From Alphaproteobacteria bacterium (lineage in GTDB: Bacteria > Pseudomonadota > Alphaproteobacteria > MPNO01 > UBA830): a DNA stretch of 64,000 nt. Both the position numbers and the translations under genes were made by a program. This document shows positions 1-64,000 of this stretch, one piece after another. The stretch is from assembly GCA_965243135.1 (NCBI GenBank), contig OZ251539.1, positions 4,630,236 through 4,694,235 of the forward strand. Direction: 5' to 3'. The notes under the pieces are model-generated. The model was not told the origin of the DNA. It ran no database searches and worked only from the letters and a program-made list of their open reading frames with translations. Each line of letters opens with the position of its first letter. Positions within the stretch are counted from its first letter, which is position 1.

Positions 1-1
1 G

Positions 2-814
2 GCGGCCGAGAACTGGTTCCGCAGCCTCCGCGACGAGCTGTGCGCGGCTTTCGAGAAACTGGAGGACGACGCGGCTCCGGACGGCGCGCCGGGCCGCTTC
101 GTCCGCACCGCCTGGGAGCGGCCCGGCGGCGGCGGGGGCGCGATGTCGATCATGCGTGGCGGCGTGTTCGAGAAGGTCGGAGTCAACGTCTCGACCGTGC
201 ACGGCGCGTTTTCCGAAGAGTTCAGAAAGCAGATTCCCGGCGCGGAGGAGGATCCGCGCTTTTGGGCCTCGGGCGTTTCCGTGGTCGCGCACATGCGCTC
301 GCCGTTCGTGCCCGCGGCGCACATGAACACCCGTTTCATCGTCACGACGAAGTCGTGGTTCGGCGGCGGCGCGGACCTTACCCCCGCCTATCCCGAGCCG
401 GACGACGCGGCGGCGTTCCACGGAGCGCTCAAGGCCGCGTGCGACAAGCGCGACCCCGCCTATTACCCGCGCTTCAGCGAGTGGTGCGACGAGTACTTCG
501 ACCTGCCGCACCGCGGCGAGAAGCGCGGGGTCGGCGGCATCTTCTACGACAATCTCGACACCGGAGACTGGGAAGCGGACTTCGCGTTCACCCGCGACGT
601 CGGCAGCGCCTTCCTCGAAGCCTATCCCGGAATCGTGGCGCGGCGGATGCACGCTCCGTGGACCGCCGAACAACGCGAGCACCTCCTCGTCCGCCGCGGC
701 CGTTACGTCGAGTTCAACCTTCTCTACGACCGCGGCACGGCCTTCGGACTCAGGACCGGCGGAAATCCCGAGGCGATCCTGATGTCGCTGCCGCCCGAGG
801 CGAAATGGCCGTAA
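2..814 (+). CDS. hemF: oxygen-dependent coproporphyrinogen III oxidase, 5' end outside window
   Basis: Frame 2 is open from the first base and carries HemF hallmarks ([40 protein letters not shown]). The stop is at 814. Confidence 0.9.
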
Positions 815-827
815 ACCGGGCCCGCCG

Positions 828-2432
828 TCAGGAAGCCTCGATCGCGAACCAACCTTCGCCTCCATCGCGCGCGGCGACGGCCGTTTCCCGGAGTTCGCGG
901 CGCAACACCTTGTTCGCCGCGTTGCGCGGAAACTTTTCGACGAAGGCGTAGGCTTTCGGCCGCTTGAATCGGGCGAGCGCCGAGGCCCGGCAATGGGCGT
1001 CGATCCGCCGCGCAAGCTCGCGGTCCGGCGACGCGCCTTCGGCCGGAATCACGCAGGCGGCGACCATGCTTCCCCACCGCGCGTCCGGCATTCCGATAGC
1101 GCAGGCACCGGCGACCTCCGCGCAGCCGTCGAGAACGGCCTCGACCTCTTCCGGATGGACGCTTTCGCCGCCCGTGCGAATCATGTCGTCCACCCGCCCG
1201 ACCAGGGTGACGTCGCCGTCCGCTCCCTGCACGAACACATCGCCCGTGAAGTACCAACCGCCGCGCAGTTTCTCCGCCGTCGCGTCGGGACGGCCCAGAT
1301 ATTCCGTGAACGCGGTGTCCACGGTCGCATCCACGATCAGTTCGCCTTCCTCCCCGATTTCCGCGAGGTCGCCGGGCCCGTCCCCTCCGAGCCGCGCGAG
1401 GCGGGTGCGCGAGTAATAGCCCGGTCGCAACGCGGCGTGCCGACCGACCGGATCCGGATGGTATAGCGAACACATCGTTTCGGTCGTGCCGTAGATGTGA
1501 CGGACGACCCCGCCCCATTCCCGGTCGATGCGCTCGAGCAGGCCGGGATCGATCGCCGCGCCGCCGTAGAGCGTCAGCTCCATGGAAGCCATTTTCTCCG
1601 GAGCGTAGCCCGCGGACGACATCATCGCCTGAAACATCGTCGGTATGCAGAACGCATAGGTCAGCCGGTCGCGCGCGACCAGATCGACGGCGGCGGAAGG
1701 GTCGAACGCCGGCATGACGAAGTACGTTCCGTTGAACGCGAGCGTCACCAGGAAGAGGGCGTAGAACCCGATGGCGTGGCTGAGCGGCATGCAGCCGAGG
1801 GTCCGGTTGTGCCCGCCGTGACGCAGTCCGACCTGGGCGGCGAGCCAGAGCAATCGCGGTTCGGTGGTCCGGTGAGCGAGAACCACGCCCTTGGGCAGGC
1901 CGGTCGTGCCCGAAGTGTGGAACACGAACGCGACGTCTTCCGCGCCGGGCCGCCGATACGGGCCGAGCGCTGCGCGGTCGCCGCGGCACTCCGCGAAATC
2001 CGTCGCCTGCTCCGTCGCGCCGCCAGCGGACCACACGGGCGCGGCTTCCGGGAAAACGGCGGCGAGGCGCCCGGAAAGGCTCGGGTCCGGCAGGACGACG
2101 GCCGCCTCGACTTCCGCGGCGGCGCACAGCGCGCCGATTTCTTCCGGCTTCATGCGGAAATTGATCAGCACCGGCGCCGCGTTCAGCCGCATGAGGGCGA
2201 GCAGCGCGATGCAATGCTCCCGCGACCCCGGCAGGGCGGTCGCGACGCGGCTGCCGGGTCCGACGCCGCGGGCGGCGAAACCGGCCGCGACCGTCTCGAT
2301 CTCGTCCGCCAGCTCGCCGTAGGAAAGCTCGCGGCCCGCGCCGCGGTCGACGATCGCCGGACGGTTCGGCGTGCGCTCGGCCGCGAGCCGGAAGATTTCG
2401 AAACCGGAATGCATGCCGCCCTCCCCTGGCAT
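828..2432 (-). CDS. AMP-dependent synthetase/ligase, aryl- or acyl-CoA ligase family
   Basis: 534-aa ORF with the AMP-binding motif FHTSGTTGLPKGV and a C-terminal GWYFTGDV...RTGGESV region typical of adenylate-forming CoA ligases. Confidence 0.85.
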   Translation of the reverse strand: MPGEGGMHSGFEIFRLAAERTPNRPAIVDRGAGRELSYGELADEIETVAAGFAARGVGPGSRVATALPGSREHCIALLALMRLNAAPVLINFRMKPEEIGALCAAAEVEAAVVLPDPSLSGRLAAVFPEAAPVWSAGGATEQATDFAECRGDRAALGPYRRPGAEDVAFVFHTSGTTGLPKGVVLAHRTTEPRLLWLAAQVGLRHGGHNRTLGCMPLSHAIGFYALFLVTLAFNGTYFVMPAFDPSAAVDLVARDRLTYAFCIPTMFQAMMSSAGYAPEKMASMELTLYGGAAIDPGLLERIDREWGGVVRHIYGTTETMCSLYHPDPVGRHAALRPGYYSRTRLARLGGDGPGDLAEIGEEGELIVDATVDTAFTEYLGRPDATAEKLRGGWYFTGDVFVQGADGDVTLVGRVDDMIRTGGESVHPEEVEAVLDGCAEVAGACAIGMPDARWGSMVAACVIPAEGASPDRELARRIDAHCRASALARFKRPKAYAFVEKFPRNAANKVLRRELRETAVAARDGGEGWFAIEAS

Positions 2433-2689
2433 TCATGATTTGGCGGACAGGCGAACCGCGCCGCCGCCGCAAGCGGTCGTCGGTGCGCGATCATATGTTC
2501 TTGACGGCGAGAGACAACCGAACCTCGGCGCCGTCGGCCCGAGGCCGGAAATTCCCGGCGGCGGGCGCCGTCCGCGCCGCGGACGAGAGCGGACGCGGCG
2601 ACGCGAAATCCGGCGGCGAAACCTGTGCGGAGCGCCGCGCTTCCGGTCGCCGCCGGTAGAGGGTAGTCTGCCGCCCGGGAGGAACCGCC

Positions 2690-4243
2690 ATGACGCAATC
2701 GGAGACCGGCCTGCGGTCGTGGATTGCGGCGCTCGAAGCGGCCGGCGAATTGCGGCGGGTGAAGGCGCGCGTGGACTGGGACGGAGAAATCGGCGCCGTG
2801 ACGCGCGCCAATCTGGCTCTGGCCGGACCGGCGTTGCTGTTCGAGAACATCCGCGACCACGGCGACACGCTGTGCACCCGCCTGATGACCTGCGGCCTGT
2901 CGACCCGGAAACGCGTCGCCATGATGGCGGGCCTTCCGCCGGACGCGTCCGACAAGGATCTGGTTCGGCACTTCAGGAACCGGTATCGGTCGCCGACGGC
3001 CCCTGTCGTGGTCGACGACGGGCCCGTGAAGGCGCATACGCTGCGCGACAACCAGATCGACCTCGGCCAGTTCCCGGCGCCGCGATGGCACGGCTCCGAC
3101 GGCGGGCGCTACATCGATACGTTCTGCGGCGTCGTCACCCGCGACCCCGAGACCGGGCGCGAAAACGTCGGCCTCTACCGCGGCATGGTGGCGGGGCGCA
3201 ACCGGATCGCCAAGCTGATGGCGCCGACGCAGGGCTGGGGCGGGCATTTCGGAAAGCACCGCGACGCCGGCGAGAGGATGCCGGTCGCGGTGGTGCACGG
3301 CTGGCACGACGCGCTGCCGTTCTGCGCCGGCAGCCCCTTTCCCCGCCGCGTCTGCGAGTGGGACATGATGGGAGCGATTCTCGGAAAGCCCGTCGAGCTG
3401 GTGAAGTGCGAAACCGTCGATCTGCACGTCCCGGCGAGCGCCGAGTTCGTGATCGAGGGGCATATCGATCCGGAGACTTCGGCGATGGAAGGCCCGTTCG
3501 CCGACTACCCGGGCCATCAGGGAGGCAAGCCGGCGCCCAGGCCGGTCCTGGAAATCGACTGCGTCACCCATCGTGACGACCCGATCCTGCGGGGCGCGCT
3601 CGAGGGCGCGCGTCCGGGCCTTCCCAGCGAAGATTCGACCCTCTGCGCCTATTCGTGGTCGGCGATCGCCTGGAACATGCTCGACGACGCCGGCGTGGAC
3701 GGCGTCGTCGACGTCTGGATGCCGCCGGTCGTCACGGGCATGAGCGTCGTCGTCCAGGTTCGCAAGCGCTATCACGGGCATGCGCAGCAGGTCGCCTCCG
3801 CGTTGTGGGGATCGGCGGCCGGCCAGTGGTTTTTCAAGAACGTGACGGTCGTGGAGGAGGACATCGACCTCCGCGACCGCGAGGCGCTCGAATGGGCGAT
3901 GGCGTTCCGGGTCAATGCCGGCGAGGGAGGAATCCAGACCTTCGGCCCGACCTTCGGATCCGTTCTCGACCCTTCGGTCAGAGTCGAGCACGCCGACATC
4001 GCCAAGTACGGAACGGGGCGCTGGACCCGCCTCCTGATTGACGCGACCCGCAACTGGACTTTCGAGCGCAACCCGGATTGGGCCGGCCGGCGCATGGCGC
4101 CTATCGCGGCGATGGATCCGGCGCTCGAGAGCAAGATCGCGAAACGCTGGAAAGAATACGGCATCGGCGTCGACTATCTCGACGAGGACATGCGCGAGCG
4201 CCTCACCCTCGAGAAGCTGCGGATGCGCCTGCCCGAGGCTTGA
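2690..4243 (+). CDS. UbiD-family (prFMN-dependent) decarboxylase
   Basis: 517-aa ORF resembling the UbiD/3-octaprenyl-4-hydroxybenzoate carboxy-lyase family over its whole length. A GGGAGG RBS precedes the ATG. Confidence 0.85.
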   Translation: MTQSETGLRSWIAALEAAGELRRVKARVDWDGEIGAVTRANLALAGPALLFENIRDHGDTLCTRLMTCGLSTRKRVAMMAGLPPDASDKDLVRHFRNRYRSPTAPVVVDDGPVKAHTLRDNQIDLGQFPAPRWHGSDGGRYIDTFCGVVTRDPETGRENVGLYRGMVAGRNRIAKLMAPTQGWGGHFGKHRDAGERMPVAVVHGWHDALPFCAGSPFPRRVCEWDMMGAILGKPVELVKCETVDLHVPASAEFVIEGHIDPETSAMEGPFADYPGHQGGKPAPRPVLEIDCVTHRDDPILRGALEGARPGLPSEDSTLCAYSWSAIAWNMLDDAGVDGVVDVWMPPVVTGMSVVVQVRKRYHGHAQQVASALWGSAAGQWFFKNVTVVEEDIDLRDREALEWAMAFRVNAGEGGIQTFGPTFGSVLDPSVRVEHADIAKYGTGRWTRLLIDATRNWTFERNPDWAGRRMAPIAAMDPALESKIAKRWKEYGIGVDYLDEDMRERLTLEKLRMRLPEA

Positions 4244-4354
4244 CGCGCCGCGGCGGCGTCAGGCCGCCGAGCCGCCGCCTTCGCTTTGCCGGTTGAACGC
4301 CGCGGACGGCAAACGATATGATCAAGCGTCATTCGCAGGAGGGGCAGCTGCGTC

Positions 4355-4859
4355 ATGCACACTTTCGCTATCGCCTTGAACGAGGCGAACCCGGACATCG
4401 TCGAACGCATCGAGGGGAAATACCCGGATCACTACCGGATCACCGACACGTTGTTCTTGGTCGCCGACGACGCCATAGCCGAAAAGGTGGCGACAACGGT
4501 CGGAATCAAGGGCGACGACCGCATCGAGAACGCGCGAGGCGTCGTGTTCAAGCTGAATGGCGCCTATTCGGGCCATTCGTCGCGTTCTCTCTGGGTCTGG
4601 CTCACAGCCGCCGGAAAAAGGACCGCGACCTGGGAAGCGGGCAGCGATTTTCTGCCCAGACCCGACGCCTCGGCAAATTCCTGCGGGGATAGGGGGGGGG
4701 GGCAACGAGACTCGGCTGGCAAGACTGGAGACCCGCACAGAATACCTTGCGACAAAGGAAGACGTCCAAAAGATCAAGGTTTGGGTTTTGATGGGCGCGC
4801 TCGCCGCCGCGGCGATCTGCGCTACCCTTGCGGTCGGGATCTTGAAACTATTGGGGTAG
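4355..4859 (+). CDS. hypothetical small protein with a C-terminal coiled-coil and TM anchor, frame broken at a G11 tract (phase-variable or frameshifted)
   Basis: An ORF with GGAGGGG RBS starts at 4355 in frame 2. The membrane-anchored C-terminus (…KIKVWVLMGALAAAAICATLAVGILKLLG*) is in frame 0 and ends at 4859. The two frames meet at the G run 4692-4702, and a 10-G version fuses them into a 168-aa protein. Confidence 0.45.
4692..4702. repeat. homopolymeric G tract (11 G) inside a coding region
   Basis: ctgcggggat aggggggggg ggcaac. Long G runs are rare in coding DNA and prone to slippage. Confidence 0.9.
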
Positions 4860-6099
4860 CGGCGGCGCCCGCGCTCTTCCGTTCGACGATCTCGCGGAGC
4901 CGGCCGAGGCAGGCCTCGCGATCGGGACCGAAAGCCCGCGCGATCCACCAGTCCTCGACGGCTTCGAGAAACGCGCCCACGGCAGGCCCTTCGGAAACGC
5001 CCGCCTTCATCACGTCGCCGCCGAAGAGCGGAAACCGCGGCGGCGGATCGGCAGCCATGTCCGTCAGTTCCCGCCGGTCGCAGTCCGGCTCGGCGGCTCG
5101 TTCGAGCAACGCCACGTGGCGAAAGACCTCGGCGCCGAGCCGGTAAAGCAAACGCCGGGCGGACGCCGAAGGCATGCCGGGAAAAAGGACTCCCCGATGG
5201 GCGGCCAACGCATCGAGCAGATCCGCCTCGGCGCGCGACATGCGCATCCGCCTCGCGACCCATCGCGCGTCGCGCCGCGACAGCGGCGCCAGCGCCATAA
5301 GACGACGCACCGGTTCGGTTTCGAGGGACGCCGCGCGCTCGATCCGGGCAAGGTCGACGACCGTCCCCAAGCTGCGCGGACCCGGCAAAAGCCTGCCCAG
5401 CACGCCGGCCTCCTCCATAAGGTAGAGCGCCTGCCCGGGCGAAGGCGCCGCCAGGATCCGCCGCATCTCGTACCACGCGCGTTCGCCCGACAGCGCGTCG
5501 AGGCGATCGGCCGCCGCCGCGCACGCGGCGATCGCTCTCTCTTCCGGCGGGCCGCGACCGAACCGCCCGTAAAACCGGAAATACCTCAGGATCCTGAGAC
5601 AATCCTCCGCAATGCGGTCGGCCGGGTCGCCGACGAAACGCACCCGCCCTTTCTTGAGGTCCTCGACTCCCCCGAAGTAGTCGTAAACGCGGCCGGCGCG
5701 ATCGGCCGACAGCGCGTTGATGGTCAGATCGCGGCGCGCCGCATCTTCCTCCCAGTCCGCGGTGAAGCTCACCACCGCCCTGCGGCCGTCGGTCGCGACG
5801 TCTCGGCGCAGCGTCGTGATCTGAACGGCTTGCCCAAAACCCGGCGCCGCCGTGACGGTGCCGTGTTCGATGCCGGTCGGGATCGCCCTTATGCCCGCCT
5901 TCTTCAACAGGCCGAGAACGCGCGAAGGAACTGCGTTCGTGGCCAAATCGTAATCTTCGATCCGGCGGCCCGCTATGGCGTCGCGGACGCAGCCGCCGAC
6001 GAGGCGCACCGCTGCGCCCTCCGCTTCCAGCGCATCGAATACCCGATGGACATCGCCGTCGAACGTCCATTTCACCGGCTCCGCGGCTAGTTCCGCCAC
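4822..6099 (-). CDS. cca: CCA-adding tRNA nucleotidyltransferase / poly(A) polymerase family
   Basis: Polymerase-beta nucleotidyltransferase motifs (GGCVRD, DYDLAT, RRDLTINAL). The likely GTG start is at 6099 and the upstream ORF extension is GC-driven. Confidence 0.8.
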   Translation of the reverse strand: MAELAAEPVKWTFDGDVHRVFDALEAEGAAVRLVGGCVRDAIAGRRIEDYDLATNAVPSRVLGLLKKAGIRAIPTGIEHGTVTAAPGFGQAVQITTLRRDVATDGRRAVVSFTADWEEDAARRDLTINALSADRAGRVYDYFGGVEDLKKGRVRFVGDPADRIAEDCLRILRYFRFYGRFGRGPPEERAIAACAAAADRLDALSGERAWYEMRRILAAPSPGQALYLMEEAGVLGRLLPGPRSLGTVVDLARIERAASLETEPVRRLMALAPLSRRDARWVARRMRMSRAEADLLDALAAHRGVLFPGMPSASARRLLYRLGAEVFRHVALLERAAEPDCDRRELTDMAADPPPRFPLFGGDVMKAGVSEGPAVGAFLEAVEDWWIARAFGPDREACLGRLREIVERKSAGAAATPIVSRSRPQG

Positions 6100-6380
6100 T
6101 CGTGCGTCTCTACGTCGATCGGGCGATAGGGATCTTCCTTGAACATGTCGTGCACGAGCAGGAACGTTCCGATCACCGCCATCATGAGAAGAACGGCCGC
6201 AAGCAGCAGGCGGCCTTTCGGCGCTTCGTCGAAATCCGGCGGCAACTGGTCGCCCGTCGCGGGATCGATCCTGGGCGGCGCGACGAATATCCGCCAGAGA
6301 TACCATGCCGCGTAGGGCGCGATCAGCGGCAAGACCACCAGGAGCAGCAGCCTGATCACGGCGGATCCAGCGCGTCGCAC
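6087..6380 (-). CDS. small two-TM membrane protein (hypothetical)
   Basis: 97-aa ORF with two hydrophobic helices. It sits between the NUDIX gene and cca on the same strand. Confidence 0.5.
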   Translation of the reverse strand: MRRAGSAVIRLLLLVVLPLIAPYAAWYLWRIFVAPPRIDPATGDQLPPDFDEAPKGRLLLAAVLLMMAVIGTFLLVHDMFKEDPYRPIDVETHEWRN

Positions 6381-6946
6381 AGCGCGACGAGAAGCCGCGC
6401 CGTCAGGCCCCAGATATAGAAATCCCCGTAGGGCATCGCATGAAATCTCCTTTCGACGCCTTCCCGAAGCCGAACTTCGGTTCTGTGGTTGCCGCGATCG
6501 AGCACGAAGGCGAGGGGCACTTCGAACACGGCGTCCACCTCCCCGGCGGCCGGCCGCAGCTCGAACGGCGGCCGCGCCAGCCCGACGACCGGCGTGACCC
6601 GGAATCCGGTGCCGGTGACTCGCCGGGCGAGACGGCCAAGGATCTCGATCCGTTCGCGGGCCAGGCCGACCTCCTCCTCGGTCTCGCGCAGCGCGGCGGC
6701 CTCTGGAGAGCCGTCGCCCCGCTCGATCTTGCCGCCCGGAAACGAGATCTGGCCGGCATGCTTTTCCAGATTCCGGGTCCGGCGAGTCAGCAGAATCGTC
6801 GCGCCTTCCGGTCGCGGCACGAGCGGCACGAGCACCGCAGCTTCGACAACCGGCGCGAGACCCGCCTCCGGCGTCTCGTCGAGAGCGACGTCCGCGCAGC
6901 GCAGCGCGGACGCGATCCGCTCGCGAAAGACGCAGCCGTCAGGCAT
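6356..6946 (-). CDS. NUDIX hydrolase, CoA pyrophosphatase (NudL-like)
   Basis: Nudix box GGKIERGDGSPEAAALRETEEEVGL. The family and its position next to cca/DUF1285 match other alphaproteobacteria. Confidence 0.8.
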   Translation of the reverse strand: MPDGCVFRERIASALRCADVALDETPEAGLAPVVEAAVLVPLVPRPEGATILLTRRTRNLEKHAGQISFPGGKIERGDGSPEAAALRETEEEVGLARERIEILGRLARRVTGTGFRVTPVVGLARPPFELRPAAGEVDAVFEVPLAFVLDRGNHRTEVRLREGVERRFHAMPYGDFYIWGLTARLLVALCDALDPP

Positions 6947-7493
6947 CGTCGAGCGCTCCGATCTCGAAGAACGCGCCGCCGCTCCAAACGCCCAGCGTCC
7001 GGCCGGACGATCCGGCCCGCTCCGCGCCGATCTCCACCAGATCGTAGAAGACCGAACGCGAGATCAGCGCTTCGAGGCCGTCCCGGACATGGACGTAGGG
7101 CGACGGCTCTCCCGTCGCCGCGTCGGTTTCCACGCGAATCGGATGGTCGCGGCCCGCCGCGACTTCCTCGTCCAGATTAGTCAGAAAAGCGACGATCTGG
7201 TCCCGGCCGCTCCCCTTGACGGTCATGCCGACGGCCGTGAACGGCGCGTCCTCGACCCGTATCCGGCACATCTCGGCCGGCGTGATCAACCAGAATTCGC
7301 CGGATTCGTCGCGCCGCAGCACGGACGCGAACAGACGGACGAGAGATTTTCGACCGATGGGCGATCCCATGTAGTACCATGTCCCGTCGCGGGCGATCCG
7401 CATGTCGATGTCGCCGCACATCTGCGGACCGCCGGACCGCGGCCTGCGTTGTCCAAGCGAACGTTCGAGTTTATCAAGAGAGCCGACCTGCAT
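6939..7493 (-). CDS. DUF1285 family protein
   Basis: 184-aa ORF resembling the conserved DUF1285 proteins found beside CoA pyrophosphatase in alphaproteobacteria. Confidence 0.65.
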   Translation of the reverse strand: MQVGSLDKLERSLGQRRPRSGGPQMCGDIDMRIARDGTWYYMGSPIGRKSLVRLFASVLRRDESGEFWLITPAEMCRIRVEDAPFTAVGMTVKGSGRDQIVAFLTNLDEEVAAGRDHPIRVETDAATGEPSPYVHVRDGLEALISRSVFYDLVEIGAERAGSSGRTLGVWSGGAFFEIGALDDA

Positions 7494-7528
7494 GAGATCA
7501 AGTTACTACCCCTGCACGGAGGTTTGAA

Positions 7529-8536
7529 GTGACCGAAATCCCGAGCGCGGCAACGGACGCGGAACGACCGGTCGCCGAGATCGAGGCCCTCGGTCGAAGG
7601 ATGGACGCCGTCCGGCAGAACATCGGGCGCGTCATTTTCGGCCAGCGCGAGGCGGTCGACCAGACGCTCATCACCATCCTCGCGGGCGGGCACGCGCTGT
7701 TCGTGGGCTATCCGGGGCTCGGCAAGACGCGGCTCGTGGAAACGCTGGGCGCAGTGCTGGGCCTCCAGTCGCGCCGCATCCAGTTCACCCCCGACCTGAT
7801 GCCGCCGGATATCCTGGGATCCGAAGTTCTGGAAGAGGACGATTCCGGCCGCCGCTCGTTTCGTTTCATACGCGGCCCCGTGTTCAGCCAGCTTCTGATG
7901 GCCGACGAAATCAACCGCGCGAGCCCGCGCACCCAGTCGGCGCTCCTTCAGGCGATGCAGGAATACCGCGTATCCGTCGCCGGACAGGACCACGTTCTCG
8001 ACCCGCCGTTCCACGTGCTTGCAACCCAGAACCCCATCGAGCTCGAGGGAACCTATCCGCTGCCCGAGGCGCAGCTCGACCGTTTCCTGCTGCAGGTCGA
8101 CATCGGCTATCCGGACGAGTCGGCGGAAAAGCAGATGTTGATCGCCACGACCGGCGTCGAACAGGCGAGCGCCGACCAGGTTCTGTCCGCGGCGGATCTC
8201 GTCGCGGCCCAGCGCCTCGTCCGCATGGTTCCGGTCGGCGATTCCGTGGTGACGGCGATCCTCAAGCTGGTCCGCGCAGGGCGCCCCGACGAGTCCGACG
8301 ACCCGACGATTCGCGACAGCCTGTCCTGGGGTCCCGGACCGCGCGCAAGCCAGGCGTTGATGCTGGCGATCCGGGCGCGGGCGCTTCTGGACGGGAGATT
8401 CGCGCCCTCCGTCGACGACGTGATCGCCCTTGCCCCGTCCGTCCTGCGGCACCGCATGGCGTTGACGTTCTCGGCGCGCGCCGACGGAATCACCATCGAC
8501 CAAATCATCTCGCGCCTTTGCGGGCTGCTCGCGTGA
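7529..8536 (+). CDS. MoxR-family AAA+ ATPase
   Basis: Walker A GYPGLGKT, Walker B LLMADEINRA and a MoxR-like C-terminus. Confidence 0.9.
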   Translation: MTEIPSAATDAERPVAEIEALGRRMDAVRQNIGRVIFGQREAVDQTLITILAGGHALFVGYPGLGKTRLVETLGAVLGLQSRRIQFTPDLMPPDILGSEVLEEDDSGRRSFRFIRGPVFSQLLMADEINRASPRTQSALLQAMQEYRVSVAGQDHVLDPPFHVLATQNPIELEGTYPLPEAQLDRFLLQVDIGYPDESAEKQMLIATTGVEQASADQVLSAADLVAAQRLVRMVPVGDSVVTAILKLVRAGRPDESDDPTIRDSLSWGPGPRASQALMLAIRARALLDGRFAPSVDDVIALAPSVLRHRMALTFSARADGITIDQIISRLCGLLA

Positions 8537-9438
8537 AAACGCCCAGGCCCGCCGTCAACCCGACGTTGGCGCCGGCCAGGATCCGCCGCCGCGCCGAAGA
8601 AGCCGCATCTCATCTTCCGCCTCTGCTGGTCAAGGCGGAACGCGTCGCGACGATCGTCGCCCAAGGAGTCCACGGTCGCCGCCGGGCGGGAGTCGGCGAC
8701 GCCTTCTGGCAATACCGCCGCTATCAGCCGGGGGATCCGGTGCAGAGCATCGACTGGCGCCAGTCGGCCAAGGCGCAGGTGGCCTATGTCCGCGAAAACG
8801 AGTGGGAAGCCGCCCAGAACGTCTATCTTTGGGTCGACCGGTCGCGGTCCATGAGCTGGCATTCCCACCCCGACCTGCCGACCAAAGCGGCGCGCGCGGC
8901 GGTGCTGACGCTGGCGCTCGCGTCGCTGCTGGTCCGGGGCGGAGAACGGATCGCCTTGCTCGGCGGGGGACGGCCCGCCACCGGCCGCGCCGTGCTTTCG
9001 CGCCTGGCGGTCGAGTTGTCCCGGGAGACCGGCGGGCAGCCCGGCCTGCCGTCCGTCGAAGGCCTGCGCCGTCACGGCCGGCTTGTCCTGGTCGGCGACA
9101 TGCTGCATCCGGTGGAGGAAATAGAACCGGTCATTCGACGCTTTTCCGCGGACGGACACTGCGGCCACGTCGTTGAGATCCGCGATCCCGCGGAGGAAGC
9201 GCTCCCTTTCTCCGGACGCACGAGATTCGAAGGGCTCGAAGGGGAAGGAGCGGCGCTTCTCGGCCGCGTCGAATCCGTCCGCGGCGAATATGCCGGCCTC
9301 GTGGCGGCGAATCGCCGCGCGCTGGCCGACGCCTGCAGAGCGAACGGCTGGTCGTTTTCGCTCAACCGGACGGACCAGCCCGTCGAACCCTCGCTGCTCG
9401 CGCTGCACATGACGCTGTCGGAGATGGAGCGCATGTAG
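8518..9438 (+). CDS. DUF58 (VWA-like) protein partner of MoxR
   Basis: 306-aa ORF with a TTG start overlapping the MoxR stop, in the conserved MoxR-DUF58 order. Confidence 0.8.
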   Translation: MRAARVKTPRPAVNPTLAPARIRRRAEEAASHLPPLLVKAERVATIVAQGVHGRRRAGVGDAFWQYRRYQPGDPVQSIDWRQSAKAQVAYVRENEWEAAQNVYLWVDRSRSMSWHSHPDLPTKAARAAVLTLALASLLVRGGERIALLGGGRPATGRAVLSRLAVELSRETGGQPGLPSVEGLRRHGRLVLVGDMLHPVEEIEPVIRRFSADGHCGHVVEIRDPAEEALPFSGRTRFEGLEGEGAALLGRVESVRGEYAGLVAANRRALADACRANGWSFSLNRTDQPVEPSLLALHMTLSEMERM

Positions 9439-12150
9439 ATGCTGGAACTCGGCGGACTCGCCTTCTCCTCTCCATGGATGCTCGCGGCGCTGGCCGGGCT
9501 GCCGATCCTGTGGTGGCTGCTCCGCGTCACCCCGCCCTCGCCCCGTCTCGTCAGCTTCCCTCCCCTGCGCTTTCTCCTGGCGCTTCGTCCCGAAGAGGAA
9601 ACGCCGGCGGCGACCCCGTGGTGGCTCATTCTCCTCCGCATCCTCATCGCCGCGCTCGTCATCCTCGCGCTTTCCCATCCGCTGCTGAATCCCGGCGTCC
9701 GGCTTTACGGATCCGGACCGGTCATCCTCGTCGTCGACAACGGCTGGCCGGCCGCGGCGGACTGGCCCGCGCGCCAGCGCAAGATCGACGAGCTCCTGGA
9801 CCGGGCGGAACGCCAGAACAGGCCGGTTCATTTGATGGCGACGGCGGCCGAAGCGCCCGACGCGCCCATCGGCCCCAGCCGCCTGATGCGCGCCGCCGAG
9901 GCGAAGGCGCTAGCCGCGAACCTGTCGCCGAAGCCCTGGCCGACGGACCGGACCCAGGCGCTGACCGCGGCGCGCTCGATCCGCGCGGACGGCCCTGCCC
10001 ATGCGTTCTGGATCGCGGACGGCCTCGGCGGCGGCGAGTCGACGGAGAGGCTGGCGGAAGCGTTGCAATCCCTCGGCAACCTGACGGTGATCGAGCAACC
10101 CGCCGCGGCACGGGCGCGGCTGATCGGAACGCCGGTCGCGGAGGGCCAGGCGCTTTCCGTTCCCGTCTCGCGGGTGCCGTCGCCGGCCGAATCCCGGATC
10201 CGGTTGCGGGCCGTGTCGGAAGACGGACGGCTGATCGCCAGCGAAGACGCCCGGTTCGCCGAAAACGCCGGAACCGCGATCGTCCGGATGGCGTTGCCCG
10301 CAGAGCTTCGCAACGAGATCGGACGACTCGAAATCGAAGGCGGCCGCAATGCGGGCGAAGTGTTCCTGATGGACGAACGATGGCGCCGCAGGCCGGTCGG
10401 CATCGTGTCCGGCGACGCGTCGGAAGCGGAGCAGCCTTTGCTGTCCTCGATCTATTACCTGGAGCGCGCGCTCGGCCCGTTCGCCGAAACGCGCCTTGGG
10501 AGCGTCTCGAAGCTGCTCGAGCGGGAGATCTCCATGATCGTGCTCGCCGACATCGGCAAGGTTCTGGAAACCGACGCGCGGTCCCTGGAGGATTGGATGT
10601 CGAACGGCGGCGTGACGCTTCGCTTCGCCGGCCCCAGACTCGCCAGCGGCGGCGACGATCTGATCCCGGTCCGGCTGCGCCGCGGCGGACGCGTTCTCGG
10701 CGGCGCCATGTCCTGGGCGGAACCGGCCCGGCTGCTTCCGTTCGAGGAAGCCAGCCCCTTCGCCGGACTGCCGACGCCACGAGACGTCCGCATCCGCCGT
10801 CAAGTTCTCGCCGAACCGGGGATCGACCTCAACCGCAAGACCTGGGCGCGGCTGGCGGACGGGACGCCGCTGGTGACCGCGGAAGAGCGAGGAAGCGGCT
10901 GGCTCGTCCTCGTCCACACCACCGCGAACACTGATTGGTCGAACCTGCCGATCTCGGGCTTGTTCGTCGAGGTTCTGCGCCGCATCGTCGGCCTGAGCGC
11001 TGGCGTCGGCGGCGAAGACGGCGACGCCCTCCTGCCTCCTCTAATGACCCTGGACGGCTACGGGCGTCCCGGACCGCCTTCCGCCGACGCGATCAGCATT
11101 CCGGCGCGCGCGTTCGAGGATGCCCGGCCCTCGCCGGCCACGCCGCCGGGATACTACGGCCGCGACAACGGCCGGCGGGCGCTCAACCTGGGGTCCAGCG
11201 CGGCGGACCTGGCGCCGATCGGAGAGCTTCCTTCCGGCGTGGAGCGCCGCGGCTTCTCCTCCAAGCCGTCGGTGGATTTCAAGCCGTGGCTGTTGCTCGC
11301 CGCTTTCGTTCTGGCGATGGCGGATCTCGTCGTCGGCCTCGCCCTTCGCGGATTGCTTCGCTTCGGAGCGGCCGGACTGGCGCTGCTCGCCGTCCTGCCG
11401 GAGCCCGCGCAGGCGGATCCTTCGGACGCGCGGGCGCTGGAGGCGACGCTGACGACGCGGCTCGCCTACGTGCGAACCGGAGACGCCCAGCTCGACCGCA
11501 TGACGGTCGCCGGCCTCCGCGGGCTGTCGCGCGTCCTGGAGCGCCGGACTTCGGTCGAGCCGGGGGCGCCTCTGGCGGTCGACATCGAAACCGACGAGCT
11601 CGCCTTCTTCCCGTCGCTCTACTGGGCCGTCTCGCCGCGCCAGGCCGGACTGTCCGAGAACGCGCGCGACAAGTTGAACCAGTACCTCAAAGCCGGCGGT
11701 TCCGTTTTCTTCGACACCGGAGAGCAGGGCGGATTCCTGTCCGACGTTTCGGGAGGGGTCGGCTCGGCGGGGCTTCGTCTCCGGCAACTGCTGCAGGGAC
11801 TCGACATACCGCCGCTAATCCGCGTGCCGCCGGACCACGTGCTGACCCGGGCCTTCTATCTTCTCGACGACTTTCCGGGGCGATGGGCCGGAGGCGCGGT
11901 CTGGGTCGAGCGGCGGGGCGGCCGCCACAACGACGGCGTTTCGTCGATTCTCGTCGGCTCCAACGACTGGGCCGGGGCGTGGGCGGCGGACGAGGCGGGA
12001 CGCCCCCTCGCGGCCGCGGTCCCGGGGGGCGAGCGCCAGCGGGAGTTCGCGTACCGCTTCGGCGTGAACTGGATCATGTACGTGCTGACCGGAAACTACA
12101 AGACCGATCAGGTGCACGTGCCCGCCATCGTCGAGAGATTGGGGCAATAG
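9439..12150 (+). CDS. BatA-like membrane protein with N-terminal double-TM anchor and DUF4159-like region
   Basis: 903 aa with an N-terminal WWLLRVTPPSPRLVSFPPLRFLL two-TM segment, in the conserved MoxR/DUF58/Bat-like cluster. Confidence 0.7.
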   Translation: MLELGGLAFSSPWMLAALAGLPILWWLLRVTPPSPRLVSFPPLRFLLALRPEEETPAATPWWLILLRILIAALVILALSHPLLNPGVRLYGSGPVILVVDNGWPAAADWPARQRKIDELLDRAERQNRPVHLMATAAEAPDAPIGPSRLMRAAEAKALAANLSPKPWPTDRTQALTAARSIRADGPAHAFWIADGLGGGESTERLAEALQSLGNLTVIEQPAAARARLIGTPVAEGQALSVPVSRVPSPAESRIRLRAVSEDGRLIASEDARFAENAGTAIVRMALPAELRNEIGRLEIEGGRNAGEVFLMDERWRRRPVGIVSGDASEAEQPLLSSIYYLERALGPFAETRLGSVSKLLEREISMIVLADIGKVLETDARSLEDWMSNGGVTLRFAGPRLASGGDDLIPVRLRRGGRVLGGAMSWAEPARLLPFEEASPFAGLPTPRDVRIRRQVLAEPGIDLNRKTWARLADGTPLVTAEERGSGWLVLVHTTANTDWSNLPISGLFVEVLRRIVGLSAGVGGEDGDALLPPLMTLDGYGRPGPPSADAISIPARAFEDARPSPATPPGYYGRDNGRRALNLGSSAADLAPIGELPSGVERRGFSSKPSVDFKPWLLLAAFVLAMADLVVGLALRGLLRFGAAGLALLAVLPEPAQADPSDARALEATLTTRLAYVRTGDAQLDRMTVAGLRGLSRVLERRTSVEPGAPLAVDIETDELAFFPSLYWAVSPRQAGLSENARDKLNQYLKAGGSVFFDTGEQGGFLSDVSGGVGSAGLRLRQLLQGLDIPPLIRVPPDHVLTRAFYLLDDFPGRWAGGAVWVERRGGRHNDGVSSILVGSNDWAGAWAADEAGRPLAAAVPGGERQREFAYRFGVNWIMYVLTGNYKTDQVHVPAIVERLGQ

Positions 12151-12151
12151 G

Positions 12152-14155
12152 GTGCTGAGCGTCGCCTTCGCGCCGATGTTCCCCTGGCCGGCGATCGGCG
12201 TCCTGGCCGCCGTCGCCGCGCTGCTCTTCGGGCTCCGCCCGCGAGCGCGGGGCGCCGGATGGCGGCTGGCGGCGGCGGCTGTGCTGCTGGCCGCGCTCGC
12301 CAACCCTTCCCTCGTCGAAGAAGAGCGCGTCGAAAACCCCGACGTGGTCGCCGTCGTCGTCGACGCGAGCGCGTCGCAGCGCGTCGGCTCGCGCCGGGAA
12401 CAAACCGACGCCGCGCTGGCCGCGCTTGCGGAACGGCTTCGCGGCATGCGCGGGGTCGAGACGCGGATCGTCCGCGCCGGCAGCGGCCGGGACGGCACGA
12501 AGCTGTTCGACGCCGTGCAACGAACTTTCGCGAACGTGCCCCGGGACCGGATCGGCGGCACGTTCCTGATCACGGACGGCCAGGTGCACGACGCCGGCGA
12601 CCCGCCGGTCCCGGGACCGGTCCACGCCCTGCTCAGCGGCTCGCCCGGCGAAATCGACCGCCGGCTGGAAATCGAGAACGCGCCGCGTTTCGGCCTCGTC
12701 GGCAAGTCGGTCGAAATCGACGTCCTGATCCGCGGCGGCGCCGGCGCGGCGCGAATCGCATTGACCCAGGACGGAAAGCCGAAACGGACGGTTACCGCGC
12801 CTGTCGGACGCAGCCATCGGATTTCGCTCGATCTCGACCACGCAGGCGCGAACGTCCTTCAGCTGGAGGCCGAGCCCCTCGAGGGAGAGATCGCCCGCGT
12901 CAACAACCGCGCGGTGGTGCAGGTCAACGGCGTTCGCGAACGGCTTCGCGTTCTTCTCGTTTCCGGCGAACCTCACGCCGGAGAACGCGTGTGGCGCAAC
13001 TTCCTGAAGGCGGACCCGTCGGTCGACCTCATCCACTTCACCATCCTCCGCCCGCCCAGGAAGCAGGATTCCACGCCGGTGCGCGAGCTGTCGCTGATCG
13101 CGTTTCCCACCCGGGAACTGTTCGACGAAAAGATCGCGGAGTTCGACCTTATCATCTTCGACCGCTACCGCCGCCGCGGCGTGCTGCCCGATCTCTATCT
13201 GGAGAACATCGTCCGTTACGTGGAGAACGGCGGCGCGTTCCTGACCGCGGTCGGACCGTCGTTCGCGACCGAACTCAGCCTTTTCGAAACGCCGCTCGGA
13301 AACATCCTGCCCGGCCGTCCCACGGGCCGGATTCTCAAGCGAGGCCTGCGGCCGCGCCTGTCGGACTACGGCTTCCGCCACCCCGTCACCGCGGATCTGG
13401 CGGACGAAACGCGATGGGGCCGGTGGTTCCGTCAGATAGAAGCCGACGCTGGCCGCGGACGCGTGCTGATGAACGGCCCCGGCGACCGGCCCTTGCTGAT
13501 CCTGGACCGGGTCGGCGACGGGAGGGTGGCCCAGCTGCTCAGCGACCACATCTGGCTCTGGGCCCGCGGCTTCGAGAACGGCGGCCCGCATTCGGAAATT
13601 CTGCGCCGCCTTGCGCACTGGCTCATGAAGGAGCCCGACCTGGAGGAAGAAGCCATCGGCGGCAAGGCCGAGGGCGGAGAACTCGTCATCGTCCGGCGAA
13701 GCGCGGCCGGCGAGTTCTCGGAGGTCACCGTCACGACGCCCTCCGGCGCGGTGCGGAAGGTGACTCTGAAAGCGGACGGACGGGGCCGGGCGCAGGCGTC
13801 GATTCCCGCGGAAGAGACCGGGCTCTACAGGCTGGAAGACGAAAGCAGCAGCGCCGTCACCGCCGTCGGCAATCCCAACCCGCGGGAATTTTCCGACATG
13901 CGGGCCACCGCCGAACCGCTCGCCGCCACGACCGCCGCCTCCGGCGGCGGCCTGCATTGGTTGAAGGACGGCTTTCCGGATTTGAGAAGGGTCCGCCCGG
14001 GCGCGACGGCGTCCGGCGAGCGCTGGATGGGCGTGGTGGCGAATCGCGACTACAGGGTCGCGAACATCCGGGAGATCCCGCTCCTGCCCGCGATCGCGGT
14101 GCTGATCCTCGGCCTCGGCGCGCTGCTCTGGGCCTGGCGCCGCGAAGGCGATTGA
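12152..14155 (+). CDS. membrane protein of the MoxR/BatA cluster (hypothetical)
   Basis: 667-aa ORF with a GTG start 1 nt after the previous stop. It has an N-terminal TM segment and a C-terminal TM anchor. Confidence 0.6.
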   Translation: MLSVAFAPMFPWPAIGVLAAVAALLFGLRPRARGAGWRLAAAAVLLAALANPSLVEEERVENPDVVAVVVDASASQRVGSRREQTDAALAALAERLRGMRGVETRIVRAGSGRDGTKLFDAVQRTFANVPRDRIGGTFLITDGQVHDAGDPPVPGPVHALLSGSPGEIDRRLEIENAPRFGLVGKSVEIDVLIRGGAGAARIALTQDGKPKRTVTAPVGRSHRISLDLDHAGANVLQLEAEPLEGEIARVNNRAVVQVNGVRERLRVLLVSGEPHAGERVWRNFLKADPSVDLIHFTILRPPRKQDSTPVRELSLIAFPTRELFDEKIAEFDLIIFDRYRRRGVLPDLYLENIVRYVENGGAFLTAVGPSFATELSLFETPLGNILPGRPTGRILKRGLRPRLSDYGFRHPVTADLADETRWGRWFRQIEADAGRGRVLMNGPGDRPLLILDRVGDGRVAQLLSDHIWLWARGFENGGPHSEILRRLAHWLMKEPDLEEEAIGGKAEGGELVIVRRSAAGEFSEVTVTTPSGAVRKVTLKADGRGRAQASIPAEETGLYRLEDESSSAVTAVGNPNPREFSDMRATAEPLAATTAASGGGLHWLKDGFPDLRRVRPGATASGERWMGVVANRDYRVANIREIPLLPAIAVLILGLGALLWAWRREGD

Positions 14156-14175
14156 ACGCCGTCGGCGCCGGAGAC

Positions 14176-14331
14176 TTATTGGATGCCGAGACCGGCGCAG
14201 ATGGACAGCACGAAGGACTGAACCAGGTAGACGTCGGCCACCGCGGGGACGGCGAGCGCGCCGATCAGTAGCAAAGCTCCGATCAGCAGGTATTCCGGCC
14301 GCACGGTCGGCCTTTTGTCGTTTTCGGACAT
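14176..14331 (-). CDS. small hydrophobic protein (51 aa), hypothetical
   Basis: ATG...TAA ORF MSENDKRPTVRPEYLLIGALLLIGALAVPAVADVYLVQSFVLSICAGLGIQ in the intergenic gap. It is too short for the ORF track. Confidence 0.3.
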   Translation of the reverse strand: MSENDKRPTVRPEYLLIGALLLIGALAVPAVADVYLVQSFVLSICAGLGIQ

Positions 14332-14467
14332 GACGCGAGATTAGCGCGTTCGGCAAAGAATTCAATGACGGAATTCCGTCCGAGAACGACAGGAAACGGA
14401 CGGCGGTGTTGCTATCGGCCGAAATACGGAATACAGTCCAGACAACGGTCGGCACACTGATTTTTCC

Positions 14468-15121
14468 ATGGATTCTGGAACGCAGATCACGGGGGACCCG
14501 GCGGCTCGTCCCGCGACGAAGAGAGAGCGGCGAGCGGCCAGCATCGATGCGCTCCTGACGGCCGCGTTGCGCCTGTTCATCACGCAGGGCTACCACGCCA
14601 CCACGGTCGAGGAAATCGCGCAATCGGCCGGGCTGACGAAGGGCGCCGTGTATTTCTATTTCAGAAGCAAGGCGAACGTGCTTCGCGCGCTGCTCGACCG
14701 GACGGAGACGCTGACCGTCGCGCCGACCGTCGCCGCCATGGAGGCCGTCGGAAAGGAGCCGCGAGCGCGCCTCAACGCCTTCATCCGCACGCAGTCGGCG
14801 ATCGGCGCCGAGAAAACGGAATACATGCTGCTCGCGATCCTGATGAGCGCCGAGTTCAACGGCTCGGGCGACGAAACCGAAACGAGGCTGCGGGAACTCA
14901 TGGCGCGGATGGAGGACGCCCTGCGCGACACCGTGACGGCGGGACAGAAAAGTGGCATCTTCCGGCGCGGGATCGGAGCCGGCGAACTCGCCAGCGTCAT
15001 CATGGCGACCAACAAGGGTTGCTACGTGGAATGGTACATGCGCCGCGGCGATCTCGACGGTCACGACTTCGCGCGCGCCTTTCGGGATTTCGTGGTGAAC
15101 GGCATCGTGGCGGAACGTTAG
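14468..15121 (+). CDS. TetR-family transcriptional regulator
   Basis: N-terminal TetR HTH (AALRLFITQGYHATTVEEIAQSAGLTKGAVYFYF). Confidence 0.85.
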   Translation: MDSGTQITGDPAARPATKRERRAASIDALLTAALRLFITQGYHATTVEEIAQSAGLTKGAVYFYFRSKANVLRALLDRTETLTVAPTVAAMEAVGKEPRARLNAFIRTQSAIGAEKTEYMLLAILMSAEFNGSGDETETRLRELMARMEDALRDTVTAGQKSGIFRRGIGAGELASVIMATNKGCYVEWYMRRGDLDGHDFARAFRDFVVNGIVAER

Positions 15122-15137
15122 AGAAGATGGAGCGAAC

Positions 15138-16079
15138 ATGACGATTCAACGGGAAGATCCGCGCGAACGCGCGCTGCAGGAACGCATCGCGGCCGGGCAC
15201 GTGCTCGAAGACGCCGAGGAGATGACGCCGCGCTATCGGGACGTGCTGGTCAACACGATCCACATCGCGGCCGACCTCGAGGTCGTCACGCTGCCCACTT
15301 ACTCGCCCGCGATTCGCACGTCTCCCACCCTGGAAGACAAGATCGCCATCGCCGCCGCGTGCCAGGACGAACTCGGCCACGCCCAGATGATGTATCGGAT
15401 TCTGGAGGATTTCGGCTACGACACGCACAACTTCCTGTTCGAGCGCGACCCCGAGGAGTGGCGCACGTTTCAGATGCTCGAATTTCCGCACGAGGACTAC
15501 ATCGAATCGGTCGTGTCCATGTGCTACGGCGACCGCGCCGGCTACATAACGACCGTCGACCTCGAAGAGAACTGCTCCTACGCGCCGTTTTCGCGGTCGT
15601 TGCGCAAGGTGAACTACGAGGAGACGTTCCACGTCGGTCACGGCGAACGCTGGGTCCGCTTCTTCTGGAACCATTCGGAGGACGCGCGGCGGCGCGTCCA
15701 GGAAGCGGTCGATTTCTACTTTCCCCTGTGCGCCGCCTGGTTCGGACTGCCCGACGACCTCAAGACGCGCACCGACCAGATCAGATACCGCATCCGCGGC
15801 GCCTCGAACGACGAAATGCGCCAGAAATGGCTGTCGCGGATCGTGCCGTTCTCCGAGGGCGTCGGGATCAAGGTGCCCGCGCATTTCGACGAGGACCGGG
15901 GCAAGTACGTGCTGGACTACGAGCCGCCGATCGCGCTGGACGAGGAATCCCGGAAATGGGACTACGGAAAGCGGATATCCTGGGAGGAGCAGCTCCGGAT
16001 ATGGAAGAAGGGATCGAAGCACAAGGTGCCGTCGATCAACCGCGTGCTTTCCGAAGTCTGGGGCGACGAACTCTGGTGA
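15138..16079 (+). CDS. paaA: PaaA-like di-iron oxygenase subunit (1,2-phenylacetyl-CoA epoxidase subunit A family)
   Basis: 313 aa aligning along its length with PaaA (ferritin-like fold; EETFHVGHGERW and RYRIRGASNDEMRQKW resemble PaaA segments). Confidence 0.75.
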   Translation: MTIQREDPRERALQERIAAGHVLEDAEEMTPRYRDVLVNTIHIAADLEVVTLPTYSPAIRTSPTLEDKIAIAAACQDELGHAQMMYRILEDFGYDTHNFLFERDPEEWRTFQMLEFPHEDYIESVVSMCYGDRAGYITTVDLEENCSYAPFSRSLRKVNYEETFHVGHGERWVRFFWNHSEDARRRVQEAVDFYFPLCAAWFGLPDDLKTRTDQIRYRIRGASNDEMRQKWLSRIVPFSEGVGIKVPAHFDEDRGKYVLDYEPPIALDEESRKWDYGKRISWEEQLRIWKKGSKHKVPSINRVLSEVWGDELW

Positions 16080-16091
16080 GCCTCCGCCGCG

Positions 16092-18806
16092 TCAGCCGGC
16101 CGGCATTCCGGAAAGGCTTTCGAGGAAACGCCTGACGGCGACGACCGACGCCGGTCCGTCTCCGGACAGGATGCGCATCGCGTCGGGCGGCAGTTCCTCC
16201 GGCGCCTTCAACGTCAGGTACTCCGCCGCCGCGTCTGCGTCGTCGGGTTCCGCGTCGCCGCGCAAGGCCGCCAGCGCGGCGGTCGCGAGCCGGGCCGCCT
16301 CGACGATCGGAGCCCGCGCCTCCTCGGCGAAGCCTCCGCCTTCGAGAAGCGCGGCGGCCTTCAGCTTGCGCTCCGCGCTTTCGGCAAGCGTTTTCATCCG
16401 GAGGTCGCGTCCGTTGGGAGCTTCCGCCCCGCCGGCGCCCGGATAGATTTCCCGGAGGTTTTCGGCCGGCATCGACACCAGTCCCGACTCCGCCAGCCGG
16501 AGCATCGTTTCATGCGTGTCCGGATCGATCACGCTCACCCGCAGGCCCGTCGCCTCCGAAAGCCGGCGTTCTTCCGCGGCGCGGCGCGAAGGCGGCAGCG
16601 CGATCACGACGAGCACCGTATCCTCCCGCGCGAGAATGCGGCGCAACGCCGCGCCGTGCCCCGCCGCAAGATCGTCCCGAAGCTTGTCCAGGGGCGACGG
16701 CTCCACGACCGCCTTGTCCTTCTCCTCGCCGAGCACCGCTTCCAGGCGCTCCATGAAAGCCGTCCGGCTGCTCGGCAAACGGATCTCCGAAAGGTCGCCG
16801 CGACGGTCGAGCACGCCTTCCGCCAGCGCCCGCTTGGCGTCCAGCAAGGTGAGCATGCGGGATTCGATGCTGTTCTCGGTCACCAGGTTAATGACGTTGA
16901 CGGCGCGAGTCTGGTGCTTGCGCCAGGCGCGAGCCACCCGCTGCTCGAGCCGGGCCGGGTTCCAGGGCTGGTCCATGTTGACCACGGTGTCGGCCACCTG
17001 GAGGTTCAGGCCGACCCCCCCGGATTCGGAGGAGAGAAACAACCGGCAGTCGGGATCCTCGCGGAATCTGTGGATTTCGGCGCGGCGCCGTTGCTGCGGG
17101 ACCGACCCGGTGTGCCAGGCGAAATCGAAGCCGTTCTCCACCGCGTAGCTCCGCACCAGTTCCAGCATTCGCACCCACTCGGAGAAAACGATGATCTTCC
17201 GCTGCGGATCCTCCAGAAGATCGGGAAACAGGCGCTCGATCTCCTCCAGCTTGGGACAATCGACGTTCTCGTCCCCAAGGATGTACGTCGTGTCGCAGAT
17301 CATGCGCATGCAGGCGAGATACCGTTGCAGCCTTTCGAATTCTTCCTTCGCCAGCGGCCGCTTCCGCGCCTGCGCCGCAAGTTTTCTCACGCGATATTCG
17401 TAGTCCTCGTAGAGATCCGTCTGGGCTTTGGTCATGTGAACGAAGAAGGTCTTCGTGGCCCGGCCGGGAAGCTGGCCTTCGACGTCCTCCTTGCGCCGCC
17501 GCAGCATCACCGAAGAGATGCGGTTCGCCAGTTCGTCGAGATTTTGAAACCCTTCCGGCCTCCCCTTTTCGTCCAGGCTGTAGAACTCGCGGTTGAAGCG
17601 GAACAGGGGGCCAAGAAGTTCCGGATCCAGGAACTGGACGATCGAGTAGACTTCGTCGATCCGGTTCTCGAGCGGCGTTCCCGTAAGGACGAACGCGTAC
17701 TTGCTGCGCAGCTTCTTCACCGCGTTCGCGGTTTTGGTCTGCCAGTTCTTGATGCGCTGGGCCTCGTCGAGAATCACGATGTCGGGCCGCAGCGTGTCGA
17801 GAAGATCCTCGCCGTCGACCACTATCTGCTCGTAGTTGGCGAGCGTGAAAAACGCGGGATCGGCGTAGATCCTTCGCCGCGCCAGACGGTTGCCGTACAC
17901 GATCTTCGAGGACAGGTCCGAAAATTTGGCGATCTGCTCTTCCCACTCGGCCTTGAGCGACGCCGGCGAAATCACGAGCACGCGCGATATGCCGCGCGCC
18001 TGACGCAACAACGCGCAGGCAGCGATCGCCTGCACCGTCTTGCCGAGACCCATGTCGTCGGCGAGCAGCGCACGCTCCCCGAAGGCGAGATGGAGCGCGC
18101 CCTCGACCTGATACGGCAGCAACGGCATCTTGAGGAAATCGAGCGAGCGGCGTCCGCTCTCCAGGTCCGCCGCGAAACGCGCGCGCTCCCGATGCCTGCG
18201 ATTCGCGGCTTCGCGAGAGGCGACCCACCCGTTCAGCCGCCGGGATACCCGCAAACCGTCGACATTGGCCTGCGCCAGTTCGCGGAGTTCGCGAAGGGCT
18301 TTCGGCGATCCGCGGCCCACATGAGAGAACAGGCGCTCGACCTCCTGCAGCAGGTCCGAACCCGCGAACGCTTCCGGGGCCGTCATCTTCGGGAGCCGCT
18401 CGTCCGCCTCGTCGAGAAAGATCTCGATGCGGTCGTTCGCCTCCGCCGGCCGCGCGTTGCGGTTCCGAAGCCGGTGAAGCACGCCTTCGACATGCTTGCA
18501 GGTTCCGAGCCGATTGGTGCGGTAGTCCTGGCAATCGCAGGAGTTGACGCGCTCCCGGAGCGAGCGGATTTCCACCGTATAGCCGCCGCCGCTCGAAGAC
18601 ACGACCCGGTAATCCCCGAAAAGCCGGGAATCGAGCGCTTGCACCTCCTCGATTTCAGTGCGGCCCCGCCATTCCCGCCGCTTGATCTCGTCCTCGTCCG
18701 TGGATATCCAGCCCCGGAAAACGGGCGGACGTTCTTTGGCCTTCTTTTCTTTCTCGGTCACGTTGGAATCTCCATGCCAGCCGGTCGACAACCCGATCCG
18801 CGTCAA
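16092..18806 (-). CDS. SNF2-family helicase with N-terminal SWIM zinc finger
   Basis: SWIM CxC...CxH (CDCQDYRTNRLGTCKHVEGVLH), SNF2_N motifs (DDMGLGKT, DEAQRIKN) and a helicase C-terminal domain. 904 aa. Confidence 0.85.
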   Translation of the reverse strand: MTRIGLSTGWHGDSNVTEKEKKAKERPPVFRGWISTDEDEIKRREWRGRTEIEEVQALDSRLFGDYRVVSSSGGGYTVEIRSLRERVNSCDCQDYRTNRLGTCKHVEGVLHRLRNRNARPAEANDRIEIFLDEADERLPKMTAPEAFAGSDLLQEVERLFSHVGRGSPKALRELRELAQANVDGLRVSRRLNGWVASREAANRRHRERARFAADLESGRRSLDFLKMPLLPYQVEGALHLAFGERALLADDMGLGKTVQAIAACALLRQARGISRVLVISPASLKAEWEEQIAKFSDLSSKIVYGNRLARRRIYADPAFFTLANYEQIVVDGEDLLDTLRPDIVILDEAQRIKNWQTKTANAVKKLRSKYAFVLTGTPLENRIDEVYSIVQFLDPELLGPLFRFNREFYSLDEKGRPEGFQNLDELANRISSVMLRRRKEDVEGQLPGRATKTFFVHMTKAQTDLYEDYEYRVRKLAAQARKRPLAKEEFERLQRYLACMRMICDTTYILGDENVDCPKLEEIERLFPDLLEDPQRKIIVFSEWVRMLELVRSYAVENGFDFAWHTGSVPQQRRRAEIHRFREDPDCRLFLSSESGGVGLNLQVADTVVNMDQPWNPARLEQRVARAWRKHQTRAVNVINLVTENSIESRMLTLLDAKRALAEGVLDRRGDLSEIRLPSSRTAFMERLEAVLGEEKDKAVVEPSPLDKLRDDLAAGHGAALRRILAREDTVLVVIALPPSRRAAEERRLSEATGLRVSVIDPDTHETMLRLAESGLVSMPAENLREIYPGAGGAEAPNGRDLRMKTLAESAERKLKAAALLEGGGFAEEARAPIVEAARLATAALAALRGDAEPDDADAAAEYLTLKAPEELPPDAMRILSGDGPASVVAVRRFLESLSGMPAG

Positions 18807-18995
18807 ACTATCACAATGTCGAGAATCGCCGAGCCGGCCGGACGCGCCGAAGATGCCTTGACGACGGCGGAAGATGCGGCCACAATCGCCTCTTGAAGAT
18901 TGGCGTCACGCTTCCGGGCGAGCGCGGAAAGGACTTCTGAAAGATGCGGCACTCGCGGCGTCCCCTCCGGACGCGGGCAATTCTTGCGCTACGGC

Positions 18996-19322
18996 ATGAG
19001 CGGCGGACCTCCGACGCGCGATGACGTCGCCGCTGCGCTCGAAGCGGTCAACGATCCCCATGTGCCCGCCAGCCTCCGGAGGATGGGGATGCTCCGCGAA
19101 ATCGAGGTTTCCGGCGACGGCGTCGTCGTCGTTCGCCTTTGCATTCCTTGCATGGGCTGCCCCGGCACGGGCCTTCTGCGCGACGCCGTGCGCGACGCCG
19201 TCATGTCCCTCGACGGCGTCGCCGACGTGATCGTGGAGGAAGGGTGGCATCTCCCGTGGTCGCGGGAAATGGTGGATCCCGAGGTCCGGAGCATGATGCG
19301 CGCCAACGGCATACAGGTTTGA
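18996..19322 (+). CDS. DUF59 / PaaD N-terminal-like Fe-S assembly domain protein
   Basis: The MIP18/DUF59-like sequence (DDVAAALEAVNDPHVP...VVVVRL) matches the N-terminal domain of PaaD. Confidence 0.6.
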   Translation: MSGGPPTRDDVAAALEAVNDPHVPASLRRMGMLREIEVSGDGVVVVRLCIPCMGCPGTGLLRDAVRDAVMSLDGVADVIVEEGWHLPWSREMVDPEVRSMMRANGIQV

Positions 19323-19323
19323 A

Positions 19324-19584
19324 ATGACGATCAGAAAGACGATAGACCAGAAACGCGAGCGCGGCGGGGAGACGCCGAAATATTACGAGGTCTTCGCGCG
19401 CAGGAATTCCGGATCCGACCTTTCCCATGTCGGATCGGTGGAGGCGCCGAACGACGATCTCGCGAAAGTTCGCGCCTGGTACATCTACGATCAGCACCAG
19501 TGGCGCGAGATGTGCATCGTGCCGCTCGACGCGATCGTTACCGTCACCGAAGAAGGCAAATCCGCCAAAATCAAGATGGGATGA
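19324..19584 (+). CDS. paaB: PaaB-like subunit of phenylacetyl-CoA epoxidase-type oxygenase
   Basis: 86 aa. YYEVFARRNSGSDLSHVGSVEAPNDDLAKVRAWYIY matches the PaaB core. The start is 2 nt after the previous stop. Confidence 0.75.
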   Translation: MTIRKTIDQKRERGGETPKYYEVFARRNSGSDLSHVGSVEAPNDDLAKVRAWYIYDQHQWREMCIVPLDAIVTVTEEGKSAKIKMG

Positions 19585-19600
19585 GCGGGGAAGCGGGAGA

Positions 19601-20371
19601 ATGACTTACATACCGGGCGATCCGGGCAGCAGGCTCAACGCGCGTTTCGAGAACGATCTGCTGGCGATCGCCGACACCAAGCTGGTGCTCGGCAACTGGT
19701 ACGCCGAATGCGTGATGAACGGTCGCTCGCTGCCCGACTTCGCGGCGATTCTGGGCATGTGCACCGCCAACTACGGACATACCCGCGCGATCTATCAGTA
19801 TCTCGCCGCCCACGGCCGCGACTACGTTCACCTCGAACGCGGGCGCGGGCCCGACGACATTCGTTCCATGAACCTTCTCGACGAAGCGCCCGCGAACTGG
19901 GAAGATTTCATCGTCAGCACATGGCTGGCCGAACTCGCGACCTGGATGTTGACGTCCGGGTTTCTCAAACAGCGAGACCGCGTCGTCGCCGGCTTCGCCA
20001 AGAAGATCGGCGAGGAAACCTACTTCCACCTCAAGTACGCGCATGGATGGTTTCGCGTCATCGGCGAAGGCGAGAAGGAAACCCGGCGATTTCAGGATTC
20101 CTACGCTCGCCGCTTTCCTTTGGCGCTGGAGTGGTTCGGCCCGGAGGAAGAGGATCCGGCGGCGGAGATGCGCGACGCGCCCATCTCCGAACTCCGGCAG
20201 GCGTTCGTCAAGCAGGCCGCCGAGGCCGGCGATCTGCTCGGAGCTTCCCTCGAACGGAACGCGGCCGTCCGGATTCCCGAGAGCTGGCGGACCGACGCCC
20301 GCCGGACCGGGCCGATGCCGGATCGGTTGTTCGAAGTCGTAAGGTTCAAGGATTCCGCGCTTGCCCATTGA
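19601..20371 (+). CDS. paaC: PaaC-like subunit of phenylacetyl-CoA epoxidase-type oxygenase
   Basis: 256-aa PaaC-like protein starting at the internal ATG MTYIPGDPGS with a GGGAGA RBS. The ORF-track upstream extension is rejected. Confidence 0.7.
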   Translation: MTYIPGDPGSRLNARFENDLLAIADTKLVLGNWYAECVMNGRSLPDFAAILGMCTANYGHTRAIYQYLAAHGRDYVHLERGRGPDDIRSMNLLDEAPANWEDFIVSTWLAELATWMLTSGFLKQRDRVVAGFAKKIGEETYFHLKYAHGWFRVIGEGEKETRRFQDSYARRFPLALEWFGPEEEDPAAEMRDAPISELRQAFVKQAAEAGDLLGASLERNAAVRIPESWRTDARRTGPMPDRLFEVVRFKDSALAH

Positions 20372-20594
20372 GGGCGTTTCCCGGCGCGGCGCGGCGCGGC
20401 GGCACCGGGAACTTCATTCGGACGATCCGGACTTCGGAAACGTAACCTGCCCGGATTGCGGCGGCGGCGATCTGGAAGTGATTTCCCTGTTCGGCGGCGC
20501 GGCGTCCGAGGTCATGTTCCGCTGCAATGCGTGCCGTTCCGCCTTCAACTGGATCAAGTGGGACGGACGGCTTCCGCCGACCGTCGGAGACTGA
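20361..20594 (+). CDS. zinc-ribbon protein resembling the C-terminal Cys4 segment of PaaD
   Basis: 77 aa with CPDCGG...FRCNACRSAF, which matches the PaaD C-terminal zinc ribbon. It overlaps the paaC end. Confidence 0.45.
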   Translation: MPIEGVSRRGAARRHRELHSDDPDFGNVTCPDCGGGDLEVISLFGGAASEVMFRCNACRSAFNWIKWDGRLPPTVGD

Positions 20595-20654
20595 GCGCCG
20601 CAGCGCGTCCGCCGCTCCCGGAAGCGCCCGCTCCCGGGCATGTTCTAGCCGAAC

Positions 20655-21368
20655 CTATTCCGCATGCGCTTCCTCGCGACGCAGCCACAACGGATTCTTC
20701 AATGTCGCAACGAACGCTTCATGGGCGGCCAACTCATCATCCGTAGGGGCGTGCGGGCGCGGCGGTCGGGCGATCGTCGCCTCCGGTTCGGCTTTCGCGG
20801 CTTCCGCCTTCGCAGAGCCCAGATCGAAACCGGGCTGGCGGCCTCCCCGCAACTCAAGATAAACGCTGGCCAGCAATTCCGCGTCAAGCAAGGCTCCATG
20901 CCTCTCGCGGACCGAAATGTCTATTCCGAAACGGCGGCATAAGGCGTCGAGGTTCGCAGGTGCTCCGGGAAACCGCCTTCTCGCCATCGACACCGTATCG
21001 GTCGCCCGGTCCGACGGGATCGGAGGCCGTCCGATTCTGTACAGTTCCTCGTTGAGAAAGCCGAGATCGAACGCAGCGTTGTGAATGACCAGCCGGGCGT
21101 CGCCGATAAACGAAAAGAAATCTTCGACGACGCCGTCGAAGGTCGGAAAGCCGGAAAGGAACTCAGCGCTCAGACCATGCACCTCGAACGCTTCGCGCGG
21201 AACGTCGCGTTGCGGATTTACGTACCGATGCCAAGTGTTTCCAGTCGCCACGTGATTGAATAGCTCGACGCAGCCGATTTCGACGAGGCGATGGCCGTCC
21301 TTCGGGTCAAGGCCGGTGGTTTCCGTGTCGAGGACGATTTCGCGCATTTCGGACGGCGCCTTCCGCAT
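20655..21368 (-). CDS. dnaQ: DNA polymerase III epsilon subunit (3'-5' exonuclease)
   Basis: Exo I motif IVLDTETTGL and DEDDh exonuclease domain. The start is taken at MRKAPSEMREIV. Confidence 0.85.
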   Translation of the reverse strand: MRKAPSEMREIVLDTETTGLDPKDGHRLVEIGCVELFNHVATGNTWHRYVNPQRDVPREAFEVHGLSAEFLSGFPTFDGVVEDFFSFIGDARLVIHNAAFDLGFLNEELYRIGRPPIPSDRATDTVSMARRRFPGAPANLDALCRRFGIDISVRERHGALLDAELLASVYLELRGGRQPGFDLGSAKAEAAKAEPEATIARPPRPHAPTDDELAAHEAFVATLKNPLWLRREEAHAE

Positions 21369-21984
21369 GGACGTTCGGCGGCCAGCGGCCTGCCGGGAGA
21401 GCTCGCGCAAACCTGACGACTCGGACGAGTCGACGCAAGGCATTTCGCTTGCCCGCGCCGCTCGGCACCACGAAATCCGCGCGGCGGCGTTTTTCGGCGT
21501 CGGAAAGCTGCCGCGCCAGAATTCCCCTGAATTTTTCGCCGGTCATGCCCGGCCGTCCCAGAACCCTGGCGGCCTGAACGAACGGAGGCGCGGACACCAC
21601 GACCGTAACGTCGCAGCGGGCATCGAGTCCGATCTCGAACAGAAGCGGCACGTCCAGCGCCGCGACGGGAACGCGCCGCGCGGCGCAACGTTTTAGAAAT
21701 CCGTCCTGAATCCCGCGCACCAAGGGGTGAACGATCGCCTCCAGCCGGGCAAGCGCTTCGTCGTCGCGGAACACGCGTTTGCCGAGCAGATTCCGATCGA
21801 CGGCTCCGGCCGCGACGACCCCGGGAAACGCCGCGGCAATCGCGGGAACTGCCGCTCCTCCCTTTCCCAGAACGCGATGAACTGCCGCATCGGAATCGTA
21901 GACGGGAACGCCTTCGCGAAGAAGCATGGCCGCCGCCGTCGACTTGCCCATGCCGACGGAACCGGTCAGGCCCAATACGATCAT
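21307..21984 (-). CDS. coaE: dephospho-CoA kinase
   Basis: N-terminal P-loop GLTGSVGMGKST, and the conserved aroE-coaE-dnaQ order. Confidence 0.85.
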   Translation of the reverse strand: MIVLGLTGSVGMGKSTAAAMLLREGVPVYDSDAAVHRVLGKGGAAVPAIAAAFPGVVAAGAVDRNLLGKRVFRDDEALARLEAIVHPLVRGIQDGFLKRCAARRVPVAALDVPLLFEIGLDARCDVTVVVSAPPFVQAARVLGRPGMTGEKFRGILARQLSDAEKRRRADFVVPSGAGKRNALRRLVRVVRFARALPAGRWPPNVHAEGAVRNARNRPRHGNHRP

Positions 21985-22832
21985 CGGTCCCGCAGATCCG
22001 CCAGGACGTGATTTCTCAGCGCCTGGTCGACCGCGGGATCCCGGCCGAACCAGGATCGGAATCCCGGCCTCGCCTGGTGCAGCAGCATGCCAAGTCCGTC
22101 GATCGTCGCGTTGCCGCGCGACCGGGCAGCTTTCAGCAGAGGCGTTTCCAAGGGCGCGTATACGATGTCGTAAACGATCGCGGCGGCGGAAAGCGAGGAG
22201 AGGTCCATCTCCAAAGCGGCGGCGCCCCGCATCCCGAGCGACGTAGCGTTAACAAGCAGTGCGGCGTCGTCCAGAATCTCCGTCCGGCTTCGCCACTGCG
22301 CGGCGCGAACCGGCTCCCCGAGTTCTCTTTCCAACGCCTCCGCGCGCTCGCGGGTCCGATTTATCACCCGAATGTCGAGCGCGCCGGCATCCTGAAGGCT
22401 CGCGACGATCGCCCGCGCAGCCCCGCCGGCGCCGATGACGACGGCAGGACCGCTCTCGGCGCGCCATTCCGGACAGCTCTCGGCAAGCGCTTCCATGAAG
22501 CCGAATCCGTCCGTATTTTCGCCATAGAGGGATCCATCGTCGCGCACGGTCACCGTATTGACGGCCTGCATTCGTTCCGCCCGGGAATCGACGGCGTTCA
22601 TGGACGCGAACGCCGCCTGCTTGTGAGGAACGGTAACGTTCACCCCTGCCATTCCCATGGCAGGCAACGCTCGCAATGCGTCGCCGATCCGATCGGGCGG
22701 TATGGATAGCGGAACGTAGACCCCGTCGATTTCGTACTTTTCGAGCCAGAAGTTATGGATTCGCGGCGAACGCGAATGCTTTACCGGCCAACCCGCGACC
22801 CCGGCAACGACGGCGGCTCCCGTAAAGTTCAT
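21981..22832 (-). CDS. aroE: shikimate dehydrogenase
   Basis: 283 aa starting at the internal Met MNFTGAAVVAG, with an ATGA overlap with maf. It has AroE substrate and NADP motifs. Confidence 0.85.
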   Translation of the reverse strand: MNFTGAAVVAGVAGWPVKHSRSPRIHNFWLEKYEIDGVYVPLSIPPDRIGDALRALPAMGMAGVNVTVPHKQAAFASMNAVDSRAERMQAVNTVTVRDDGSLYGENTDGFGFMEALAESCPEWRAESGPAVVIGAGGAARAIVASLQDAGALDIRVINRTRERAEALERELGEPVRAAQWRSRTEILDDAALLVNATSLGMRGAAALEMDLSSLSAAAIVYDIVYAPLETPLLKAARSRGNATIDGLGMLLHQARPGFRSWFGRDPAVDQALRNHVLADLRDR

Positions 22833-23440
22833 GCTGCGAGGATTCCGATCTGGCGCAGATATTCCAGCAACGGCAGCATAGGAAGCCCCATAACGGTAAA
22901 ATGACTTCCTTCGATCCGGCTGAAAAGCTGGACGCCGATTCCCTCTATTCTGTAGGCGCCCGGCCCGTTCAGAAAATCGTCCCCGATGGCGTCGAGATAG
23001 GATTCCAGAAAATCGTCGCTGACGCGGCGCATTTCGAGTTGCGCGCGATCCACCGCATGCCAAGTCCGCAGGCCATCCTTCACCGCGACCGCGCAGCTGA
23101 CGAGTTCGTGGCGCAGACCGCGAAGCGCCTTCAGTTGCGAAAGGGCATCCACCCTGTCGACCGGTTTGTCGTAGCGCCGGTCGCCGCACTGGAGAACCTG
23201 ATCCGCGCCTACGACCGTCAGACCCGGCCTCCGCCGCGATACTCCGACGGCCTTCGCTTCGGCAAGCACTTCGGCGATTCGGGCCGCGGACGCGCCTTCC
23301 TCCTCCAGACCAAGCTTGAATTCGCGCTCGTCGACCCTCGGCGCTTCGACGACGAACGACACGCCGCTCGCTCGCAACAAGCGCTGCCGCGTCGAGCTCG
23401 TCGATGCGAGAACGATTTCTTCGCTACCCGCCGGACTCAT
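22829..23440 (-). CDS. maf: Maf-like nucleoside triphosphate pyrophosphatase
   Basis: 203-aa Maf family protein (LASTSSTRQRLL, GADQV). Confidence 0.85.
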   Translation of the reverse strand: MSPAGSEEIVLASTSSTRQRLLRASGVSFVVEAPRVDEREFKLGLEEEGASAARIAEVLAEAKAVGVSRRRPGLTVVGADQVLQCGDRRYDKPVDRVDALSQLKALRGLRHELVSCAVAVKDGLRTWHAVDRAQLEMRRVSDDFLESYLDAIGDDFLNGPGAYRIEGIGVQLFSRIEGSHFTVMGLPMLPLLEYLRQIGILAA

Positions 23441-24377
23441 CGCCGCGTCCTGCCTGCAACTTCGTGTAAAGCTGGAATATCGCCGCGGCCGTTTCCTCGA
23501 TCGAGCGCCTCGTCACGTCGATCACCGGCCACGCGTTCCTCAGGAACACCCTTCTAGCATCCCTGATCTCGTTCTTCACGTTGCCCATGTCGACATACGC
23601 CGTCTTGGGATCCTGGCCAAGCATCAGAAGACGATTGCGCCGAATCTGGACGAGCCGATCCACCGAGGCCGTCAACCCGACTACCAGCGCGCCCCCGGAA
23701 TCGAACAGCTCGTCCGGCAGGGGCGAACCGGGAACGAACGGTATGTTCGCCGTCTTCAGCCCGTAATGGTTGGCGAGATAGATGGAGGTCGGAGTTTTCG
23801 ACGTTCGGGATACCCCGACGAGAACGAGATCGGCCTCCGAAAGGCTGTCGGCCGCCTGACCGTCATCATGCGCCATGACGTAATGAAGCGCATCGATCCG
23901 ATCGAAATAGTCGGAGTTCAGAATGTACTGGCCGCCAGGACGGTTGACGGTTTTCCGGTTGAAGTGTCCGGCGAAGACGTCGATGACCGGATCGAGCACC
24001 GACACGCAAGGAATGTTCAAACGCTGGCATTCCTCGCGAAGCTCGCGGCTCGTCAGAGCGCTGATCAACGTGAATATGACGATTCCCGGATTTTCGCGAA
24101 TGCCCTCGATCACGGGCTCGAGCTGGCCGGTGGAAAGAATCATCGGCCAAAGGTGCTCAATCGCGGCAACGCCTTCGAACTGGGCCAAGCAGGCGCGCAC
24201 GACGCCCTGAGTCGTTTCGCCCGTGGCGTCCGAAACCAAATGTATATGGAAAACCTCGCTCAAACCGATTCGCCCACAATTCCGCCGATTCGCTCCCGCA
24301 GCGGGGATAACCCCGTTCTCCCGCCGAAGCAGCCGAAATCCCTCCCGTTCATTCAATGGATGCTCAGAGGTTATCAT
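23424..24377 (-). CDS. pyruvate phosphate dikinase / PEP synthase regulatory protein (DUF299 kinase-pyrophosphorylase)
   Basis: HIHLVSDATGET N-terminal motif and a GVSRTSKTPTS P-loop. Confidence 0.8.
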   Translation of the reverse strand: MITSEHPLNEREGFRLLRRENGVIPAAGANRRNCGRIGLSEVFHIHLVSDATGETTQGVVRACLAQFEGVAAIEHLWPMILSTGQLEPVIEGIRENPGIVIFTLISALTSRELREECQRLNIPCVSVLDPVIDVFAGHFNRKTVNRPGGQYILNSDYFDRIDALHYVMAHDDGQAADSLSEADLVLVGVSRTSKTPTSIYLANHYGLKTANIPFVPGSPLPDELFDSGGALVVGLTASVDRLVQIRRNRLLMLGQDPKTAYVDMGNVKNEIRDARRVFLRNAWPVIDVTRRSIEETAAAIFQLYTKLQAGRGDESGG

Positions 24378-24628
24378 GGATTTCCAAGCAAGGCCACATG
24401 TAGCTGAAAAAAGGCGCCATGCACGGAATTCACAATTCCGCGGCTCCCTCTAAATTCAAACCCATAAACGATTTTTCCGCGTTATGCACATGAACTTCCG
24501 CCCGTATCGCTCCTGAATTGTTTCGTGGATTATCTGTGAACGGAATTTTATCCTCATATTTCATGCATCAATCTAGATCGAACGAATCTATAAATTATAA
24601 TTATTTAAATCAAATATATTGTTATTGA
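24378..24628. promoter_or_regulatory. strongly AT-rich divergent intergenic region, probably the hemE promoter
   Basis: About 250 nt including tctataaattataattatttaaatcaaatatattgttattgaatgg, which contrasts sharply with the GC-rich flanks. It lies between divergent genes. Confidence 0.5.
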
Positions 24629-25675
24629 ATGGAATTCTGCCATACTAGGCTCATGGACGTTCGCAAACCAACGATTGCCGCCTTGCTGGGACGGCGGGTG
24701 GATCCGCCTCCTGTCTGGTTGATGAGGCAGGCCGGCCGATACCTTCCGGAATATCTTCAGGTACGAAAACAAGTTCCGGAGTTCCTCGATCTTTGTTTCG
24801 ATCCTTTCAAAGCCGCGCAAGTGACGCTACAACCGATCGAAAGATTTAATTTCGATGCAGCCATTCTTTTTTCCGATATTTTGGTCGTTCCGTACGTTCT
24901 TGGACAAAAGGTGGAGTTTGCGGAAGGCCCCTGTCTCGATCCCGTGCGCGATGCCGCTGCGCTTGCGGCTCTGTCCGTCGATCTGACTCAAGACAGGTTT
25001 TCCCCGATCTACGAGACGATCGACAGGGTCAAGGAAAAATTATCGAGCGGCGTCGCTCTGGTCGGTTTCGCGGGCGCGCCATGGACGGTGGCTACCTATA
25101 TGGTCGAAGGAGGCGGCAGCCGGGATTACGTGAACGTGAAGCGGTGGGCTCTGGGCGACCCCTCCGGATTTCAGTCCTTGGTCGATCTTCTGGTCGACGT
25201 TACGGCGGATTACCTCAAGGGGCAGATCGCCGCCGGCGCGGATGCCGTCCAGCTATTCGACACTTGGGCGGGAGTCTTGCCGAAGTCGGCGTTCGACAGA
25301 TTCTGCGCCGCTCCCGTCCTCGATATTGCGCGGCAGGTGAAATCCGGGCATCCGGATACGCCGGTGGTGGTCTTTCTTCGCGGATCGGCCGTGAATTTGC
25401 CGGAGTTGGCGTCGGCTCCCGAGATTGACGCGATCGGAATCGACCATGCGGTCGATCCCGTTTGGGCGGCGAAGGAAATCCAGCCGCGAGCGGCGGTCCA
25501 GGGAAACCTCGATCCGGTTTTGCTGCTAGCCGGAGGTCCCGAACTGGAGCGCGGGGCGCGAGAGATCGTTGATTCGTTGTCCGGAGGAGCTCATGTCTTC
25601 AATCTGGGACATGGCATTCTGCCCCAGACGCCGGTGGAGCACGTCAAATTCTTGGTCGACCTGATCCGATCATGA
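24629..25675 (+). CDS. hemE: uroporphyrinogen decarboxylase
   Basis: PPVWLMRQAGRYLPEY signature. An alternative start is the ATG at 24653. Confidence 0.9.
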   Translation: MEFCHTRLMDVRKPTIAALLGRRVDPPPVWLMRQAGRYLPEYLQVRKQVPEFLDLCFDPFKAAQVTLQPIERFNFDAAILFSDILVVPYVLGQKVEFAEGPCLDPVRDAAALAALSVDLTQDRFSPIYETIDRVKEKLSSGVALVGFAGAPWTVATYMVEGGGSRDYVNVKRWALGDPSGFQSLVDLLVDVTADYLKGQIAAGADAVQLFDTWAGVLPKSAFDRFCAAPVLDIARQVKSGHPDTPVVVFLRGSAVNLPELASAPEIDAIGIDHAVDPVWAAKEIQPRAAVQGNLDPVLLLAGGPELERGAREIVDSLSGGAHVFNLGHGILPQTPVEHVKFLVDLIRS

Positions 25676-26691
25676 CCAGAATCGCGGTGGTCGTGTTCAA
25701 CCTCGGAGGCCCGGACTCGCTCGGAGCGGTTCGTCCATTTCTTAAAAATTTGTTTTCGGATCCGATGATCTTGCGCGTGCCCGGCGTTTTGCGCAAGGCG
25801 CTGGCAGCTCTGATTTCCCGGCGCCGCGCGCCCGTGGCTCGCGCAAATTACGAAAAAATCGGCGGTCGTTCGCCCATTCTTTCGGAAACTCGTAAGCAAG
25901 CCGTCGCGCTGCAGAACGCCTTGTCGGAAGAAAAGGAAACGTATCGCGTTTTCGTTTCCATGCGTTATTGGCATCCTTTTGCGGAAGAAACGGTCGCGGA
26001 AGTCGCTCGGTGGAAACCCGACCGCGTTTTGCTGCTTCCGCTCTATCCGCAGTTTTCCACCACGACGACGGAATCTTTCCTTCGCGTATGGAAGCGGGCT
26101 GAGCAAGGAAACGACTTCGATACGCATTTTGTCTGTTGCTGGCCCGATCTCGATGGCTTCGTCCGTTCCGTCGCGAGCGGCGTCGCAAGCGCCATCGAAC
26201 GGCTTCCTGCCGGAATTCGGTTTCGAGTGTTGTTCTCCGCGCACGGATTGCCGCAGAAATTCGTCGATGGCGGAGATCCTTACGAAGCGCAGATTCGCAG
26301 AAGCGTGGACGCGGTGGCGAGGAGATTGTCCCTTTGCGGTTCGGATTACGCGATCTGCTATCAGAGCCGGGTGGGAAGGATGGAGTGGTTGCGACCCTAC
26401 GCGGAAGACGAGATTCGGCGCGCGGGGGCGGAAGGCGTTGCCCTGGTCGTCGTTCCCATAGCCTTCGTCAGCGAACATTCGGAAACGCTCGTCGAACTCG
26501 ATATGGATTATGCCGAACTGGCCGCCTCTTCCGGCGTGCCCAGTTACGAGAGGGTAAGAACCGTCGGCGACGATCCGAGCTTCATAACGGATCTGGCGGA
26601 ACTGGTTCGAAGAACCGAATCCAGCGGCCCGGGCGGAAAGGCGTGCGACCCCGCTCTGTCCGAATGCCCCTGCCGGGGAAAAGCCGGTTGA
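25672..26691 (+). CDS. hemH: ferrochelatase
   Basis: 339-aa ferrochelatase family protein with an ATGA overlap with hemE. Confidence 0.9.
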   Translation: MTRIAVVVFNLGGPDSLGAVRPFLKNLFSDPMILRVPGVLRKALAALISRRRAPVARANYEKIGGRSPILSETRKQAVALQNALSEEKETYRVFVSMRYWHPFAEETVAEVARWKPDRVLLLPLYPQFSTTTTESFLRVWKRAEQGNDFDTHFVCCWPDLDGFVRSVASGVASAIERLPAGIRFRVLFSAHGLPQKFVDGGDPYEAQIRRSVDAVARRLSLCGSDYAICYQSRVGRMEWLRPYAEDEIRRAGAEGVALVVVPIAFVSEHSETLVELDMDYAELAASSGVPSYERVRTVGDDPSFITDLAELVRRTESSGPGGKACDPALSECPCRGKAG

Positions 26692-27125
26692 CCGATCTGT
26701 ATTTTTGGCTGAAGGCCTGTCACGTCGTCAGCGTGATCGCTTGGATGGCGGCCCTTCTCTATCTGCCGAGGCTTTACGCGTACCACGCAGACGCGGAGCC
26801 GGGGTCCGCCACGTCGGAAACGTTCAAGACCATGGAGCGCCGATTGCAGAAAGCGATCATGACGCCGGCCATGCTTGCGAGCGTCGCGTTCGGGGCGGCC
26901 TTGGCAGCGCTGCCGGGGGTAGTCGACTGGACCGCCGGATGGGTCTGGCTCAAGGTCGCCGCGCTTGCGGCCCTTTTTGCGTATCACGGTCTTCTGATGC
27001 GCTGGCGCGGGGATTTCGAGAAGGATGCCAATCCGCGCTCCTCGCGGTTTTACCGGATCGTCAACGAGGTTCCTGCGGCGCTGATGATCGTGATCGTGGT
27101 TTCGGCGGTCGCGAAGCCGTTCTGA
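26664..27125 (+). CDS. hemJ: protoporphyrinogen IX oxidase HemJ (UPF0093 membrane protein)
   Basis: LYFWLKACHVVSVIAWMAALLYLPRLYAYHA is typical of HemJ. It overlaps the hemH 3' end, and an alternative TTG at 26688 gives a TTGA overlap with the hemH stop. Confidence 0.75.
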   Translation: MPLPGKSRLTDLYFWLKACHVVSVIAWMAALLYLPRLYAYHADAEPGSATSETFKTMERRLQKAIMTPAMLASVAFGAALAALPGVVDWTAGWVWLKVAALAALFAYHGLLMRWRGDFEKDANPRSSRFYRIVNEVPAALMIVIVVSAVAKPF

Positions 27126-27288
27126 AAATCTGTGTACCGTCGCGAAATTCTTGCTTGACATGGCATCCGAAGATCTCCATATTGCGGAGACTAGCCGTCC
27201 GGCGAAATCCGCGTAAAGCCGACTTTTCCGCATGTCCGCAGCGCGGACGCGCAGTCTTTGCGTCACCCGCAACATTCCAGTCGACGCC
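27126..27288 (+). promoter_or_regulatory. rho leader region
   Basis: Untranslated stretch between the hemJ stop and the rho start codon. Rho genes commonly carry an autoregulatory leader. Confidence 0.3.
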
Positions 27289-28545
27289 ATGAATCTTCAA
27301 GAACTGAAAAAGAAGACGCCTGCCGACTTGATCGCGTATGCCGAGGAACTCGAAATCGAGAACGCCTCGAACCTGCGCAAGCAGGACATCATGTTCGCGA
27401 TCCTCAAGCAGCTTGCCGAAAACGACGTGTCTATCTTCGGCGACGGCGTTCTCGAAATTCTGCAGGACGGTTTCGGTTTCCTGCGTTCTCCGGAAGCGAA
27501 CTACCTTCCCGGGCCGGACGACATCTACGTGTCGCCGAATCAGATTCGCCGTTTCGGCCTCCGCACCGGCGATACGGTCGAAGGCGAAATAAGGGCGCCC
27601 CGAGACGGAGAGCGGTACTTCGCTCTTCTCAAGGTCGGTCAAATCAATTTCGACGGACCCGACAAGGTTCGCCATCGGATAAACTTCGACAACCTGACGC
27701 CTCTCTATCCCGACGAGAAGCTGGGACTCGAGTCGATGAACCCGGCGTCGAAGGACATGACGTCGCGCATCGTCGATCTGATCGCGCCGCTCGGCAAGGG
27801 CCAGCGAGCGCTGATCGTCGCGCCTCCGCGCACCGGCAAGACGATGATGCTGCAGGCCATCGCGGCCGCGATCACCTCGAACCACCCCGAAGTCTATCTG
27901 ATCGTGCTGCTGATCGACGAACGTCCGGAGGAAGTCACCGACATGCAGCGTTCGGTCGACGGCGAAGTGGTCAGTTCGACGTTCGACGAGCCCGCGCTGC
28001 GTCACGTGCAGGTTTCCGACATGGTGATCGAGAAGGCGAAGCGCCTCGTGGAGCACAAGCACGACGTCGTCATCCTGCTCGATTCGATCACGCGCCTGGC
28101 GCGCGCTTACAACACGGTGGTGCCGTCGTCCGGCAAGGTGTTGACCGGCGGCGTCGACGCGAACGCCCTTCAGCGCCCGAAACGTTTCTTCGGAGCGGCG
28201 CGCAATATCGAAGAGGGAGGATCGCTGACCATCATCGGCACCGCGTTGATCGATACGGGCTCGCGCATGGACGAGGTCATATTCGAAGAGTTCAAGGGCA
28301 CGGGCAATTCGGAGCTCGTGCTCGACAGGAAGCTGGCCGACAAGCGCACTTTTCCGGCGATGGACATCACGAAATCGGGCACCCGCAAAGAAGAGCTTCT
28401 GGTCGACAAGGGAGTGCTCGCCAAGATGTGGGTTCTGCGGCGGATCCTCACTCCGATGGGCGTCGTCGATTCGATGGAATTTCTGCTCGACAAGCTCAAG
28501 GGCACGAAGTCGAACACGGACTTCTTCGAAGCGATGAATCAGTAG
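27289..28545 (+). CDS. rho: transcription termination factor Rho
   Basis: Rho N-terminal domain [23 protein letters not shown] and a RecA-like ATPase with Walker A APPRTGKT. Confidence 0.9.
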
Positions 28546-28577
28546 GTTCCGCGCCGGCGGCGCGAAATTCGGTCCGC

Positions 28578-29552
28578 TTACGGCTCCAGCACGATGGATC
28601 CCATGGTTTTGCGGTTGGCGAGGTCGCGATGGGCGCGCGACGCCTCCCGAAGCGAATATTTGTGATTCACCTGGACTTTCACGACGCCCGCCTTGATGAC
28701 CTTCATGACGTCGCCGGCCATTCTCTTTAGATCTTCGGGCGTTTTCGCGAAGTCGAAGAGCGTCGGCCGGGTCATCATCAACGATCCCTTTTGCGACAGG
28801 ATGGCCGGCTCCATCGGAGGAATGGGTCCGGACGCATTGCCAAACGTCACGAAGAGGCCCCGCGGCCGCAGACAGTCGAGGGAAGCCGGCCAGGTCGCCT
28901 TGCCTATGGAGTCGTACACCACGGGAAGCATCTCGCCCTTGGTGATTTTTCTTATCCGGTCGACGAAATTCTCGCGGGTGTAGATGATCGGGTAGTCGCA
29001 GCCGTGCGCTTTCGCGAGGCGCGCTTTCGCCGGCGAACTGACGGTGCCGATCACCGTAGCGCCGAGATGTTTGGCCCATTGGCAAAGGATCAGTCCGACT
29101 CCGCCGGCGGCGGCGTGGATCAAGATCGTGTCGCCCTTGCCGACCTTGTAGACTTGCCGGATCAGATACTGGACGGTCATGCCTTGCAGCATCATCGACG
29201 CCGCGACGTCGTCGGAGATTTCGCGCGGAACCTTGACCAGTTTGGCGGCCGGCATGTTCAGCACCTCCGCGTAACATCCCTTGCCGGCGGTGCCGGTCGC
29301 GACCCGGTCGCCGATGCGGAAGCCGGTAACGCCGGATCCGATCGCTTCGATTTCGCCGCACATCTCTCCGCCGGGCGTGAAGGGAGTCGGCATCGGATAG
29401 AGCCCCGAGCGCTGGTAGATGTCGATAAAGTTGACGCCTATGGCGCGGGTGCGCACCGTAACTTCGTCGTTTTTGGGTCGTCCGATCTCGATTTCCCGCC
29501 ATTTCATGGCGGAGGGAGGCCCTGGCTGTTCGACGAGAATTGATTTCGGCAT
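28578..29552 (-). CDS. qor: NADPH:quinone oxidoreductase (zinc-binding dehydrogenase family)
   Basis: 324-aa MDR/Qor-like protein with an AAAGGVG nucleotide-binding motif. Confidence 0.85.
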   Translation of the reverse strand: MPKSILVEQPGPPSAMKWREIEIGRPKNDEVTVRTRAIGVNFIDIYQRSGLYPMPTPFTPGGEMCGEIEAIGSGVTGFRIGDRVATGTAGKGCYAEVLNMPAAKLVKVPREISDDVAASMMLQGMTVQYLIRQVYKVGKGDTILIHAAAGGVGLILCQWAKHLGATVIGTVSSPAKARLAKAHGCDYPIIYTRENFVDRIRKITKGEMLPVVYDSIGKATWPASLDCLRPRGLFVTFGNASGPIPPMEPAILSQKGSLMMTRPTLFDFAKTPEDLKRMAGDVMKVIKAGVVKVQVNHKYSLREASRAHRDLANRKTMGSIVLEP

Positions 29553-29579
29553 GAGAAGTACCCTTTCTGGACTTGATCT

Positions 29580-30284
29580 TCAGGCAAGACGCGTGCGGAA
29601 AAGTTCCGAGGTGCGCGCATTGGCTTTCGCCGCCGCCGCTTCGTCGTAGTTCGCGCCGCCGGTTCTGGCGAACGCGTGATCGACGTCCGGGTAGGAATAA
29701 ACCGTCACGAGTTCGTTCTTTCCGAGCTCCCGGCCGATCTTTTCCTGCGCTTCGGGCGGGCAGAAGTGGTCCTTTTCGGCGATATGCAGGATCAGGGGGT
29801 TGCGAATGCCCGAGGCGGCATCGAGCGAATTCTCGATCTGAACCGGGTAATAGCCGGACGCGGCATCCACGTCCGTATGGCAAGCCGAAGCGTAGGCGAG
29901 ACTGCCGCCGAGGCAGTATCCGACCGCGCCGACCTTGCCGGCGCAGCTTTGATGGGAGCGAACGGCCGAGACCGTCGCCTGGATATCGGCGACTCCTTGT
30001 TCGAACATAGGCAAAAAGGCGTTCATCAGTTCGAACGCCCGATCCCACTCCGCTTGCGTGCCGTCGGTCAGTTCGACCCCCGGTTCGATGCGCCAGAAAA
30101 GATCGGGACACGCGGCGACGTAGCCTTCGGCGGCCAAGCCGTCGCAGACTTCGCGCATGAAGCCGTTGACGCCGAAGATTTCCTGAAGGACTACGACGCC
30201 GGGGCCGGATCCGGATTCCGGCACTGCGCAGTAGGCGGAAAATTCGCCGCTGCCGTCCGTCGCGGGAATGGTCAGCTTGGACAT
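29580..30284 (-). CDS. dienelactone hydrolase family protein
   Basis: DLH fold with a GYCLGG nucleophile elbow. The start is the internal Met MSKLTIPATDG. Confidence 0.8.
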   Translation of the reverse strand: MSKLTIPATDGSGEFSAYCAVPESGSGPGVVVLQEIFGVNGFMREVCDGLAAEGYVAACPDLFWRIEPGVELTDGTQAEWDRAFELMNAFLPMFEQGVADIQATVSAVRSHQSCAGKVGAVGYCLGGSLAYASACHTDVDAASGYYPVQIENSLDAASGIRNPLILHIAEKDHFCPPEAQEKIGRELGKNELVTVYSYPDVDHAFARTGGANYDEAAAAKANARTSELFRTRLA

Positions 30285-30968
30285 GTCGTTTTCCTTTCTG
30301 TCTTCGACTCCGTTTCGCCAGCGGAGGGATGCGGAAGAAAAGGTCGACCGCTCGCCTCGATGCCACCGTCGGCGAACAACCACCGCGTCACGATAGCGGC
30401 TAGGTTGAAAAACGTCAAGAACGGTGCGCAAGGGGCCCCACGACGTTTCGCTTTCCGGGGCCGCCGAGCGCCATTGCCGCGAATTGAGAATTTTTCGTGG
30501 CGAGGCACTCTCCGGCAGTCAGGGAGCAAGAGGCCGAGGGCCTCCTCTCCTCAGAGATGACGAGACGGGTCAGGCGCACCGCTCGGATCCGCGCCAGCTC
30601 GGCAAGACAGCGGACCACGAGGCCCGTTGCGCGAGCGCCATCACCGCTCCTTTCTGATGCGCGGCGCCGGTCGAGAGGGACAGCGGCAGCCTCGCCGTGG
30701 CGCTTGGAGGCGCCGGGCAGGCCGCCTCCGAAAGCCAACCCCGGAGCGCGACCGCGAACCGCGGCCGGAAGAGCGTCTGAATCCCGGCATTGGTTCCGTC
30801 GAACGAGAACGTTCCGCTTGATGCGCTCGCCCGGTTCGAACGAAGCGGCCTCCCGCCTCTTCGGAGAACGATTCTCGGGGCGGAAATTTCCTCCGAAGCC
30901 GTGGCCAACGATTTGCCGAATCGGCTCGCGAAGGCGAAATTCGGCGCAAAAAATACGGAAAGTCGCCG

Positions 30969-31439
30969 TCAAGGGCGGCGTTGGACAGCCTTGACGCGGG
31001 AGCCTTCCAAGCCAAGCAGAAAGGACTTGGTGGAGAGGCCTCCCTTTCCCGAGTACCCGCCGCCCTTGCCGTCGGCGCCCACCACCCTGTGGCAGGGCAC
31101 GATGATCGGAAGCGGATTCGCGCGGCAGGCGCCGCCGACAGGACGCGCCGCCGTCTCCAGGCGCCGCGCAAGCGATCCATAGGTCGCCGTTTCGCCGTAG
31201 GGGATTTCCGCCATGGCTGCCCAGACCCGTTTCCGGAACGGACTGCCGACCGGATCGAGCGGCAAACCGAACTCGGTCAGCGCGCCGTTGAAATAAGCTT
31301 CGAGCTGGCGCGCCGCTTCGCGAAGGAGCGGGGTCGCCGCGCCGCGGGACGCGCAATCCCATCCGATGCGGACGATAGCGCCGTCCCGTTCCTCGACGGT
31401 CAACGCTCCGACAGGCGATGCAAGCGCAAGGCAAGGCAT
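30969..31439 (-). CDS. ogt: methylated-DNA-protein-cysteine methyltransferase
   Basis: C-terminal active site IVPCHRVV and a helix-turn-wing domain. About 156 aa. Confidence 0.85.
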   Translation of the reverse strand: MPCLALASPVGALTVEERDGAIVRIGWDCASRGAATPLLREAARQLEAYFNGALTEFGLPLDPVGSPFRKRVWAAMAEIPYGETATYGSLARRLETAARPVGGACRANPLPIIVPCHRVVGADGKGGGYSGKGGLSTKSFLLGLEGSRVKAVQRRP

Positions 31440-31541
31440 GCCGCATTGTAATGCGCCGCCGGTTCGGCCGCACGATCCTGCGGCGACCGTTGCGCCGTTG
31501 GTTCCGATGGTGCAGGATCGCCGGGCTCGGGGGAGGCGCCG

Positions 31542-32360
31542 ATGGGAATCCGCGTGACGGAAGAGGAAACTCGCAAGTTTCATGAGGAAGGCGTCGTGCG
31601 GCTGCAGGGCGTCGTCGACGGCGAATGGCTCGACGTTCTGGCTGCAGGCTTCGAGGAAGCGGTCGCGTCGCCGAGCCCCCACGCCAAGAACTATTCGCCC
31701 GAAGGCGCTCCCCGCTATTTTACCGATCACCGGCTGTTCAACAGGTTCGGCGCGTTCCGGGAGTTTCTGTTCGAGGGACCTCTGGCGGAGATCGCCGCCG
31801 AAATCCTCGGGGCGTCGCGCATAGATCTCTACGACGAGCATCTCCTGATCAAGGAACCCGGGTCGCCGACGCCCACCTACTGGCATCACGACATGCCGTA
31901 TTTTTCCATAGACGGTTACGATCTGGCGAGCGTCTGGTTTTCGCTGGATCCGGTCACCGAGGAGACGGGCGCCCTGCGTTTCGCTCTGGGTTCTCACAAG
32001 TGGGGAAAACTCTACCGGCCGGTGAAGATCGGCCTCAACGAACCTGTCGAGACTTTCGACAGGGACGATCTGGTGGAGGAGGTGCCCGACATCGACGGCA
32101 ATCCCGGCGAGTATCCGACGGCGCTGATGGAAACCGACCCGGGCGACATCGTCGTTTTTCACGGATGCGCGCTGCACGCTTCGGGACCCAACGCGCGCCC
32201 CGACGTGAGCCGGCGGGCGCTTTCCTATCGTTTTGCGGGAGACGATATTCGTTGGAGGAACCGGTCGGACAAGCCGCTGATATTCGACAGTTGTCTCGAG
32301 GATGGCGATCCGCTCAGCCTGATCGCGGATCAATGCCCGCGCGTATGGCCGAGAGCCTGA
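31542..32360 (+). CDS. phytanoyl-CoA dioxygenase (PhyH) family Fe(II)/2OG oxygenase
   Basis: 272-aa PhyH-like protein (HHDMPYF...D metal-binding region). Confidence 0.8.
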   Translation: MGIRVTEEETRKFHEEGVVRLQGVVDGEWLDVLAAGFEEAVASPSPHAKNYSPEGAPRYFTDHRLFNRFGAFREFLFEGPLAEIAAEILGASRIDLYDEHLLIKEPGSPTPTYWHHDMPYFSIDGYDLASVWFSLDPVTEETGALRFALGSHKWGKLYRPVKIGLNEPVETFDRDDLVEEVPDIDGNPGEYPTALMETDPGDIVVFHGCALHASGPNARPDVSRRALSYRFAGDDIRWRNRSDKPLIFDSCLEDGDPLSLIADQCPRVWPRA

Positions 32361-32572
32361 AACGCCCGCTGCGCGAAATCCGCGGAGAAACGCCCGCGAA
32401 TCCCCGTCCCGGGAAATTCGAGCTGCCGTCGGAAGGAGAGGCGAAGACGGCTCGGAATTTCGCCGATTTCCGTCGGGAGCGAGACGAGGTCCTGCGGCGA
32501 CGTTGCGATAAAAGCGTGCGGCCTGGAACCTCCCGAACCCCCGGACGGGCGTCGATTCTCGCTCGCCGGGCG

Positions 32573-34063
32573 ATGGAACGACGCCACGGGATCCTGCGGG
32601 CCTTCGGGAAATTTTCGGGCCGGCGGGCAAGGGGAGTTCTTCTGGCCGCCGCGTTGTCCCTGGGAGTTTCCGGAAGCGTTGGTTGGGCTGCGGAAGGCAA
32701 GACCGGAAGAGGGTTCGGCGAGGGCGGGGGAACGGCTTCCGATTCGCGCGCGGCATCGTCCGAGGGACCGGCGGAACGCTACCTCGAAGCCGTATCGGCG
32801 TATCTGACGCAATTTTCAGGCCGGGTGTTGGGCGGCCTTTCCATGACCGGTTCGGTCACGGCCGCGAATCTCGGAGACGCGGTGGAAATCCTTTTCCCGG
32901 GCGTCGCGGTCGGCGGCGGTCGAATCCGGCTGGGCGACGTCGCGGCTCGCCCGAGGCCGTTGGAGGAACCTCTGTACGATGTCGATTTTTCATGGGACGG
33001 ACGAGCGGGGATTTACGCGAACGGCGTCAGAACCGGTGCCATCGGCGTTGCCGATCCCCGGCTGAAGGGACGGTGGGATTCCGAGCTGAAGGCCCTCGTC
33101 CGGTTCGATGTCGAAACCGGACCGATCGTCTGGACGAAGGGAGCCGAAAGAGTCCTTTCGGCCAAGGCGTCGAGCGCGAACCGCAGGCTTCTCCCGAACG
33201 GGAAGGGAGGATGGGAAGAAGATTCGATCTTGCGCGTGACCGGCCTGGACCTGGGCGGACGGGAAGGAAACGGATACGCGAGAATAGGAGACGGAAGGAT
33301 CGAACTCCGTCGAACGAGTTTCGATCCCGCGGCATGGTTGTTCTTTCCGGATGTCTTCGGGGTCTCGCGCGCGAGCGGCAAGACGAACGAAGCCGTCGCG
33401 GCGCTGGCCAGGGAACCGGAAACGGCCGGAGAAAGCCATGGCGAGATGCGGTTCGCCGACATCGAGATCGCGAACGACGACGGGATGCGGCTCGCGCTCG
33501 GGGAGTTGGCGCTCCGCGTGGATTACAAGGAAAATACGGGAAGCTTTTTCGTCGATATCGGCGCCCCGCGCGTGCCGGGAACGCCGTTTCGTTTCCTGCC
33601 GGAACGCGTTGCCGCGGAGGTCGAAGTCCTCGGATTTCCGTTGAAAAGGCTCTTCGCGGAGATGGGCGACGAGCGGTTTTGGAGAGCCCATGGCGAGGAT
33701 GCGCTTGTCGAAGCGGGACGCCGGTTTTGGTCCCGCGCGGGACGGGATTCGGAATTCCGCATTTCCGGATTCAAGGTTGGACTTCCGCCCGCGGAAGCGA
33801 ACGCGCATGGAACGTTGCGGCCGGACGGCGCGGGCTGGGTCGTCGGCGAGCTCCGCGTCCGAATAACCGGCCTGGACGAATACCTCGGAGCGCTGCCGAA
33901 GTCCGAGTCGCCTGCGGCCATGATGGTTGTCGCGCCCCTCAAGGGTCTGGGCCGGCCGGTCGCCGGGAAAGATGGACGCATCGCTTATGCGTACGATATC
34001 GACTTTTCTCCCGGCGGACTGATCTCCGTCAACGGAATGCCGCTGGCTCCTCTGGCCGAATAG
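32573..34063 (+). CDS. hypothetical exported protein
   Basis: Signal-peptide-like N-terminus (RRARGVLLAAALSLGVSGSVGWAAE). I found no recognisable domain and the start is uncertain. Confidence 0.45.
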   Translation: MERRHGILRAFGKFSGRRARGVLLAAALSLGVSGSVGWAAEGKTGRGFGEGGGTASDSRAASSEGPAERYLEAVSAYLTQFSGRVLGGLSMTGSVTAANLGDAVEILFPGVAVGGGRIRLGDVAARPRPLEEPLYDVDFSWDGRAGIYANGVRTGAIGVADPRLKGRWDSELKALVRFDVETGPIVWTKGAERVLSAKASSANRRLLPNGKGGWEEDSILRVTGLDLGGREGNGYARIGDGRIELRRTSFDPAAWLFFPDVFGVSRASGKTNEAVAALAREPETAGESHGEMRFADIEIANDDGMRLALGELALRVDYKENTGSFFVDIGAPRVPGTPFRFLPERVAAEVEVLGFPLKRLFAEMGDERFWRAHGEDALVEAGRRFWSRAGRDSEFRISGFKVGLPPAEANAHGTLRPDGAGWVVGELRVRITGLDEYLGALPKSESPAAMMVVAPLKGLGRPVAGKDGRIAYAYDIDFSPGGLISVNGMPLAPLAE

Positions 34064-34191
34064 TCGCTTTCGGAACCTGCGACCGTCGGCGCGCTTCCGC
34101 GGCCTTCGCGCCGGCAGTGGCGAACTTGCGCGGCGGCGGAAAAATCCCGCTTGATCTCCATCGTCGGGCGTTCTATTCTTCCCTCGTAAGC

Positions 34192-34267
34192 GTCCCCTTC
34201 GTCTAGCGGCCTAGGACATCGGCCTCTCACGCCGAAAACAGGGGTTCGAGTCCCCTAGGGGACGCCA
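34192..34267 (+). tRNA. tRNA-Glu (anticodon CUC)
   Basis: Clean cloverleaf: acceptor GTCCCCT/AGGGGAC, D arm GTCT/GGAC, anticodon stem TCGGC/GCCGA with loop CTCTCAC, T arm AGGGG-TTCGAGT-CCCCT, discriminator G and an encoded CCA. The 5' half is nearly identical to E. coli tRNA-Glu. Confidence 0.85.
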
Positions 34268-34301
34268 ATCCGGCGTTCGAACGATTCGACGGCCCGCCGG
34301 G

Positions 34302-34317
34302 GCAGGGGGCCCCCTGC
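34302..34317. terminator. GC-rich perfect palindrome between convergent tRNA-Glu and CDGSH-cupin gene
   Basis: gcagggggccccctgc lies immediately after the tRNA 3' end and before the minus-strand stop at 34324. There is no U-tract. Confidence 0.3.
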
Positions 34318-34323
34318 GGACTC

Positions 34324-35376
34324 TCAGTAGCTGATGGCCGGATTGTCGCCGGGGCAGATGGCGCCGACGACGAGCATGCCGTCCTCGCCGAACGCCTCGA
34401 GGGAATGGGATTGCTTGCGCGGCAGGAAGATCGCGTCGCCCGCCGCGACGGGCGCCCTCAGATTCTCGGTCCACATGCGCCCCCGTCCGCTCAGGACGAT
34501 CAGCGATTCCTCGTAGAGGTGCCGGTGCGGCTCCGCCCTGGATCGCGGGATGTGGCCGATGAACTGCGCGACTGTCTCCGAACCCGCCGCCTTGTCGACG
34601 AGCATCTGGAAGTAACGGTTCGCCATGCCGTGCCGCTGCGACGGATCGAGAGGCACGACGCGTTCGCGATACGCTTCGTCGAAGCCGGCCGGCATGGCGT
34701 CGGCGAATTCCGGAGCCGCCGTTCTTGGGCAGACCGTGACCTGGAACCTGACCTCGCGGCCGTCGGCGTTCGAGACGCGGAAAGCCTCTCCCGCCCTGAC
34801 GCAAACGCCCGAATGGCGCGCCGCGAGGAAGCGTCGGCCCGAGATCTCGATGTCGAGTTCTCCCTCGAAGACGAACAGCACGGCGGCCCTGTCGCCAAAG
34901 GAAACCACCGGGGAAACGCCCTCCGCCGCCTCGAAATCGAACAGCGATTGATGGATCGAACCGTATTCCGGCCCGATCAGGGCGCGGTAATTCAGGGATC
35001 CCGCCGAGGTTTTCGGCGCCGCGCCGGGCGAAACGACGTAGCACCCTCCGTTCAGGATCGTTCGTCCGTCTCCTTGGGGAAACGCGTCCTCGGCTTCGCG
35101 ATCTTCCGCGCCGCCGGCCTCCGGCAATCCATTGTGCGAGCCGTCGCAGAACGGCGGGGTTTCCGTGCGCTTGCAACCGCAGAAGACGACCTCCTCTTCT
35201 TTGGCGCCGGCCCCGTAGCGAACCGGGCGAAACCCGGTGCCGGCGTGAGAGCCGTCGCAGAACGGCTGGACGCCGCTGCGTCCGCAACTGCACCATGCGT
35301 AGACGCGGCCTCGTTCGAGTTCGGCGTAGTAGCCCTTGCCGCGGGCGATCCGCGGAGGTTCGACGGCGTTCGGCAT
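34324..35376 (-). CDS. CDGSH iron-sulfur domain (x2) fused to a cupin domain protein
   Basis: Two CDGSH-type motifs (CSCGRSGVQPFCDGSH and CGCKRTETPPFCDGSH) are followed by a cupin-like C-terminal half. Confidence 0.7.
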   Translation of the reverse strand: MPNAVEPPRIARGKGYYAELERGRVYAWCSCGRSGVQPFCDGSHAGTGFRPVRYGAGAKEEEVVFCGCKRTETPPFCDGSHNGLPEAGGAEDREAEDAFPQGDGRTILNGGCYVVSPGAAPKTSAGSLNYRALIGPEYGSIHQSLFDFEAAEGVSPVVSFGDRAAVLFVFEGELDIEISGRRFLAARHSGVCVRAGEAFRVSNADGREVRFQVTVCPRTAAPEFADAMPAGFDEAYRERVVPLDPSQRHGMANRYFQMLVDKAAGSETVAQFIGHIPRSRAEPHRHLYEESLIVLSGRGRMWTENLRAPVAAGDAIFLPRKQSHSLEAFGEDGMLVVGAICPGDNPAISY

Positions 35377-35386
35377 TCTCTCCTTC

Positions 35387-36634
35387 CTATATCGAGACGT
35401 TCCTGTATTCGGGCGCGCGCCAGCGTTCCGAAGCCAGAACGCTCTTGACGGTCTGCACGGCGTGCCAGACGTCTTCGTGGCTGTGATAGAGCGGACTCAT
35501 GCCGAAACGGATGGAATCCGGACGGCGAAACGACGAAACCAGTCCGCAATCCGCCAGCGCTTCGCACACCGAGCCGCCGCCGGGATGGCTGAAAGACACG
35601 TGGCCGCCGCGTTCCGCGTAATCGCGGGGAGAGGTCACGGCGACGCCGAGCGCGCCGCAGTCGGCGTCGAGCAGCGCGATGAGCGTTTCGGTGAGGGATT
35701 GGTGCTTGGCGGCGACGGTCCGGCGATCGGCGTCGCGCCAGATGTCCGCGGCCGCCGAGAACACCTCGTTGGCGACGACCTGGGGCGTGCCGGTGAGATG
35801 GCCGGCGATTCCGGCGGCCGGCTCGAATTCCGGGAGGAAGGCGTCCCGCTTCGCATGCCCCATCCATCCCGCGATGGCGGGCCACGCGGCGCCCTGATGC
35901 GCCGGGTTGACGAACAGGAAGGCGGGACCGCCCGGGCCGCCGCAGAGATACTTGTAGCCGCACCCCACCGCGAAATCCGCCCCCGACAGGTCGATGTCCA
36001 GAGCGCCCGCCGAATGGGAAAGATCCCAGACGGTCAGCGCGTCGACCGCCCTGGCGCAGGCGTTGACCTCCTGGATGTTCCAGCGTTCGCTCGATCGGTA
36101 ATCGGTCTGGGTGAGGTAGAGGATCGCCACGTCGCGATCCAGCATGTCGAGAAGCTGCGAGCGGTTCTCCGCCGTTCGGACGGCGCCCTCGGCGCCGAGA
36201 TCCCGGAGCAGGCGCAAGAACCCCTGCGCGACGTGCAGGTCGGTCGGGAAATTGTGCGTTTCCGTGAGGATCGCGTTGCCGCTGCCGCGTCGTTTCCAGG
36301 CGTAGCTGATGGCCTTGAACAGGTTGACCGTCGTGTTGTCGCAGACGATGACGTCGTCCGGGTCGGCGCCCAGCATGTGGGCGATGTTCGCGCCGAGGAT
36401 GCGCGGCTTCTCCATCCAGTCCTCGGTCGCCCAGCAACGCCGTCCCTTGTTCCGCCAGCAATCCGTGAGGAGACGCGTCGTCCGGTCCGGCGCGTCCGCC
36501 GGCATGGCGCCCATGGAATTGGCGTCGAAGTGGATGTTTCCGGATTCGGGGAGCGCGAATTTCTCGCGAAGGCCGGCCAGAGGATCGCGGCGGTCCAGTT
36601 CGCGGCAGCCTTCGAGGGTGAGCGGAACGTCCAC
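35387..36634 (-). CDS. kynU: kynureninase
   Basis: PLP aminotransferase class V fold (FAVGCGYKYLCGGPG, WDLSHSAG). The GTG start is inferred by frame. The long upstream ORF extension is GC-driven. Confidence 0.8.
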   Translation of the reverse strand: MDVPLTLEGCRELDRRDPLAGLREKFALPESGNIHFDANSMGAMPADAPDRTTRLLTDCWRNKGRRCWATEDWMEKPRILGANIAHMLGADPDDVIVCDNTTVNLFKAISYAWKRRGSGNAILTETHNFPTDLHVAQGFLRLLRDLGAEGAVRTAENRSQLLDMLDRDVAILYLTQTDYRSSERWNIQEVNACARAVDALTVWDLSHSAGALDIDLSGADFAVGCGYKYLCGGPGGPAFLFVNPAHQGAAWPAIAGWMGHAKRDAFLPEFEPAAGIAGHLTGTPQVVANEVFSAAADIWRDADRRTVAAKHQSLTETLIALLDADCGALGVAVTSPRDYAERGGHVSFSHPGGGSVCEALADCGLVSSFRRPDSIRFGMSPLYHSHEDVWHAVQTVKSVLASERWRAPEYRNVSI

Positions 36635-36745
36635 GAGTCCGCCTCGCTTGATGTCGACGCCGCGAATTTTCCATATCTGCAACTTTCTTGCAACGCGCCG
36701 CGGTCGCTTCGTATGATGCGGCTCCGTCACCGGAGAAACGGGACC

Positions 36746-38824
36746 ATGGACCGGGAAGCGAGACTGGCCGCCGACATCGGCGGGACCTTCACGGACGTCG
36801 TTCTCGACGCGCCGGCGGGACGTTTCGCGACCAAGGTGCTGACGACGCCGGGCGCGCCGGAACGCGGCGTCGTCGAGGGCGTCGAACGGGTTCTGCGGGA
36901 AAGCGGCGTCGCGGCGCGGGACGCGCGCATCTTCGTTCATGGAACGACGCTGGCGACCAATGCCCTGATCGAGCGCAAGGGAGCGAAAACGGCGTTCCTG
37001 ACGACGGAAGGATTCCGGGACGTCCTCGAGACCGGTTTCGAGAAGCGGTTCGAACAGTACGACGTCTTCATGGACAAGCCGCCTCCGCTGGTGCCCCGCC
37101 CGCTGCGGCTTCCGGTCAGGGAGCGCGTCTCGGCGCGCGGGCGCGTCCTCGTGCCGCTGGACCGCGCTCAGGTGCGCGGCGTCGCCGCCGACCTCAGGGA
37201 GCGGGGCGTCGAGGCCGTAGCGGTCGGGCTGCTTCATGCCTACGCGTTCCCCGCCCACGAAAACCGCGTTCGAGAAATCCTTTCCGAAGAGCTTCCGGAC
37301 GCGACGGTCTGCCTGTCGAGCGAGGTGTGTCCCGAAATCCGCGAGTACGAGCGGTTTTCCACGACTTGCGCGAACGCCTACGTGCGCCCTCTCGTGTCCG
37401 GCTATCTGATCCGGTTGCGCGACATGCTGCGGGAACGCGGGATCGCCTGTCCGTTTTTCGCCATGGTGTCGGAGGGCGGCCTCACGACGCTCGAGAACGC
37501 GGCGCGGTTTCCGGTGCGCCTGGTCGAATCGGGCCCGGCCGGGGGAGCGATCATGGCCGGCCGCGTCGCGGAGGAATGCGGACTGGACGAGGCGCTCTCC
37601 TTCGATATGGGCGGAACGACGGCGAAGATCTGCTTCGTCGAAAACGGTCGTCCGCACCGCTCGCGATCCCTCGAGGTCGCGCGGGCGTATCGCGGCCTGA
37701 AGGGGAGCGGCCTGCCGCTTCGCGTGCCGACGGTCGAACTGACGGAGATCGGCGCTGGCGGCGGGTCGATCGCCGGCGTGGACGGGACCGGCCGGATCCG
37801 CGTCGGACCCGAGAGCTCCGGCTCCGATCCGGGCCCGGCCTGCTACGGCCGCGGAGGCCGGCGGGCGACCGTAACCGACGCCAATCTGGTTTTGGGGAAG
37901 CTCGATCCGGATCGTTTCGCGGACGGAGCGATCGCGCTGAAGACGGACCTGGCGCGGGCCGCTCTGTCGCGCGACGTCGGCGAGCGCCTCGGACTCGAAG
38001 AGCTCTGGCCGGCCGCCGGGGTCGTCGAGATCGTGGAAGAGAACATGGCCAACGCCGCGCGCATCCACGCGATCGAACGGGGCAGGATCGTCGGACGCCA
38101 CGCGATGGTGGCGTTCGGCGGCGCCGCGCCGCTTCATGCGGGACGGCTTGCCGAGAAACTGGGAATCGCGCGCGTCGTCGTCCCGAAAGGAGCGGGCGTC
38201 GGATCGGCCATCGGATTCCTTCTGGCGCCGGTTTCCTACGAAGTCGCGCGCTCCCTTTCCGTCGACCTGTCCCGGTTCGAGGCCGACCGCGTCAATGCGA
38301 TGCTCGACGACATGCGAAGCGAAGCGGCGGCCGTCGTGGCCGGAGGCGCCGCGCCGGGAACCCGCTTTCTGACGGCCCGAAGCGTCGACCTGCGATACGC
38401 CGGGCAGGGGCACGAACTTGCGGTCGCGCTGGAGGACGGGCCGCTGGACGAACGGGAAGTCCGGACGCTCAGGAACAGGTTCGAAACCCTCTACGCCGAG
38501 CTTTACGGACAGGCCATCCCGGACATGGACGTCAGGAGCGTGTCGTGGTCGGTCACCGTGTCTACGGAGGCTCCGCTCGCGCCGGAGGCCGGAACGGAGA
38601 CGGAAGTTCCGGCGGCGCCGAACGGCGTCCGCCGCGACCTCTACGACGCCGCGCAGGGAGAGATCGTCTCCTGCCGGGTTTACCCGAGGTCGAAACTGCC
38701 GGCCGGCGTCCGGATCGACGGTCCCGCGATCATTGCCGAAGAGCAGACCTCGACGGTCGTTCCGGCGAACTTCCACGCTTTCGTCAACGCGCCGGGCCAC
38801 ATCGTGATGGAAAGCAAGCGGTGA
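36746..38824 (+). CDS. hyuA: hydantoinase A / N-methylhydantoinase (ATP-hydrolysing) subunit A
   Basis: N-terminal ADIGGTFTDVV and hydantoinase_A domain, with a GTGA-overlapped downstream partner. Confidence 0.85.
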   Translation: MDREARLAADIGGTFTDVVLDAPAGRFATKVLTTPGAPERGVVEGVERVLRESGVAARDARIFVHGTTLATNALIERKGAKTAFLTTEGFRDVLETGFEKRFEQYDVFMDKPPPLVPRPLRLPVRERVSARGRVLVPLDRAQVRGVAADLRERGVEAVAVGLLHAYAFPAHENRVREILSEELPDATVCLSSEVCPEIREYERFSTTCANAYVRPLVSGYLIRLRDMLRERGIACPFFAMVSEGGLTTLENAARFPVRLVESGPAGGAIMAGRVAEECGLDEALSFDMGGTTAKICFVENGRPHRSRSLEVARAYRGLKGSGLPLRVPTVELTEIGAGGGSIAGVDGTGRIRVGPESSGSDPGPACYGRGGRRATVTDANLVLGKLDPDRFADGAIALKTDLARAALSRDVGERLGLEELWPAAGVVEIVEENMANAARIHAIERGRIVGRHAMVAFGGAAPLHAGRLAEKLGIARVVVPKGAGVGSAIGFLLAPVSYEVARSLSVDLSRFEADRVNAMLDDMRSEAAAVVAGGAAPGTRFLTARSVDLRYAGQGHELAVALEDGPLDEREVRTLRNRFETLYAELYGQAIPDMDVRSVSWSVTVSTEAPLAPEAGTETEVPAAPNGVRRDLYDAAQGEIVSCRVYPRSKLPAGVRIDGPAIIAEEQTSTVVPANFHAFVNAPGHIVMESKR

Positions 38825-40473
38825 CGGCCCTCGACGCCATTCGCCGGCAGGTGATGTGGAACCGGCTCGTCGCCGTGGTCGAGGAGCAGGCGCAGACCAT
38901 TCTGCATACCGCCTTCGGCGCGGTGGTGCGCGAGGCGGGAGACCTCTCGGCCGGCATCTACGATCGGCGCGGCCGCATGATCGCGCAAGCGGTTACCGGA
39001 ACGCCCGGGCACGTCAACACGATGGCGCGGGCCGTGGGGCATTTTCTCGAGCGCTTCCCGCTCCCGGAAATGGAGCCCGGCGACGCGTTCGTCACCAACG
39101 ATCCATGGCTCGGAACCGGGCATCTGTTCGACTTCGTCGTCGTCTCGCCGGCATTCCATCAGGGGCGCGCCGTCGCCCTGTTCGCTTCGACCTGCCATGT
39201 CGTCGACGTGGGCGGCCGCGGCTTCACCGCCGAAGCGAGGTCGGTCTACGAAGAAGGGATCGCCGTCCCGCATATGAAGCTGCGGGATCGCGGCCGCCTC
39301 AACGAAGATCTGATGGCGATCCTGTCGGCGAACAGCCGGAATCCCGTCGAGGTCAGGGGCGACGTCCTGTCGCTGGTCGCCTGCAACGACAAGGGCCAGG
39401 AGCGGCTCCGCGACATGATGTCGGAGTTCGGGCTGACGGGGATCGACGCGCTCGCCGACCATATCGTCGACAGTTCGCGGGAGGCGATGATCGAAGCGAT
39501 CCGCGCCGTTCCCAACGGCCGGTATCGGACGGAGATGGAGCTCGACGGCTACGAAGAACCGCTGTTCGTCAAGGCGGAAATGACGGTTTCGGACGCGGAA
39601 ATCGCGGTCGACTACGCCGGCACTTCCAGGGCGTCCCGCTTCGGGATCAATTCTCCGTTCTGCTACACGGAGGCGTATACCTGTTTCGGCATCAAATGCA
39701 TCGTCGCTCCCGCCGTTCCGAACAACCACGGTTCGTTGAGCGCGTTGAGCGCGGTCGCGGAGGAAGGTTCGGCCGTCAATCCCGTCCGCCCGAGTCCCGT
39801 CACCGCCCGCCACGTCATCGGCCAGATGCTGCCGGACGTGGCGTTCGGCTGCCTTTCCCAGGCGCTGCCGGACGGGGTGCCGGCGGAGAGCGCGGGCAGC
39901 ATATGGGTCCTGCCCTTCGCGGACGCAGGCGAAGGTCCGCGGTTCAACGTCATGAACGTCGGCATGGGCGGCGTCGGCGCCCGGCCCGGCAAGGACGGAT
40001 TGTCGGTGACGGCGTTTCCGAGCGGCGTCGGCGCGATACCGATCGAGGTGACGGAAGACGAGTCCCCTCTCGTCTTCAGGCGCAAGGAGCTTCTTCCGGA
40101 TTCCGGAGGCCCCGGCAAGCATCGCGGAGGCCTGGGGCAAATCATCGAGATCGCGAACGCCGAGGGCTTTCCCTTCACCGTTTCGGCCGCCACGTTCGAC
40201 CGCATGCGGAATCCGGCGCGCGGCCGCGACGGCGGCCGTCCGGGCGCGCGGGGAACCGCGCGCCTGGCGTCGGGGCGGGAATTCGCCGACAAGGCGGTTC
40301 ATGCCGTTCCGCGAGGGGACAGCCTCGTCGTCACGTTGCCGGGCGGCGGCGGTTTGGGGGACCCTTGGGAAAGATCGGAGGACCTTGTGGCCTCGGATCT
40401 GCGCTCCGGCTACGTTTCGGCGGAAGGAGCGGAAAGGGATTACGGGCAACTTCAACGGGGAGAAAAACGATGA
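38821..40473 (+). CDS. hyuB: hydantoinase B / N-methylhydantoinase subunit B
   Basis: 550-aa Hydantoinase_B family protein. It is translationally coupled to hyuA and dctP. Confidence 0.85.
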   Translation: MTALDAIRRQVMWNRLVAVVEEQAQTILHTAFGAVVREAGDLSAGIYDRRGRMIAQAVTGTPGHVNTMARAVGHFLERFPLPEMEPGDAFVTNDPWLGTGHLFDFVVVSPAFHQGRAVALFASTCHVVDVGGRGFTAEARSVYEEGIAVPHMKLRDRGRLNEDLMAILSANSRNPVEVRGDVLSLVACNDKGQERLRDMMSEFGLTGIDALADHIVDSSREAMIEAIRAVPNGRYRTEMELDGYEEPLFVKAEMTVSDAEIAVDYAGTSRASRFGINSPFCYTEAYTCFGIKCIVAPAVPNNHGSLSALSAVAEEGSAVNPVRPSPVTARHVIGQMLPDVAFGCLSQALPDGVPAESAGSIWVLPFADAGEGPRFNVMNVGMGGVGARPGKDGLSVTAFPSGVGAIPIEVTEDESPLVFRRKELLPDSGGPGKHRGGLGQIIEIANAEGFPFTVSAATFDRMRNPARGRDGGRPGARGTARLASGREFADKAVHAVPRGDSLVVTLPGGGGLGDPWERSEDLVASDLRSGYVSAEGAERDYGQLQRGEKR

Positions 40474-41489
40474 AGACCGGATTGGTTACCGCGGTCGCCG
40501 CTGCCGCGGCCATAGCGGCGGGCGTTTCGGCCGGCGCGCAGGCGCAGAGTCTCAAGGCCGGACTCATGCTCAAGAAGGGCTTTCCCGGCGCGGAGCCGGT
40601 GAACGGCATGTACGAATTCTTCGAAGCCGAGGTGGAAAAGGGCTCCGGCGGCAAGATCGGCATGGAGATCGTCTACGGCGGGGCCTTGGGGAAGCCCAAC
40701 GAACGCCTGAACCAGGTCCGGCGCGGCATCATTCAGATGTCCGACGCTTCGGACGGGAATTACGCCTCCATCTACAAGGACATCCAGGTTCTCTCGATGC
40801 CCTATCTGTTTCCCGACGAGCGGACCGCATGGAATCTTCTGGACGGCTCCATCGGGAGCCGCATCGCCGAAGATCTGCGCAAGAAGACCGGCATTCGCGT
40901 TCTCGGATGGTGGGAGTCGGGCGGCTTCAAGCACTACAGCGCGAACCGCGCCATTCGGAAGCCCGACGACATGAAGGGATTGAAGATGCGGGTGATGGCG
41001 CCGATCTTCGGCATCCCCGTCCTGACGCTGGGCGGGTCGGCGACGCCGATCGCGTTTCCCGAGCTGTACACCTCTTTGAGGACGGGCGTGGTCGACGGTC
41101 AGGACAATGCGGTCTGGGTCTTCAACCTGATCAAGCTGCACGAGGTTCAAAAGTTTCTGATGCTGGACGGCCACATTTATTCCTTCGGCCCTCTCGGCAT
41201 CAACGATCGCTGGTTCAGCGGCCTGTCCGCCGACCTTCAGGCCGTCGTTCTCGACGCCGGGAAAAAGGCCGTGGCGTACAACCGCAGGGAGTCGCGGGCG
41301 GCCGAAGCCAGGAACGTCGCGCTGGCGAAGGAGAAAGGCGTGACGGTCATTCCCTTCACGGCGGAGATGAAGAAGGAGTTCGCCGACCGCGTCAGGCCCG
41401 CGGCGGTGAAGTGGCTGAAGGAAAACGTCGATACCCCTGCGCTCGTCGACGAGGTGATCGCGGAAGTCGCGAAGCTCTCGCGGCAATAG
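40470..41489 (+). CDS. dctP: TRAP transporter substrate-binding protein
   Basis: Signal peptide plus a DctP-family fold, with an ATGA overlap with hyuB. Confidence 0.85.
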   Translation: MKTGLVTAVAAAAAIAAGVSAGAQAQSLKAGLMLKKGFPGAEPVNGMYEFFEAEVEKGSGGKIGMEIVYGGALGKPNERLNQVRRGIIQMSDASDGNYASIYKDIQVLSMPYLFPDERTAWNLLDGSIGSRIAEDLRKKTGIRVLGWWESGGFKHYSANRAIRKPDDMKGLKMRVMAPIFGIPVLTLGGSATPIAFPELYTSLRTGVVDGQDNAVWVFNLIKLHEVQKFLMLDGHIYSFGPLGINDRWFSGLSADLQAVVLDAGKKAVAYNRRESRAAEARNVALAKEKGVTVIPFTAEMKKEFADRVRPAAVKWLKENVDTPALVDEVIAEVAKLSRQ

Positions 41490-41510
41490 CCGCGGGCGCG
41501 TCGCCCGGCC

Positions 41511-41966
41511 ATGACGGGCCGTCTGGAACGCGGCCTGCGCGCGGTCTGCGCGGCGGCGCTTCTCGCGCTGTTCGCGCTCGTCGTCGCGCAGGTCGCGCTC
41601 CGATACGGTTTCGGCTACACGCCGTTCTTCACGGAAGAGGTGGCCCGCTACATGCTCGTCTGGTCGGTGCTGGCGGGCGCCGCGGCGTCGGTCGACGCCC
41701 ATATCCGGGTTCCGTTCGTGCCGGATCTTCTGAGGCCCGCCGCGCGGCGGGCCTGGATGCTGGCGCTGGACGTCGCGACGCTCCTGCTGCTGGCCGTGTT
41801 GACCTTCGCCGCGGTTCGGTCGTTCGAGTTCGCCGCCGGCCAGACCAGCGACGGGCTCCAGATCCCGCTTCAGTACCCTTACGCGGTTCTCCCGCTCGCT
41901 TTCGGGGCGGCGCTGCTTCTTCTCGCCGTCCGCCTCAAACGCGGATTCAGGAAGGAGCGGGAGTGA
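41511..41966 (+). CDS. dctQ: TRAP transporter small permease
   Basis: 151-aa four-TM DctQ-like protein. Confidence 0.8.
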   Translation: MTGRLERGLRAVCAAALLALFALVVAQVALRYGFGYTPFFTEEVARYMLVWSVLAGAAASVDAHIRVPFVPDLLRPAARRAWMLALDVATLLLLAVLTFAAVRSFEFAAGQTSDGLQIPLQYPYAVLPLAFGAALLLLAVRLKRGFRKERE

Positions 41967-43249
41967 GCCTCGCTCTCTTCGTCGCGTCTTTTCTGTTTCT
42001 CCTGTTCGCGGGCCTGCCGGTCGCGTGGACCATGGTCGCCTCCTCCGTCGTATGGCTGGCCGCGAGCGGGCAGATGGCGTTTCTCGCGGTTCTGCCGGAG
42101 CGCATCTTCCAGGGAATCGACGTATTCGTCCTGATGGCGATCCCGCTGTTCGTGCTGGCGGGCGAACTCGTCAACGAGGGCCGCATCACGGACAGGCTGG
42201 TCGCGTTCGCGAACGTGCTGTTCGGCTGGATGCCGGGCGGACTGGCGCAAGTGAACATCGGCACGTCCATCCTGTTTTCCGGCATCACGGGCGTCGCGCT
42301 GGGCGATATCGCGGCGCTCGGCAAGGTGTTCATTCCGTCGATGGCGAAAAACGGCTATTCGCCGGCCTACGCCGCGGCCGTGACGGCTTCCTCGTCGATA
42401 ATCGGACCCATGGTCCCGCCGTCGCTGATCGTCGTGATCTACGGCTCGATAACGGGCGTGTCCATCGGCGCGCTGTTCGCCGCCTGCGTGGTTCCGGGCC
42501 TCCTGATCGGGTTCTGTCAGATGGCGCTCGTCTGGTTTCAGGCGCGAAGGCGAGGCTTCGTCGGCGTGGAGGTCGACCGTTCCCTGCCCGCGGTCGCGAC
42601 GTCGGCCCGGCGGGCGCTGCCTCCCCTGCTGGTCCCGGTCATCGTATTGGCCGGCATTCTGGGCGGCGTCATGACTCCGACCGAAGCGGGCGGGCTCGCC
42701 GCCTTTTACGCCTTGGCGATCGCGGTCCTTCTTTATCGCTCGATAGGCTTGCGGCAGTTCCTGTCGGCGCTCGAGCGGTCCGCCGTCTTCTCGTCCCAGC
42801 TGCTGATCATCGTCGGATGCGGCGCCGTTTTCACCTGGGTGATGGGCATGGAAAACGTGCCGTCGCTGGTCGAGCGGACGGTGAAGGAATTCGACGTCCA
42901 TCCCGTTCTGCTGCTGTTGACGCTGAATCTCGTCATGCTCGTCCTCGGAATGTTCGTCGATCCGACTGCCGCCATCATCCTGTTCGTGCCGATTCTGGGG
43001 GCGATGGCGCAAGCCGCGGGCGTCGACCCGGTTCATTTCGGCGCCATCGCCATCCTGAATCTCAATATCGGCCTCCTGACGCCGCCGCTGGGCGTCTGCC
43101 TTTTCGCGGCTGAGCGCATCGCCGGCTGCGGCCTCGCGGCGCTGCTGCGCGAGACCTGGCCTTTTTTGACCGTCAGCCTGGTCGCGTTGGTCCTCGTGAC
43201 CTGCCTGCCGCAGCTCAGCCTGTGGCTGCCGCGCGCGATCGGGCTGTGA
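41963..43249 (+). CDS. dctM: TRAP transporter large permease
   Basis: 428-aa polytopic DctM-like protein, with a GTGA overlap with dctQ. Confidence 0.85.
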   Translation: MSLALFVASFLFLLFAGLPVAWTMVASSVVWLAASGQMAFLAVLPERIFQGIDVFVLMAIPLFVLAGELVNEGRITDRLVAFANVLFGWMPGGLAQVNIGTSILFSGITGVALGDIAALGKVFIPSMAKNGYSPAYAAAVTASSSIIGPMVPPSLIVVIYGSITGVSIGALFAACVVPGLLIGFCQMALVWFQARRRGFVGVEVDRSLPAVATSARRALPPLLVPVIVLAGILGGVMTPTEAGGLAAFYALAIAVLLYRSIGLRQFLSALERSAVFSSQLLIIVGCGAVFTWVMGMENVPSLVERTVKEFDVHPVLLLLTLNLVMLVLGMFVDPTAAIILFVPILGAMAQAAGVDPVHFGAIAILNLNIGLLTPPLGVCLFAAERIAGCGLAALLRETWPFLTVSLVALVLVTCLPQLSLWLPRAIGL

Positions 43250-43257
43250 GCGGCGGA

Positions 43258-43854
43258 ATGCGGAAGCGCGCGGATCTCGCCGGCGAAGCGAAGGGCCTGC
43301 GCATCGGCGAACGCCTGTCGCAGATCAGGAAAGCCAAGGGGCTTACCCTCGCCCGGCTGAGCGAGACGACGGCGATTTCGGAAGCCACGCTGTCGCGCGC
43401 CGAAAACGGCATCTCGCCCCTCAACGCGCACAACTTGTACATCCTCGCCAGGGTGCTGGACGTCGACGTGGTGTCTTTCTTCCGGTCGGACGCCGAGACT
43501 TTCGCGAGAGGGAAGCGCGCGATAACGAAAGCCGGCGAAGGGGAGCGCGGGTCGACGCAGCGCTACGACCTCGAACTGCTGTGCGCCGAATTGTCGGCGA
43601 AGAGGATGGTGCCCAGCCGGAACCGGATCACCGCCCGCTCCCTGGAGGAAGCCGGCGGCCTGCGCGCTCACGAGGGGGAGGAATTCCTGTACGTTCTGTC
43701 GGGCGAGGTGGCGATCTACACGGATCTGTACGCGCCCGCGATCATGGAAACGGGGGACAGCATGTATTTCGACGGAAACACGGCGCACGCTTACGTAGCG
43801 ACGGGCGACGGCCCGGCCGAGATACTCGTGGTCACGACGGTCGATCATGGATGA
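43258..43854 (+). CDS. XRE-family HTH plus cupin domain transcriptional regulator
   Basis: HTH_3 (LSQIRKAKGLTLARLSETTAISEATLSRAENG) and a C-terminal cupin. Confidence 0.75.
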   Translation: MRKRADLAGEAKGLRIGERLSQIRKAKGLTLARLSETTAISEATLSRAENGISPLNAHNLYILARVLDVDVVSFFRSDAETFARGKRAITKAGEGERGSTQRYDLELLCAELSAKRMVPSRNRITARSLEEAGGLRAHEGEEFLYVLSGEVAIYTDLYAPAIMETGDSMYFDGNTAHAYVATGDGPAEILVVTTVDHG

Positions 43855-44305
43855 CGGGTACGCCCACGTCTGCTCGATACGGATCGCCCGTCCCGCGGAG
43901 ACCGTTCTGGCGTTTCTGAGCGCGCCCGAGCTGTTGTCGAGCTGGGCGGCGGGCATGGGGCGCGCAAAGATCCACGACGATGGGCTTGTCGAGGGCGCGT
44001 TTCCGGATACGGGCGAACCGATCTGGGCGCGGATCGACGCGGATCCGAAGCGCAATGCGATTCATTACCATCTCGGCCCGGAACCCTCGTCTCTGGCGCC
44101 GCGAATCGAGATACGAATCGTTCCCGGACCGGTCCTGGAGTCCGATGCCGACTCCTGCGTCGTCTCGATGATCGCGTGGCGGCAGAACGGCATGGACGAC
44201 GTTCGTTGGCGAAGCCTCAAATCCGGCCACGAAGCCGAAATCCTCGAAATCAAGAGGCTGATCGAAAGCCAAAAATACCGGGTACAAAAAGGGTGCTTCT
44301 GCTAG
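43847..44305 (+). CDS. hypothetical protein
   Basis: 152-aa ORF with backbone-like GC content and no recognisable motif. It is the last native gene before island 1. Confidence 0.45.
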   Translation: MDDGYAHVCSIRIARPAETVLAFLSAPELLSSWAAGMGRAKIHDDGLVEGAFPDTGEPIWARIDADPKRNAIHYHLGPEPSSLAPRIEIRIVPGPVLESDADSCVVSMIAWRQNGMDDVRWRSLKSGHEAEILEIKRLIESQKYRVQKGCFC

Positions 44306-44507
44306 TGGAGCTGCTAGAAATAAAAGTACCCCATCCATGGGAACAAACGATCTATTGCTCACCTGACCATGCTTCTTGACAGTACCATCGAGACCGTGCT
44401 ATGAACATTCAAGTAATCCATTTTGAGGAAATTCTGACTGAATTTTCGCACGACAAATTTGGATGTTATGGTATCCTGAATGGATTAGGGATGAGGATCA
44501 AGAAATC

Positions 44508-45953
44508 ATGAAGGATCAAACATATCAATTGTTGCATAATTTTTCCAACTTTGTCGCAGTTGGCGATTGTTGGGATGCTGCGCGAGAATTAATGGCTACG
44601 CATCAGATAATTGAGGTTTCTGAGACCGAAGAATTTATTTTAGGAATCAAGAAATTATCAGAAATTGCGAGAAAAGGTGATGACATTGATCGTCTCATTG
44701 CAATCGATCTAATCGTTCGCATTTCTAAATTTGTAAAAAAATTGCGCCCGAAATCGGAGGAAGCGCTTCGTCAAATTCTAACGGATAATATACCGCCTTC
44801 TTCATTGTTATCAAACACAAAAAAAATCCCAGAGGGAGCGAAGCCAGCAGAACTACGCGAGAATTTGGCAATAGCGCTGAGCTATGCATCAGGAAATTGG
44901 GTCGTTCCATATGTTGTGCGTTCCTTGTTGGAGGAAGATCGTTCACAAAGATGTCGTATGGAATTAGCTCGCCAACTAGCCACACGAGAAAAATCTATTG
45001 ACAAATGGTTGCTTTCAGTAATTAATTTTCTTATGAAAGGCGTAAACGAAAAGGAAAGAAATGTCGAAATCGCCGTGACAAGACTGCGCGATACTACAAC
45101 AGCGCTTCTTGGTGCCGCGAGAGAAAACCGGAATAATCTCGGGATATCGGGAAACTCCGGCGTTAATTTTTCTAAGATGTGTTCCCTTTTCACGCCAAAT
45201 TCGTCGTTTGCTAAACGCCCAAAATCTCTAGAGTCTTGTTCAATTGAAGTAGCGCGCTTTCTGGATGAAATATTTGCTAATAAACTCATGCTTATCGTGG
45301 AACCAGAAGCGTACTCTGTGTTGGATATAATTCAAAAATGGTGGCAACCACTTTCTTATCCACAACGATTGCGAAATGCATTAGATCCAATAAAGGATAA
45401 AATACTTACTGGTATCACATTAAGAGCCCGCTGGGGGCAGAAATCTGATAAGCTTCGATCTCGTCTCGGACAGGCATATGGCGATCAACGGTTAGCATTT
45501 AATCGTCTTGAACAAATTGCAACGGAGGAAACAGGTCTTCCTTCAGATATTGATGATTGGTTGAGGGGGCGTCGTCGAAAGACGAGCGGCGTAGAAAATG
45601 CGACTCTCGCTCTTCAATCAGTGGAAGAAGATAGTTTAATTGATGCTTTTGCACCGCTGCTTCTTGAAGCGGAAGTCGTACTGAAATCTAGACTCGATCC
45701 TTCGTTGTCTAATGAAAATCGAACCAGTCTTCGACTCGCAGAAAATGTAAGATCTTTGGCGATAAGACATGGATTAGAAGTTGTTGGAGAACGAGATGAA
45801 ATAGTGGAATATCTGCCAGTATGTCATCAGACTTCTTCGGGTGAAATACCACCGGATCCGTCTGTTAAAATCGTTCGTCCCATGGTGGTGCGCAAGCGAT
45901 ACGATGGAAGTGAAGACGTTGTTGTTAAGGCAATTGTAACCGCGGTATCATGA
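44508..45953 (+). CDS. hypothetical all-helical protein (about 481 aa), island 1 gene A
   Basis: AT-rich ORF with a GAGGA RBS before the ATG at 44508 (an alternative ATG is at 44463). It has HEAT/ARM-like helical repeats and no catalytic motif I can recognise. Confidence 0.55.
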   Translation: MKDQTYQLLHNFSNFVAVGDCWDAARELMATHQIIEVSETEEFILGIKKLSEIARKGDDIDRLIAIDLIVRISKFVKKLRPKSEEALRQILTDNIPPSSLLSNTKKIPEGAKPAELRENLAIALSYASGNWVVPYVVRSLLEEDRSQRCRMELARQLATREKSIDKWLLSVINFLMKGVNEKERNVEIAVTRLRDTTTALLGAARENRNNLGISGNSGVNFSKMCSLFTPNSSFAKRPKSLESCSIEVARFLDEIFANKLMLIVEPEAYSVLDIIQKWWQPLSYPQRLRNALDPIKDKILTGITLRARWGQKSDKLRSRLGQAYGDQRLAFNRLEQIATEETGLPSDIDDWLRGRRRKTSGVENATLALQSVEEDSLIDAFAPLLLEAEVVLKSRLDPSLSNENRTSLRLAENVRSLAIRHGLEVVGERDEIVEYLPVCHQTSSGEIPPDPSVKIVRPMVVRKRYDGSEDVVVKAIVTAVS

Positions 45954-45984
45954 TGCCAACGCGCTAACCGAAAAAGGGGGTGTC

Positions 45985-46773
45985 CATGGAAAATATGATC
46001 GGGTTGGATAGGCCAGCGCTTCTTTCAAGTGTACTAGATGAACGGTCAAGAAACCCCTTAGGTTGCGGCGTGATCAGGTAGTGTCTTTTTTCGAGTCGTT
46101 GCCGTATGTGGCGATGGAGACCTGCGTCAGCGCTCATCACTGGGGTCGGCGTCTGAGAGATACGAGGTAGAACTTTTCCGGCCCAGATCCTTACCTCAAA
46201 TAGAACAAGAACGACGCACTGACAGCGAGGCGGTACAACGCCCGCAATTGCCGTCCCGAGGAGCAAGGACGTACACGGCGTGCTGTCGTTTCACAGGACG
46301 CCGAAAATGTTGGCTAAGTAGGGTGCCTAGAACTCCGACGAGTGCGCGGAGTTCGGCGTGGTCGCATTCCAGAACTGTGCCGATGTGAACCAGCCGGTTC
46401 ATCCGGGACGACAGCCTGCTGCCTGAAGAAGCTCGCTTGGCGACGTCGGTCAACCTTTTCGATCAGATCTGGAAGACCGCCGAGATGCAGGAGGCTCCGC
46501 GGAGTTGCACAGCGAGTTAGGCGACAATTCGAAAAAACTCCAGACGTCAGCGTGGCCACCGCGCTGACGGCATCGCTCGGGCTAGTGCCGCGGCAGAACG
46601 GTCCCGGTTCACCGTATCTGAAGGTGCTCATGGAAACAGTGAACTAGGTCGCCGTGGCGATTGCCAACCGAAACGTACGAATCGCTCGGGTGATGGTCCA
46701 CAGCGTCCAATCTTATAGACCAAGGATTGCCGAGTCTCCAACCATACAGGCGCAGGCCGAAGTTCACCCGTAA
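45985..46773 (+). pseudogene. degraded IS110-family transposase remnant
   Basis: IS110 N-terminal and C-terminal signatures are scattered over three frames with multiple stops (MENMIGLD, FFESLPYVAMETCVSAHHWGRRL, TASLGLVPRQNGPG, VAIANRNVRIARVM). It is too short for an intact element. Confidence 0.6.
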
Positions 46774-46855
46774 GTTGCATCCGAAAAATGCTTGCAACCC
46801 GTGGACGTCCATGCAAGTATGTGATGCATCCATTGAATCAGCAGAGGCGATAACC

Positions 46856-48436
46856 ATGCCGGATATTAATCGCGCGGCTTTTGATATTCTGGGACCAAAC
46901 GAGGACGAATTAAGAATTTGTTTGGATTTTGGTACTGCCATGTCGAAAGCATGGGCATCAAGATATTCTGATGACAGTACCATACCCCTTGTATTGGGAA
47001 GGGCGGCCGGCGAGGGTAATGAGTTGGCGGTCCCTTCGTCTATATTTATTTCTCAATCTGGAAAGATTTTCTTTGGAAGGCAAGCGGAAATTCAACATAG
47101 AAAGGAAATAGGAAATCGGCGCCGAAGATTTGATAACTTGAAATCAGTTCTTTGCGAATCAAAAGTTGATCGAGAACTTGACGAGATAGGAGTATCGCGA
47201 GAAATTGATCCAACGGGTTCTCTTACAATAGGTGGTTTGTTAACTCTATATATTGCTTGGTTAACTGATCTTTCTCTTGTAGAATTGGAACGGCAGATAC
47301 ATGCAGCAAATGAACCCAACTCTAGCGGACAAAATCCGAACAATCTTCGCTATGTTCGTAGGAGATTTGCTATCCCATGCTTTGAAAATTCTTATGACGA
47401 ATCTGTTGGTGGGGATCGACGGGCTCGATGGGCAAGAAAAATAATGAGGAAAGCATTGCTTCGGGCTCAAATTATCGCCGATACATTGAATGGGCATTGG
47501 GACGATCTAACAGTATACGATGCTTTGAGATTATTTGAAACCGTCCGGGGCATGGAAATTTCTAGGTGTGATCGATTGCTAGCAAGGGACGCCTCAGTTC
47601 GGGAGCCAGTTGCTGCAGGAGCATCGCGATTTGAAGAAATGATTACCGAAGGTAAGGCTAGGAGGATGCTGCTAGTAATCGATGCGGGCGCAGGGACCAC
47701 GGATTTTGCTATTTTTCAGGTTTTTTCTGATCAAGAAACGCGGTACGCATTAATTTCATCCGGGGTTTCTATGTGTCTAATTGCAGGAAATAGAGTCGAT
47801 CAGGTTTTAATGGAAGTCATTCTTGATGAATGTGGCGTTGATTTAGCTCAAAATAACAAGGAGGATAGAGAATCTTTCAAATGGGAACTGGAATCAAATC
47901 TCCGAAACATAAAGCAAATCCTGTTTCAGGAAAAGCGAGCAAGAATAGATTTTTTGTCAGATGTCACGGGGGAATTGCATATTGACACTCTTCTCGAAGA
48001 TCATAGATATATGAAATTAGGAGAGGAATTGTGCACAATCCGCGATAGGCTAATTGATGACCTTTTTCGAAAAAATCCTAAAGAATTGGATGATCTAAAA
48101 AAGCATATGCAAATGCTAAGTAAACCGTTTCCTATACATGTATTGCTGACGGGAGGTAGTGGTGAGCAGCCAATAATAAAAGATTTAGCCAAAGGTCATA
48201 TTGTAGTTGACGGATTAAATATTGAATTTAAGGAGGTTCGGGCTCTGCCAAATTGGATCAATGATCTACAGCGTGATCAGGCGGAATTAGTTGCTAGGGC
48301 ATATCCGCAATGTGCGGTCTCTATAGGTGGTTCGGCTCGCGAAGTTCCCCAAGAACGAAACGATTTAGTTTCCATGGTGAATCCCGCAGCGCCAGGAGAG
48401 AGACGACTTGAAGGCAATTACATGAAGGGCGTATAA
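46856..48436 (+). CDS. Hsp70-like (ASKHA superfamily) ATPase, island 1 gene B
   Basis: Phosphate-1 (ICLDFGTAMSKAW), phosphate-2 (LLVIDAGAGTTDFAIF) and adenosine (VLLTGGSGEQPIIKDL) motifs arranged as in the Hsp70 nucleotide-binding domain. It has no peptide-binding-domain-like C-terminus. Confidence 0.65.
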   Translation: MPDINRAAFDILGPNEDELRICLDFGTAMSKAWASRYSDDSTIPLVLGRAAGEGNELAVPSSIFISQSGKIFFGRQAEIQHRKEIGNRRRRFDNLKSVLCESKVDRELDEIGVSREIDPTGSLTIGGLLTLYIAWLTDLSLVELERQIHAANEPNSSGQNPNNLRYVRRRFAIPCFENSYDESVGGDRRARWARKIMRKALLRAQIIADTLNGHWDDLTVYDALRLFETVRGMEISRCDRLLARDASVREPVAAGASRFEEMITEGKARRMLLVIDAGAGTTDFAIFQVFSDQETRYALISSGVSMCLIAGNRVDQVLMEVILDECGVDLAQNNKEDRESFKWELESNLRNIKQILFQEKRARIDFLSDVTGELHIDTLLEDHRYMKLGEELCTIRDRLIDDLFRKNPKELDDLKKHMQMLSKPFPIHVLLTGGSGEQPIIKDLAKGHIVVDGLNIEFKEVRALPNWINDLQRDQAELVARAYPQCAVSIGGSAREVPQERNDLVSMVNPAAPGERRLEGNYMKGV

Positions 48437-48540
48437 AGTATTAGTCAGGGAACAAGGCTGTTGGCCGGACTGCTTCACTCGGGATGGGCGGGAGAGCTTG
48501 TTGTTGCAATGACTTCCAATCGCGAGACCTTGGAACAAAG

Positions 48541-49797
48541 TCAGTCCGCAGCGTCGGCGAGACCGACGAGCGTTTCAGCGAGTACCCGTGCCCCGTCCGC
48601 GAGATCTTCCGGCGCGGCATTTTCCGCTTCGTTGTGACTGATGCCTTTCTCGCAGGGGACGAATATCATCCCGGTCGGGCACACGAAATGCAGTTGGCGC
48701 GCATCGTGCCCCGCTCCGGAGAACATTCGCATGGCCGGGAGGCCGAGACGGTCGGCGGCGGCCTCGACGGCGTCCACCACCAGCGGTTCGAACTCGATGG
48801 AATCCGCCTCGGCGATGCGCCATGCCTCGACGTCGCACGCAACCGACCGGTCGCGGCAGATCCCGTCGACTTCCGAGGCGAGCCGTTCGAGCAGCGCCGA
48901 ATCGGGGTGGCGAATGTCGATCGAAAACACGGCGCCGCTCGCCACCACGGAGGGCACGTTGGGCTCGGGCAGCATCATGCCTACGGTGAACCGCACGTCT
49001 TCGTCGGCATGAAGCTGGTCGTGCAGGGCGGACACCATGCGGGCGGCCTCCCAGAGAGCGTCCTTGCGCGCCGCGCGCGGGGTCGTTCCTGCGTGCGCTT
49101 CCTCTCCCGTCACCCTGACGCGCATTCGCCTTACGCCTTGAATGCCGGTCACGATGCCGATGGTCTTTCCCAGCCTTTCGAGTTCCGGCCCCTGCTCGAT
49201 ATGGGCTTCGACGAACGCGGCGACAGGGCGGCCGAGCGGAAGTTCCCCGGCATCCGGCGTTGCGGCTAGCGCCGCCGGCAGCGCGTCGCGGACGGGCGTG
49301 CCGTCCCGATCCCTTACCGTGAGGATCTCCTCCATGCCGCGCAACCCGGCGAAGGCTTCGGAGCCCATCATGCCCGGCGCGAAACGCGACCCTTCCTCGT
49401 TCATCCAGGCGGCGACCTCGATGGACCGCCGGGTCGCGACGCCCGCGTCGTTCAGGGCTTCGACCGCTTCGATCCCGGCGAGCACGCCGTATGCGCCGTC
49501 GAACTTGCCGCCGGTCGGCTGGCTGTCGATATGCGACCCGGTCATGACGGGCGGCAAGCCGGGGTCGCTGCCGTCCCGCCGCAGGAACAGGTTGCCTGCC
49601 GCGTCGACGAAAACGCCGAGGCCGAGTTCCGCGGCCCAGGAGGCCAGTCGGCCTCGCGCCTCGATTTCTTCCGTGGAAAGCGCCTGCCGGTTGACGCCGC
49701 CCTTTCCGGTCGCGCCGAACTGCGCGAGCTCCATATGACGCCGCCACAGACGGGCCTCGTCGACGAAGCCGGAGACGATGCGCGGGCTTTCCGGCAC
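48541..49797 (-). CDS. hyuC: N-carbamoyl-L-amino acid amidohydrolase / allantoate amidohydrolase (peptidase M20 family)
   Basis: 418-aa M20/AmaB-like protein. Functionally it matches the hyuAB genes upstream of the island. Confidence 0.85.
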   Translation of the reverse strand: MPESPRIVSGFVDEARLWRRHMELAQFGATGKGGVNRQALSTEEIEARGRLASWAAELGLGVFVDAAGNLFLRRDGSDPGLPPVMTGSHIDSQPTGGKFDGAYGVLAGIEAVEALNDAGVATRRSIEVAAWMNEEGSRFAPGMMGSEAFAGLRGMEEILTVRDRDGTPVRDALPAALAATPDAGELPLGRPVAAFVEAHIEQGPELERLGKTIGIVTGIQGVRRMRVRVTGEEAHAGTTPRAARKDALWEAARMVSALHDQLHADEDVRFTVGMMLPEPNVPSVVASGAVFSIDIRHPDSALLERLASEVDGICRDRSVACDVEAWRIAEADSIEFEPLVVDAVEAAADRLGLPAMRMFSGAGHDARQLHFVCPTGMIFVPCEKGISHNEAENAAPEDLADGARVLAETLVGLADAAD

Positions 49798-49798
49798 G

Positions 49799-50683
49799 TC
49801 AGTCTTTCAAGCCGGACAACAGAGCGGACGCGCCCGCGTAAGGTTTCTTTTCGGTCCAGCGGCCCGCTTCGACCGTCGCGAAGAACTCGGAGAGAACGGC
49901 GTTGAACATGCCGGGTTCTTCGAGATTGATCGTATGGCCGGTCCTGGGAACGACCCAAAGCCCGGCCGCCGGAATGGTCCGCTTCAGAAAGAGGCCAGGT
50001 TCGAGGCACCAGTCGTCTTCGTCGCCGTTCACGATCAGCGTCGGGACCTTCATTTCCCTGAGCCGGTCTTCGAGGTCGTAAAGCGAAGGACGCAGTTTCT
50101 GCACGCCCCGCATGGTGAGCGCCGCGCCTCTGGCGGAATGCTTCGCGAGCGTGTCGCGGAATTCCGCCCATCCCCGGGGATCCTTCTCCCTGAACTGCAG
50201 GCGATACGCGCCGCCTGCGTACATCTGCGCCATGGCTTCCGCGCCCGCCTTGTCGTATTCCGCCGCCAGCGTCTCCGAATCCGCCGCGTATCGTTCGCGC
50301 TGGTCGCGGGCGGCGCCGTAACCGCAGGCGGCGACCGTCAGCGACCGCGCCATCGCGGCGTATCGAAGCCCGAAATGAAGCGCGGCGAAGCCGCCCATGG
50401 ACATACCCACGACATGGGCGCGGTCGACATCCGCCGCCCGAAGCACGGCCGCGATGTCGTCGGTCGCGTGATCCTGGGAATAGAGAGCCTGATCTTCAGG
50501 CACGTCCGACGGCGGATAGCCGCGCGCATTGAAGGCGATGCAACGGTAGCGGCGCGAGAAATACCGGATCTGGGGTTCCCAGCTCAGAAGATCGTCGGCG
50601 AATTCGTGGACGAAGATAATCGGAATCCCGGCGCCGGCGTCTTCGTAATACAGGCGGACGCCGCCGCTGTCGGCGTACGGCAT
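49799..50683 (-). CDS. alpha/beta hydrolase fold protein
   Basis: GMSMGG nucleophile elbow. 294 aa. Confidence 0.8.
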   Translation of the reverse strand: MPYADSGGVRLYYEDAGAGIPIIFVHEFADDLLSWEPQIRYFSRRYRCIAFNARGYPPSDVPEDQALYSQDHATDDIAAVLRAADVDRAHVVGMSMGGFAALHFGLRYAAMARSLTVAACGYGAARDQRERYAADSETLAAEYDKAGAEAMAQMYAGGAYRLQFREKDPRGWAEFRDTLAKHSARGAALTMRGVQKLRPSLYDLEDRLREMKVPTLIVNGDEDDWCLEPGLFLKRTIPAAGLWVVPRTGHTINLEEPGMFNAVLSEFFATVEAGRWTEKKPYAGASALLSGLKD

Positions 50684-50684
50684 C

Positions 50685-51476
50685 CTAAAGCGCCTTTACC
50701 TGTCCGCCGTCGATATCGAACATCGCGCCGGTCGCGTAGCTTGCCCGCGCAGAAGCCAGAAAGACTACGAAAGAAGCCAGCTCCCGGGGCTGGCCGTAGC
50801 GCTTCAGAACCGTTTCGCCGGCAAGAACGGCCGTTGCTTCCTCCACCGATACGCCGTCTTCCTTCGCTTTCTCCTCCGCGAGATAGACCATTCGTTGCGT
50901 CGCGAAAGGGCCGGGATTGACGACGTTGGACAGAATTCCGTGCGGCCCGCCCTCTTCCGCGAGCGCCTTGCTGACGTTCTGGAGCGCCGCGTTGCAGAAG
51001 CCGGCCGTGATCGCGTGCGCATGCGGCTGCCGGCCGTGGGTGCCCGCGATGAACAGGATTCGTCCGCCGTTCCCGCGCTTCGCCATTCCCAAGAAGACCT
51101 CACGGGCGAGGCGGATCTGGGCGAGAATCTTCACTTCGACCGCGTCCCGCCACTGCCGGTCCGTCATTTCCGCGAAGGGAGCCGTCGCCGCGCCGCCCGA
51201 ATTGGCCACCACGATGTCGATGCCGCCGAACCGAGTTTCCGCTTCGCGGACCATTCGAACGACAGCGTCGGCGTCGGTCATGTCGGCGACGATGCCGTGG
51301 ACCTCGCCGCCGGTCGCCGACCTCAAGCGCTCGACGGCGCCGGCTAGACGGTCGGCGTTTCGGGCGGAGACGACAACCCGCGCGCCCTCGGCCGCGAATT
51401 CCTCGGCGACGAAGACGCCGAGGCCGCCGCTGGCCGCCGATACCAAGGCCGTCTTGCCCTTCAGTTCCAAGTCCAT
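50685..51476 (-). CDS. SDR-family oxidoreductase
   Basis: TALVSAASGGLG Rossmann motif. The start is the internal Met MDLELKGK. Confidence 0.85.
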   Translation of the reverse strand: MDLELKGKTALVSAASGGLGVFVAEEFAAEGARVVVSARNADRLAGAVERLRSATGGEVHGIVADMTDADAVVRMVREAETRFGGIDIVVANSGGAATAPFAEMTDRQWRDAVEVKILAQIRLAREVFLGMAKRGNGGRILFIAGTHGRQPHAHAITAGFCNAALQNVSKALAEEGGPHGILSNVVNPGPFATQRMVYLAEEKAKEDGVSVEEATAVLAGETVLKRYGQPRELASFVVFLASARASYATGAMFDIDGGQVKAL

Positions 51477-51814
51477 GGCCTTCCGCTCCGCATCTTCGAT
51501 ACAGGCATTTTTCACTTTCCCCCGGAAGCCGTCCGAAAGCAACAGCGGGAAGAGGGAACCTTGCAGGGCCGCCCGGGCCGGCTTTCCGTCCCGCGCGACG
51601 TTCGGGCGCGGTTGGAACGGCCGGTAGTATTTTGCGACGATGGTGGCGGCCGAGCGGGAAAAAGCCGTATTGTGAACAAGGCCGTAACACTCGGAACCGT
51701 GAGGGATCGAACCGCAGTTTGGCGGTTATCTGCGGGCGATAGGGCAGTATTGTTGCCGTGCGGGTCGTCGGCACCGTCCTGCCGGGACCGAATGAGCACG
51801 CGGAGGAGAAACGG

Positions 51815-53053
51815 ATGATCGAACTGGCTCGTCGCATTCGACTGGGCGAGGATTCGATGCTCAAGTTGAAGAGCGTTCGCTCGATGGCGGGCCGCGATAC
51901 CGGTCCGCAACGTAGTGAATTCGCGGACGAGCTGGCCGCCATGGCCAACGGCCGGGGCGGCACTCTGGTCCTCGGCGTGGACGACGACACTCGTCGGATC
52001 GAAGGCATTCCGCTTGCCGAGCTTGACGCGGTCGAAGGCTGGGTCCGCGAAATTTGCGACGACTTCGTGAAACCCGCGCTCGATGTCGACATTTTGAAAC
52101 AGGAACTGAAAGACGGCAGCGGAGAACTCGTCCCGATTATTGTCGTGGAGACCCCTCGGAGCCTGTTCGTGCACGAGAGTCCCGGCGGATACTTCCGCAG
52201 GATCGGCGGCTCGAAGCGCAAGATGGAGCCGGAGGCTCTCGCCCGTCTGTTTCAGGAGCGGAGCCAGACCCGGCAGATCCGCTTCGACGAATTGATCGTG
52301 CCCGGCACCGGTCCGTCCGACTTGCAGTATTCGCTGACGCACCGGTTCATGCGATCAAACGAAGGACTTCCCGCCAATTCCCGCTTCTCCGGCGAAGTTC
52401 TCGATACATTGCGGAAGCTTTGCATCGTGGCCGACGAGGATGGACAAGCGCGGCTTACGCTCTCGGGCGCGCTTCTTTGCACAGCGGAACCGCAGCGGTG
52501 GCTGCGCCACGCGTACATTCAGGCCGTCAACTACGCAGGCGACCGGATCGACACCAAGTACCAAACCGACGCAAGGGATATCGGCGGACCTCTGGACGAG
52601 CAGGTGGCCGGAACACTGGACTTCGTGCGGCGCAACATGCTGGTGCGCGCCGCCAAGACAAACGCGCGGATGGACCGCCCGCAGTTCAGCGAGCGCGCCG
52701 TGTTCGAGGCGCTTGTGAACGCGGTCGCGCATCGCGACTACTCGCTGGCGGGCGCTCGGATTCGCCTCCACATGTTCGGCGACCGGCTTGAGCTCTACGT
52801 TCCCGGCGGGTTGGCCAGCACGCTTGCCCCGGACAGCCTCCATCTGCGGCAGTCGAACCGGAACAACGTTATCGTGTCCCTGCTTGCCCGATGCGCCGCG
52901 CCATCCGGGATCGGGCGCATGCGTCTGATGGACGTACGCGGCGACGGAGTGCCGATCATTCGCGCAGAGTGCGAAAAATTGTCGGGGAGATTGCCGGAGT
53001 ACAGACTGATCGACGAAAACGAGCTGCGACTCGTAATTCCGGCCGCTGGATAG
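51815..53053 (+). CDS. Schlafen-like AlbA_2 plus HATPase_c_4 domain protein (putative ATP-binding transcriptional regulator)
   Basis: N-terminal AlbA_2 pattern (ELAAMANGRGGTLVLGVDDDTRRIEG) and C-terminal HATPase_c_4 pattern (EALVNAVAHRDYSLAGARIRLHMFGDRLELYVPGGL). It is the first gene of island 2. Confidence 0.7.
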   Translation: MIELARRIRLGEDSMLKLKSVRSMAGRDTGPQRSEFADELAAMANGRGGTLVLGVDDDTRRIEGIPLAELDAVEGWVREICDDFVKPALDVDILKQELKDGSGELVPIIVVETPRSLFVHESPGGYFRRIGGSKRKMEPEALARLFQERSQTRQIRFDELIVPGTGPSDLQYSLTHRFMRSNEGLPANSRFSGEVLDTLRKLCIVADEDGQARLTLSGALLCTAEPQRWLRHAYIQAVNYAGDRIDTKYQTDARDIGGPLDEQVAGTLDFVRRNMLVRAAKTNARMDRPQFSERAVFEALVNAVAHRDYSLAGARIRLHMFGDRLELYVPGGLASTLAPDSLHLRQSNRNNVIVSLLARCAAPSGIGRMRLMDVRGDGVPIIRAECEKLSGRLPEYRLIDENELRLVIPAAG

Positions 53054-53070
53054 TCCGTTCACCGGCGGCC

Positions 53071-53424
53071 GTCTGGAAGCAAATCGTCTGCCTCGCGAAC
53101 TCCCGAAAGCGGTCGGGTCGTTACGTTGCGGGCCGCGAATGGTCGGAGACGGACGGCGCGGGGGCATGGGTCCGACCCGTCAGCAAGCGGGACGGCCAGG
53201 AAGTATCGGAACACGAGCAGCGGTACGAGGACGGTGCCGACCCGCGGTTGCTCGACATTATCGGCTTGCCTCTTCTGAAAGCCTGCCCTGAAGATTGGCA
53301 GACCGAAAACTGGTTGCTCGATCCGGAACGGTACTGGCAGAAGAACGGAAAATACTCGCGCTTCGATCTGGCGAAGCTCGCCGACGCGCTTGAACCGCTC
53401 TGGATCGACGGGTACGGCACCTAA
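53071..53424 (+). CDS. small hypothetical protein with no canonical start codon (possible N-terminal half of a frameshifted gene)
   Basis: Conserved-looking N-terminus (KQIVCLANSRKRSGRYVAGREWS...GAWVRPVS) begins right after the upstream stop. There is no ATG, GTG or TTG before the conserved segment. Confidence 0.3.
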   Translation, partial: VWKQIVCLANSRKRSGRYVAGREWSETDGAGAWVRPVSKRDGQEVSEHEQRYEDGADPRLLDIIGLPLLKACPEDWQTENWLLDPERYWQKNGKYSRFDLAKLADALEPLWIDGYGT

Positions 53425-53752
53425 TAACGGCCAAAACGACAAGGTTCCGCTCGGGCTGATCTCGTCGATTTCCGATTCGCTGCGGCTGATCAGGGTCGAG
53501 CGGCTTGAACTGGCCGTGTTCAGCTCGGGCGAGGCGTTCGGCAACGCCAAGCGGCGCGTGCAGGGGCGCTTCGAATTTTCGGGCCAGGAGTACGCGTTAT
53601 GGGTGACGGATCCTGCCTGCGAAAAGAAGTACTTTGCTAAGCTGGACGGCACCTATGCGACAGGCGGGAGCTATCTGACGATCAGCCTTGGAGAGGGGTA
53701 TAAGGGCGCTTGCTACAAGCTCGTTGCCGCCGTCATCGGGGTGGATGAATAA
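53390..53752 (+). CDS. small hypothetical protein overlapping the previous ORF in another frame (possible C-terminal half of the same gene)
   Basis: It overlaps the previous ORF by 35 nt in a different frame (a one-nucleotide shift). The ...YALWVTDPACEKKYFAKLDG...GACYKLVAAVIGVDE segment has no internal start codon near its beginning. Confidence 0.3.
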   Translation: MNRSGSTGTAPNNGQNDKVPLGLISSISDSLRLIRVERLELAVFSSGEAFGNAKRRVQGRFEFSGQEYALWVTDPACEKKYFAKLDGTYATGGSYLTISLGEGYKGACYKLVAAVIGVDE

Positions 53753-53756
53753 AGAT

Positions 53757-54374
53757 ATGGAAAACAGCGTTCTTACTATCGGCCACTCCAATCATTCTTG
53801 GGAAGCCTTCGCGGCTCTCCTCGAACTGCACGGCATCGGGGCCGTGGCGGATGTGCGCTCGGCACCGTACAGCCGCTTCAACCCGCAGTTTGATCGCGAA
53901 ACCTTCGCGGCCGCTCTCAAGGGGCGAGGCATAGCTTACGTCTATCTCGGGAGCGAACTCGGCGGCCGCTCCGAAGATCCTGGATGTTACGAGGGCGGCC
54001 GCATCCGTTATGACCGCATCGCGCTGACGGATCGTTTCCGGGACGGTATCGAACGCGTGGTTCGAGGGGCCGGAAAACACCGCATCGCTCTCATGTGCGC
54101 AGAGAAAGAGCCTCTCGATTGCCACCGAACCCTTCTCGTCGCGCCCGCTCTTGAACGGGAGGGTATAGACGTCATGCATGTTCACGCGGACGGCGTTCTT
54201 GAACCGAATGCCGAAGCGATGGACGGGTTGCTGGATAAATTCGACCTCCGCCCGGACGGCGATCTGTTCCAGCGGTCCCGCGAGGAGTTGGTCGCGGAAG
54301 CGATAGCGCTGCAAGCCAGGCGCGTCGCCCATGCTGACGACAGACCTGCGGGAGGGCGGGAGCGAAGCCGATGA
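53757..54374 (+). CDS. DUF488 family protein (paralog 1)
   Basis: LTIGHSNHS...AVADVRSAPYSRFNPQF...GIAYVYLGSELGG matches the DUF488 signature. Confidence 0.75.
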   Translation: MENSVLTIGHSNHSWEAFAALLELHGIGAVADVRSAPYSRFNPQFDRETFAAALKGRGIAYVYLGSELGGRSEDPGCYEGGRIRYDRIALTDRFRDGIERVVRGAGKHRIALMCAEKEPLDCHRTLLVAPALEREGIDVMHVHADGVLEPNAEAMDGLLDKFDLRPDGDLFQRSREELVAEAIALQARRVAHADDRPAGGRERSR

Positions 54375-54859
54375 GAGTGCTGACCATAGGATTCACGAAG
54401 AAGCCGGCGCAGCGGTTTTTCGGGCTGCTGCGCGAGTCCGGCGCCAGAAGAGTTGTCGACGTGAGGCTCAACACCGGATCGCAACTCGCCGGGTTCGCGA
54501 AAAAGCGGGATCTCGCGTGGTTCCTCGAAGAAATTTGCGGGATCGAATACGTCCATGCGCCGGATCTGGCGCCTTCGAAGGAACTGCAGGACGACTACCG
54601 GAAGAAGAGGATCGACTGGAGCGCTTACGAAGACCGGTTTGTGGATCTGATGCGCGAACGGCGGATCGAGGATACGGTTTCGAAGGAGATGGTGGACAGC
54701 GGCTGCCTGCTGTGCAGCGAGGATCAGCCCCATCATTGTCACCGGCGGCTGGTTGCCGAATATCTGACGACTTGTTGGGGCAATATCGAGGTCGAGCATT
54801 TGGGAATGTCGGGACCCGACGCGCGGTGGCCGCAGCCCGGGAAACCTCTTTCGGAGTAG
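54371..54859 (+). CDS. DUF488 family protein (paralog 2, divergent)
   Basis: LTIGFTKKPAQRFFGLLRESGARRVVDVRLNTGSQLAGF...GIEYVHAPDLAPS shows the same architecture. It has an ATGA overlap with paralog 1. Confidence 0.7.
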   Translation: MRVLTIGFTKKPAQRFFGLLRESGARRVVDVRLNTGSQLAGFAKKRDLAWFLEEICGIEYVHAPDLAPSKELQDDYRKKRIDWSAYEDRFVDLMRERRIEDTVSKEMVDSGCLLCSEDQPHHCHRRLVAEYLTTCWGNIEVEHLGMSGPDARWPQPGKPLSE

Positions 54860-55043
54860 CGGGTCGTCCGGAAAGGAAGCGTTTCCTGCCGAGCTTCTCC
54901 GCAAATTATCTGTGTCGGCCTCAAATCGCGTGTGGTTTCTTCGTGACCGGGCGGGCTGGTTGAGCGGTATTTCGGCTGAAGCTTGCCGGATGCGGGGCGG
55001 AGACGCGGTTGCCGCATTCCGCCGAGATCTGCGGCAAGCTGTT

Positions 55044-55069
55044 TGCTCCTGCGAAACGCGACTATAATG
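55044..55069 (+). promoter_or_regulatory. candidate sigma70-type promoter for the TIR-SLOG-TIR genes
   Basis: TTGCTC-N14-TATAAT sits about 83 nt upstream of the TIR gene start, in the only sizeable gap of the island (54860-55151). Confidence 0.3.
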
Positions 55070-55151
55070 CAGGCGTGCGGAAAGGCGCGGCGGCGGACCT
55101 CGCGCCTCGGCATGATCAAGCACTGCTAAGGGTGCCAAACGGGTATCTGAC

Positions 55152-56318
55152 ATGGATTCGTCCACTCGTCCGCTTTTTGCACTGTATGTGATTTGGCACC
55201 CTACATTTGCGTTTGGTCGAGAGATCGCGGATCGGCTCCGGTCGCATTTTGTCCGCAATCTCTACAAGACCGTTGGCGGAGATAATGGGGTGAGCGTTCT
55301 TGAGCGCAGCGAACCTTTGCCGGGTAAGCGCACGCCTTTGCCGATCGACTGGGACGAAGCGGAGATGACGGCAGCCGTTGTGATCGCGGAGTCCGGGCTC
55401 GTCGATGATCGCGATTGGACCGACTACATCCGCAGCGTCTCCCGAAGCGCGAGGACGAGAGGGGATTCCGCCGGTTTCTTTCCCGTCACGGTGGATTCCC
55501 GCGGAACCGAGTTCGGGTTCGAGGAACAGGCGCTGCGCTGGGACCGCTGGGGCGAACCCGACGCTGAGCGATGTCGACGCATGACCATCGACCTGACCCA
55601 CGAGTTTTGCCGTATGCTGCGACACCAGCTCGGGCGACCAGACAGCGGGCAGATGCCGCTCGAACAGCGTCTGGAGAAGATCCAGATTTTCATCAGCCAC
55701 ACCAAGCATGACGACGATGGCGAAATCGTGGCTCGCGGCATCCGCGACTGGATCCATGAACGCAGTCCGCTTTCGAGCTTCTTTGATGTCCACGATATTC
55801 CGCCTGGGCAGTCGGTCGAGGAGGTCTTGCTGCATCAGCTTGGCAAAGGAGCGGTCATGGTGGTGCACTCCGATTCCTATTCGTCGCGCGAATGGTGTCG
55901 TCGCGAGGTAATTGAGGCAAAGCGTCGCTTGGTGCCGATGGTCGTTGTCGATTGCGTGCGCGATATCGATTTCCGCGGAATGCCGTATCTCGGCAACGTA
56001 CCGATCATCCGCATGGATCCGGACCGGAGAGATCGGATAGAGACCGTTGCAGGTTGCCTCCTCGACGAAGTCTTCCGCACTTGGTTGTGGCTTTATCGCA
56101 TTGAGCGTTATCGGGCAGAGGCTTCCGGCGTATTGTTTACGGCTCGACCGCCCGAATTGATTGTCTTGGCGGCGATGTCTTTTCGTCGCGGAGAAGTCGA
56201 CCCAGTGATCGTCTATCCTGATCCCCTGTTGAGCGCCGAGGAAGGACATTTGTTCTCGAAGGTTGCTCCAAACGTGCGCGTTCAAACTTTGACGGAATGG
56301 CTGGAGGAACGACAATGA
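55152..56318 (+). CDS. TIR-domain protein (388 aa) with an additional N-terminal domain
   Basis: Central TIR signature IFISHTKHDDDGEIVARGIRDWIHE...VMVVHSDSYSSREWCRREVIEA. The N-terminal 170 aa (LFALYVIWHP...) may be a second degenerate TIR-like domain. About 90 aa extend C-terminally. Confidence 0.7.
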   Translation: MDSSTRPLFALYVIWHPTFAFGREIADRLRSHFVRNLYKTVGGDNGVSVLERSEPLPGKRTPLPIDWDEAEMTAAVVIAESGLVDDRDWTDYIRSVSRSARTRGDSAGFFPVTVDSRGTEFGFEEQALRWDRWGEPDAERCRRMTIDLTHEFCRMLRHQLGRPDSGQMPLEQRLEKIQIFISHTKHDDDGEIVARGIRDWIHERSPLSSFFDVHDIPPGQSVEEVLLHQLGKGAVMVVHSDSYSSREWCRREVIEAKRRLVPMVVVDCVRDIDFRGMPYLGNVPIIRMDPDRRDRIETVAGCLLDEVFRTWLWLYRIERYRAEASGVLFTARPPELIVLAAMSFRRGEVDPVIVYPDPLLSAEEGHLFSKVAPNVRVQTLTEWLEERQ

Positions 56319-57148
56319 CTCCAAGCAATGCACCATCCGCCATCGGAATTTCGATTTCAGAGAGTCCCGACATGCAGGCGCTCGGGTTAAGCGATGGCCA
56401 CTTGCGCGACGCCATGGCCGAGGTCGCGCTGCACTTGCTTGCCTCGGGAAGGAGCCTAGCCTATGGCGGAGATTTACGGCGCCATGGATTCACCGAGCTT
56501 TTGTTCGAGCTGGTCGGACGCTATCGAAACCATCCGCGACATCGCGGCACGATATCCGTAACCGATTATCTGGCTTGGCCCGTTCATATTAAAATGACCT
56601 CGAACGAGCTCGCTGCGTTCGCCGCCGAACACGATGCGGCTGTTTCTCTCGTTTTCCTTGCGCGAGACGGCGTGCGCCTCGAACGGGAACAGCGAATGAG
56701 GCTTTCTGAACGCGAACCGGATGACGACGAGTGGACGGAAGGACTAACGTCCATGCGGACCGCCATGCGCCGAGAAATTCAGGCTCGAGTAGTGTTGGGC
56801 GGCAGGGTCGAGGGCTACAAGGGAACCATGCCGGGGATCGCCGAAGAGGCCTATCTTTCTCTCGAAGCCAGTCAGCCGATCTTCCTGCTTGGCGGTTTCG
56901 GCGGGTGCGCCCGCGACATTGCCGAGACAATCGGGCTTGTCGACCGTTGGGCCGGCTCTAGGGGCGATTGGGACGGTCGCGGTCGCTTTCGTTCGTATTC
57001 CCCGAACGAACTCCGCAACGGCTTGTCCCGGGAGGAGAACGTCGTTCTCGCACGGACGCCGCACATCCAGGAGGCGGTCGCCTTGGTATTGCGAGGCCTC
57101 CGCCGGATCCTCAGCTGGAGAGATAGCGATGCACAAGGTATTCATTAG
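56315..57148 (+). CDS. standalone SLOG (LOG/ThsA-STALD-like Rossmann) domain protein
   Basis: LAYGGDLRRHGFTELL and PIFLLGGFGGCARDIAE match the SLOG/LOG GGxG...PGGxGTxxE pattern. It has ATGA coupling to the TIR gene and no SIR2, Macro or TM module. Confidence 0.6.
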   Translation: MTPSNAPSAIGISISESPDMQALGLSDGHLRDAMAEVALHLLASGRSLAYGGDLRRHGFTELLFELVGRYRNHPRHRGTISVTDYLAWPVHIKMTSNELAAFAAEHDAAVSLVFLARDGVRLEREQRMRLSEREPDDDEWTEGLTSMRTAMRREIQARVVLGGRVEGYKGTMPGIAEEAYLSLEASQPIFLLGGFGGCARDIAETIGLVDRWAGSRGDWDGRGRFRSYSPNELRNGLSREENVVLARTPHIQEAVALVLRGLRRILSWRDSDAQGIH

Positions 57149-57728
57149 TTATCACCATGAGAGGGATCAGGGGTACAAGGATTCCTTGATCGAGTTTGGC
57201 GTGAAGAATTCCGTATTCGTGGACAGGTCTGTCGATCCTGGCGACATTTCGGAGGAATTGAGCGACGAGCGGATCCGTCACATAATCAGAGACAAGTATC
57301 TTAGGGATTCCACGGTTACCATTGTGTTGGTTGGAAAAGAGACGAAACACCGGAAACACGTCGACTGGGAGATTCACACCAGCATGTACGACGGGACCGC
57401 GAGCAGAAGATCGGGAATAGTGGTCATCAACCTGCCGGGAACCTCCGATTACTTTGGCGCTCCTTATGGAGAGGCCGAGAAAAAACTCTTGTATCCAGAC
57501 GTTACGAACTGGATGAGTATAGATTCACGAGCGGAGTACGAACGCAGATATCCCTACATGCCTGATCGCATCGTGGACAATCTCGTGAAATCCGACGTAA
57601 AAATTTCGGTCGTTCCTTGGGGCAGGCTAAATGCGGAAAGACTCGAATTTCTGATAGAAGCGGCCTTTAGCAATCGTTTTGAGTGCGGATACGATCTGAG
57701 CAGACGAATGAGGCGGGCAAACTCGTAA
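57129..57728 (+). CDS. ThsB-like TIR protein (DUF1863-type)
   Basis: MHKVFISYHHERD...VTIVLVGKETKHRKHVDWEI closely parallels the Thoeris ThsB/DUF1863 TIR layout. Its GC content is markedly lower than the backbone. Confidence 0.75.
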   Translation: MHKVFISYHHERDQGYKDSLIEFGVKNSVFVDRSVDPGDISEELSDERIRHIIRDKYLRDSTVTIVLVGKETKHRKHVDWEIHTSMYDGTASRRSGIVVINLPGTSDYFGAPYGEAEKKLLYPDVTNWMSIDSRAEYERRYPYMPDRIVDNLVKSDVKISVVPWGRLNAERLEFLIEAAFSNRFECGYDLSRRMRRANS

Positions 57729-57897
57729 TACAGGGTTGCGTCGAAGCCGGAGGCCTGCGCCGACGCTCATCAATGGGGCGGGCCTTGCACGGCCGCAAAG
57801 CGAAGCTCGCGGACGAAACCGTTCGTCGACAAGAACGACCTTGCCGGTGCCGGTGCGATCTGCGAGGCGGCGGCCGTCGCGAGGCCGGTCGAAGAGG

Positions 57898-58371
57898 CTA
57901 CTCCGCGTCCGTGAACGACTGCAGGAAATTCTGCATCCCGACCTGATCGATCAGCGCGATCTGCGTTTCGAGCCAGTCGATGTGCTCCTCTTCGCTTTCC
58001 ATGATTTCGACGAACAGCTCGCGAGATACGTAATCGTTGACGCGCTCGCAATCGGCGACCGCGGCGATCAGATCCTTGCGCGACTCCATTTCGAGCAGCA
58101 GGTCGCATTCCAGCGCTTCCTTGACGTTCTCGCCGATCCTTAGACGGCCCAGATCCTGAAGGTTGGGAAGGCCCTCCAGATAGAGGATCCGGTTTATCAG
58201 CCGGTCCGCATGCTTCATCTCGTCGACCGATTCCCGGTATTCCATCTCGTCGAGCTTCCCGAAGCCCCAGTTCTTGAACATCCGGGCATGCAGGAAATAC
58301 TGGTTGATCGCCGTCAGCTCGTTCTTGAGCACCAGGTTCAGGTGCCGGATGACGTCCTTGTCGCCTTTCAT
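57898..58371 (-). CDS. bfr: bacterioferritin
   Basis: 157-aa Bfr with ferroxidase-centre residues ([23 protein letters not shown]). Confidence 0.9.
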
Positions 58372-58537
58372 GTCCTTATCTCCTTCGCCCGCGCAGGGCT
58401 TGCCTCGACCGAGGGTCCGATGTTACTCGAATTCGTCCGGCTTGTGGAGCGTTGCGGGCGGCGTCCGGGGAAGCGGCAAGTCCGGATCCGGGCGAGCCGC
58501 CGCAGCCTGCGCCGGTCTGCGCTTCGGAGAAACCGCC

Positions 58538-58918
58538 ATGTTTCCAATACAGCGCGTTCCCGGCAACGTGCCGACGAGAAGCTGGGGATCCGCCTATCGC
58601 GACTTGGTCTGGGCGCTCGGGATGTCCGACGATTTCACGCTCGATTTCGAAGGGCAGGCGGCCAGGGCGTTCGCCAATCTCGACGCGGTGCTCGACGCCG
58701 CGGGAGCCGACCGCACCTGCCTTCTGTCGGTGCAGGTCTATCTCCACGACGTGAACGCCTGCAAGCCGGCGTTCGACGAGATGTGGGCCGCGTGGATCGG
58801 CGGCGATCCGCAAAACTGGCCCATGCGCTCCTGCGTGCAAGTCGCGTTCGCCGGCGGAAACAAGATCGAACTCATCGTCGTCGCGGCGCGGCGGGAGGCG
58901 GCCGCTCCGACCGCCTGA
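58538..58918 (+). CDS. RidA/YjgF-family protein
   Basis: 126-aa Rid fold. The start is the internal ATG MFPIQR. Confidence 0.75.
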   Translation: MFPIQRVPGNVPTRSWGSAYRDLVWALGMSDDFTLDFEGQAARAFANLDAVLDAAGADRTCLLSVQVYLHDVNACKPAFDEMWAAWIGGDPQNWPMRSCVQVAFAGGNKIELIVVAARREAAAPTA

Positions 58919-58948
58919 TGCGCGTTTTTCCGGCTCCGAGCTCTGCGG

Positions 58949-59317
58949 TCAATCCCGTTTGCGGCGGATCATGGGGCCGAGCGGTTCGCCGGCGAGGATG
59001 TGGGTATGGAGATGGGGCACCTCCTGGTGGGCGTCGTTTCCGTGGTTGGCGATCAGGCGGTAGCCGGTTTCGTGGACTCCCAGAATGCGGGCGGTCTCGC
59101 CGATCGCCGCGGCGTAGCCGGCTTGCGCTTCGGGCGGCGCTCCGGCCGAAAAGTCGTCCCACGAAACGTAAGAACCTTTCGGAACGACGAGAACGTGCAC
59201 CGGCGCCTGCGGGTTGATGTCCCTGAAGGCGAGCGCGTGCTCGGTCTCGTGCACCTTGTCGCAAGGGATCTCGCCCCGCAGGATCTTCGCGAACAGGTTT
59301 CCGTCGTCGTAAGTCAT
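58949..59317 (-). CDS. HIT-family protein
   Basis: Histidine triad HLHTHIL. 122 aa. Confidence 0.85.
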   Translation of the reverse strand: MTYDDGNLFAKILRGEIPCDKVHETEHALAFRDINPQAPVHVLVVPKGSYVSWDDFSAGAPPEAQAGYAAAIGETARILGVHETGYRLIANHGNDAHQEVPHLHTHILAGEPLGPMIRRKRD

Positions 59318-59970
59318 CCGTCATCTCCCCGCGCCGCCTTTTCCTTGAGGCCGGAAACGCCGCTTCGGCGCGCCAGCTCGGCGGCGATCTCCCTCGGCGC
59401 GATCTCCGCGTCGACCCATGCCGCCAGCAGGTGGCAGAGGAGGCCGTCGCTTTCCGCGACCAGCGCTCCCCTGTTCCTGGCGGCTGCCGCGATAACGACC
59501 TCGAGCGCCTCTTCTCCCAGTTTCAGGGCAATCTTTTCGGTTCCGCGCTCGAACAGTTGCGCTATTTTTGGCGCGGCAGCCGCGTTTCCTCTGCCGGATT
59601 CGATCTCGGCATAAAGCCGTTCGACGACGTTTCCGAAGCCGTTCGTCGTGCCGGTTCGCCCGGAGGCCGTGTGGCGGCGGCGGCTCTGGCGCGCCAGCCC
59701 GGAGGAGACCTCCGCTAGAGCGATTTCCGCATCGGCCCACGCCACCAGCAGATGGTAGAGAAGGTCGGCGCTCTCCGCGACCAGCGCCTCCCTGTCTTTC
59801 ATGACCGCCGCGATCACGGCTTCCACTGCTTCTTCGCCGAGTTTCTGCGCAATCTTCGCGGTTCCGCGTTCGAACAACTGCGCTGTGTACGACGCCGCGG
59901 GATCGCCGCCCCTGCGGGATTCGATCACGGCGTGAAGCCGTTCGACGGCTTCTCCGAAGCCGTTCGTCAC
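59314..59970 (-). CDS. hisE: tandem fused phosphoribosyl-ATP pyrophosphatase (HisE-HisE)
   Basis: One 218-aa ORF contains two complete HisE-like domains ([15 protein letters not shown]...LLYHLLV and [15 protein letters not shown]...LLCHLLA). It has a GTGA overlap with the hisF stop and an ATGA overlap with the HIT gene. Confidence 0.75.
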
Positions 59971-60740
59971 GGTGCTTCCCCGGACGGCCGCACCGCGACG
60001 CCGGAGGCGGCCATGCGCCTCTTGGCTTCGGCGATCGTGTATTCGCCGAAGTGAAAGATCGACGCCGCGAGCACGGCGGAAGCGCGGCCCTCGAGAATCC
60101 CCTCGGCAAGGTGGTCGAGAGTGCCCGCGCCGCCCGACGCGATCACGGGCACCGTAACCGCGTCCGCGATCGTCCGCGTTAGCTCGATGTCGAATCCCCG
60201 CCGCGTGCCGTCCCGATCCATTGAGGTCAGCAGAATTTCGCCCGCCCCGAGCGCGGCCATGCGGGCAGCCCAGGCGACGGCGTCGATGCCCGTCGCCTTG
60301 CGCCCGCCGTGGGTGAAGATTTCCCATCCGCCGCCGGCCCTCGCCCTGGCGTCGATCGCGACGACGATGCACTGGGTTCCGAACTTTTCCGCCGCCTTGG
60401 CGACGAACTCGGGCTCGCGCACGGCCGCGGTGTTGATCGACGCCTTGTCGGCGCCCGCCAGCAGCAGCCTGCGGATGTCGTCGATCCGGCGGACGCCGCC
60501 GCCGACGGTGAGGGGCATGAAGCATTCCTCGGCCGTTCGCCGGACGACGTCGTAGATCGTGTCGCGGTTTTCGTGGCTCGCCGTGATGTCGAGGAAGCAT
60601 AGCTCGTCGGCTCCCTCGGCATCGTAGACGCGGGCCTGTTCGACCGGATCGCCGGCATCGACCAGATCCACGAAGTTGACGCCCTTGACGGTGCGCCCGT
60701 CCTTCACGTCGAGGCAGGGAATGACGCGCGCCTTGAGCAT
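59967..60740 (-). CDS. hisF: imidazole glycerol phosphate synthase cyclase subunit
   Basis: 257-aa HisF family protein. Confidence 0.9.
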
Positions 60741-60743
60741 GGA

Positions 60744-61472
60744 TCACGAATCCCGCAGCAGCGCCAGCGCCTCGGCGGAGTCGATCCTGCCGTCGTAGAT
60801 CGCTCGGCCCGAAATTACGCCCTCGATTCCGGCGCTTTCCTTTTCCTTGAGTTCCGCCAGATCGGAAAGCCCGCGCACGCCGCCCGACGCGATCACCGGC
60901 GTGGTCAGGGCGAAGGCGAGATCCACGGTCGCGTCGATGTTCAGGCCCTGCATCGCGCCGTCGCGGTCGATGTCCGTGTAGACGATCGCGGCGGCGCCCG
61001 CGTCCTCGAAGCGAAGCGCGAGGTCCAGCGCGCGCACTCCGGAGGTTTCGGCCCAGCCCTCGACGGCGACGCGGCCGTCCCGGGCGTCGATGCCGATCAC
61101 GATCCGCCCGGGAAACCGGGCGCACGCGTCGTTCACCAGCGACGGGTTCTTGACGGCGGCGGTGCCGAGGATCACCCGCCGCGCGCCGATCTCGAGCCAT
61201 TTCTCGATCGTCGCGAGATCGCGGATCCCGCCGCCGAGCTGAACCGGCAGATCGACCGCGGCTACGATCGCGGCGACGGCTCCGCCGTTCATCGGACGGC
61301 CCTCGACGGCTCCGTCGAGATCGACGATGTGCAGCCATTCGAAGCCCGTTTTCTCGAAATCCCGCGCCTGGGCGACCGGGTCGTCGTTGAATCTGGTCGC
61401 CGCCGCCATGTCTCCGCGCACCAGCCGGACGCAGGCGCCCTCCTTCAGGTCGATGGCGGGAAAGAGGATCAT
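60744..61472 (-). CDS. hisA: ProFAR isomerase
   Basis: 242-aa HisA starting at [12 protein letters not shown]. Confidence 0.9.
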
Positions 61473-62023
61473 TTTTTCTTGCGCGCCTGTTTCCGCCGGG
61501 GAAACTCCCGGAGCCGCTTCGTGTAGTAATGGCCCGTCACCAGCTTGCCGTCGACCAGCGCGTAATCGGGATTCGTGCCCCAGCGCTGGAAACCGAGCTG
61601 TTCGTATAGATGGATGGCGGCGTGCTGCGTTTCCCGGATGTCGAGCTGCAGCATGAGATATCCCAGCTTGTTCGCCGCGTTTTCCACGGTACGGACGAGA
61701 TCGGGCGAGATGCCGAGACCGCGGGCCCATGGCGCGACGAACAGCGCCGTGAGCGTGGCCGCGTGCGCCTGCGCTTCGTTGTTCCGCGCCGGTTCCTGCA
61801 GCTGCGCCGACGCGACGATGCGGCCGTCCAGCCGCCCGACGAAAAGATGGCGCTCCGGAACCAGAACGACCCCGCGGAAATACCGGCCGAGAACGGCGCG
61901 CGGCGGCGGCGTCAACCAGCCGAAGCCGCCGCCGTCGTGAATCGCCGCCTCGGCGGCGTTGCACAGATCCTCGAGTTCCTCGTCCGAGATTTCTTCGAGC
62001 GGCTCGACGCTGGTTTTCGTCAC
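61469..62023 (-). CDS. GNAT-family N-acetyltransferase
   Basis: Acetyl-CoA binding motif ([11 protein letters not shown]). It is inserted between hisH and hisA. Confidence 0.8.
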
Positions 62024-62033
62024 TTCGACGCCC

Positions 62034-62684
62034 CTACGCGTTCCAGGCGAGGAAGTCGCCCAGCAGCCTGAGGCCGGTTCGCTGGCTCTTCTCCGGATGG
62101 AACTGGGTTCCGATCATGTTGTCGCGCCCCACGACCGCGGCGAAGCGGCCGCCGTGGTCGGCGGTGGCCAGCACGTCGTCCTCCCGTTCGCAACGCATCG
62201 CGTAGCTGTGCACGAAATACGCATGGTCGCCGTCGGCGAGGTTTCCGGCGACGCCGTGCCGCCGCCCGGCGTCCGAAGGGGCGACGACGTTCCAGCCCAT
62301 GTGGGGAATCTTGAGCGCTTCGCCGTTCGGCGCCAGCGGGCCGACCTCGCCCGGGATCCACCCGAGTCCTTCGTGCGTTCCGTGCTCAATGCCGCGGCGC
62401 GCCATCAGCTGCATGCCGACGCATATGCCGAGAAACGCTTTCCCGGACTCGCGGACGTTGCGCTCCAGCGCGTCGATCATTCCCGGCAGCCTGCGCAGGC
62501 CGGCGGCGCAATCGCCGAAGGCCCCGACCCCCGGCAGGACGATCCGGTCGGCGCCGTCCAGCGCGGCGGCGCTGTCGGAGACGGCGATGCGGGCGTCGAT
62601 TTCGCGCTCGCGCGCGGCGCGTTCCAGCGCCTTGGCGGCGGACCGGAGATTGCCCGAGCCGTAGTCGATCACCACCACTTCCAT
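62034..62684 (-). CDS. hisH: imidazole glycerol phosphate synthase glutaminase subunit
   Basis: 216-aa class I glutamine amidotransferase (GICVGMQ, HSY). Confidence 0.9.
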   Translation of the reverse strand: MEVVVIDYGSGNLRSAAKALERAAREREIDARIAVSDSAAALDGADRIVLPGVGAFGDCAAGLRRLPGMIDALERNVRESGKAFLGICVGMQLMARRGIEHGTHEGLGWIPGEVGPLAPNGEALKIPHMGWNVVAPSDAGRRHGVAGNLADGDHAYFVHSYAMRCEREDDVLATADHGGRFAAVVGRDNMIGTQFHPEKSQRTGLRLLGDFLAWNA

Positions 62685-62695
62685 CGTCGCGCCCC

Positions 62696-63070
62696 TCAGC
62701 GGTCGGCCGGCGGATTCAGGTCGAAATACCGTTGCATCGCGCCGTCGCGGTCGGGCGCGACCGCCAGCCCCGCCATCCGCCATCCGCGCAGTTCGGCGGC
62801 CGCTCGGCGCCAGTCGTTGCCGCCGAACCCCGCGAGCAGGACGACGGCCGCGGCCGCGGCGGCGAGAACGACGCCGTCGGATCGCAGGAACCAGTCGGCG
62901 GCCAGCAGCGCGGCGAGCGTCGCGCACAGAGCGGCGAACGGCGCCCAAAGCCGGTGCCGCAGCGCCCACAAGGGACCGAAGGCGAAGGCCGGCCAGCAGA
63001 AGCCTTCCCGAATCACGAGGATCTCGGGATCCCCGGCCTCCCGCCTGAGGTGTATCGTGTAGACGTTCAT
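62696..63070 (-). CDS. small membrane protein (DUF2628-like) within the his operon
   Basis: 124 aa with two TM segments. It sits between hisB and hisH. Confidence 0.55.
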
Positions 63071-63660
63071 CCGCCGAGCGTCCCCTTGGTGGAAGGCACC
63101 GCTTCGCCCGCGCGGGCGTCCGTTTCGACGGCGGCCCTGAGCGCGCGCGCCAGCGCCTTGAAGCAGGATTCGACGATGTGATGGTTGTTGGCGCCGTAGA
63201 CGTTCTCCACGTGCAGGGTCAGGCGGGCGTTTTGCGCGAAGGCCTGGAACCACTCCCGGAAGAGCTCGGTGTCCATCTCGCCGAGCTTGTGCCTCGTGAA
63301 ATCGACCTTCCAGATCAGGTAGGGGCGGTCCGAAACGTCGATCGCGACGCGGCTGAGGGTTTCGTCCATCGGGATCGTCGCCGACGCGAAGCGGACGATG
63401 CCCTTGCGGTCGCCGAGCGCCTGGTGCACCGCCTGGCCGATCGCGATGCCGGTGTCTTCCGTGGTGTGGTGGAAGTCGATATGAAGATCGCCCGCCGCCC
63501 GGACCGCGAGGTCGATCAGGCTGTGCCGCGACAGTTGCTCCAGCATGTGGTCGAGAAAGCCGATCCCGGTGCTCACGTCGTATTCGCCGCTGCCGTCGAG
63601 GTTCAGGTTGACCTCGATCTCGGTTTCCCGGGTCTTTCTGACTACGGTGGCAAGGCGCAT
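63067..63660 (-). CDS. hisB: imidazoleglycerol-phosphate dehydratase
   Basis: 197-aa IGPD family protein. Confidence 0.9.
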
Positions 63661-63846
63661 TCCGCCGCTCCGTTCGGCTGGTTTCCGCGTTGCGGAACGG
63701 CGTTCCTTGTATCAGGATCGCGGACGGCAGTGAAGGCGGCCGGCGCCGCGTCTCCCCGCGGCACTTGACGACGCCCGGCGAACGGGCGATTTAGGAAGCG
63801 AACCAGTCTGGCCGGCGTTCCTTCTGCGCCGGGAATGCGGAGCGAG

Positions 63847-64000
63847 ATGACCAAGCCGGAAACTTGGCACGGGACCACCGTTCTTTCGGTGCGCAAGGGC
63901 GACAAGGTCGTGGTGGCCGGTGACGGACAGGTCACCTTCGGGAACACGGTGATGAAGTCGAACGCGCGGAAGGTGCGCCGTCTCGGCGGCGAGTCCGTCG
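63847..64000 (+). CDS. hslV: ATP-dependent protease subunit HslV, 3' end outside window
   Basis: N-terminus [46 protein letters not shown]. It is divergent from hisB. Confidence 0.8.

What the first reader, a model, noticed from the sequence alone, without database searches (positions are those of the whole stretch)
44306..48440. Island 1: AT-rich two-gene cassette (helical protein plus Hsp70-like ATPase) with an IS110 remnant, inserted in the hydantoin utilisation locus
A sharp compositional break (about 40 percent GC by eye versus the high-GC flanks) separates hyuA-hyuB-dctPQM-regulator from hyuC. Inside are a 481-aa all-helical protein and a 527-aa protein with Hsp70 nucleotide-binding-domain motifs but no substrate-binding-domain-like tail, on the same strand, separated by a decayed IS110 transposase. 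An orphan Hsp70-like ATPase paired with a large partner in a foreign island looks like a conflict/defence or addiction module rather than a housekeeping chaperone. I cannot assign it to a described system from sequence alone.
Basis: partly seen in the sequence, partly recalled or inferred. Interest (0 to 1): 0.8.

Follow-up and report, generated by a model that had tools for sequence, protein, structure and literature searches.

The report
Hsp70-like candidate phage-defence gene pair
A foreign, AT-rich island in a hydantoin-utilisation locus carries a conserved two-gene pair that a phage-defence database already lists as the untested candidate PDC-M61; the models show an Hsp70-like ATPase with no substrate-binding domain and a helical-repeat partner whose tail resembles GrpE, the factor that resets Hsp70.

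Summary
A 4.1-kb stretch of about 0.42 GC sits in flanks of 0.62-0.71 GC, between hyuA-hyuB-dctQM-regulator and an M20 peptidase gene. It holds gene A (481 aa), a decayed IS110 transposase remnant, and gene B (526 aa), all on the + strand.

The pair can be assigned to a catalogued system. A and B match the two components of PADLOC candidate PDC-M61 (E 1.5e-24 and 5e-80). PDC-M61 is one of 145 untested "phage defence candidates" found embedded in RM/BREX loci.

In 21 of 21 other loci with a full-length or recognisable B gene, A lies directly upstream on the same strand. Neighbours often include type I or IIG RM, BREX, Druantia-like and ABC-ATPase genes.

The IS insertion is secondary. The closest relative sits at the same chromosomal site without it.

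Defence activity is untested. This is a new member of a catalogued but uncharacterised kind, of moderate interest.

The parts
44306..44507 (+). AT-rich leader at the left edge of the island. The GC drop begins here. The promoter was not identified.
   Evidence: Composition profile and sequence. The promoter scan found no more sites than shuffled sequence gives. Only part of this stretch aligns with the same position in L001.
44508..45572 (+). Gene A, residues 1-355: ARM/HEAT-like alpha-solenoid. It is basic (pI 9.1) and carries the conserved motifs EDRSQRC, TLRARWGQKS and WLRGRRRK. I take it as the putative ligand-binding or sensor part.
45573..45953 (+). Gene A, residues 356-481: a disordered linker, a long helix (363-396), a second helix (402-420) and a small beta domain (423-479). 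This is the GrpE-like domain, the putative docking and nucleotide-exchange module for B.
45954..46855 (+). A-B spacer enlarged to 902 bp by a decayed IS110-family insertion. The transposase-coding remnants lie at about 46051-46722 (+). GC is 0.56-0.60.
   Evidence: Three-frame reading. tblastn hits to annotated IS110 transposases, best E 2e-10. Self-mapping. The A-B ORF gap is -157 to +90 nt in the 20 other intact loci; L016, a decayed fused ORF, is excluded. The gene-to-gene spacer is 140 bp in L001.
46856..48436 (+). Gene B: Hsp70-type nucleotide-binding-domain ATPase with helical insertions, no substrate-binding domain and an extended C-terminal tail. Motifs: DFGTAMSK (residue 24), FDNLK (92), AIPCFE (172), REPVAAGA (249), DAGAGTTDF (276), LTGGSG (431).
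43847..44305 (+). Left flank gene, 152 aa, with a weak SRPBCC/polyketide-cyclase-like match. It belongs to the host locus, not the island.
   Evidence: Pfam E 0.0056. This gene is also the left flank of the cassette in L001, at 84-88% nucleotide identity.
48541..49797 (-). Right flank gene: M20 peptidase, hyuC-like amidohydrolase. It belongs to the host locus.
   Evidence: Pfam Peptidase_M20, E 6.7e-28. Its 3' end is also the right flank of the cassette in L001.

Best explanation
The island carries a divergent copy of the two-gene cassette that PADLOC catalogues as PDC-M61, an untested phage-defence candidate.

B is an Hsp70-family ATPase reduced to its nucleotide-binding domain, with the catalytic residues intact. 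A is an ARM/HEAT-like solenoid fused to a C-terminal GrpE-like domain.

The proposed mechanism is inferred, not shown. The GrpE-like tail of A docks on the nucleotide-binding cleft of B, as GrpE docks on DnaK, and so sets B's ADP/ATP state. The basic solenoid of A binds a ligand, either a phage or host protein or a nucleic acid, and couples that binding to the ATPase cycle. Neither protein has a nuclease, protease, NADase or pore domain. The output is therefore most likely ATP-driven binding, remodelling or sequestration of a target, possibly in support of the RM/BREX systems in which relatives are embedded.

In this genome an IS110 element later landed in the short A-B spacer and decayed. Both genes remain intact.
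For: Shown:
- Both proteins match the two PDC-M61 profiles. PDC-M61 is cassette CAS_00187 (FAM_02378>>FAM_01640, listed with the number 46, apparently a count) in the guilt-by-embedding screen.
- A lies immediately upstream of B on the same strand in 21 of 21 other loci with a recognisable B gene (one of them, L016, decayed), from Alpha- and Gammaproteobacteria.
- Neighbours include hsdR-hsdM-hsdS directly upstream in L006, L007 and L017, BrxL, a type IIG RM enzyme, DruE, UvrD/GajB-like helicases and NsnB/AriA-like ABC ATPases.
- B has the Hsp70-type NBD fold with no second domain. The phosphate-1, phosphate-2, adenosine and connect motifs are invariant in 95 homologues.
- A combines a solenoid with a GrpE-like C-terminus.
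- Purifying selection against the closest relative: dN/dS 0.15 for A and 0.25 for B.
- The A family is rare and keeps one architecture. It has 509 representative clusters among 1.84 billion; the full-length ones are about 470-500 aa, and none shows a long extension that could hold an effector domain.
- L001 carries the same cassette between the same two flank genes, without the IS.

Inferred: the A-B contact, the nucleotide-exchange role, the ligand-sensing role and the defence function.
Against: - No member of PDC-M61 has been tested against phage. The only literature mention found is a statistical association with prophage number.
- The GrpE resemblance rests on one structure-comparison method plus a weak profile signal. 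Pfam GrpE found nothing, a PDB profile search found nothing, smaller profile comparisons gave P 0.035 and 0.15, and Foldseek did not list GrpE among its top 50.
- This copy is in a catabolic operon, not a defence island. It has 902 bp of IS debris between A and B, which may uncouple their expression. No promoter was identified.
- No homologue was found on plasmids or phages.
- No effector domain is recognisable, so the output step is a guess.
Confidence: 0.5

Rival explanations
1. The pair is a dedicated chaperone-like or regulatory module with no role in defence. An NBD-only Hsp70 and its own exchange factor or adaptor would act on a particular host client, and the pair would be carried passively on mobile DNA.
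For: - No effector domain is present.
- A related B-like protein is vertically inherited next to a two-component system in Hyphomonadaceae, without A.
- This copy sits in a catabolic locus.
- Both genes are under purifying selection.
Against: - Distribution is patchy and the family is rare.
- The composition is foreign.
- Relatives are repeatedly embedded in type I RM or sit next to BREX, Druantia-like and RM genes.
- A diverges much faster than B at long range: 30-96 bits against 199-251 bits in loci L006-L020, excluding the decayed L016. This pattern is typical of conflict-system specificity subunits.
Confidence: 0.2
2. In this genome the cassette is a non-functional relic. The IS110 insertion broke the operon, and the two ORFs persist without working together.
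For: - 902 bp of decayed IS lies between A and B, whereas the ORF gap is -157 to +90 nt in the 20 other intact loci.
- No promoter-like site above chance lies upstream of B.
- Decay of this cassette does occur elsewhere. L016 is a fused A-B remnant.
Against: - Both ORFs are full length compared with their closest relative and have no stops or frameshifts, although the IS between them has decayed heavily.
- dN/dS is 0.15 and 0.25, but this measures the whole divergence from L001, not only the time since the insertion.
- The IS lies on the same strand, so read-through transcription is possible.
- B keeps a Shine-Dalgarno-like AGAGG 8 nt before its ATG (read directly).
Confidence: 0.2
3. B is an actin-like filament-forming ATPase of the ParM/MreB type, and A is its adaptor. 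The pair would be a segregation or cytoskeletal module of a mobile element.
Against: - The only sequence-level signals are to Hsp70: Pfam HSP70, PDB BiP and DnaK, and NCBIfam PRK11678 'molecular chaperone'.
- The motifs match the Hsp70 versions (AIPCFE / REPVAAGA / DAGAGTTDF).
- No homologue was found on plasmids or phages.
- A looks like GrpE plus a solenoid, not like a ParR-type DNA-binding adaptor.
Confidence: 0.05
4. The pair is a toxin-antitoxin or addiction module.
For: It is a two-gene operon with overlapping or closely abutting genes on foreign DNA.
Against: - Both proteins are large (481 and 526 aa).
- Neither matches a toxin or antitoxin family.
- No homologue was found on plasmids.
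- The IS-separated arrangement is tolerated in this genome.
Confidence: 0.05

Closest known systems
PADLOC PDC-M61 (phage defence candidate; Payne et al., bioRxiv 10.1101/2024.01.29.577857)
   Same: Both proteins match its two profile sets, in the same order and on the same strand. Relatives found here are embedded in type I RM loci, which is how the candidate was defined.
   Different: - B and its closest relative lack the ~45-residue N-terminal helical motif and linker that most homologues carry. The PADLOC B profile is matched only from position 118.
- An IS110 remnant splits the pair.
- This copy lies in a catabolic operon.
- The family has no tested function, so membership says little about mechanism.
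DnaK-GrpE chaperone cycle (Hsp70 and its nucleotide exchange factor)
   Same: B has the Hsp70 NBD fold and motifs. The C-terminus of A has the GrpE order of long helix, helix and small beta domain, and it superposes on three GrpE structures. The two genes are adjacent.
   Different: - B has no substrate-binding domain or lid.
- No J-protein partner was seen.
- A carries a 355-residue solenoid that GrpE lacks.
- Neither protein passes the Pfam thresholds for HSP70 or GrpE.
- The composition is foreign and the distribution patchy.
CoCoNuT CnuD / CnuCD (PMC11090510)
   Same: An Hsp70-like ATPase is combined with HEAT-like helical repeats in a predicted defence context. The authors propose ATP/ADP binding and target recognition rather than protein folding.
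   Different: - CnuD is described as NBD plus SBD, is linked to McrBC-like GTPase systems, and has degenerate Walker-like motifs.
- Here the ATPase motifs are invariant and there is no SBD.
- The repeats are on a separate protein that also has a GrpE-like domain.
- No McrBC-like genes flank the pair in this window.
- Direct homology to CnuD was not tested.
NBD-only Hsp70 relatives (NCBIfam PRK11678 'molecular chaperone')
   Same: Weak sequence match, E 1.1e-4 over residues 250-334. From my own knowledge, the E. coli YegD type likewise lacks a canonical substrate-binding domain.
   Different: The score of 21 bits is far below the family cut-off of 331 bits. B has extra helical insertions and an obligate A partner.
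DnaK-like domains fused to EACC1-protease defence modules (bioRxiv 10.1101/2025.11.14.688446)
   Same: An Hsp70-type domain lacking lid helices appears in a conflict-system context and is proposed to act as a sensor.
   Different: Those domains are about 50% identical to canonical DnaK and are fused to a protease-effector module. B is highly divergent and has no effector.

Membership tests
PADLOC PDC-M61 | A protein matching a PDC-M61A profile | tested here: met
   PDLC04727 E 1.5e-24 over residues 58-477. PDLC04728 E 6.1e-21 over residues 4-479.
PADLOC PDC-M61 | A protein matching the PDC-M61B profile | tested here: met
   PDLC04731 E 5e-80. Profile positions 118-573 of 588 are matched, so the N-terminal part is absent.
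PADLOC PDC-M61 | The two genes adjacent, same strand, A before B | tested here: met
   Same strand and same order. They are separated by 902 bp of IS debris rather than abutting as in the 20 other intact loci.
PADLOC PDC-M61 | Anti-phage activity | not testable with these tools
   The source paper lists the PDC systems as untested candidates.
Canonical Hsp70 (DnaK/HscA/HscC) | Actin-fold nucleotide-binding domain with Hsp70 motifs | tested here: met
Canonical Hsp70 (DnaK/HscA/HscC) | C-terminal beta-sandwich substrate-binding domain and helical lid | tested here: not met
Canonical Hsp70 (DnaK/HscA/HscC) | Passes the Pfam HSP70 (PF00012) gathering score | tested here: not met
   11.5 bits against a cut-off of 20.6.
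Canonical Hsp70 (DnaK/HscA/HscC) | J-domain co-chaperone partner | tested here: inconclusive
   No DnaJ family appears among the 25 most frequent Pfam families in 67 neighbour proteins, but the full list was not shown. The window flanks are catabolic genes.
GrpE nucleotide exchange factor | Long helix + helix + C-terminal beta domain fold | tested here: met
GrpE nucleotide exchange factor | Sequence membership (Pfam PF01025) | tested here: not met
   No GrpE hit in any of 27 C-termini at E <= 10. A PDB profile search found none.
GrpE nucleotide exchange factor | Remote homology by profile-profile comparison | tested here: inconclusive
   hhalign gave P 0.035, then 0.15, then 0.0019 with the deepest profile. 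The register was the expected one each time. A reversed control gave P 0.55.
GrpE nucleotide exchange factor | Binds the Hsp70 NBD and accelerates ADP release | not testable with these tools
   This needs a complex prediction or biochemistry.
IS110 family insertion sequence | Similarity to the IS110-type transposase | tested here: met
   tblastn hits to annotated IS110 family transposases, best E 2e-10, about 31-33% identity over 82% of the stitched query.
IS110 family insertion sequence | Intact transposase ORF (a functional element) | tested here: not met
   The coding remnants are spread over three frames with stops and internal deletions. Pfam found no hit. There is no second copy in the window.
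CoCoNuT type III (CnuD) | Association with McrB-like GTPase / McrC-like genes | tested here: not met
   The window flanks are hyu, TRAP-transporter, regulator and peptidase genes.
CoCoNuT type III (CnuD) | Sequence homology of B to CnuD | not tested
ParM/actin-like segregation system | Closest fold and sequence relatives are ParM/Alp proteins, carried on a plasmid or phage | tested here: not met
   Hsp70 NBDs rank above MreB and ParM. tblastn found no plasmid or phage homologue.

The most novel reading that the evidence does not exclude
PDC-M61 would be a new kind of immune module that copies the DnaK-GrpE nucleotide-exchange pair.

A solenoid sensor would be fused to a GrpE-like exchange domain. 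On binding a phage component, it would switch an effector-less, NBD-only Hsp70. An alternative version is that the pair acts as a decoy or guard of the host DnaK/DnaJ/GrpE machinery that phages exploit.

In either case protection would come from ATP-driven capture or remodelling of a target, not from a nuclease, NADase or pore.
Probability: 0.2. Interest if true: 0.8.

Novelty: new member of a known kind. Interest (0 to 1): 0.5.

Why it matters
Hsp70-type ATPases are starting to appear in predicted bacterial conflict systems, for example CoCoNuT CnuD and the DnaK-like fusions to EACC1-protease modules. No stand-alone Hsp70-like defence system has a known mechanism.

The finding here is that the partner protein carries a GrpE-like domain. 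That turns an anonymous two-gene candidate into a specific biochemical hypothesis: A controls nucleotide exchange on B. It also names the residues to mutate.

The pair of loci, one with and one without the IS at the same chromosomal site, offers a natural comparison for testing whether operon integrity matters.

The system itself is already catalogued. Its defence role is unproven, and this particular copy may be impaired.

Tried and rejected
- **Pfam and NCBIfam on A:** nothing found.
- **Pfam on the IS ORFs and on a stitched IS pseudo-protein:** nothing found. blastn of the IS region against plasmids also found nothing. Only tblastn recovered IS110.
- **Idea that the IS truncated the 5' end of B,** because the PADLOC profile is matched only from position 118: rejected. 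The closest relative, P0002 in the IS-free locus L001, also lacks that N-terminal segment, and the A-B spacer there is only 140 bp.
- **A conserved third gene:** none found across the 21 loci. The apparent 143-aa gene after B in L001 is the antisense strand of the hyuC-like flank.
- **Island borders:** no flanking direct repeat longer than 8 bp, which is chance level. No tRNA at the borders. No Rfam match. Promoter and terminator scans were at shuffle level.
- **Sequence proof of GrpE homology:** Pfam, the PDB profile search and a comparison with single-sequence GrpE all failed. Foldseek of model A returned only weak helical-repeat hits.
- **Literature searches for a tested Hsp70/GrpE-like defence system:** none found.


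Full report
**1. Observation**

The compositional break is sharp. GC falls from 0.62-0.71 to 0.37-0.45 at about 44300 and returns at about 48450. There is an internal bump of 0.56-0.60 at 46000-46800. The window average is 0.638.

Two long + strand ORFs fill the low-GC parts.
- Gene A is 44508-45953, 481 aa, with the ORF open from 44463.
- Gene B is 46856-48436, 526 aa, with the ORF open from a TTG at 46727.

Identical proteins of exactly these lengths are on record from one 6.1-Mb NCBI contig (P0121 and P0001).

The GC bump is a decayed IS110-family transposase gene on the + strand.
- Recognisable pieces lie in all three frames, with stops between them.
- The stitched 223-aa translation hits annotated IS110 family transposases by tblastn (best E 2e-10, about 31-33% identity over 82% of the query).
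- It maps to 46051-46722.
- Pfam did not see it, and there is no second copy in the window.

DctP itself was not checked.

**2. What the pair is**

Pfam and NCBIfam say almost nothing. A has no hit. B has HSP70 at E 0.082, below threshold, and PRK11678 'molecular chaperone' at E 1e-4.

PADLOC-DB does recognise both. A matches four PDC-M61A profiles (best E 1.5e-24) and B matches PDC-M61B (E 5e-80).

PDC systems are 145 untested 'phage defence candidates'. They were derived from gene cassettes embedded in BREX, DISARM and type I RM loci (Payne et al., bioRxiv 10.1101/2024.01.29.577857). PDC-M61 is cassette CAS_00187, FAM_02378>>FAM_01640, listed with the number 46, which I read as a count. The only other mention found is a negative statistical association with prophage number in Pseudomonas aeruginosa isolates.

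**3. Conserved pairing and context**

I searched 185,579 species genomes with a B alignment and obtained 80 loci. I then scored six-frame ORFs with profiles of A and B.
- In all 21 loci with a recognisable M61B-type gene (L001-L020 and L039; L016 is decayed), A lies directly upstream on the same strand. The organisms include Roseomonas, Sphingomonas, Pseudomonas, Thioalkalivibrio, Thiorhodococcus and Billgrantia.
- Excluding L016, a decayed single fused A-B ORF, the ORF gap in these loci is -157 to +90 nt.
- No third gene is conserved.

Neighbours are rich in defence genes:
- hsdR-hsdM-hsdS immediately upstream in L006, L007 and L017
- BrxL in L008
- a type IIG RM enzyme in L039
- DruE-like giants and a UvrD/GajB-like helicase in L012 and L013
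- an NsnB/AriA-like ABC ATPase downstream in L006
- an SNF2 helicase in L011

The A family is rare, with 509 clusters at 50% identity among 1.84 billion representatives. Its architecture is uniform: the full-length representatives are about 470-500 aa, and none shows a long extension that could hold an effector domain. No B homologue is present in the plasmid or phage collections.

At long range A diverges far more than B. In loci L006-L020, excluding L016, A scores 30-96 bits and B scores 199-251 bits.

**4. Structures**

*Protein B.* The model has pLDDT 90.6 and pTM 0.90 and forms one compact domain.
- These rank ahead of MreB (22.8) and the ParM, FtsA and PilM proteins.
- There is no beta-sandwich substrate-binding domain or lid. 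Residues 493-526 form an extended tail.
- The motifs correspond to the Hsp70 phosphate-1, catalytic lysine, connect, phosphate-2 and adenosine motifs: DFGTAMSK, FDNLK, AIPCFE, REPVAAGA, DAGAGTTDF and LTGGSG (positions). Their key residues are invariant across 95 homologues. The correspondence is my own reading against established Hsp70 signatures.

Most homologues are 560-625 aa because they carry a conserved ~45-residue N-terminal helical motif plus a variable linker. The window protein and its closest relative P0002 lack this.

*Protein A.* The model has pLDDT 89.
- Residues 1-355 form an alpha-solenoid.
- A disordered linker follows at 358-373.
- Then come a 34-residue helix, a 19-residue helix and a small beta domain at 423-479.

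Sequence support for the GrpE link is weak but consistent.
- Pfam and PDB profile searches find no GrpE.
- hhalign always picks the structurally expected register, with A 'RHGLEVVGE..VEYLPVCHQT' aligned to GrpE 'K.GVE.I....FDP..HQA'.
- The P value was 0.035 with small profiles and 0.15 with intermediate ones.
- With 178 A C-termini against 121 GrpE sequences it was 0.0019. A reversed-profile control gave 0.55.
- Foldseek did not list GrpE.

I rate the GrpE-like assignment at about two in three.

**5. Mechanism**

Shown:
- a conserved operon of an Hsp70-type NBD with intact catalytic motifs
- a solenoid protein with a GrpE-like tail
- no recognisable effector domain
- frequent embedding in restriction/BREX loci
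- purifying selection, with dN/dS 0.15 for A and 0.25 for B against L001

Inferred:
- The GrpE-like domain of A docks on B and governs its nucleotide state.
- The basic solenoid (pI 9.1, with conserved Arg-rich motifs) binds the trigger or target.
- The output is ATP-dependent capture or remodelling, alone or in support of neighbouring systems.

Phage dependence on DnaK/DnaJ/GrpE is established knowledge. The recent finding that DnaJ mediates phage sensing by bNACHT25 (PMC12169576) makes a guard or decoy version conceivable, but nothing here tests it.

**6. History of this copy**

The closest relative is L001, a 4.6-kb metagenome contig. Its A is 78% identical and its B 69% identical to the window proteins.
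- L001 has the same left flank gene (L001 1-366 matches window 43826-44274 at 84-88%).
- It has the same right flank (through window 48756).
- It has the same low GC (0.44 against flanks of about 0.63).
- It has no IS, and its A-B spacer is 140 bp.

The cassette therefore either predates the split of the two organisms or targets this site. The IS110 insertion into the spacer is a later, lineage-specific event. The IS has since decayed, but A and B have not.

Whether B is still expressed is unknown. Promoter scans are at chance level. A Shine-Dalgarno-like AGAGG lies 8 nt before its ATG. No integrase, tRNA, flanking repeat or Rfam element marks the island.

**7. Comparison and verdict**

The cassette passes every testable membership criterion for PDC-M61. 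It fails the criteria for canonical Hsp70 (no SBD, below the Pfam threshold). For GrpE it is fold-level only.

It resembles CoCoNuT CnuD in combining an Hsp70-like ATPase with HEAT-like repeats (PMC11090510). It differs in lacking an SBD, in lacking McrBC partners and in keeping its catalytic motifs.

It is a new, slightly atypical member of a catalogued but uncharacterised candidate system. The new element in this analysis is the GrpE-like domain in A, which gives a testable mechanism. Interest is moderate, because the defence function is unproven for the whole family and this copy may be impaired.

Noticed in passing
L021-L081 except L039 (for example L021:7938-9332): Hyphomonadaceae, Terricaulis and Caulobacterales genomes carry a ~450-aa B-like Hsp70/actin-fold protein. 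It lacks the helical insert (B profile positions ~211-334) and has no A partner. Its synteny is conserved: a histidine kinase family (~446 aa), found in 40 of the 60 loci, lies mostly upstream on the same strand at a median distance of 68 bp, and an OmpR-type regulator lies further upstream. Some genomes have two copies. It looks like a vertically inherited relative of the defence-candidate ATPase.
   Followed up: partly
L016:7371-8582: A single ORF joins A (profile 7-190) to B (profile 218-398 and 574-598). This is a decayed, internally deleted PDC-M61 cassette in an uncultured alphaproteobacterium.
   Followed up: no
L001:4245-4629 compared with window 49546-49636 and 43126-43644: In the IS-free relative contig, the right flank skips ~790 bp of the M20 peptidase gene. 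The contig end then matches the regulator region that lies upstream of the island in the window. This could be a rearrangement, a tandem or circular form, or an assembly artefact.
   Followed up: no
L006:17-12160, L007:66-12190, L017:6-12345: Three gammaproteobacterial loci share one arrangement: hsdR-hsdM-hsdS-A-B followed by an ABC ATPase of ~610-660 aa (NsnB/PDC-M55A/AriA-like) and an unannotated ~295-aa protein. It may be a composite defence operon.
   Followed up: partly
window 41746-41842: ARAGORN calls a 97-nt tRNA-Arg(cct) inside the DctQ gene (41511-41966). It is probably a false positive.
   Followed up: no
window 24001-25000 and 57001-58000: These are the other 1-kb bins of reduced GC (0.51 and 0.55, against the window mean of 0.64). 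They may be further foreign segments.
   Followed up: no
B homologues, alignment A1 columns 1-50: Most PDC-M61B proteins start with a conserved ~45-residue helical motif (M..E.A..VRSL.GRL...G....LP.GRLS..EV.AL) followed by a variable low-complexity linker. The window protein and P0002 lack it. Its role is unknown.
   Followed up: no

What the first reader, a model, noticed from the sequence alone, without database searches (positions are those of the whole stretch)
51543..57897. Island 2: about 6.3-kb lower-GC insertion between an SDR gene and bfr carrying a regulator, DUF488 pair and the TIR/SLOG module
All eight ORFs are co-directional and mostly overlap by 4 nt, which suggests an operon-like horizontally acquired unit. 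Composition, especially of the last gene, departs clearly from the high-GC flanks. No integrase or tRNA anchors the island, so the insertion mechanism is unclear.
Basis: seen in the sequence. Interest (0 to 1): 0.7.

Follow-up and report, generated by a model that had tools for sequence, protein, structure and literature searches.

The report
Two-layer anti-phage defence locus
The stretch between the dehydrogenase gene and the bacterioferritin gene is not one inserted operon but two stacked candidate anti-phage systems of different ages: an older four-gene block that has one dead gene here, and a separately acquired three-gene Thoeris-like cassette.

Summary
Window 51543-57897 holds only co-directional genes between an SDR gene and bfr. 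GC is 0.60 against a 0.66 background, and there is no integrase, tRNA or flanking repeat.

The "eight ORFs" are seven genes, because two are halves of a dead DuOB gene. Only two junctions are 4-nt overlaps.

Comparison with related metagenome contigs splits the island in two.

- **Older block (51815-54859):** AlbA_2/HATPase_c_4, DuOB, DUF488, DUF488-N3a. The last three match PADLOC candidate PDC-M45. The block sits at this spot in every relative that shares both flanks, and its composition is near-native.
- **Younger cassette (about 55040-57747):** a long TIR protein, a cluster-2 SLOG protein and a ThsB-type TIR. It is absent in one relative (L170) and replaced by IS-linked DNA in another (L169). 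It recurs alone in unrelated genomes and on plasmids, and its GC is always 8-13 points below that of the host.

The long TIR and the SLOG are fused into one protein in three plasmids from other phyla. I read the cassette as a Thoeris-like system: the ThsB-type TIR makes a signal and a TIR·SLOG effector degrades NAD+. Its architecture is closest to type III Thoeris, but it falls below the family cut-off. Defence function has not been tested for either block.

The parts
51477..51814 (.). Intergenic region between the divergent SDR and AlbA_2 genes; left edge of the older block
   Evidence: Gene models (GGAGGAGA ribosome-binding site before ATG 51815). Nucleotide homology with L163/L169/L170 runs through it. 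No tRNA-like match.
51815..53053 (+). AlbA_2 (Schlafen-like) + HATPase_c_4 protein, 412 aa; linked component of the DuOB/DUF488 system
   Evidence: Pfam PF04326 51.4 bits and PF13749 54 bits. Same gene directly upstream of DuOB in L163, L169, L170 and in the unrelated contexts L171/L172 at 70% identity.
53065..53752 (+). DuOB (dual OB-fold) gene, a pseudogene in this genome: start codon lost (GCG at 53065-53067) and +1 frameshift at 53422-53425
   Evidence: Pfam PF22557 split over two frames. PADLOC PDC-M45A 139.9 and 124 bits. Intact 228-233 aa orthologues in L163, L169, L170. Alignment shows both lesions.
53757..54374 (+). DUF488 protein (PDC-M45B), 205 aa, with the C-A-E...C-H-R motif
   Evidence: Pfam PF04343 84.6 bits; PADLOC PDLC04657 257.5 bits. 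Motif read from the translation.
54371..54859 (+). DUF488-N3a protein (PDC-M45C), 162 aa; ATGA overlap with the preceding gene
   Evidence: Pfam PF04343 94.4 bits and PF22751 46.7 bits; PADLOC PDLC04658 230.4 bits. Overlap confirmed.
54860..55039 (.). Spacer still shared with the cassette-less relatives; end of the older block
   Evidence: Homology with L170 runs to 54891 and with L169 to 55042. The four-way alignment diverges after ...GGCAAGC.
55040..57747 (+). Inserted 2.7-kb three-gene TIR / SLOG / TIR cassette (Thoeris-like); an indel relative to L170 and L169
   Evidence: Absent in L170 and replaced in L169. The right breakpoint at 57747/57749 recurs in L163, L164 and L169. GC 0.569, tetranucleotide z 2.7-3.7. 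The same triad occurs alone in L166-L168 and on pKpnB199.
55063..55068 (+). TATAAT box just inside the left end of the cassette; possible own promoter (inferred)
   Evidence: Conserved between the window and L163; position. No good -35 box, and not called by the consensus scan.
55152..56318 (+). Long TIR protein ("TIR_2"), 388 aa: N-terminal alpha/beta domain of unknown function, TIR domain (about 178-321), small C-terminal domain; proposed NADase half of the effector
56315..57148 (+). Stand-alone SLOG protein (Pfam cluster 2), 277 aa; ATGA overlap with TIR_2; proposed signal-binding half of the effector
57129..57728 (+). ThsB-type TIR protein, 199 aa, catalytic Glu candidate E81 (DWEIH); proposed infection sensor and signal synthase
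   Evidence: PF08937 74.4 bits; PADLOC ThsB models. 45-50% identical over about 100 aa to type VI Thoeris TIR domains.
57748..57897 (.). Spacer to the convergent bfr gene; right flank of the variable slot
   Evidence: Homology with L163, L164 and L169 resumes at 57749. L163 carries an extra 249 nt at this point.

Best explanation
The region is a composite defence locus built in at least two steps at a variable slot next to bfr.

**Layer 1 (51815-54859)** is a four-gene candidate system.
- It encodes an AlbA_2/HATPase_c_4 protein, a dual-OB nucleic-acid binder (DuOB) and two DUF488 enzymes with intact Cys/His/Arg motifs.
- It was present before the sampled relatives diverged.
- In this genome DuOB has lost its start codon and carries a frameshift, so the system is probably inactive.
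- Its mechanism is inferred only. DuOB would bind single-stranded or end structures of invading nucleic acid. The DUF488 pair would process phosphate or sugar-phosphate groups at termini. AlbA_2 would act as sensor or regulator.

**Layer 2 (about 55040-57747)** is a later insertion: a self-contained three-gene Thoeris-like cassette.
- Inferred mechanism: the ThsB-type TIR detects infection and converts NAD+ into a cyclic ADP-ribose isomer. 2'cADPR is the best guess, from its nearest characterised relatives.
- The cluster-2 SLOG protein binds the signal.
- SLOG is translationally coupled to, and probably complexed with, the long TIR protein. It switches on that TIR as an NADase, depleting NAD+ and aborting the infection.

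**Shown:** gene content, both DuOB lesions, presence or absence across relatives, cassette modularity, and TIR-SLOG fusions.

**Inferred:** defence function, the identity of the signal, and the roles of the parts.
For: **Two layers**
- L170 has the order M20-hydrolase-SDR | AlbA_2-DuOB-DUF488-DUF488N3a | bfr-his, with 461 nt in place of window 54892-57872.
- L169 has IS630-like genes plus unknown genes in the same slot.
- L163, L164, L165, L001 and L002 carry the cassette next to bfr.
- Nucleotide identity of the island genes tracks that of the flanks.

**Cassette autonomy and mobility**
- The same three genes occur in unrelated contexts (L166/L167, L168). Nucleotide homology there is confined to the three coding sequences.
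- Cassette GC is 8-13 points below the host in every case.
- On the conjugative plasmid pKpnB199 the triad is bracketed by ISNCY elements.

**TIR_2 and SLOG as one unit**
- ATGA overlap in all copies.
- Fusion proteins of 686-689 aa on Gloeothece, Priestia and Aureispira plasmids align with TIR_2 over residues 1-380 and with SLOG over residues 402-685. Small TIR genes sit next to them.

**Fold and catalytic residues**
- The ThsB-like protein is 45-50% identical to type VI Thoeris TIRs. Those systems signal with 2'cADPR (bioRxiv 10.64898/2025.12.03.692087).

**Layer 1**
- PADLOC PDC-M45 A/B/C hits of 124-257 bits.
- AlbA_2 and DuOB are co-inherited in L171/L172.
- DuOB lesions.
Against: - No experiment exists for either system. 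PDC-M45 is one of 145 untested candidates (bioRxiv 10.1101/2024.01.29.577857).
- The cassette is not recognised by PADLOC v2 beyond generic TIR/ThsB hits. It is also not named by NCBIfam: the SLOG protein has no hit, and TIR_2 scores 36.5 bits against a cut-off of 220 for ThcB4.
- Which protein is the effector is inferred. Both TIRs keep a catalytic Glu, so both could be signal makers, with SLOG (which has LOG-like PG..EE and GG motifs) as an enzymatic effector.
- The 2'cADPR guess rests on 45-50% identity to a TIR cluster, and I could not establish which members of that cluster were assayed.
- For layer 1, no relative with SDR directly next to bfr was found, so its status as an insertion is not demonstrated. 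Absence of the cassette in L170 could be a loss rather than a gain in the window lineage.
- The DuOB frameshift could in principle be an assembly error. The independent start-codon loss argues against that.
Confidence: 0.65

Rival explanations
1. One reading: one horizontally acquired, operon-like 6.3-kb unit that arrived in a single event between SDR and bfr.
For: All genes are co-directional and tightly packed within each half. GC is below the flanks. No relative was found with SDR directly adjacent to bfr.
Against: L170 and L169 have the left four genes without the right three. The right three occur alone elsewhere. A 292-nt gap containing the homology breakpoint separates the halves. The two halves differ in composition: z about 1 against about 3.
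Confidence: 0.05
2. Multi-sensor Thoeris with SLOG as the effector, following the logic described for type III. Both TIR proteins are infection sensors and signal synthases for different phages. The stand-alone SLOG protein is the executioner, for example a LOG-like N-glycosidase acting on a nucleotide or on NAD-derived substrates.
Against: TIR_2 and SLOG are fused into one polypeptide in three phyla and are always translationally coupled. That fits effector plus sensor (as in SIR2-SLOG ThsA) better than two independent sensors. TIR_2 is conserved over its full 388 aa together with SLOG.
Confidence: 0.2
3. The whole block is ancestral, native content of this lineage with no defence role. The low GC merely reflects the amino-acid composition or expression level of these genes.
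For: The island is at the same position in all relatives at 85-96% nucleotide identity, with divergence like the flanks. The left half is compositionally unremarkable.
Against: The cassette is polymorphic among relatives. Homologues at 70-80% protein identity sit in unrelated genomes and on plasmids next to IS elements, whereas bfr is at most 81% identical to any GTDB species representative. All seven genes belong to families known from defence contexts.
Confidence: 0.08

Closest known systems
Type III Thoeris (P. aeruginosa L0872; van den Berg et al. 2024, Cell Host Microbe 32:1427; known to me only through citing papers)
   Same: One operon combining more than one TIR-domain protein with a SLOG-domain protein of a non-STALD type. 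The long TIR protein here has a TIR domain flanked by N- and C-terminal extensions, and its best named match is NCBIfam ThcB4. The small TIR is of the ThsB/DUF1863 type, like type III TIR2 and TIR3 (29% identity, E 1e-6).
   Different: Two TIRs instead of four. TIR_2 scores 36.5 bits against the ThcB4 cut-off of 220. SLOG and the ThsB-like protein hit no NCBIfam model. I could not obtain the sequence of the type III SLOG effector, so homology of the SLOG parts is untested. The signalling of type III is itself uncharacterised.
Type I Thoeris (ThsA SIR2-SLOG + ThsB)
   Different: There is no SIR2 domain; a TIR plus an unknown N-terminal domain takes its place. Effector and sensor are separate polypeptides here. 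The SLOG belongs to Pfam cluster 2 and shows no sequence-level match to any PDB chain.
Type VI Thoeris (ThsB + DUF6650 effector ThsG; 2'cADPR signal; bioRxiv 10.64898/2025.12.03.692087)
   Same: The ThsB-like protein and its plasmid orthologues are closest to type VI TIRs: 45-54% identity, up to 186 aligned residues.
   Different: No DUF6650 protein in the island. The partner is TIR_2·SLOG instead. This is an effector swap within one TIR clade.
PADLOC candidate system PDC-M45 (Payne et al. 2024 preprint)
   Same: DuOB, DUF488 and DUF488 match models A, B and C at 124-257 bits, in the same order.
   Different: Here and in L171/L172 an AlbA_2/HATPase_c_4 gene precedes the triad. DuOB is a pseudogene in this genome. 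PDC-M45 has never been tested.
Classical integrase/tRNA-anchored genomic island
   Same: Foreign-type cargo, lower GC, and presence/absence polymorphism for the cassette.
   Different: No integrase, tRNA, direct repeats or transposase in the window copy. The junctions show at most a 4-nt AAGC microhomology. It behaves as a recombination hot-spot slot whose content differs between lineages.

Membership tests
Thoeris (generic) | ThsB-type TIR protein with a catalytic glutamate | tested here: met
   PF08937 74.4 bits. DWEIH motif with E81 in the translation. 45-50% identity to validated Thoeris TIR domains.
Thoeris (generic) | Effector carrying a small-molecule-sensing domain, encoded in the same operon | tested here: met
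Thoeris (generic) | Phage-triggered production of an ADPR-derived signal that activates the effector and protects against phage | not testable with these tools
   Requires phage challenge, LC-MS and NADase assays.
Type III Thoeris | Multiple TIR-domain proteins plus a SLOG-domain effector in one operon | tested here: met
   Two TIR proteins and one SLOG protein at 55152-57728. Definition taken.
Type III Thoeris | Equivalog-level sequence match to the named type III proteins (NCBIfam NF058526 ThcB4, cut-off 220 bits) | tested here: not met
   TIR_2 scores 36.5 bits, over the TIR domain only. SLOG and the ThsB-like protein have no NCBIfam hit even at E = 10.
Type III Thoeris | SLOG effector homologous to ThsD of P. 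aeruginosa L0872 | not tested
   Neither the sequence of ThsD nor the original paper was available.
Type I Thoeris | ThsA with a SIR2 NADase domain fused to SLOG | tested here: not met
   No SIR2 domain in any island protein.
Type VI Thoeris | DUF6650 (PF20355) effector next to the TIR | tested here: not met
   No PF20355 hit among the island proteins.
PADLOC PDC-M45 | Adjacent genes matching models A (DuOB), B and C (DUF488) | tested here: met
   PDLC04653 139.9 and 124 bits (two halves), PDLC04657 257.5 bits, PDLC04658 230.4 bits.
PADLOC PDC-M45 | All component genes intact | tested here: not met
   DuOB lacks a start codon and is frameshifted in the window. It is intact in L163, L169 and L170.
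Classical genomic island | Integrase or transposase, tRNA target and flanking direct repeats | tested here: not met
Classical genomic island | Presence/absence polymorphism among relatives with conserved flanks | tested here: met
   Met for 55040-57747 only (L170 and L169 against the window and L163). Not seen for 51815-54859.

The most novel reading that the evidence does not exclude
The cassette represents an experimentally uncharacterised Thoeris type in which TIR domains play both roles. A type VI-like ThsB would make a plant-type 2'cADPR signal. A cluster-2 SLOG subunit would read it and switch on a second, SARM1-like TIR as the NAD+-destroying executioner. Effector and receptor would be split into two translationally coupled polypeptides in proteobacteria and fused in cyanobacteria, Bacillota and Bacteroidota. 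A further possibility is that the conserved 170-residue N-terminal domain of the long TIR protein is a new sensor or oligomerisation module.
Probability: 0.4. Interest if true: 0.6.

Novelty: new variant of a known kind. Interest (0 to 1): 0.45.

Why it matters
- The work turns a vague "low-GC island" into a dated, two-step history of a defence hot spot. One system is decaying while another has been slotted in beside it.
- It flags a widespread family (about 1,900 SLOG and 1,100 long-TIR homologues) that current defence-finding libraries do not name. The family has a TIR·SLOG + ThsB architecture.
- The split and fused forms give a direct, testable prediction of which proteins interact. The ThsB clade shared with type VI Thoeris predicts the signal.
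- If confirmed, it would add a TIR-executed branch to Thoeris signalling.
- Nothing here overturns current ideas. Defence islands, effector swapping and pseudogenised systems are all expected.

Tried and rejected
- **GTDB scan with bfr:** the best hit was only 81% identical and there was no synteny.
- **Exact-protein look-ups:** SDR with the long start, the hydrolase, DUF488C and P0241 (the 100%-identical TIR_2 on a 6.1-Mb NCBI contig) all returned nothing.
- **JGI metagenome scan with SDR:** it found only distant marine relatives (SDR 59-82% identical). They conserve just the M20-hydrolase-SDR triad and have differing upstream neighbours, so they are uninformative about the older block.
- **A tRNA-like T-arm I thought I saw at 51695-51745:** not supported by Rfam.
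- **Flanking repeats:** none beyond chance.
- **An apparent DUF488 fusion in L171:** it is a frameshifted gene, not a fusion.
- **The N-terminal domain of TIR_2 as a degenerate TIR:** hhalign gives probability 0.1%.
- **The L169 slot genes:** no PADLOC hits.
- **Literature:** nothing found on DuOB. The primary papers on type III Thoeris, SLOG classification (Burroughs et al. 2015) and the DUF488/rhodanese-phosphatase work (Burroughs and Aravind 2023) are not held. What I say about the latter two comes from memory.
- **Two paper searches were wasted on badly chosen terms.**
Full report
**1. What is in the sequence**

Seven genes lie between the SDR gene (50685-51476, minus strand; Pfam adh_short) and bfr (57898-58371, minus strand; Ferritin). 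All seven are on the plus strand.

| Coordinates | Gene | Size | Main evidence |
|---|---|---|---|
| 51815-53053 | AlbA_2/HATPase_c_4 | 412 aa | PF04326, PF13749 |
| 53065-53752 | DuOB (PF22557) | two frames | broken gene |
| 53757-54374 | DUF488 | 205 aa | PF04343 |
| 54371-54859 | DUF488-N3a | 162 aa | PF04343, PF22751 |
| 55152-56318 | long TIR protein, "TIR_2" | 388 aa | PF13676 |
| 56315-57148 | cluster-2 SLOG (PF18163) | 277 aa | 244.8 bits |
| 57129-57728 | ThsB-type TIR (PF08937) | 199 aa | 74.4 bits |

PADLOC assigns DuOB/DUF488/DUF488 to candidate system PDC-M45 A/B/C at 124-257 bits. For the last three genes it gives only generic TIR/ThsB hits.

Only two junctions (54371 and 56315) are ATGA overlaps. 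A 292-nt gap separates DUF488-N3a from TIR_2.

**2. Composition**

- The island has GC 0.601 against 0.658 for the rest of the window, but the departure is graded.
- The left four genes have GC 0.618, GC3 0.67-0.76 and a tetranucleotide distance of z = 0.8-1.6.
- The right three genes have GC 0.569, GC3 0.60-0.66 (flanking genes 0.76-0.87) and z = 2.7-3.7.
- The separate island at 44-48.5 kb reaches z = 8-10.
- 9.5% of background 6.3-kb windows are as GC-poor as the whole island.
- No tRNA, integrase or flanking repeat is present.

**3. Relatives**

The GTDB species set holds no close relative: the best bfr match is 81% identical, in a Thalassobaculaceae MAG, with no synteny. Metagenome contigs do provide close relatives.

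- **L163** (76.9 kb) carries the entire island in the same place: M20 peptidase-hydrolase-SDR | seven genes | bfr-L-PSP-HIT-his operon. Its DuOB is an intact 228 aa.
- **L165, L164, L001 and L002** also have TIR-SLOG-ThsB, or its end, next to bfr.
- **L170 and L169**, two more distant contigs, are decisive.
  - L170 reads SDR | AlbA_2-DuOB-DUF488-DUF488N3a | bfr, with 461 nt where the window has 54892-57872.
  - L169 has an IS630-like HTH/DDE_3 gene pair plus unknown ORFs (7 kb) in place of window 55043-57748.
- Four-way alignments put the cassette boundaries at about 55040 and 57747. L163 has an extra 249 nt at the right junction.
- Per-gene nucleotide identities of the island genes resemble the flanks. 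Against L163 they are 88.7-93.2% (flanks 90.5-95.4%). Against L170 they are 83.6-88.9% (flanks 87.9-90.6%). This indicates vertical descent after acquisition.
- Distant marine relatives (SDR 59-82% identical) conserve only the M20-hydrolase-SDR triad.

The locus therefore has two layers. The older block is present in all relatives that share both flanks. The younger cassette occupies a slot whose content differs between lineages.

**4. The dead gene**

Relative to L163, the window's DuOB has GTG changed to GCG at the start (53065-53067). It also has a +1 A that creates ACC TAA TAA CGG at 53419-53430. Two independent lesions make a sequencing artefact unlikely. The other three genes of the block are full length.

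**5. The older block as a system**

AlbA_2/HATPase_c_4 sits directly upstream of DuOB and DUF488 in the unrelated contexts L171 and L172 as well. There AlbA_2 is 70% and DuOB 71% identical, so it is probably part of the system rather than an island regulator.

- DuOB is a large, conserved family with 3254 homologues.
- Both DUF488 proteins keep the C-x-E...C-H-R motif (translations).
- PDC-M45 is one of 145 untested candidates found by "guilt by embedding".
- From memory, not verified here: Burroughs and Aravind (2023) place DUF488 in the rhodanese-phosphatase superfamily and predict nucleic-acid end-processing roles in conflict systems.
- My mechanistic reading is inference only: an OB-fold binder plus a phosphatase-like pair acting on termini.

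**6. The cassette**

*Distribution.* The SLOG protein has 1914 homologues, and the top 120 are at least 70% identical. TIR_2 has 1147 homologues, conserved over the full length.

*Independent contexts.*
- The triad occurs alone next to haem-biosynthesis genes (L166/L167) and next to transposition genes (L168). Nucleotide homology there is limited to the three coding sequences. Cassette GC is 8-13 points below the host in every case.
- It is on the conjugative K. pneumoniae plasmid pKpnB199 between ISNCY elements, at 47-50% identity for all three proteins.
- It is on a P. veronii plasmid between integrase and transposase genes.
- In a Rhizobium plasmid it is interrupted by an IS3.

*Fusions.* In Gloeothece, Priestia and Aureispira plasmids, TIR_2 and SLOG form one 686-689-aa protein. 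Residues 1-380 align with TIR_2 (E about 1e-47) and residues 402-685 align with SLOG (E 1e-41 to 1e-51). Small TIR genes lie adjacent. This fusion evidence, plus the invariable ATGA coupling, argues that TIR_2 and SLOG act as one unit.

*Structure.*
- Its N-terminal domain of about 165 residues has no detectable relative.
- No PDB sequence relative exists for SLOG.

*The small TIR.* It is 45-50% identical to type VI Thoeris TIR domains from Table S1 of Yirmiya et al. 2025, and the Priestia orthologue is 53% identical. Those systems signal with 2'cADPR.

**7. Mechanism proposed**

The ThsB-like TIR senses infection and makes a cADPR isomer, with 2'cADPR as the best guess. SLOG binds it. The associated TIR_2 hydrolyses NAD+, giving abortive infection.

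The main rival is type III logic: both TIRs are sensors and SLOG is the effector. It is kept at about 0.2 because both TIRs retain the catalytic Glu and SLOG carries LOG-like motifs.

**8. Relation to known systems**

- In architecture the cassette fits the published description of type III Thoeris: several TIRs plus a non-STALD SLOG effector.
- It fails the only sequence test available. NCBIfam ThcB4 gives 36.5 bits against a cut-off of 220, and SLOG and the ThsB-like protein hit nothing.
- It lacks SIR2 (type I) and DUF6650 (type VI).
- I therefore file it as a new variant of the Thoeris kind, not as a member of a named type.

**9. Verdict**

The finding is real but misdescribed. It is a two-layer defence hot spot rather than a single inserted operon. 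It is ordinary in kind. It has moderate interest because the TIR·SLOG + ThsB family is widespread and unnamed by the libraries searched here, and it comes with clear, testable predictions.

Noticed in passing
window 44256-48539: The strongly AT-rich "Island 1" (GC about 0.42, tetranucleotide z 8-10) is a clean 4.3-kb insertion relative to L169 and L170, which have 66 nt there. It is also missing in L163. Its two large ORFs (44463-45953 and 46727-48436) have no Pfam domain but match PADLOC candidate PDC-M61 A and B (84 and 271 bits). The conserved M20-hydrolase-SDR triad is thus flanked by defence cargo on both sides.
   Followed up: partly
window 36890-48540 and 34748-35368: In L163 the M20 peptidase gene abuts sequence equivalent to window about 36889, so 11.6 kb of the window is absent or rearranged there. 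A further 620 nt just downstream of tRNA-Glu (34192-34267) is also missing. L169 and L170 do share 38896-44255 with the window. This region is structurally variable between relatives.
   Followed up: no
window 17000-30000, lowest at 24001-25000: A broad stretch with GC 0.59-0.63 (0.51 at 24-25 kb) supplies all the background windows that are as GC-poor as the island under study. It may be further foreign DNA.
   Followed up: no
window 41746-41842: ARAGORN calls a 97-nt tRNA-Arg(CCT) that Rfam does not confirm at gathering threshold. It is probably a false positive.
   Followed up: partly
window 59359-59669 and 59680-59966 (hisE/PRA-PH gene): In blastn against relatives, the two halves of the 218-aa PRA-PH gene cross-match each other at 76-82% nucleotide identity. 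This suggests an internal tandem duplication of the domain.
   Followed up: no
L171 7707-8684: In an unrelated genome carrying AlbA_2-DuOB-DUF488, the first DUF488 gene matches only over its first 77 residues and then reads out of frame. This is either another decaying copy of the system or a long-read assembly error.
   Followed up: partly
L177 (Rhizobium bangladeshense plasmid p4) 1976-4801: The long-TIR gene of a homologous TIR-SLOG pair is truncated by an IS3 insertion, leaving the SLOG gene stranded. This is another example of turnover in this family.
   Followed up: no
L179 (Aureispira plasmid) 1781-6286: A TIR-SLOG fusion gene is surrounded by three small TIR genes and a nucleoside 2-deoxyribosyltransferase-domain gene. 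This multi-TIR layout resembles the description of type III Thoeris.
   Followed up: no
L169 9344-16071: The slot that holds the cassette in the window contains an IS630-like HTH/DDE_3 pair and six small ORFs with no Pfam or PADLOC match. Its cargo is unknown.
   Followed up: partly

Follow-up and report, generated by a model that had tools for sequence, protein, structure and literature searches.

Tandem DUF488 genes beside a TIR-SLOG-TIR block as part of the predicted cassette PDC-M45

Introduction

The closest described counterpart of the locus analyzed here is PDC-M45 (cassette CAS_00153), a candidate system that was predicted by "guilt-by-embedding" (Payne, Hughes, Fineran & Jackson 2024, bioRxiv 10.1101/2024.01.29.577857). 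It comprises three gene families in the order DuOB (M45A), DUF488 (M45B), and DUF488-N3a (M45C). Neither that preprint nor the cold-seep validation set yielded an experimental test of PDC-M45, and no paper was found with "PDC-M45", or with "DuOB" together with "OB-fold", in its main text.

At the level of protein families, a "RapZ-C-DUF488-DUF4326" clade was reportedly recognized in the rhodanese-phosphatase (PTP/DSP-like) superfamily by Burroughs and Aravind in 2023. DUF4326 has been placed by the same authors in the rhodanese-phosphatase superfamily and is predicted to process ribose-linked phosphates (PMC9503650). No activity for any DUF488 protein was found in the literature searched, in agreement with an earlier note on this DNA, which had stated that the domain is without an established biochemical function. 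The mentions of DUF488 in a review of SGNH proteins in fact concern DUF4886.

Here, we describe two adjacent DUF488 genes in a stretch of 64,000 nucleotides (the window). The explanation that best accounts for the locus as a whole, to which we assign a probability of about 0.6, is that a PDC-M45 cassette and a TIR-SLOG-TIR cassette, independent of each other, lie side by side in one small defense island.

Results

The two DUF488 genes (paralogs A and B, Table 1) encode proteins that are 31% identical (BLASTP E value 9e-9) and that both pass the cut-off of 22.2 bits for Pfam DUF488 (PF04343), with 84.9 bits for A and 94.4 bits for B (9.6e-27). The start codon of B (ATG, 54371-54373) overlaps the stop codon of A (TGA, 54372-54374) by 4 nt to form an ATGA. 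Chance does not account for this overlap, which has been kept in 44 of the 54 intact A-B pairs, drawn from many phyla. The earlier description of two overlapping paralogs is therefore borne out. The TIGHS signature that it ascribed to the pair holds for A, but B reads TIGFT. B also matches DUF488-N3a (PF22751, 46.7 bits against a cut-off of 27, 4.7e-12), a domain carried by 120 of 120 B homologs among the matches listed; A gives no match to this model, so only B is a DUF488-N3a member. A C-terminal helical extension is present in A and absent from B. The dN/dS values of 0.13-0.18 for A and 0.12-0.15 for B indicate purifying selection on both genes.

The listed open reading frame of A spans 53757..54374 (205 aa). 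Comparison with the relatives P0001 and P0005 makes the upstream ATG at 53745 (MNKDMENS..., 209 aa) the more likely start, and this codon overlaps the stop of the preceding DuOB gene by 8 nt. A 308-aa protein with the look of an A-B fusion (P0006) is A duplicated within itself and was set aside as a probable assembly artefact.

Table 1. Features of the DUF488 locus, in window coordinates
Feature	Position	Strand	Size and basis
Conserved 5' leader of cassette	51603..51814	+	L081/L082 alignment, synteny block borders
Schlafen/AlbA_2 + HATPase_c_4 gene	51815..53053	+	412 aa; PF04326 1.9e-13, PF13749 1.8e-14
DuOB (dual OB-fold), PDC-M45A, pseudogene	53065..53752	+	Pfam PF22557 on two frames; PADLOC
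DUF488 paralog A (PDC-M45B)	53745..54374	+	209 aa; Pfam 8.5e-24, PADLOC PDC-M45B 1.5e-77
DUF488 paralog B (PDC-M45C, DUF488-N3a "active" subclade)	54371..54859	+	162 aa
Conserved 3' flank of cassette	54860..55042	+	homology with L081/L082/L083 stops at ~55036-55042

The PADLOC models PDC-M45A, B, and C are all matched by adjacent genes on the + strand in the order A-B-C (E values 1e-36 to 1e-77; 1.5e-69 for paralog B with PDC-M45C). By these matches, the DuOB-A-B trio is the PADLOC candidate PDC-M45, a predicted system that is already catalogued. The co-occurrence survey of DUF488 pairs that the earlier note had proposed therefore in effect already exists. The window differs from the three-gene definition of PDC-M45 in two ways. 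The trio is not fully intact, because the DuOB (M45A) gene is a pseudogene, and an additional gene, encoding a protein with Schlafen/AlbA_2 and HATPase_c_4 domains, lies upstream. These two upstream genes are the true partners of the pair; the earlier note had recognized the paralogs themselves but missed both.

We surveyed a sample of 80 loci from genomes that contain a homolog of A. In these, B adjoins A in 59, DuOB lies upstream of A in 53, and the order DuOB-A-B is the same as in the window in 45; the Schlafen/AlbA_2-HATPase_c_4 gene precedes DuOB in 31 of the 80 and is a facultative first gene of the cassette. DuOB is represented by ~3,700 non-redundant proteins. The parts of the cassette can persist singly, since 17-18 of the 80 loci contain A only (in L042, B has been cleanly deleted and A kept) and a locus with B only (L101) also exists. 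The A-only loci are scattered on the A tree, so they reflect repeated erosion and not a solo subfamily; as to partner genes, small groups of these loci share open reading frames that have no Pfam or PADLOC identity. We read the cassette as a self-contained, mobile unit with the composition [Schlafen/AlbA_2-HATPase_c_4]-DuOB-DUF488A-DUF488B.

The first gene of the cassette begins at the ATG at 51815, and the open reading frame call places its start at an earlier GTG (51758). Orthologs of the same length (412 aa) are present in the related loci L081 and L082, with dN/dS values of 0.16-0.25. Homology with L081 starts at 51603, and a GGAGGAG Shine-Dalgarno-like site precedes the ATG. The 3' flank, which moves together with the cassette, contains no significant RNA structure (fold z-score -0.29) and no terminator-like site; scans for promoters, terminators, and Rfam families gave nothing above background. 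NCBIfam contains no model for the Schlafen/AlbA_2 protein, DuOB, A, or B. In PHROGs, B has only matches of unknown function, and the Schlafen/AlbA_2 protein carries the label "DNA helicase".

The earlier note had placed the pair directly upstream of the TIR genes and had offered, as one reading, an accessory or sensor component recruited to these TIR/SLOG genes. The pair is on the same strand as the TIR gene that starts at 55152, and 292 nt separate B from it. This short distance would fit a pair with an accessory, sensory, or regulatory role toward the neighboring TIR-SLOG-TIR genes, as would one A-bearing locus of the 80 (L010) that has a SLOG homolog at a distance of ~5.7 kb and in the opposite orientation. 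However, TIR genes (TIR388 or ThsB-TIR) are present in 0 of the 80 A-bearing loci, and in the reverse scan DUF488, DuOB, or Schlafen/AlbA_2 genes occur in 0 of 14 SLOG loci. TIR388 and SLOG are instead a fixed pair of their own, adjacent in 13 of the 13 SLOG loci with sequence at that position. In the close relative L081, which matches the window at 48540-55042 and again at 57749-59995, the TIR-SLOG-TIR segment (55042-57749) is replaced by other DNA and the four-gene cassette is found at the same chromosomal site without it. The GC content also differs, at 61-63% for the cassette and 55-60% for the TIR block in a host with ~66%. Recruitment to the TIR/SLOG genes is therefore not borne out, and we give the accessory reading almost no credence.

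We hold with high confidence that the two genes belong to the DUF488 cassette and are independent of TIR. The island is made up of three independent cassettes (PDC-M61, DuOB/DUF488, and TIR-SLOG-TIR) that were acquired separately. A Thoeris/TIR-SLOG type of block, with TIR_2, SLOG cluster 2, and ThsB-like TIR domains, adjoins the cassette in the same small island, but in the scanned loci there is no co-occurrence with DUF488/DuOB in either direction, and the cassette, unlike Thoeris, contains no ThsA-like effector and no NAD-related domain.

A DNA alignment with the intact 228-aa DuOB genes of L081 and L082 reveals two lesions in the window copy. The start codon has changed from ATG to GCG (53065-53067), and one extra A at 53423/53424 produces a +1 frameshift that leads to TAA TAA stops at 53422-53427. 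The resulting fragments match PDC-M45A with E values of 2.4e-41 and 1.8e-36 (an intact ortholog matches Pfam DuOB at 7.9e-66), they contain the changes C20Y and L16R at near-invariant positions, and DuOB dN/dS on the window lineage is 0.36 versus 0.21. With the DuOB start codon gone and the frame shifted, this copy of the cassette is probably inactive, or else limited to what A and B can do alone.

Whether the cassette as a whole has become a non-functional relic in this genome is an even question, orthogonal to the other readings. The two independent, inactivating DuOB lesions, the additional substitutions, the raised dN/dS, and the common erosion of the cassette in other loci are what a relic would be expected to show. 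On the other side, the Schlafen/AlbA_2, A, and B genes are intact with low dN/dS, seven loci have intact A-B pairs without DuOB, and the single-base insertion in DuOB could be an assembly error.

Elsewhere, related loci, as described for PDC-M45, are embedded in DNA-modification-type defense systems. The cassette lies between HmaB and HmaC in L002, L008, L019, L029, L040, L044, and L067, with partial cases in Hma in L056, L064, and L078, and it is found inside a type I restriction-modification (R-M) operon with the order hsdM-hsdS::A-B-DuOB-DUF3644-hsdR (L108). Other copies are located between csx16/cas1 and csm6 in a type III CRISPR locus on an Allochromatium plasmid, beside GmrSD-like genes, and, on an Agrobacterium plasmid, adjacent to CBASS. 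The nearest comparison is with HEC/PDC systems such as BrxU/GmrSD-like and PrrC-like inserts; a location that splits hmaB from hmaC or hsdS from hsdR follows the genomic logic of validated embedded defenses. In contrast to embedded HECs, the window cassette is not embedded and stands between housekeeping genes and another cassette, and the components of the cassette are unrelated to those of validated HECs.

We lean toward a defense or conflict role for the cassette. The alternative is a mobile module for nucleic-acid repair, end processing, or RNA processing with a housekeeping or stress role, for which defense loci are merely insertion hot spots. Such a module would be in keeping with the flanking genes in the 80 loci, which are mostly housekeeping genes with metabolic or transport functions, and with the very high conservation of the cassette proteins (60-75% identity across phyla, which is unusual for defense genes). 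OB, PTP-like, and RapZ-like folds are also common in repair and RNA metabolism, and a phage DUF488 gene adjoins genes for SSB and RuvC. Insertion hot spots fit less well with the repeated nesting within operons of the Hma and type I R-M systems, one case of which involves a fusion of A to HsdS, and with the copies near CBASS and GmrSD and in the type III CRISPR locus. The patchy distribution and frequent erosion are typical of accessory genes, and another DUF488 gene is found in the immunity region of temperate Gordonia phages. Based on this balance, we regard a repair or RNA-processing module as unlikely.

Natural single-chain fusions of A to B are found in P0361 (at least 24 contigs) and in P0363, where a linker of 90 aa joins the two. 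DuOB::A and HsdS::A fusion proteins also occur, and in some fusions HsdS, the DNA-recognition subunit, takes the place of DuOB. Together, these A::B, DuOB::A, and HsdS::A fusions argue for one DNA-directed complex, and we infer from them that A and B form a heteromer within a complex that would also include DuOB. The earlier proposal of a heterodimer gains support from the fusions, from the adjacency of the genes (59/80), and from the retained ATGA (44/54).

A toxin-antitoxin or addiction pair that stabilizes the island, one product being active and the other neutralizing, would also fit two short genes that share 4 nt, and the Pfam designations DUF488-N3a and DUF488-N3i suggest that some systems combine an active with an inactive partner. 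Here, however, the entire shared core is retained in both paralogs, B belongs with the "active" subclade whereas A falls outside N3i, and the two are fused in one chain or joined to DuOB or HsdS. The loss of B with A kept in L042, and the reverse in L101, would be unexpected if one partner neutralized a toxic other. An addiction pair is thus very improbable.

The conserved core common to A and B comprises T11, G13, D36, R38, S43, C118, E120, P123, C126, H127, R128, and H145 (numbering of A), and the motifs T-x-G, D-x-R, and C-x-E-x-x-P-x-x-C-H-R do not vary across 86 A- and B-type sequences. In an AF2 model, A adopts a Rossmannoid alpha/beta fold (pLDDT 84.8) in which a strand ends with the conserved Cys and leads through a loop to the Arg at the N terminus of a helix. 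This alpha/beta fold and the Cys-loop-Arg placement resemble those of the rhodanese-phosphatase superfamily, and the strand-loop-helix position is equivalent to that of the PTP loop. In contrast to that superfamily, the loop of A (C118-AEKEPLD-C126-H127-R128, that is C-x7-C-H-R or C-x9-R) does not match the C-X5-R active-site loop of PTPs, and the structural scores are weak. The best-probability Foldseek matches of A are PTP-fold phosphatases, namely DUF442, SsoPTP, and PRL-1 (probability 0.97-0.99, E values of 0.01-0.06, TM scores of 0.37-0.53) and Siw14, together with borosin/diphthine-synthase-like methylases; all E values are at least 6e-3, and BFVD yields a weak DSP match.

The AF2 model of DuOB (pLDDT 87.1) is all-beta with two predicted OB barrels. 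Its best Foldseek matches are the tandem-OB DNA sensors and binders of the HIN-200 (AIM2, IFI16, p202/p204) and RPA/CST/POT1 groups. These matches are weak (E values of at least 2.7e-3), and the likeness is at the level of the fold only (TM 0.3-0.4, identity <10%), for which we claim no homology. At an E value of 1e-3 or lower, Foldseek returned no match for A (PDB, BFVD) or DuOB (PDB). Searching the PDB by sequence, with A, B, or an A+B profile as the query, gave nothing even at E values up to 10, and hhalign of the DUF488 profile with Escherichia coli RapZ gave a probability of 0.2%, a weak test because the template was a single sequence. Since A is only weakly PTP-like and DuOB weakly tandem-OB/HIN-like, the chemistry stays inferred. 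Transfer or hydrolysis of a phosphate or sugar-phosphate by the DUF488 pair is a tentative assignment from these models, and C118, C126, H127, and H145 could instead form a metal site.

Discussion

The sequence comparisons described above suggest a working model for the PDC-M45 cassette. A and B would pair as a pseudo-dimer of paralogs, both with the D-x-R ... C-x-E-x-x-P-x-x-C-H-R core, and DuOB, like HsdS in some fusions, would bring this enzyme to DNA. Fold and motif suggest, less strongly, that the pair may carry out a cysteine- or histidine-dependent transfer or hydrolysis of a phosphate or sugar-phosphate, with nucleic-acid termini or a nucleotide as the possible substrate. The role would be directed against phages or other mobile genetic elements, with the cassette riding along with restriction-modification-like systems.

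A bolder version of this model, which we consider possible but doubtful, is that DuOB and the A/B heteromer represent a novel type of immune effector or modifier, an enzyme directed to DNA. In that case, the tandem-OB module (or HsdS in the fusions) would deliver a cysteine-dependent, PTP-like, non-CX5R pseudo-dimeric enzyme, and an undescribed end-processing or backbone/sugar-phosphate reaction would plug into Hma and type I R-M complexes. An optional sensing or regulatory part may then fall to the Schlafen/AlbA_2-GHKL protein.

Our analysis removes a false lead, in that DUF488 is not a newly recruited accessory of TIR/SLOG genes. The window copy would be a poor choice for cloning because its DuOB gene is broken; intact representatives exist in L081 and L103, on pAt1D1108a of A. 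tumefaciens 1D1108 (31284-33128), and on pAt1 of Allochromatium tepidum (64480-66204). What the locus points to is a DuOB-DUF488-DUF488 cassette that is abundant, shows strong conservation, and is found time and again inside R-M-like systems. The fusions and the hsdM-hsdS::A-B-DuOB-hsdR operon lead to testable hypotheses about this family, namely that its members may act as a single DNA-targeted complex with named catalytic residues.

The DUF488 pair belongs to a DuOB/DUF488 cassette

The earlier note had described two overlapping DUF488 paralogs in this region, an observation borne out by the ORFs and by Pfam scores above the DUF488 threshold of 22.2 bits (see the table). The stop codon of the first gene, A, and the start codon of the second, B, share the sequence ATGA, the two products are 31% identical, and B has PF22751 ("active DUF488-N3 subclade") as a second Pfam match; the TIGHS motif that had been ascribed to both copies is present in A only, its equivalent in B being TIGFT. 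As in the relatives P0001 and P0005 (93 and 82% identical, respectively), translation of A probably begins at ATG 53745 (MNKDMENS..., 209 aa), which gives an 8-nt overlap with the stop of the upstream gene. The 4-nt overlap between A and B is kept in 44 of 54 intact pairs, in Gammaproteobacteria, Alphaproteobacteria, Latescibacterota, Acidobacteriota, Spirochaetia, and other taxa, and is therefore a genuine feature, not a chance one.

In PADLOC, A matches the model PDC-M45B (1.5e-77) and B the model PDC-M45C (1.5e-69); two ORF fragments immediately upstream of A match PDC-M45A, equivalent to Pfam DuOB ("dual OB-containing domain"). The Schlafen/AlbA_2 and HATPase_c_4 module of the next gene upstream (Slfn) matches the N-terminal part of a PADLOC pAgo model (2.8e-16).

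Relatives of A were surveyed in one genome per species, and 80 loci were retained. B is directly downstream of A in 59 of these loci, DuOB is upstream of A in 53, and Slfn is upstream of DuOB in 31; searches with B and DuOB homologs as queries recovered the four-gene cassette again, which in one case interrupts an ABC-transporter operon midway. Neither the 388-aa TIR protein (TIR388) nor the ThsB-like TIR occurs in any of the 80 loci, and a SLOG homolog is found in one, 5.7 kb distant and on the opposite strand. A reciprocal scan with the SLOG protein returned 14 metagenomic loci, none of which contains DUF488, DuOB, or Slfn; TIR388 is immediately upstream of SLOG in all 13 that have sequence there, and 4 of the 14 have a ThsB-like TIR in the vicinity. 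These distributions demonstrate that the DUF488 pair, previously read as an accessory of the TIR/SLOG island, is part of a DuOB/DUF488 cassette that is independent of TIR/SLOG. Since Slfn precedes DuOB in those 31 loci yet falls outside the three-gene PADLOC definition of PDC-M45, a four-gene variant seems to exist.

Coordinates of features in the window and of DUF488-like genes in phages
Feature	Sequence	Coordinates	Context	Basis or annotation
PDC-M61A	window	44463..45953	within low-GC insertion 44255..48540	PADLOC
PDC-M61B	window	46727..48436	within low-GC insertion 44255..48540	PADLOC, 5e-81
Schlafen/AlbA_2 + HATPase_c_4 gene (Slfn)	window	51815..53053	upstream of DuOB	412 aa
DUF488 A	window	53757..54374	same strand as B	ORF; Pfam DUF488, 84.9 bits
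DUF488 B	window	54371..54859	same strand as A	ORF; Pfam DUF488, 94.4 bits
TIR_2 protein	window	55152..56318	first gene of TIR-SLOG-TIR operon	
SLOG cluster-2/LD_cluster2 protein	window	56297..57148	second gene of TIR-SLOG-TIR operon	
ThsB-like TIR	window	57129..57728	third gene of TIR-SLOG-TIR operon	
Gordonia phage Nymphadora gp42, DUF488-like	L107	2983..3435	integrase/repressor immunity region	annotated "HipA toxin"
Microbacterium phage ValentiniPuff gp112, DUF488-like	L106	2995..3423	genome end, after SSB and RuvC-like genes	

The island is a composite of three cassettes

A related locus, L081, shows synteny, at ~86% nucleotide identity, with window positions 48540-55042 and 57749-59995; in place of the TIR-SLOG-TIR of the window, it has an IS630-type transposase and small unknown ORFs between these two blocks. 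Window positions 44255-48540 (41-47% GC), with PDC-M61A and PDC-M61B, are missing from L081; neither PDC-M61 protein has a Pfam domain. A second related locus, L082, has the cassette (window 51713-55036) in another arrangement again. Host genes have a GC content of ~66%, against 61-63% for the cassette and 55-60% for the TIR block. From the synteny breaks and GC steps, we conclude that the "island" is three independently acquired cassettes; the unit carrying the DUF488 pair is ~51603-55042, conserved 5' and 3' flanks included. The TIR-SLOG-TIR operon (55152..57728) has gene overlaps of 22 and 20 nt, and in PADLOC v2 its SLOG protein has no model and its TIR matches are weak. This operon, a cassette complete in itself, may be more promising to follow up than the DUF488 pair. 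The only Rfam match within the window is a single tRNA gene (34192..34264; RF00005, 60.5 bits), which is not adjacent to any of the cassettes.

DuOB is decayed in the window, and the cassette is eroded elsewhere

L081 and L082 have intact DuOB genes of 228 aa, and aligning the window with these reveals lesions in its own copy. The start is GCG instead of ATG (53065-53067), one additional A in CCTAATAAC (53423/53424) produces TAA TAA and a frameshift, and two near-invariant residues are altered (C20Y and L16R). The dN/dS of DuOB is somewhat raised in the window lineage (0.36 versus 0.21 for L081-L082); values for A (0.13-0.18), B (0.12-0.15), and Slfn (0.16-0.25) make these three genes look constrained. 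The DuOB/DUF488 system is probably disabled in this genome.

Cassette erosion is common elsewhere. Compared with the 96%-identical locus L030, L042 has lost B through a precise deletion of 420 bp (L030 10618..11038) that leaves Slfn-DuOB-A; the Slfn gene is split in L102, and DuOB remnants occur in several loci. The A-only loci (17-18 of 80) are dispersed over the A tree and form no clade of their own, which indicates repeated independent erosion. Shared conserved unknown ORFs adjoin A, on its upstream or downstream side, in two small A-only groups (L032, L045, L052, L075, and L076, about 9186-9992; L037, L047, and L070, about 10589-12900); these ORFs have no Pfam or PADLOC match and may be alternative partners of A.

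Fusion proteins link A, B, and DuOB

A DUF488 profile, searched against 1.84 billion cluster representatives, retrieved 16,139 relatives, the best matches being multi-domain proteins, and fusion types were read from Pfam scans and sequences. A and B form single chains in P0361, P0362, P0363 (linker of ~90 aa), P0365, and P0426; P0374 and P0393 are DuOB::A fusions, and ~12 representatives 412-471 aa long may belong here too. At least 24 contigs carry P0361, with DuOB downstream and GmrSD-like genes upstream. Because A::B and DuOB::A fusions exist, A, B, and DuOB are predicted to act in one complex. The fusions support the heteromer proposed in the earlier note. The interpretation given there was partly right in this respect and mainly wrong, there being no link to TIR/SLOG.

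Fusions of A to HsdS, the type I R-M specificity subunit (P0408, P0482, and P0501), show that a DNA-recognition subunit can be joined directly to A. The P0482 operon (L108 1791..4906) reads hsdM - hsdS::A - B(N3a) - DuOB - DUF3644 - hsdR, with the A domain at the C terminus of HsdS and the order A-B-DuOB instead of the DuOB-A-B of the cassette. Together with DuOB in the same complex, the HsdS::A fusions point to DNA as the target.

Candidate chemistry of the predicted complex

Sequence searches with A and B found no relative of solved structure. AF2 models A (pLDDT 84.8) as a Rossmannoid alpha/beta domain extended by helices at the C terminus, and Foldseek gave no match to it at E<=1e-3; probability was highest (0.97-0.99; TM 0.37-0.53) for phosphatases of the PTP fold (DUF442, SsoPTP, PRL-1, and Siw14) and for borosin-type methylases. 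Twelve residues are invariant in both paralogs (T11, G13, D36, R38, S43, C118, E120, P123, C126, H127, R128, and H145). C118 lies at a strand end and H127-R128 open the next helix, so that this loop occupies the same topological place as the PTP P-loop but reads C-x7-C-H-R, not CX5R. Alternatively, the invariant Cys and His residues could form a Cys2His2-type metal site. Cys/His-dependent phosphate or sugar-phosphate chemistry is a tentative inference. Burroughs and Aravind (2023) reportedly grouped DUF488 with RapZ-C and DUF4326 in a rhodanese-phosphatase superfamily and are said to have predicted DNA-end processing roles for this group. Comparison with E. coli RapZ by hhalign gave no signal; the DUF4326 assignment by the same authors is documented in PMC9503650. 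The DuOB model (pLDDT 87.1) is all-beta and most resembles, though weakly, tandem-OB DNA binders (HIN-200 domains of AIM2/IFI16/p202; CST, RPA, and POT1).

In the mechanism that we propose, DuOB (HsdS in fusions) would bind DNA and position an A/B pseudo-dimer, which would catalyze Cys/His-dependent chemistry at a phosphate or sugar-phosphate, either on nucleic-acid ends or in a nucleotide. An optional sensor or regulator would be provided by the Schlafen/AlbA_2-GHKL protein.

A possible role in defense or conflict

PDC-M45 (cassette CAS_00153; three families; listed count 68) is among the 145 candidates that Payne et al. (bioRxiv 10.1101/2024.01.29.577857) predicted by "guilt-by-embedding" within BREX, DISARM, and type I R-M systems and incorporated into PADLOC; we found no experimental test of it in the literature searched. 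Loci of the present survey reproduce and extend this embedding. In L002, L008, L019, L029, L040, L044, and L067, HmaB (DUF1156 methylase) and HmaC (HEPN_Swt1-DUF499 ATPase) flank the cassette, with Slfn inside the unit in the first three; the embedding is partial in L056, L064, and L078. Plasmid pAt1 of Allochromatium tepidum has, between csx16/cas1 and csm6, a DuOB-A-B trio that is more divergent; on A. tumefaciens pAt1D1108a, the cassette adjoins a CBASS operon, behind an HTH/ImmA pair. Temperate Gordonia phages have a DUF488-like gene between integrase/metalloprotease and immunity repressor. Against a defense role, the immediate flanks of the 80 A loci are mostly housekeeping genes, and the cassette proteins are unusually conserved for immune genes. 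Their 60-75% identity across phyla suggests recent horizontal spread. Going by record titles, a large share of the cassette-bearing genomes are uncultured marine MAGs, and many have a sponge-associated look (Candidatus Poriferihabitaceae, SB0662/SB0665 bins, Latescibacterota, and Binatia).

We conclude that the DUF488 feature of the window represents a new but decayed member of PDC-M45, a candidate defense family that had been catalogued before. This copy is of moderate-to-low interest, and the family as a whole is a reasonable target for biochemical work.
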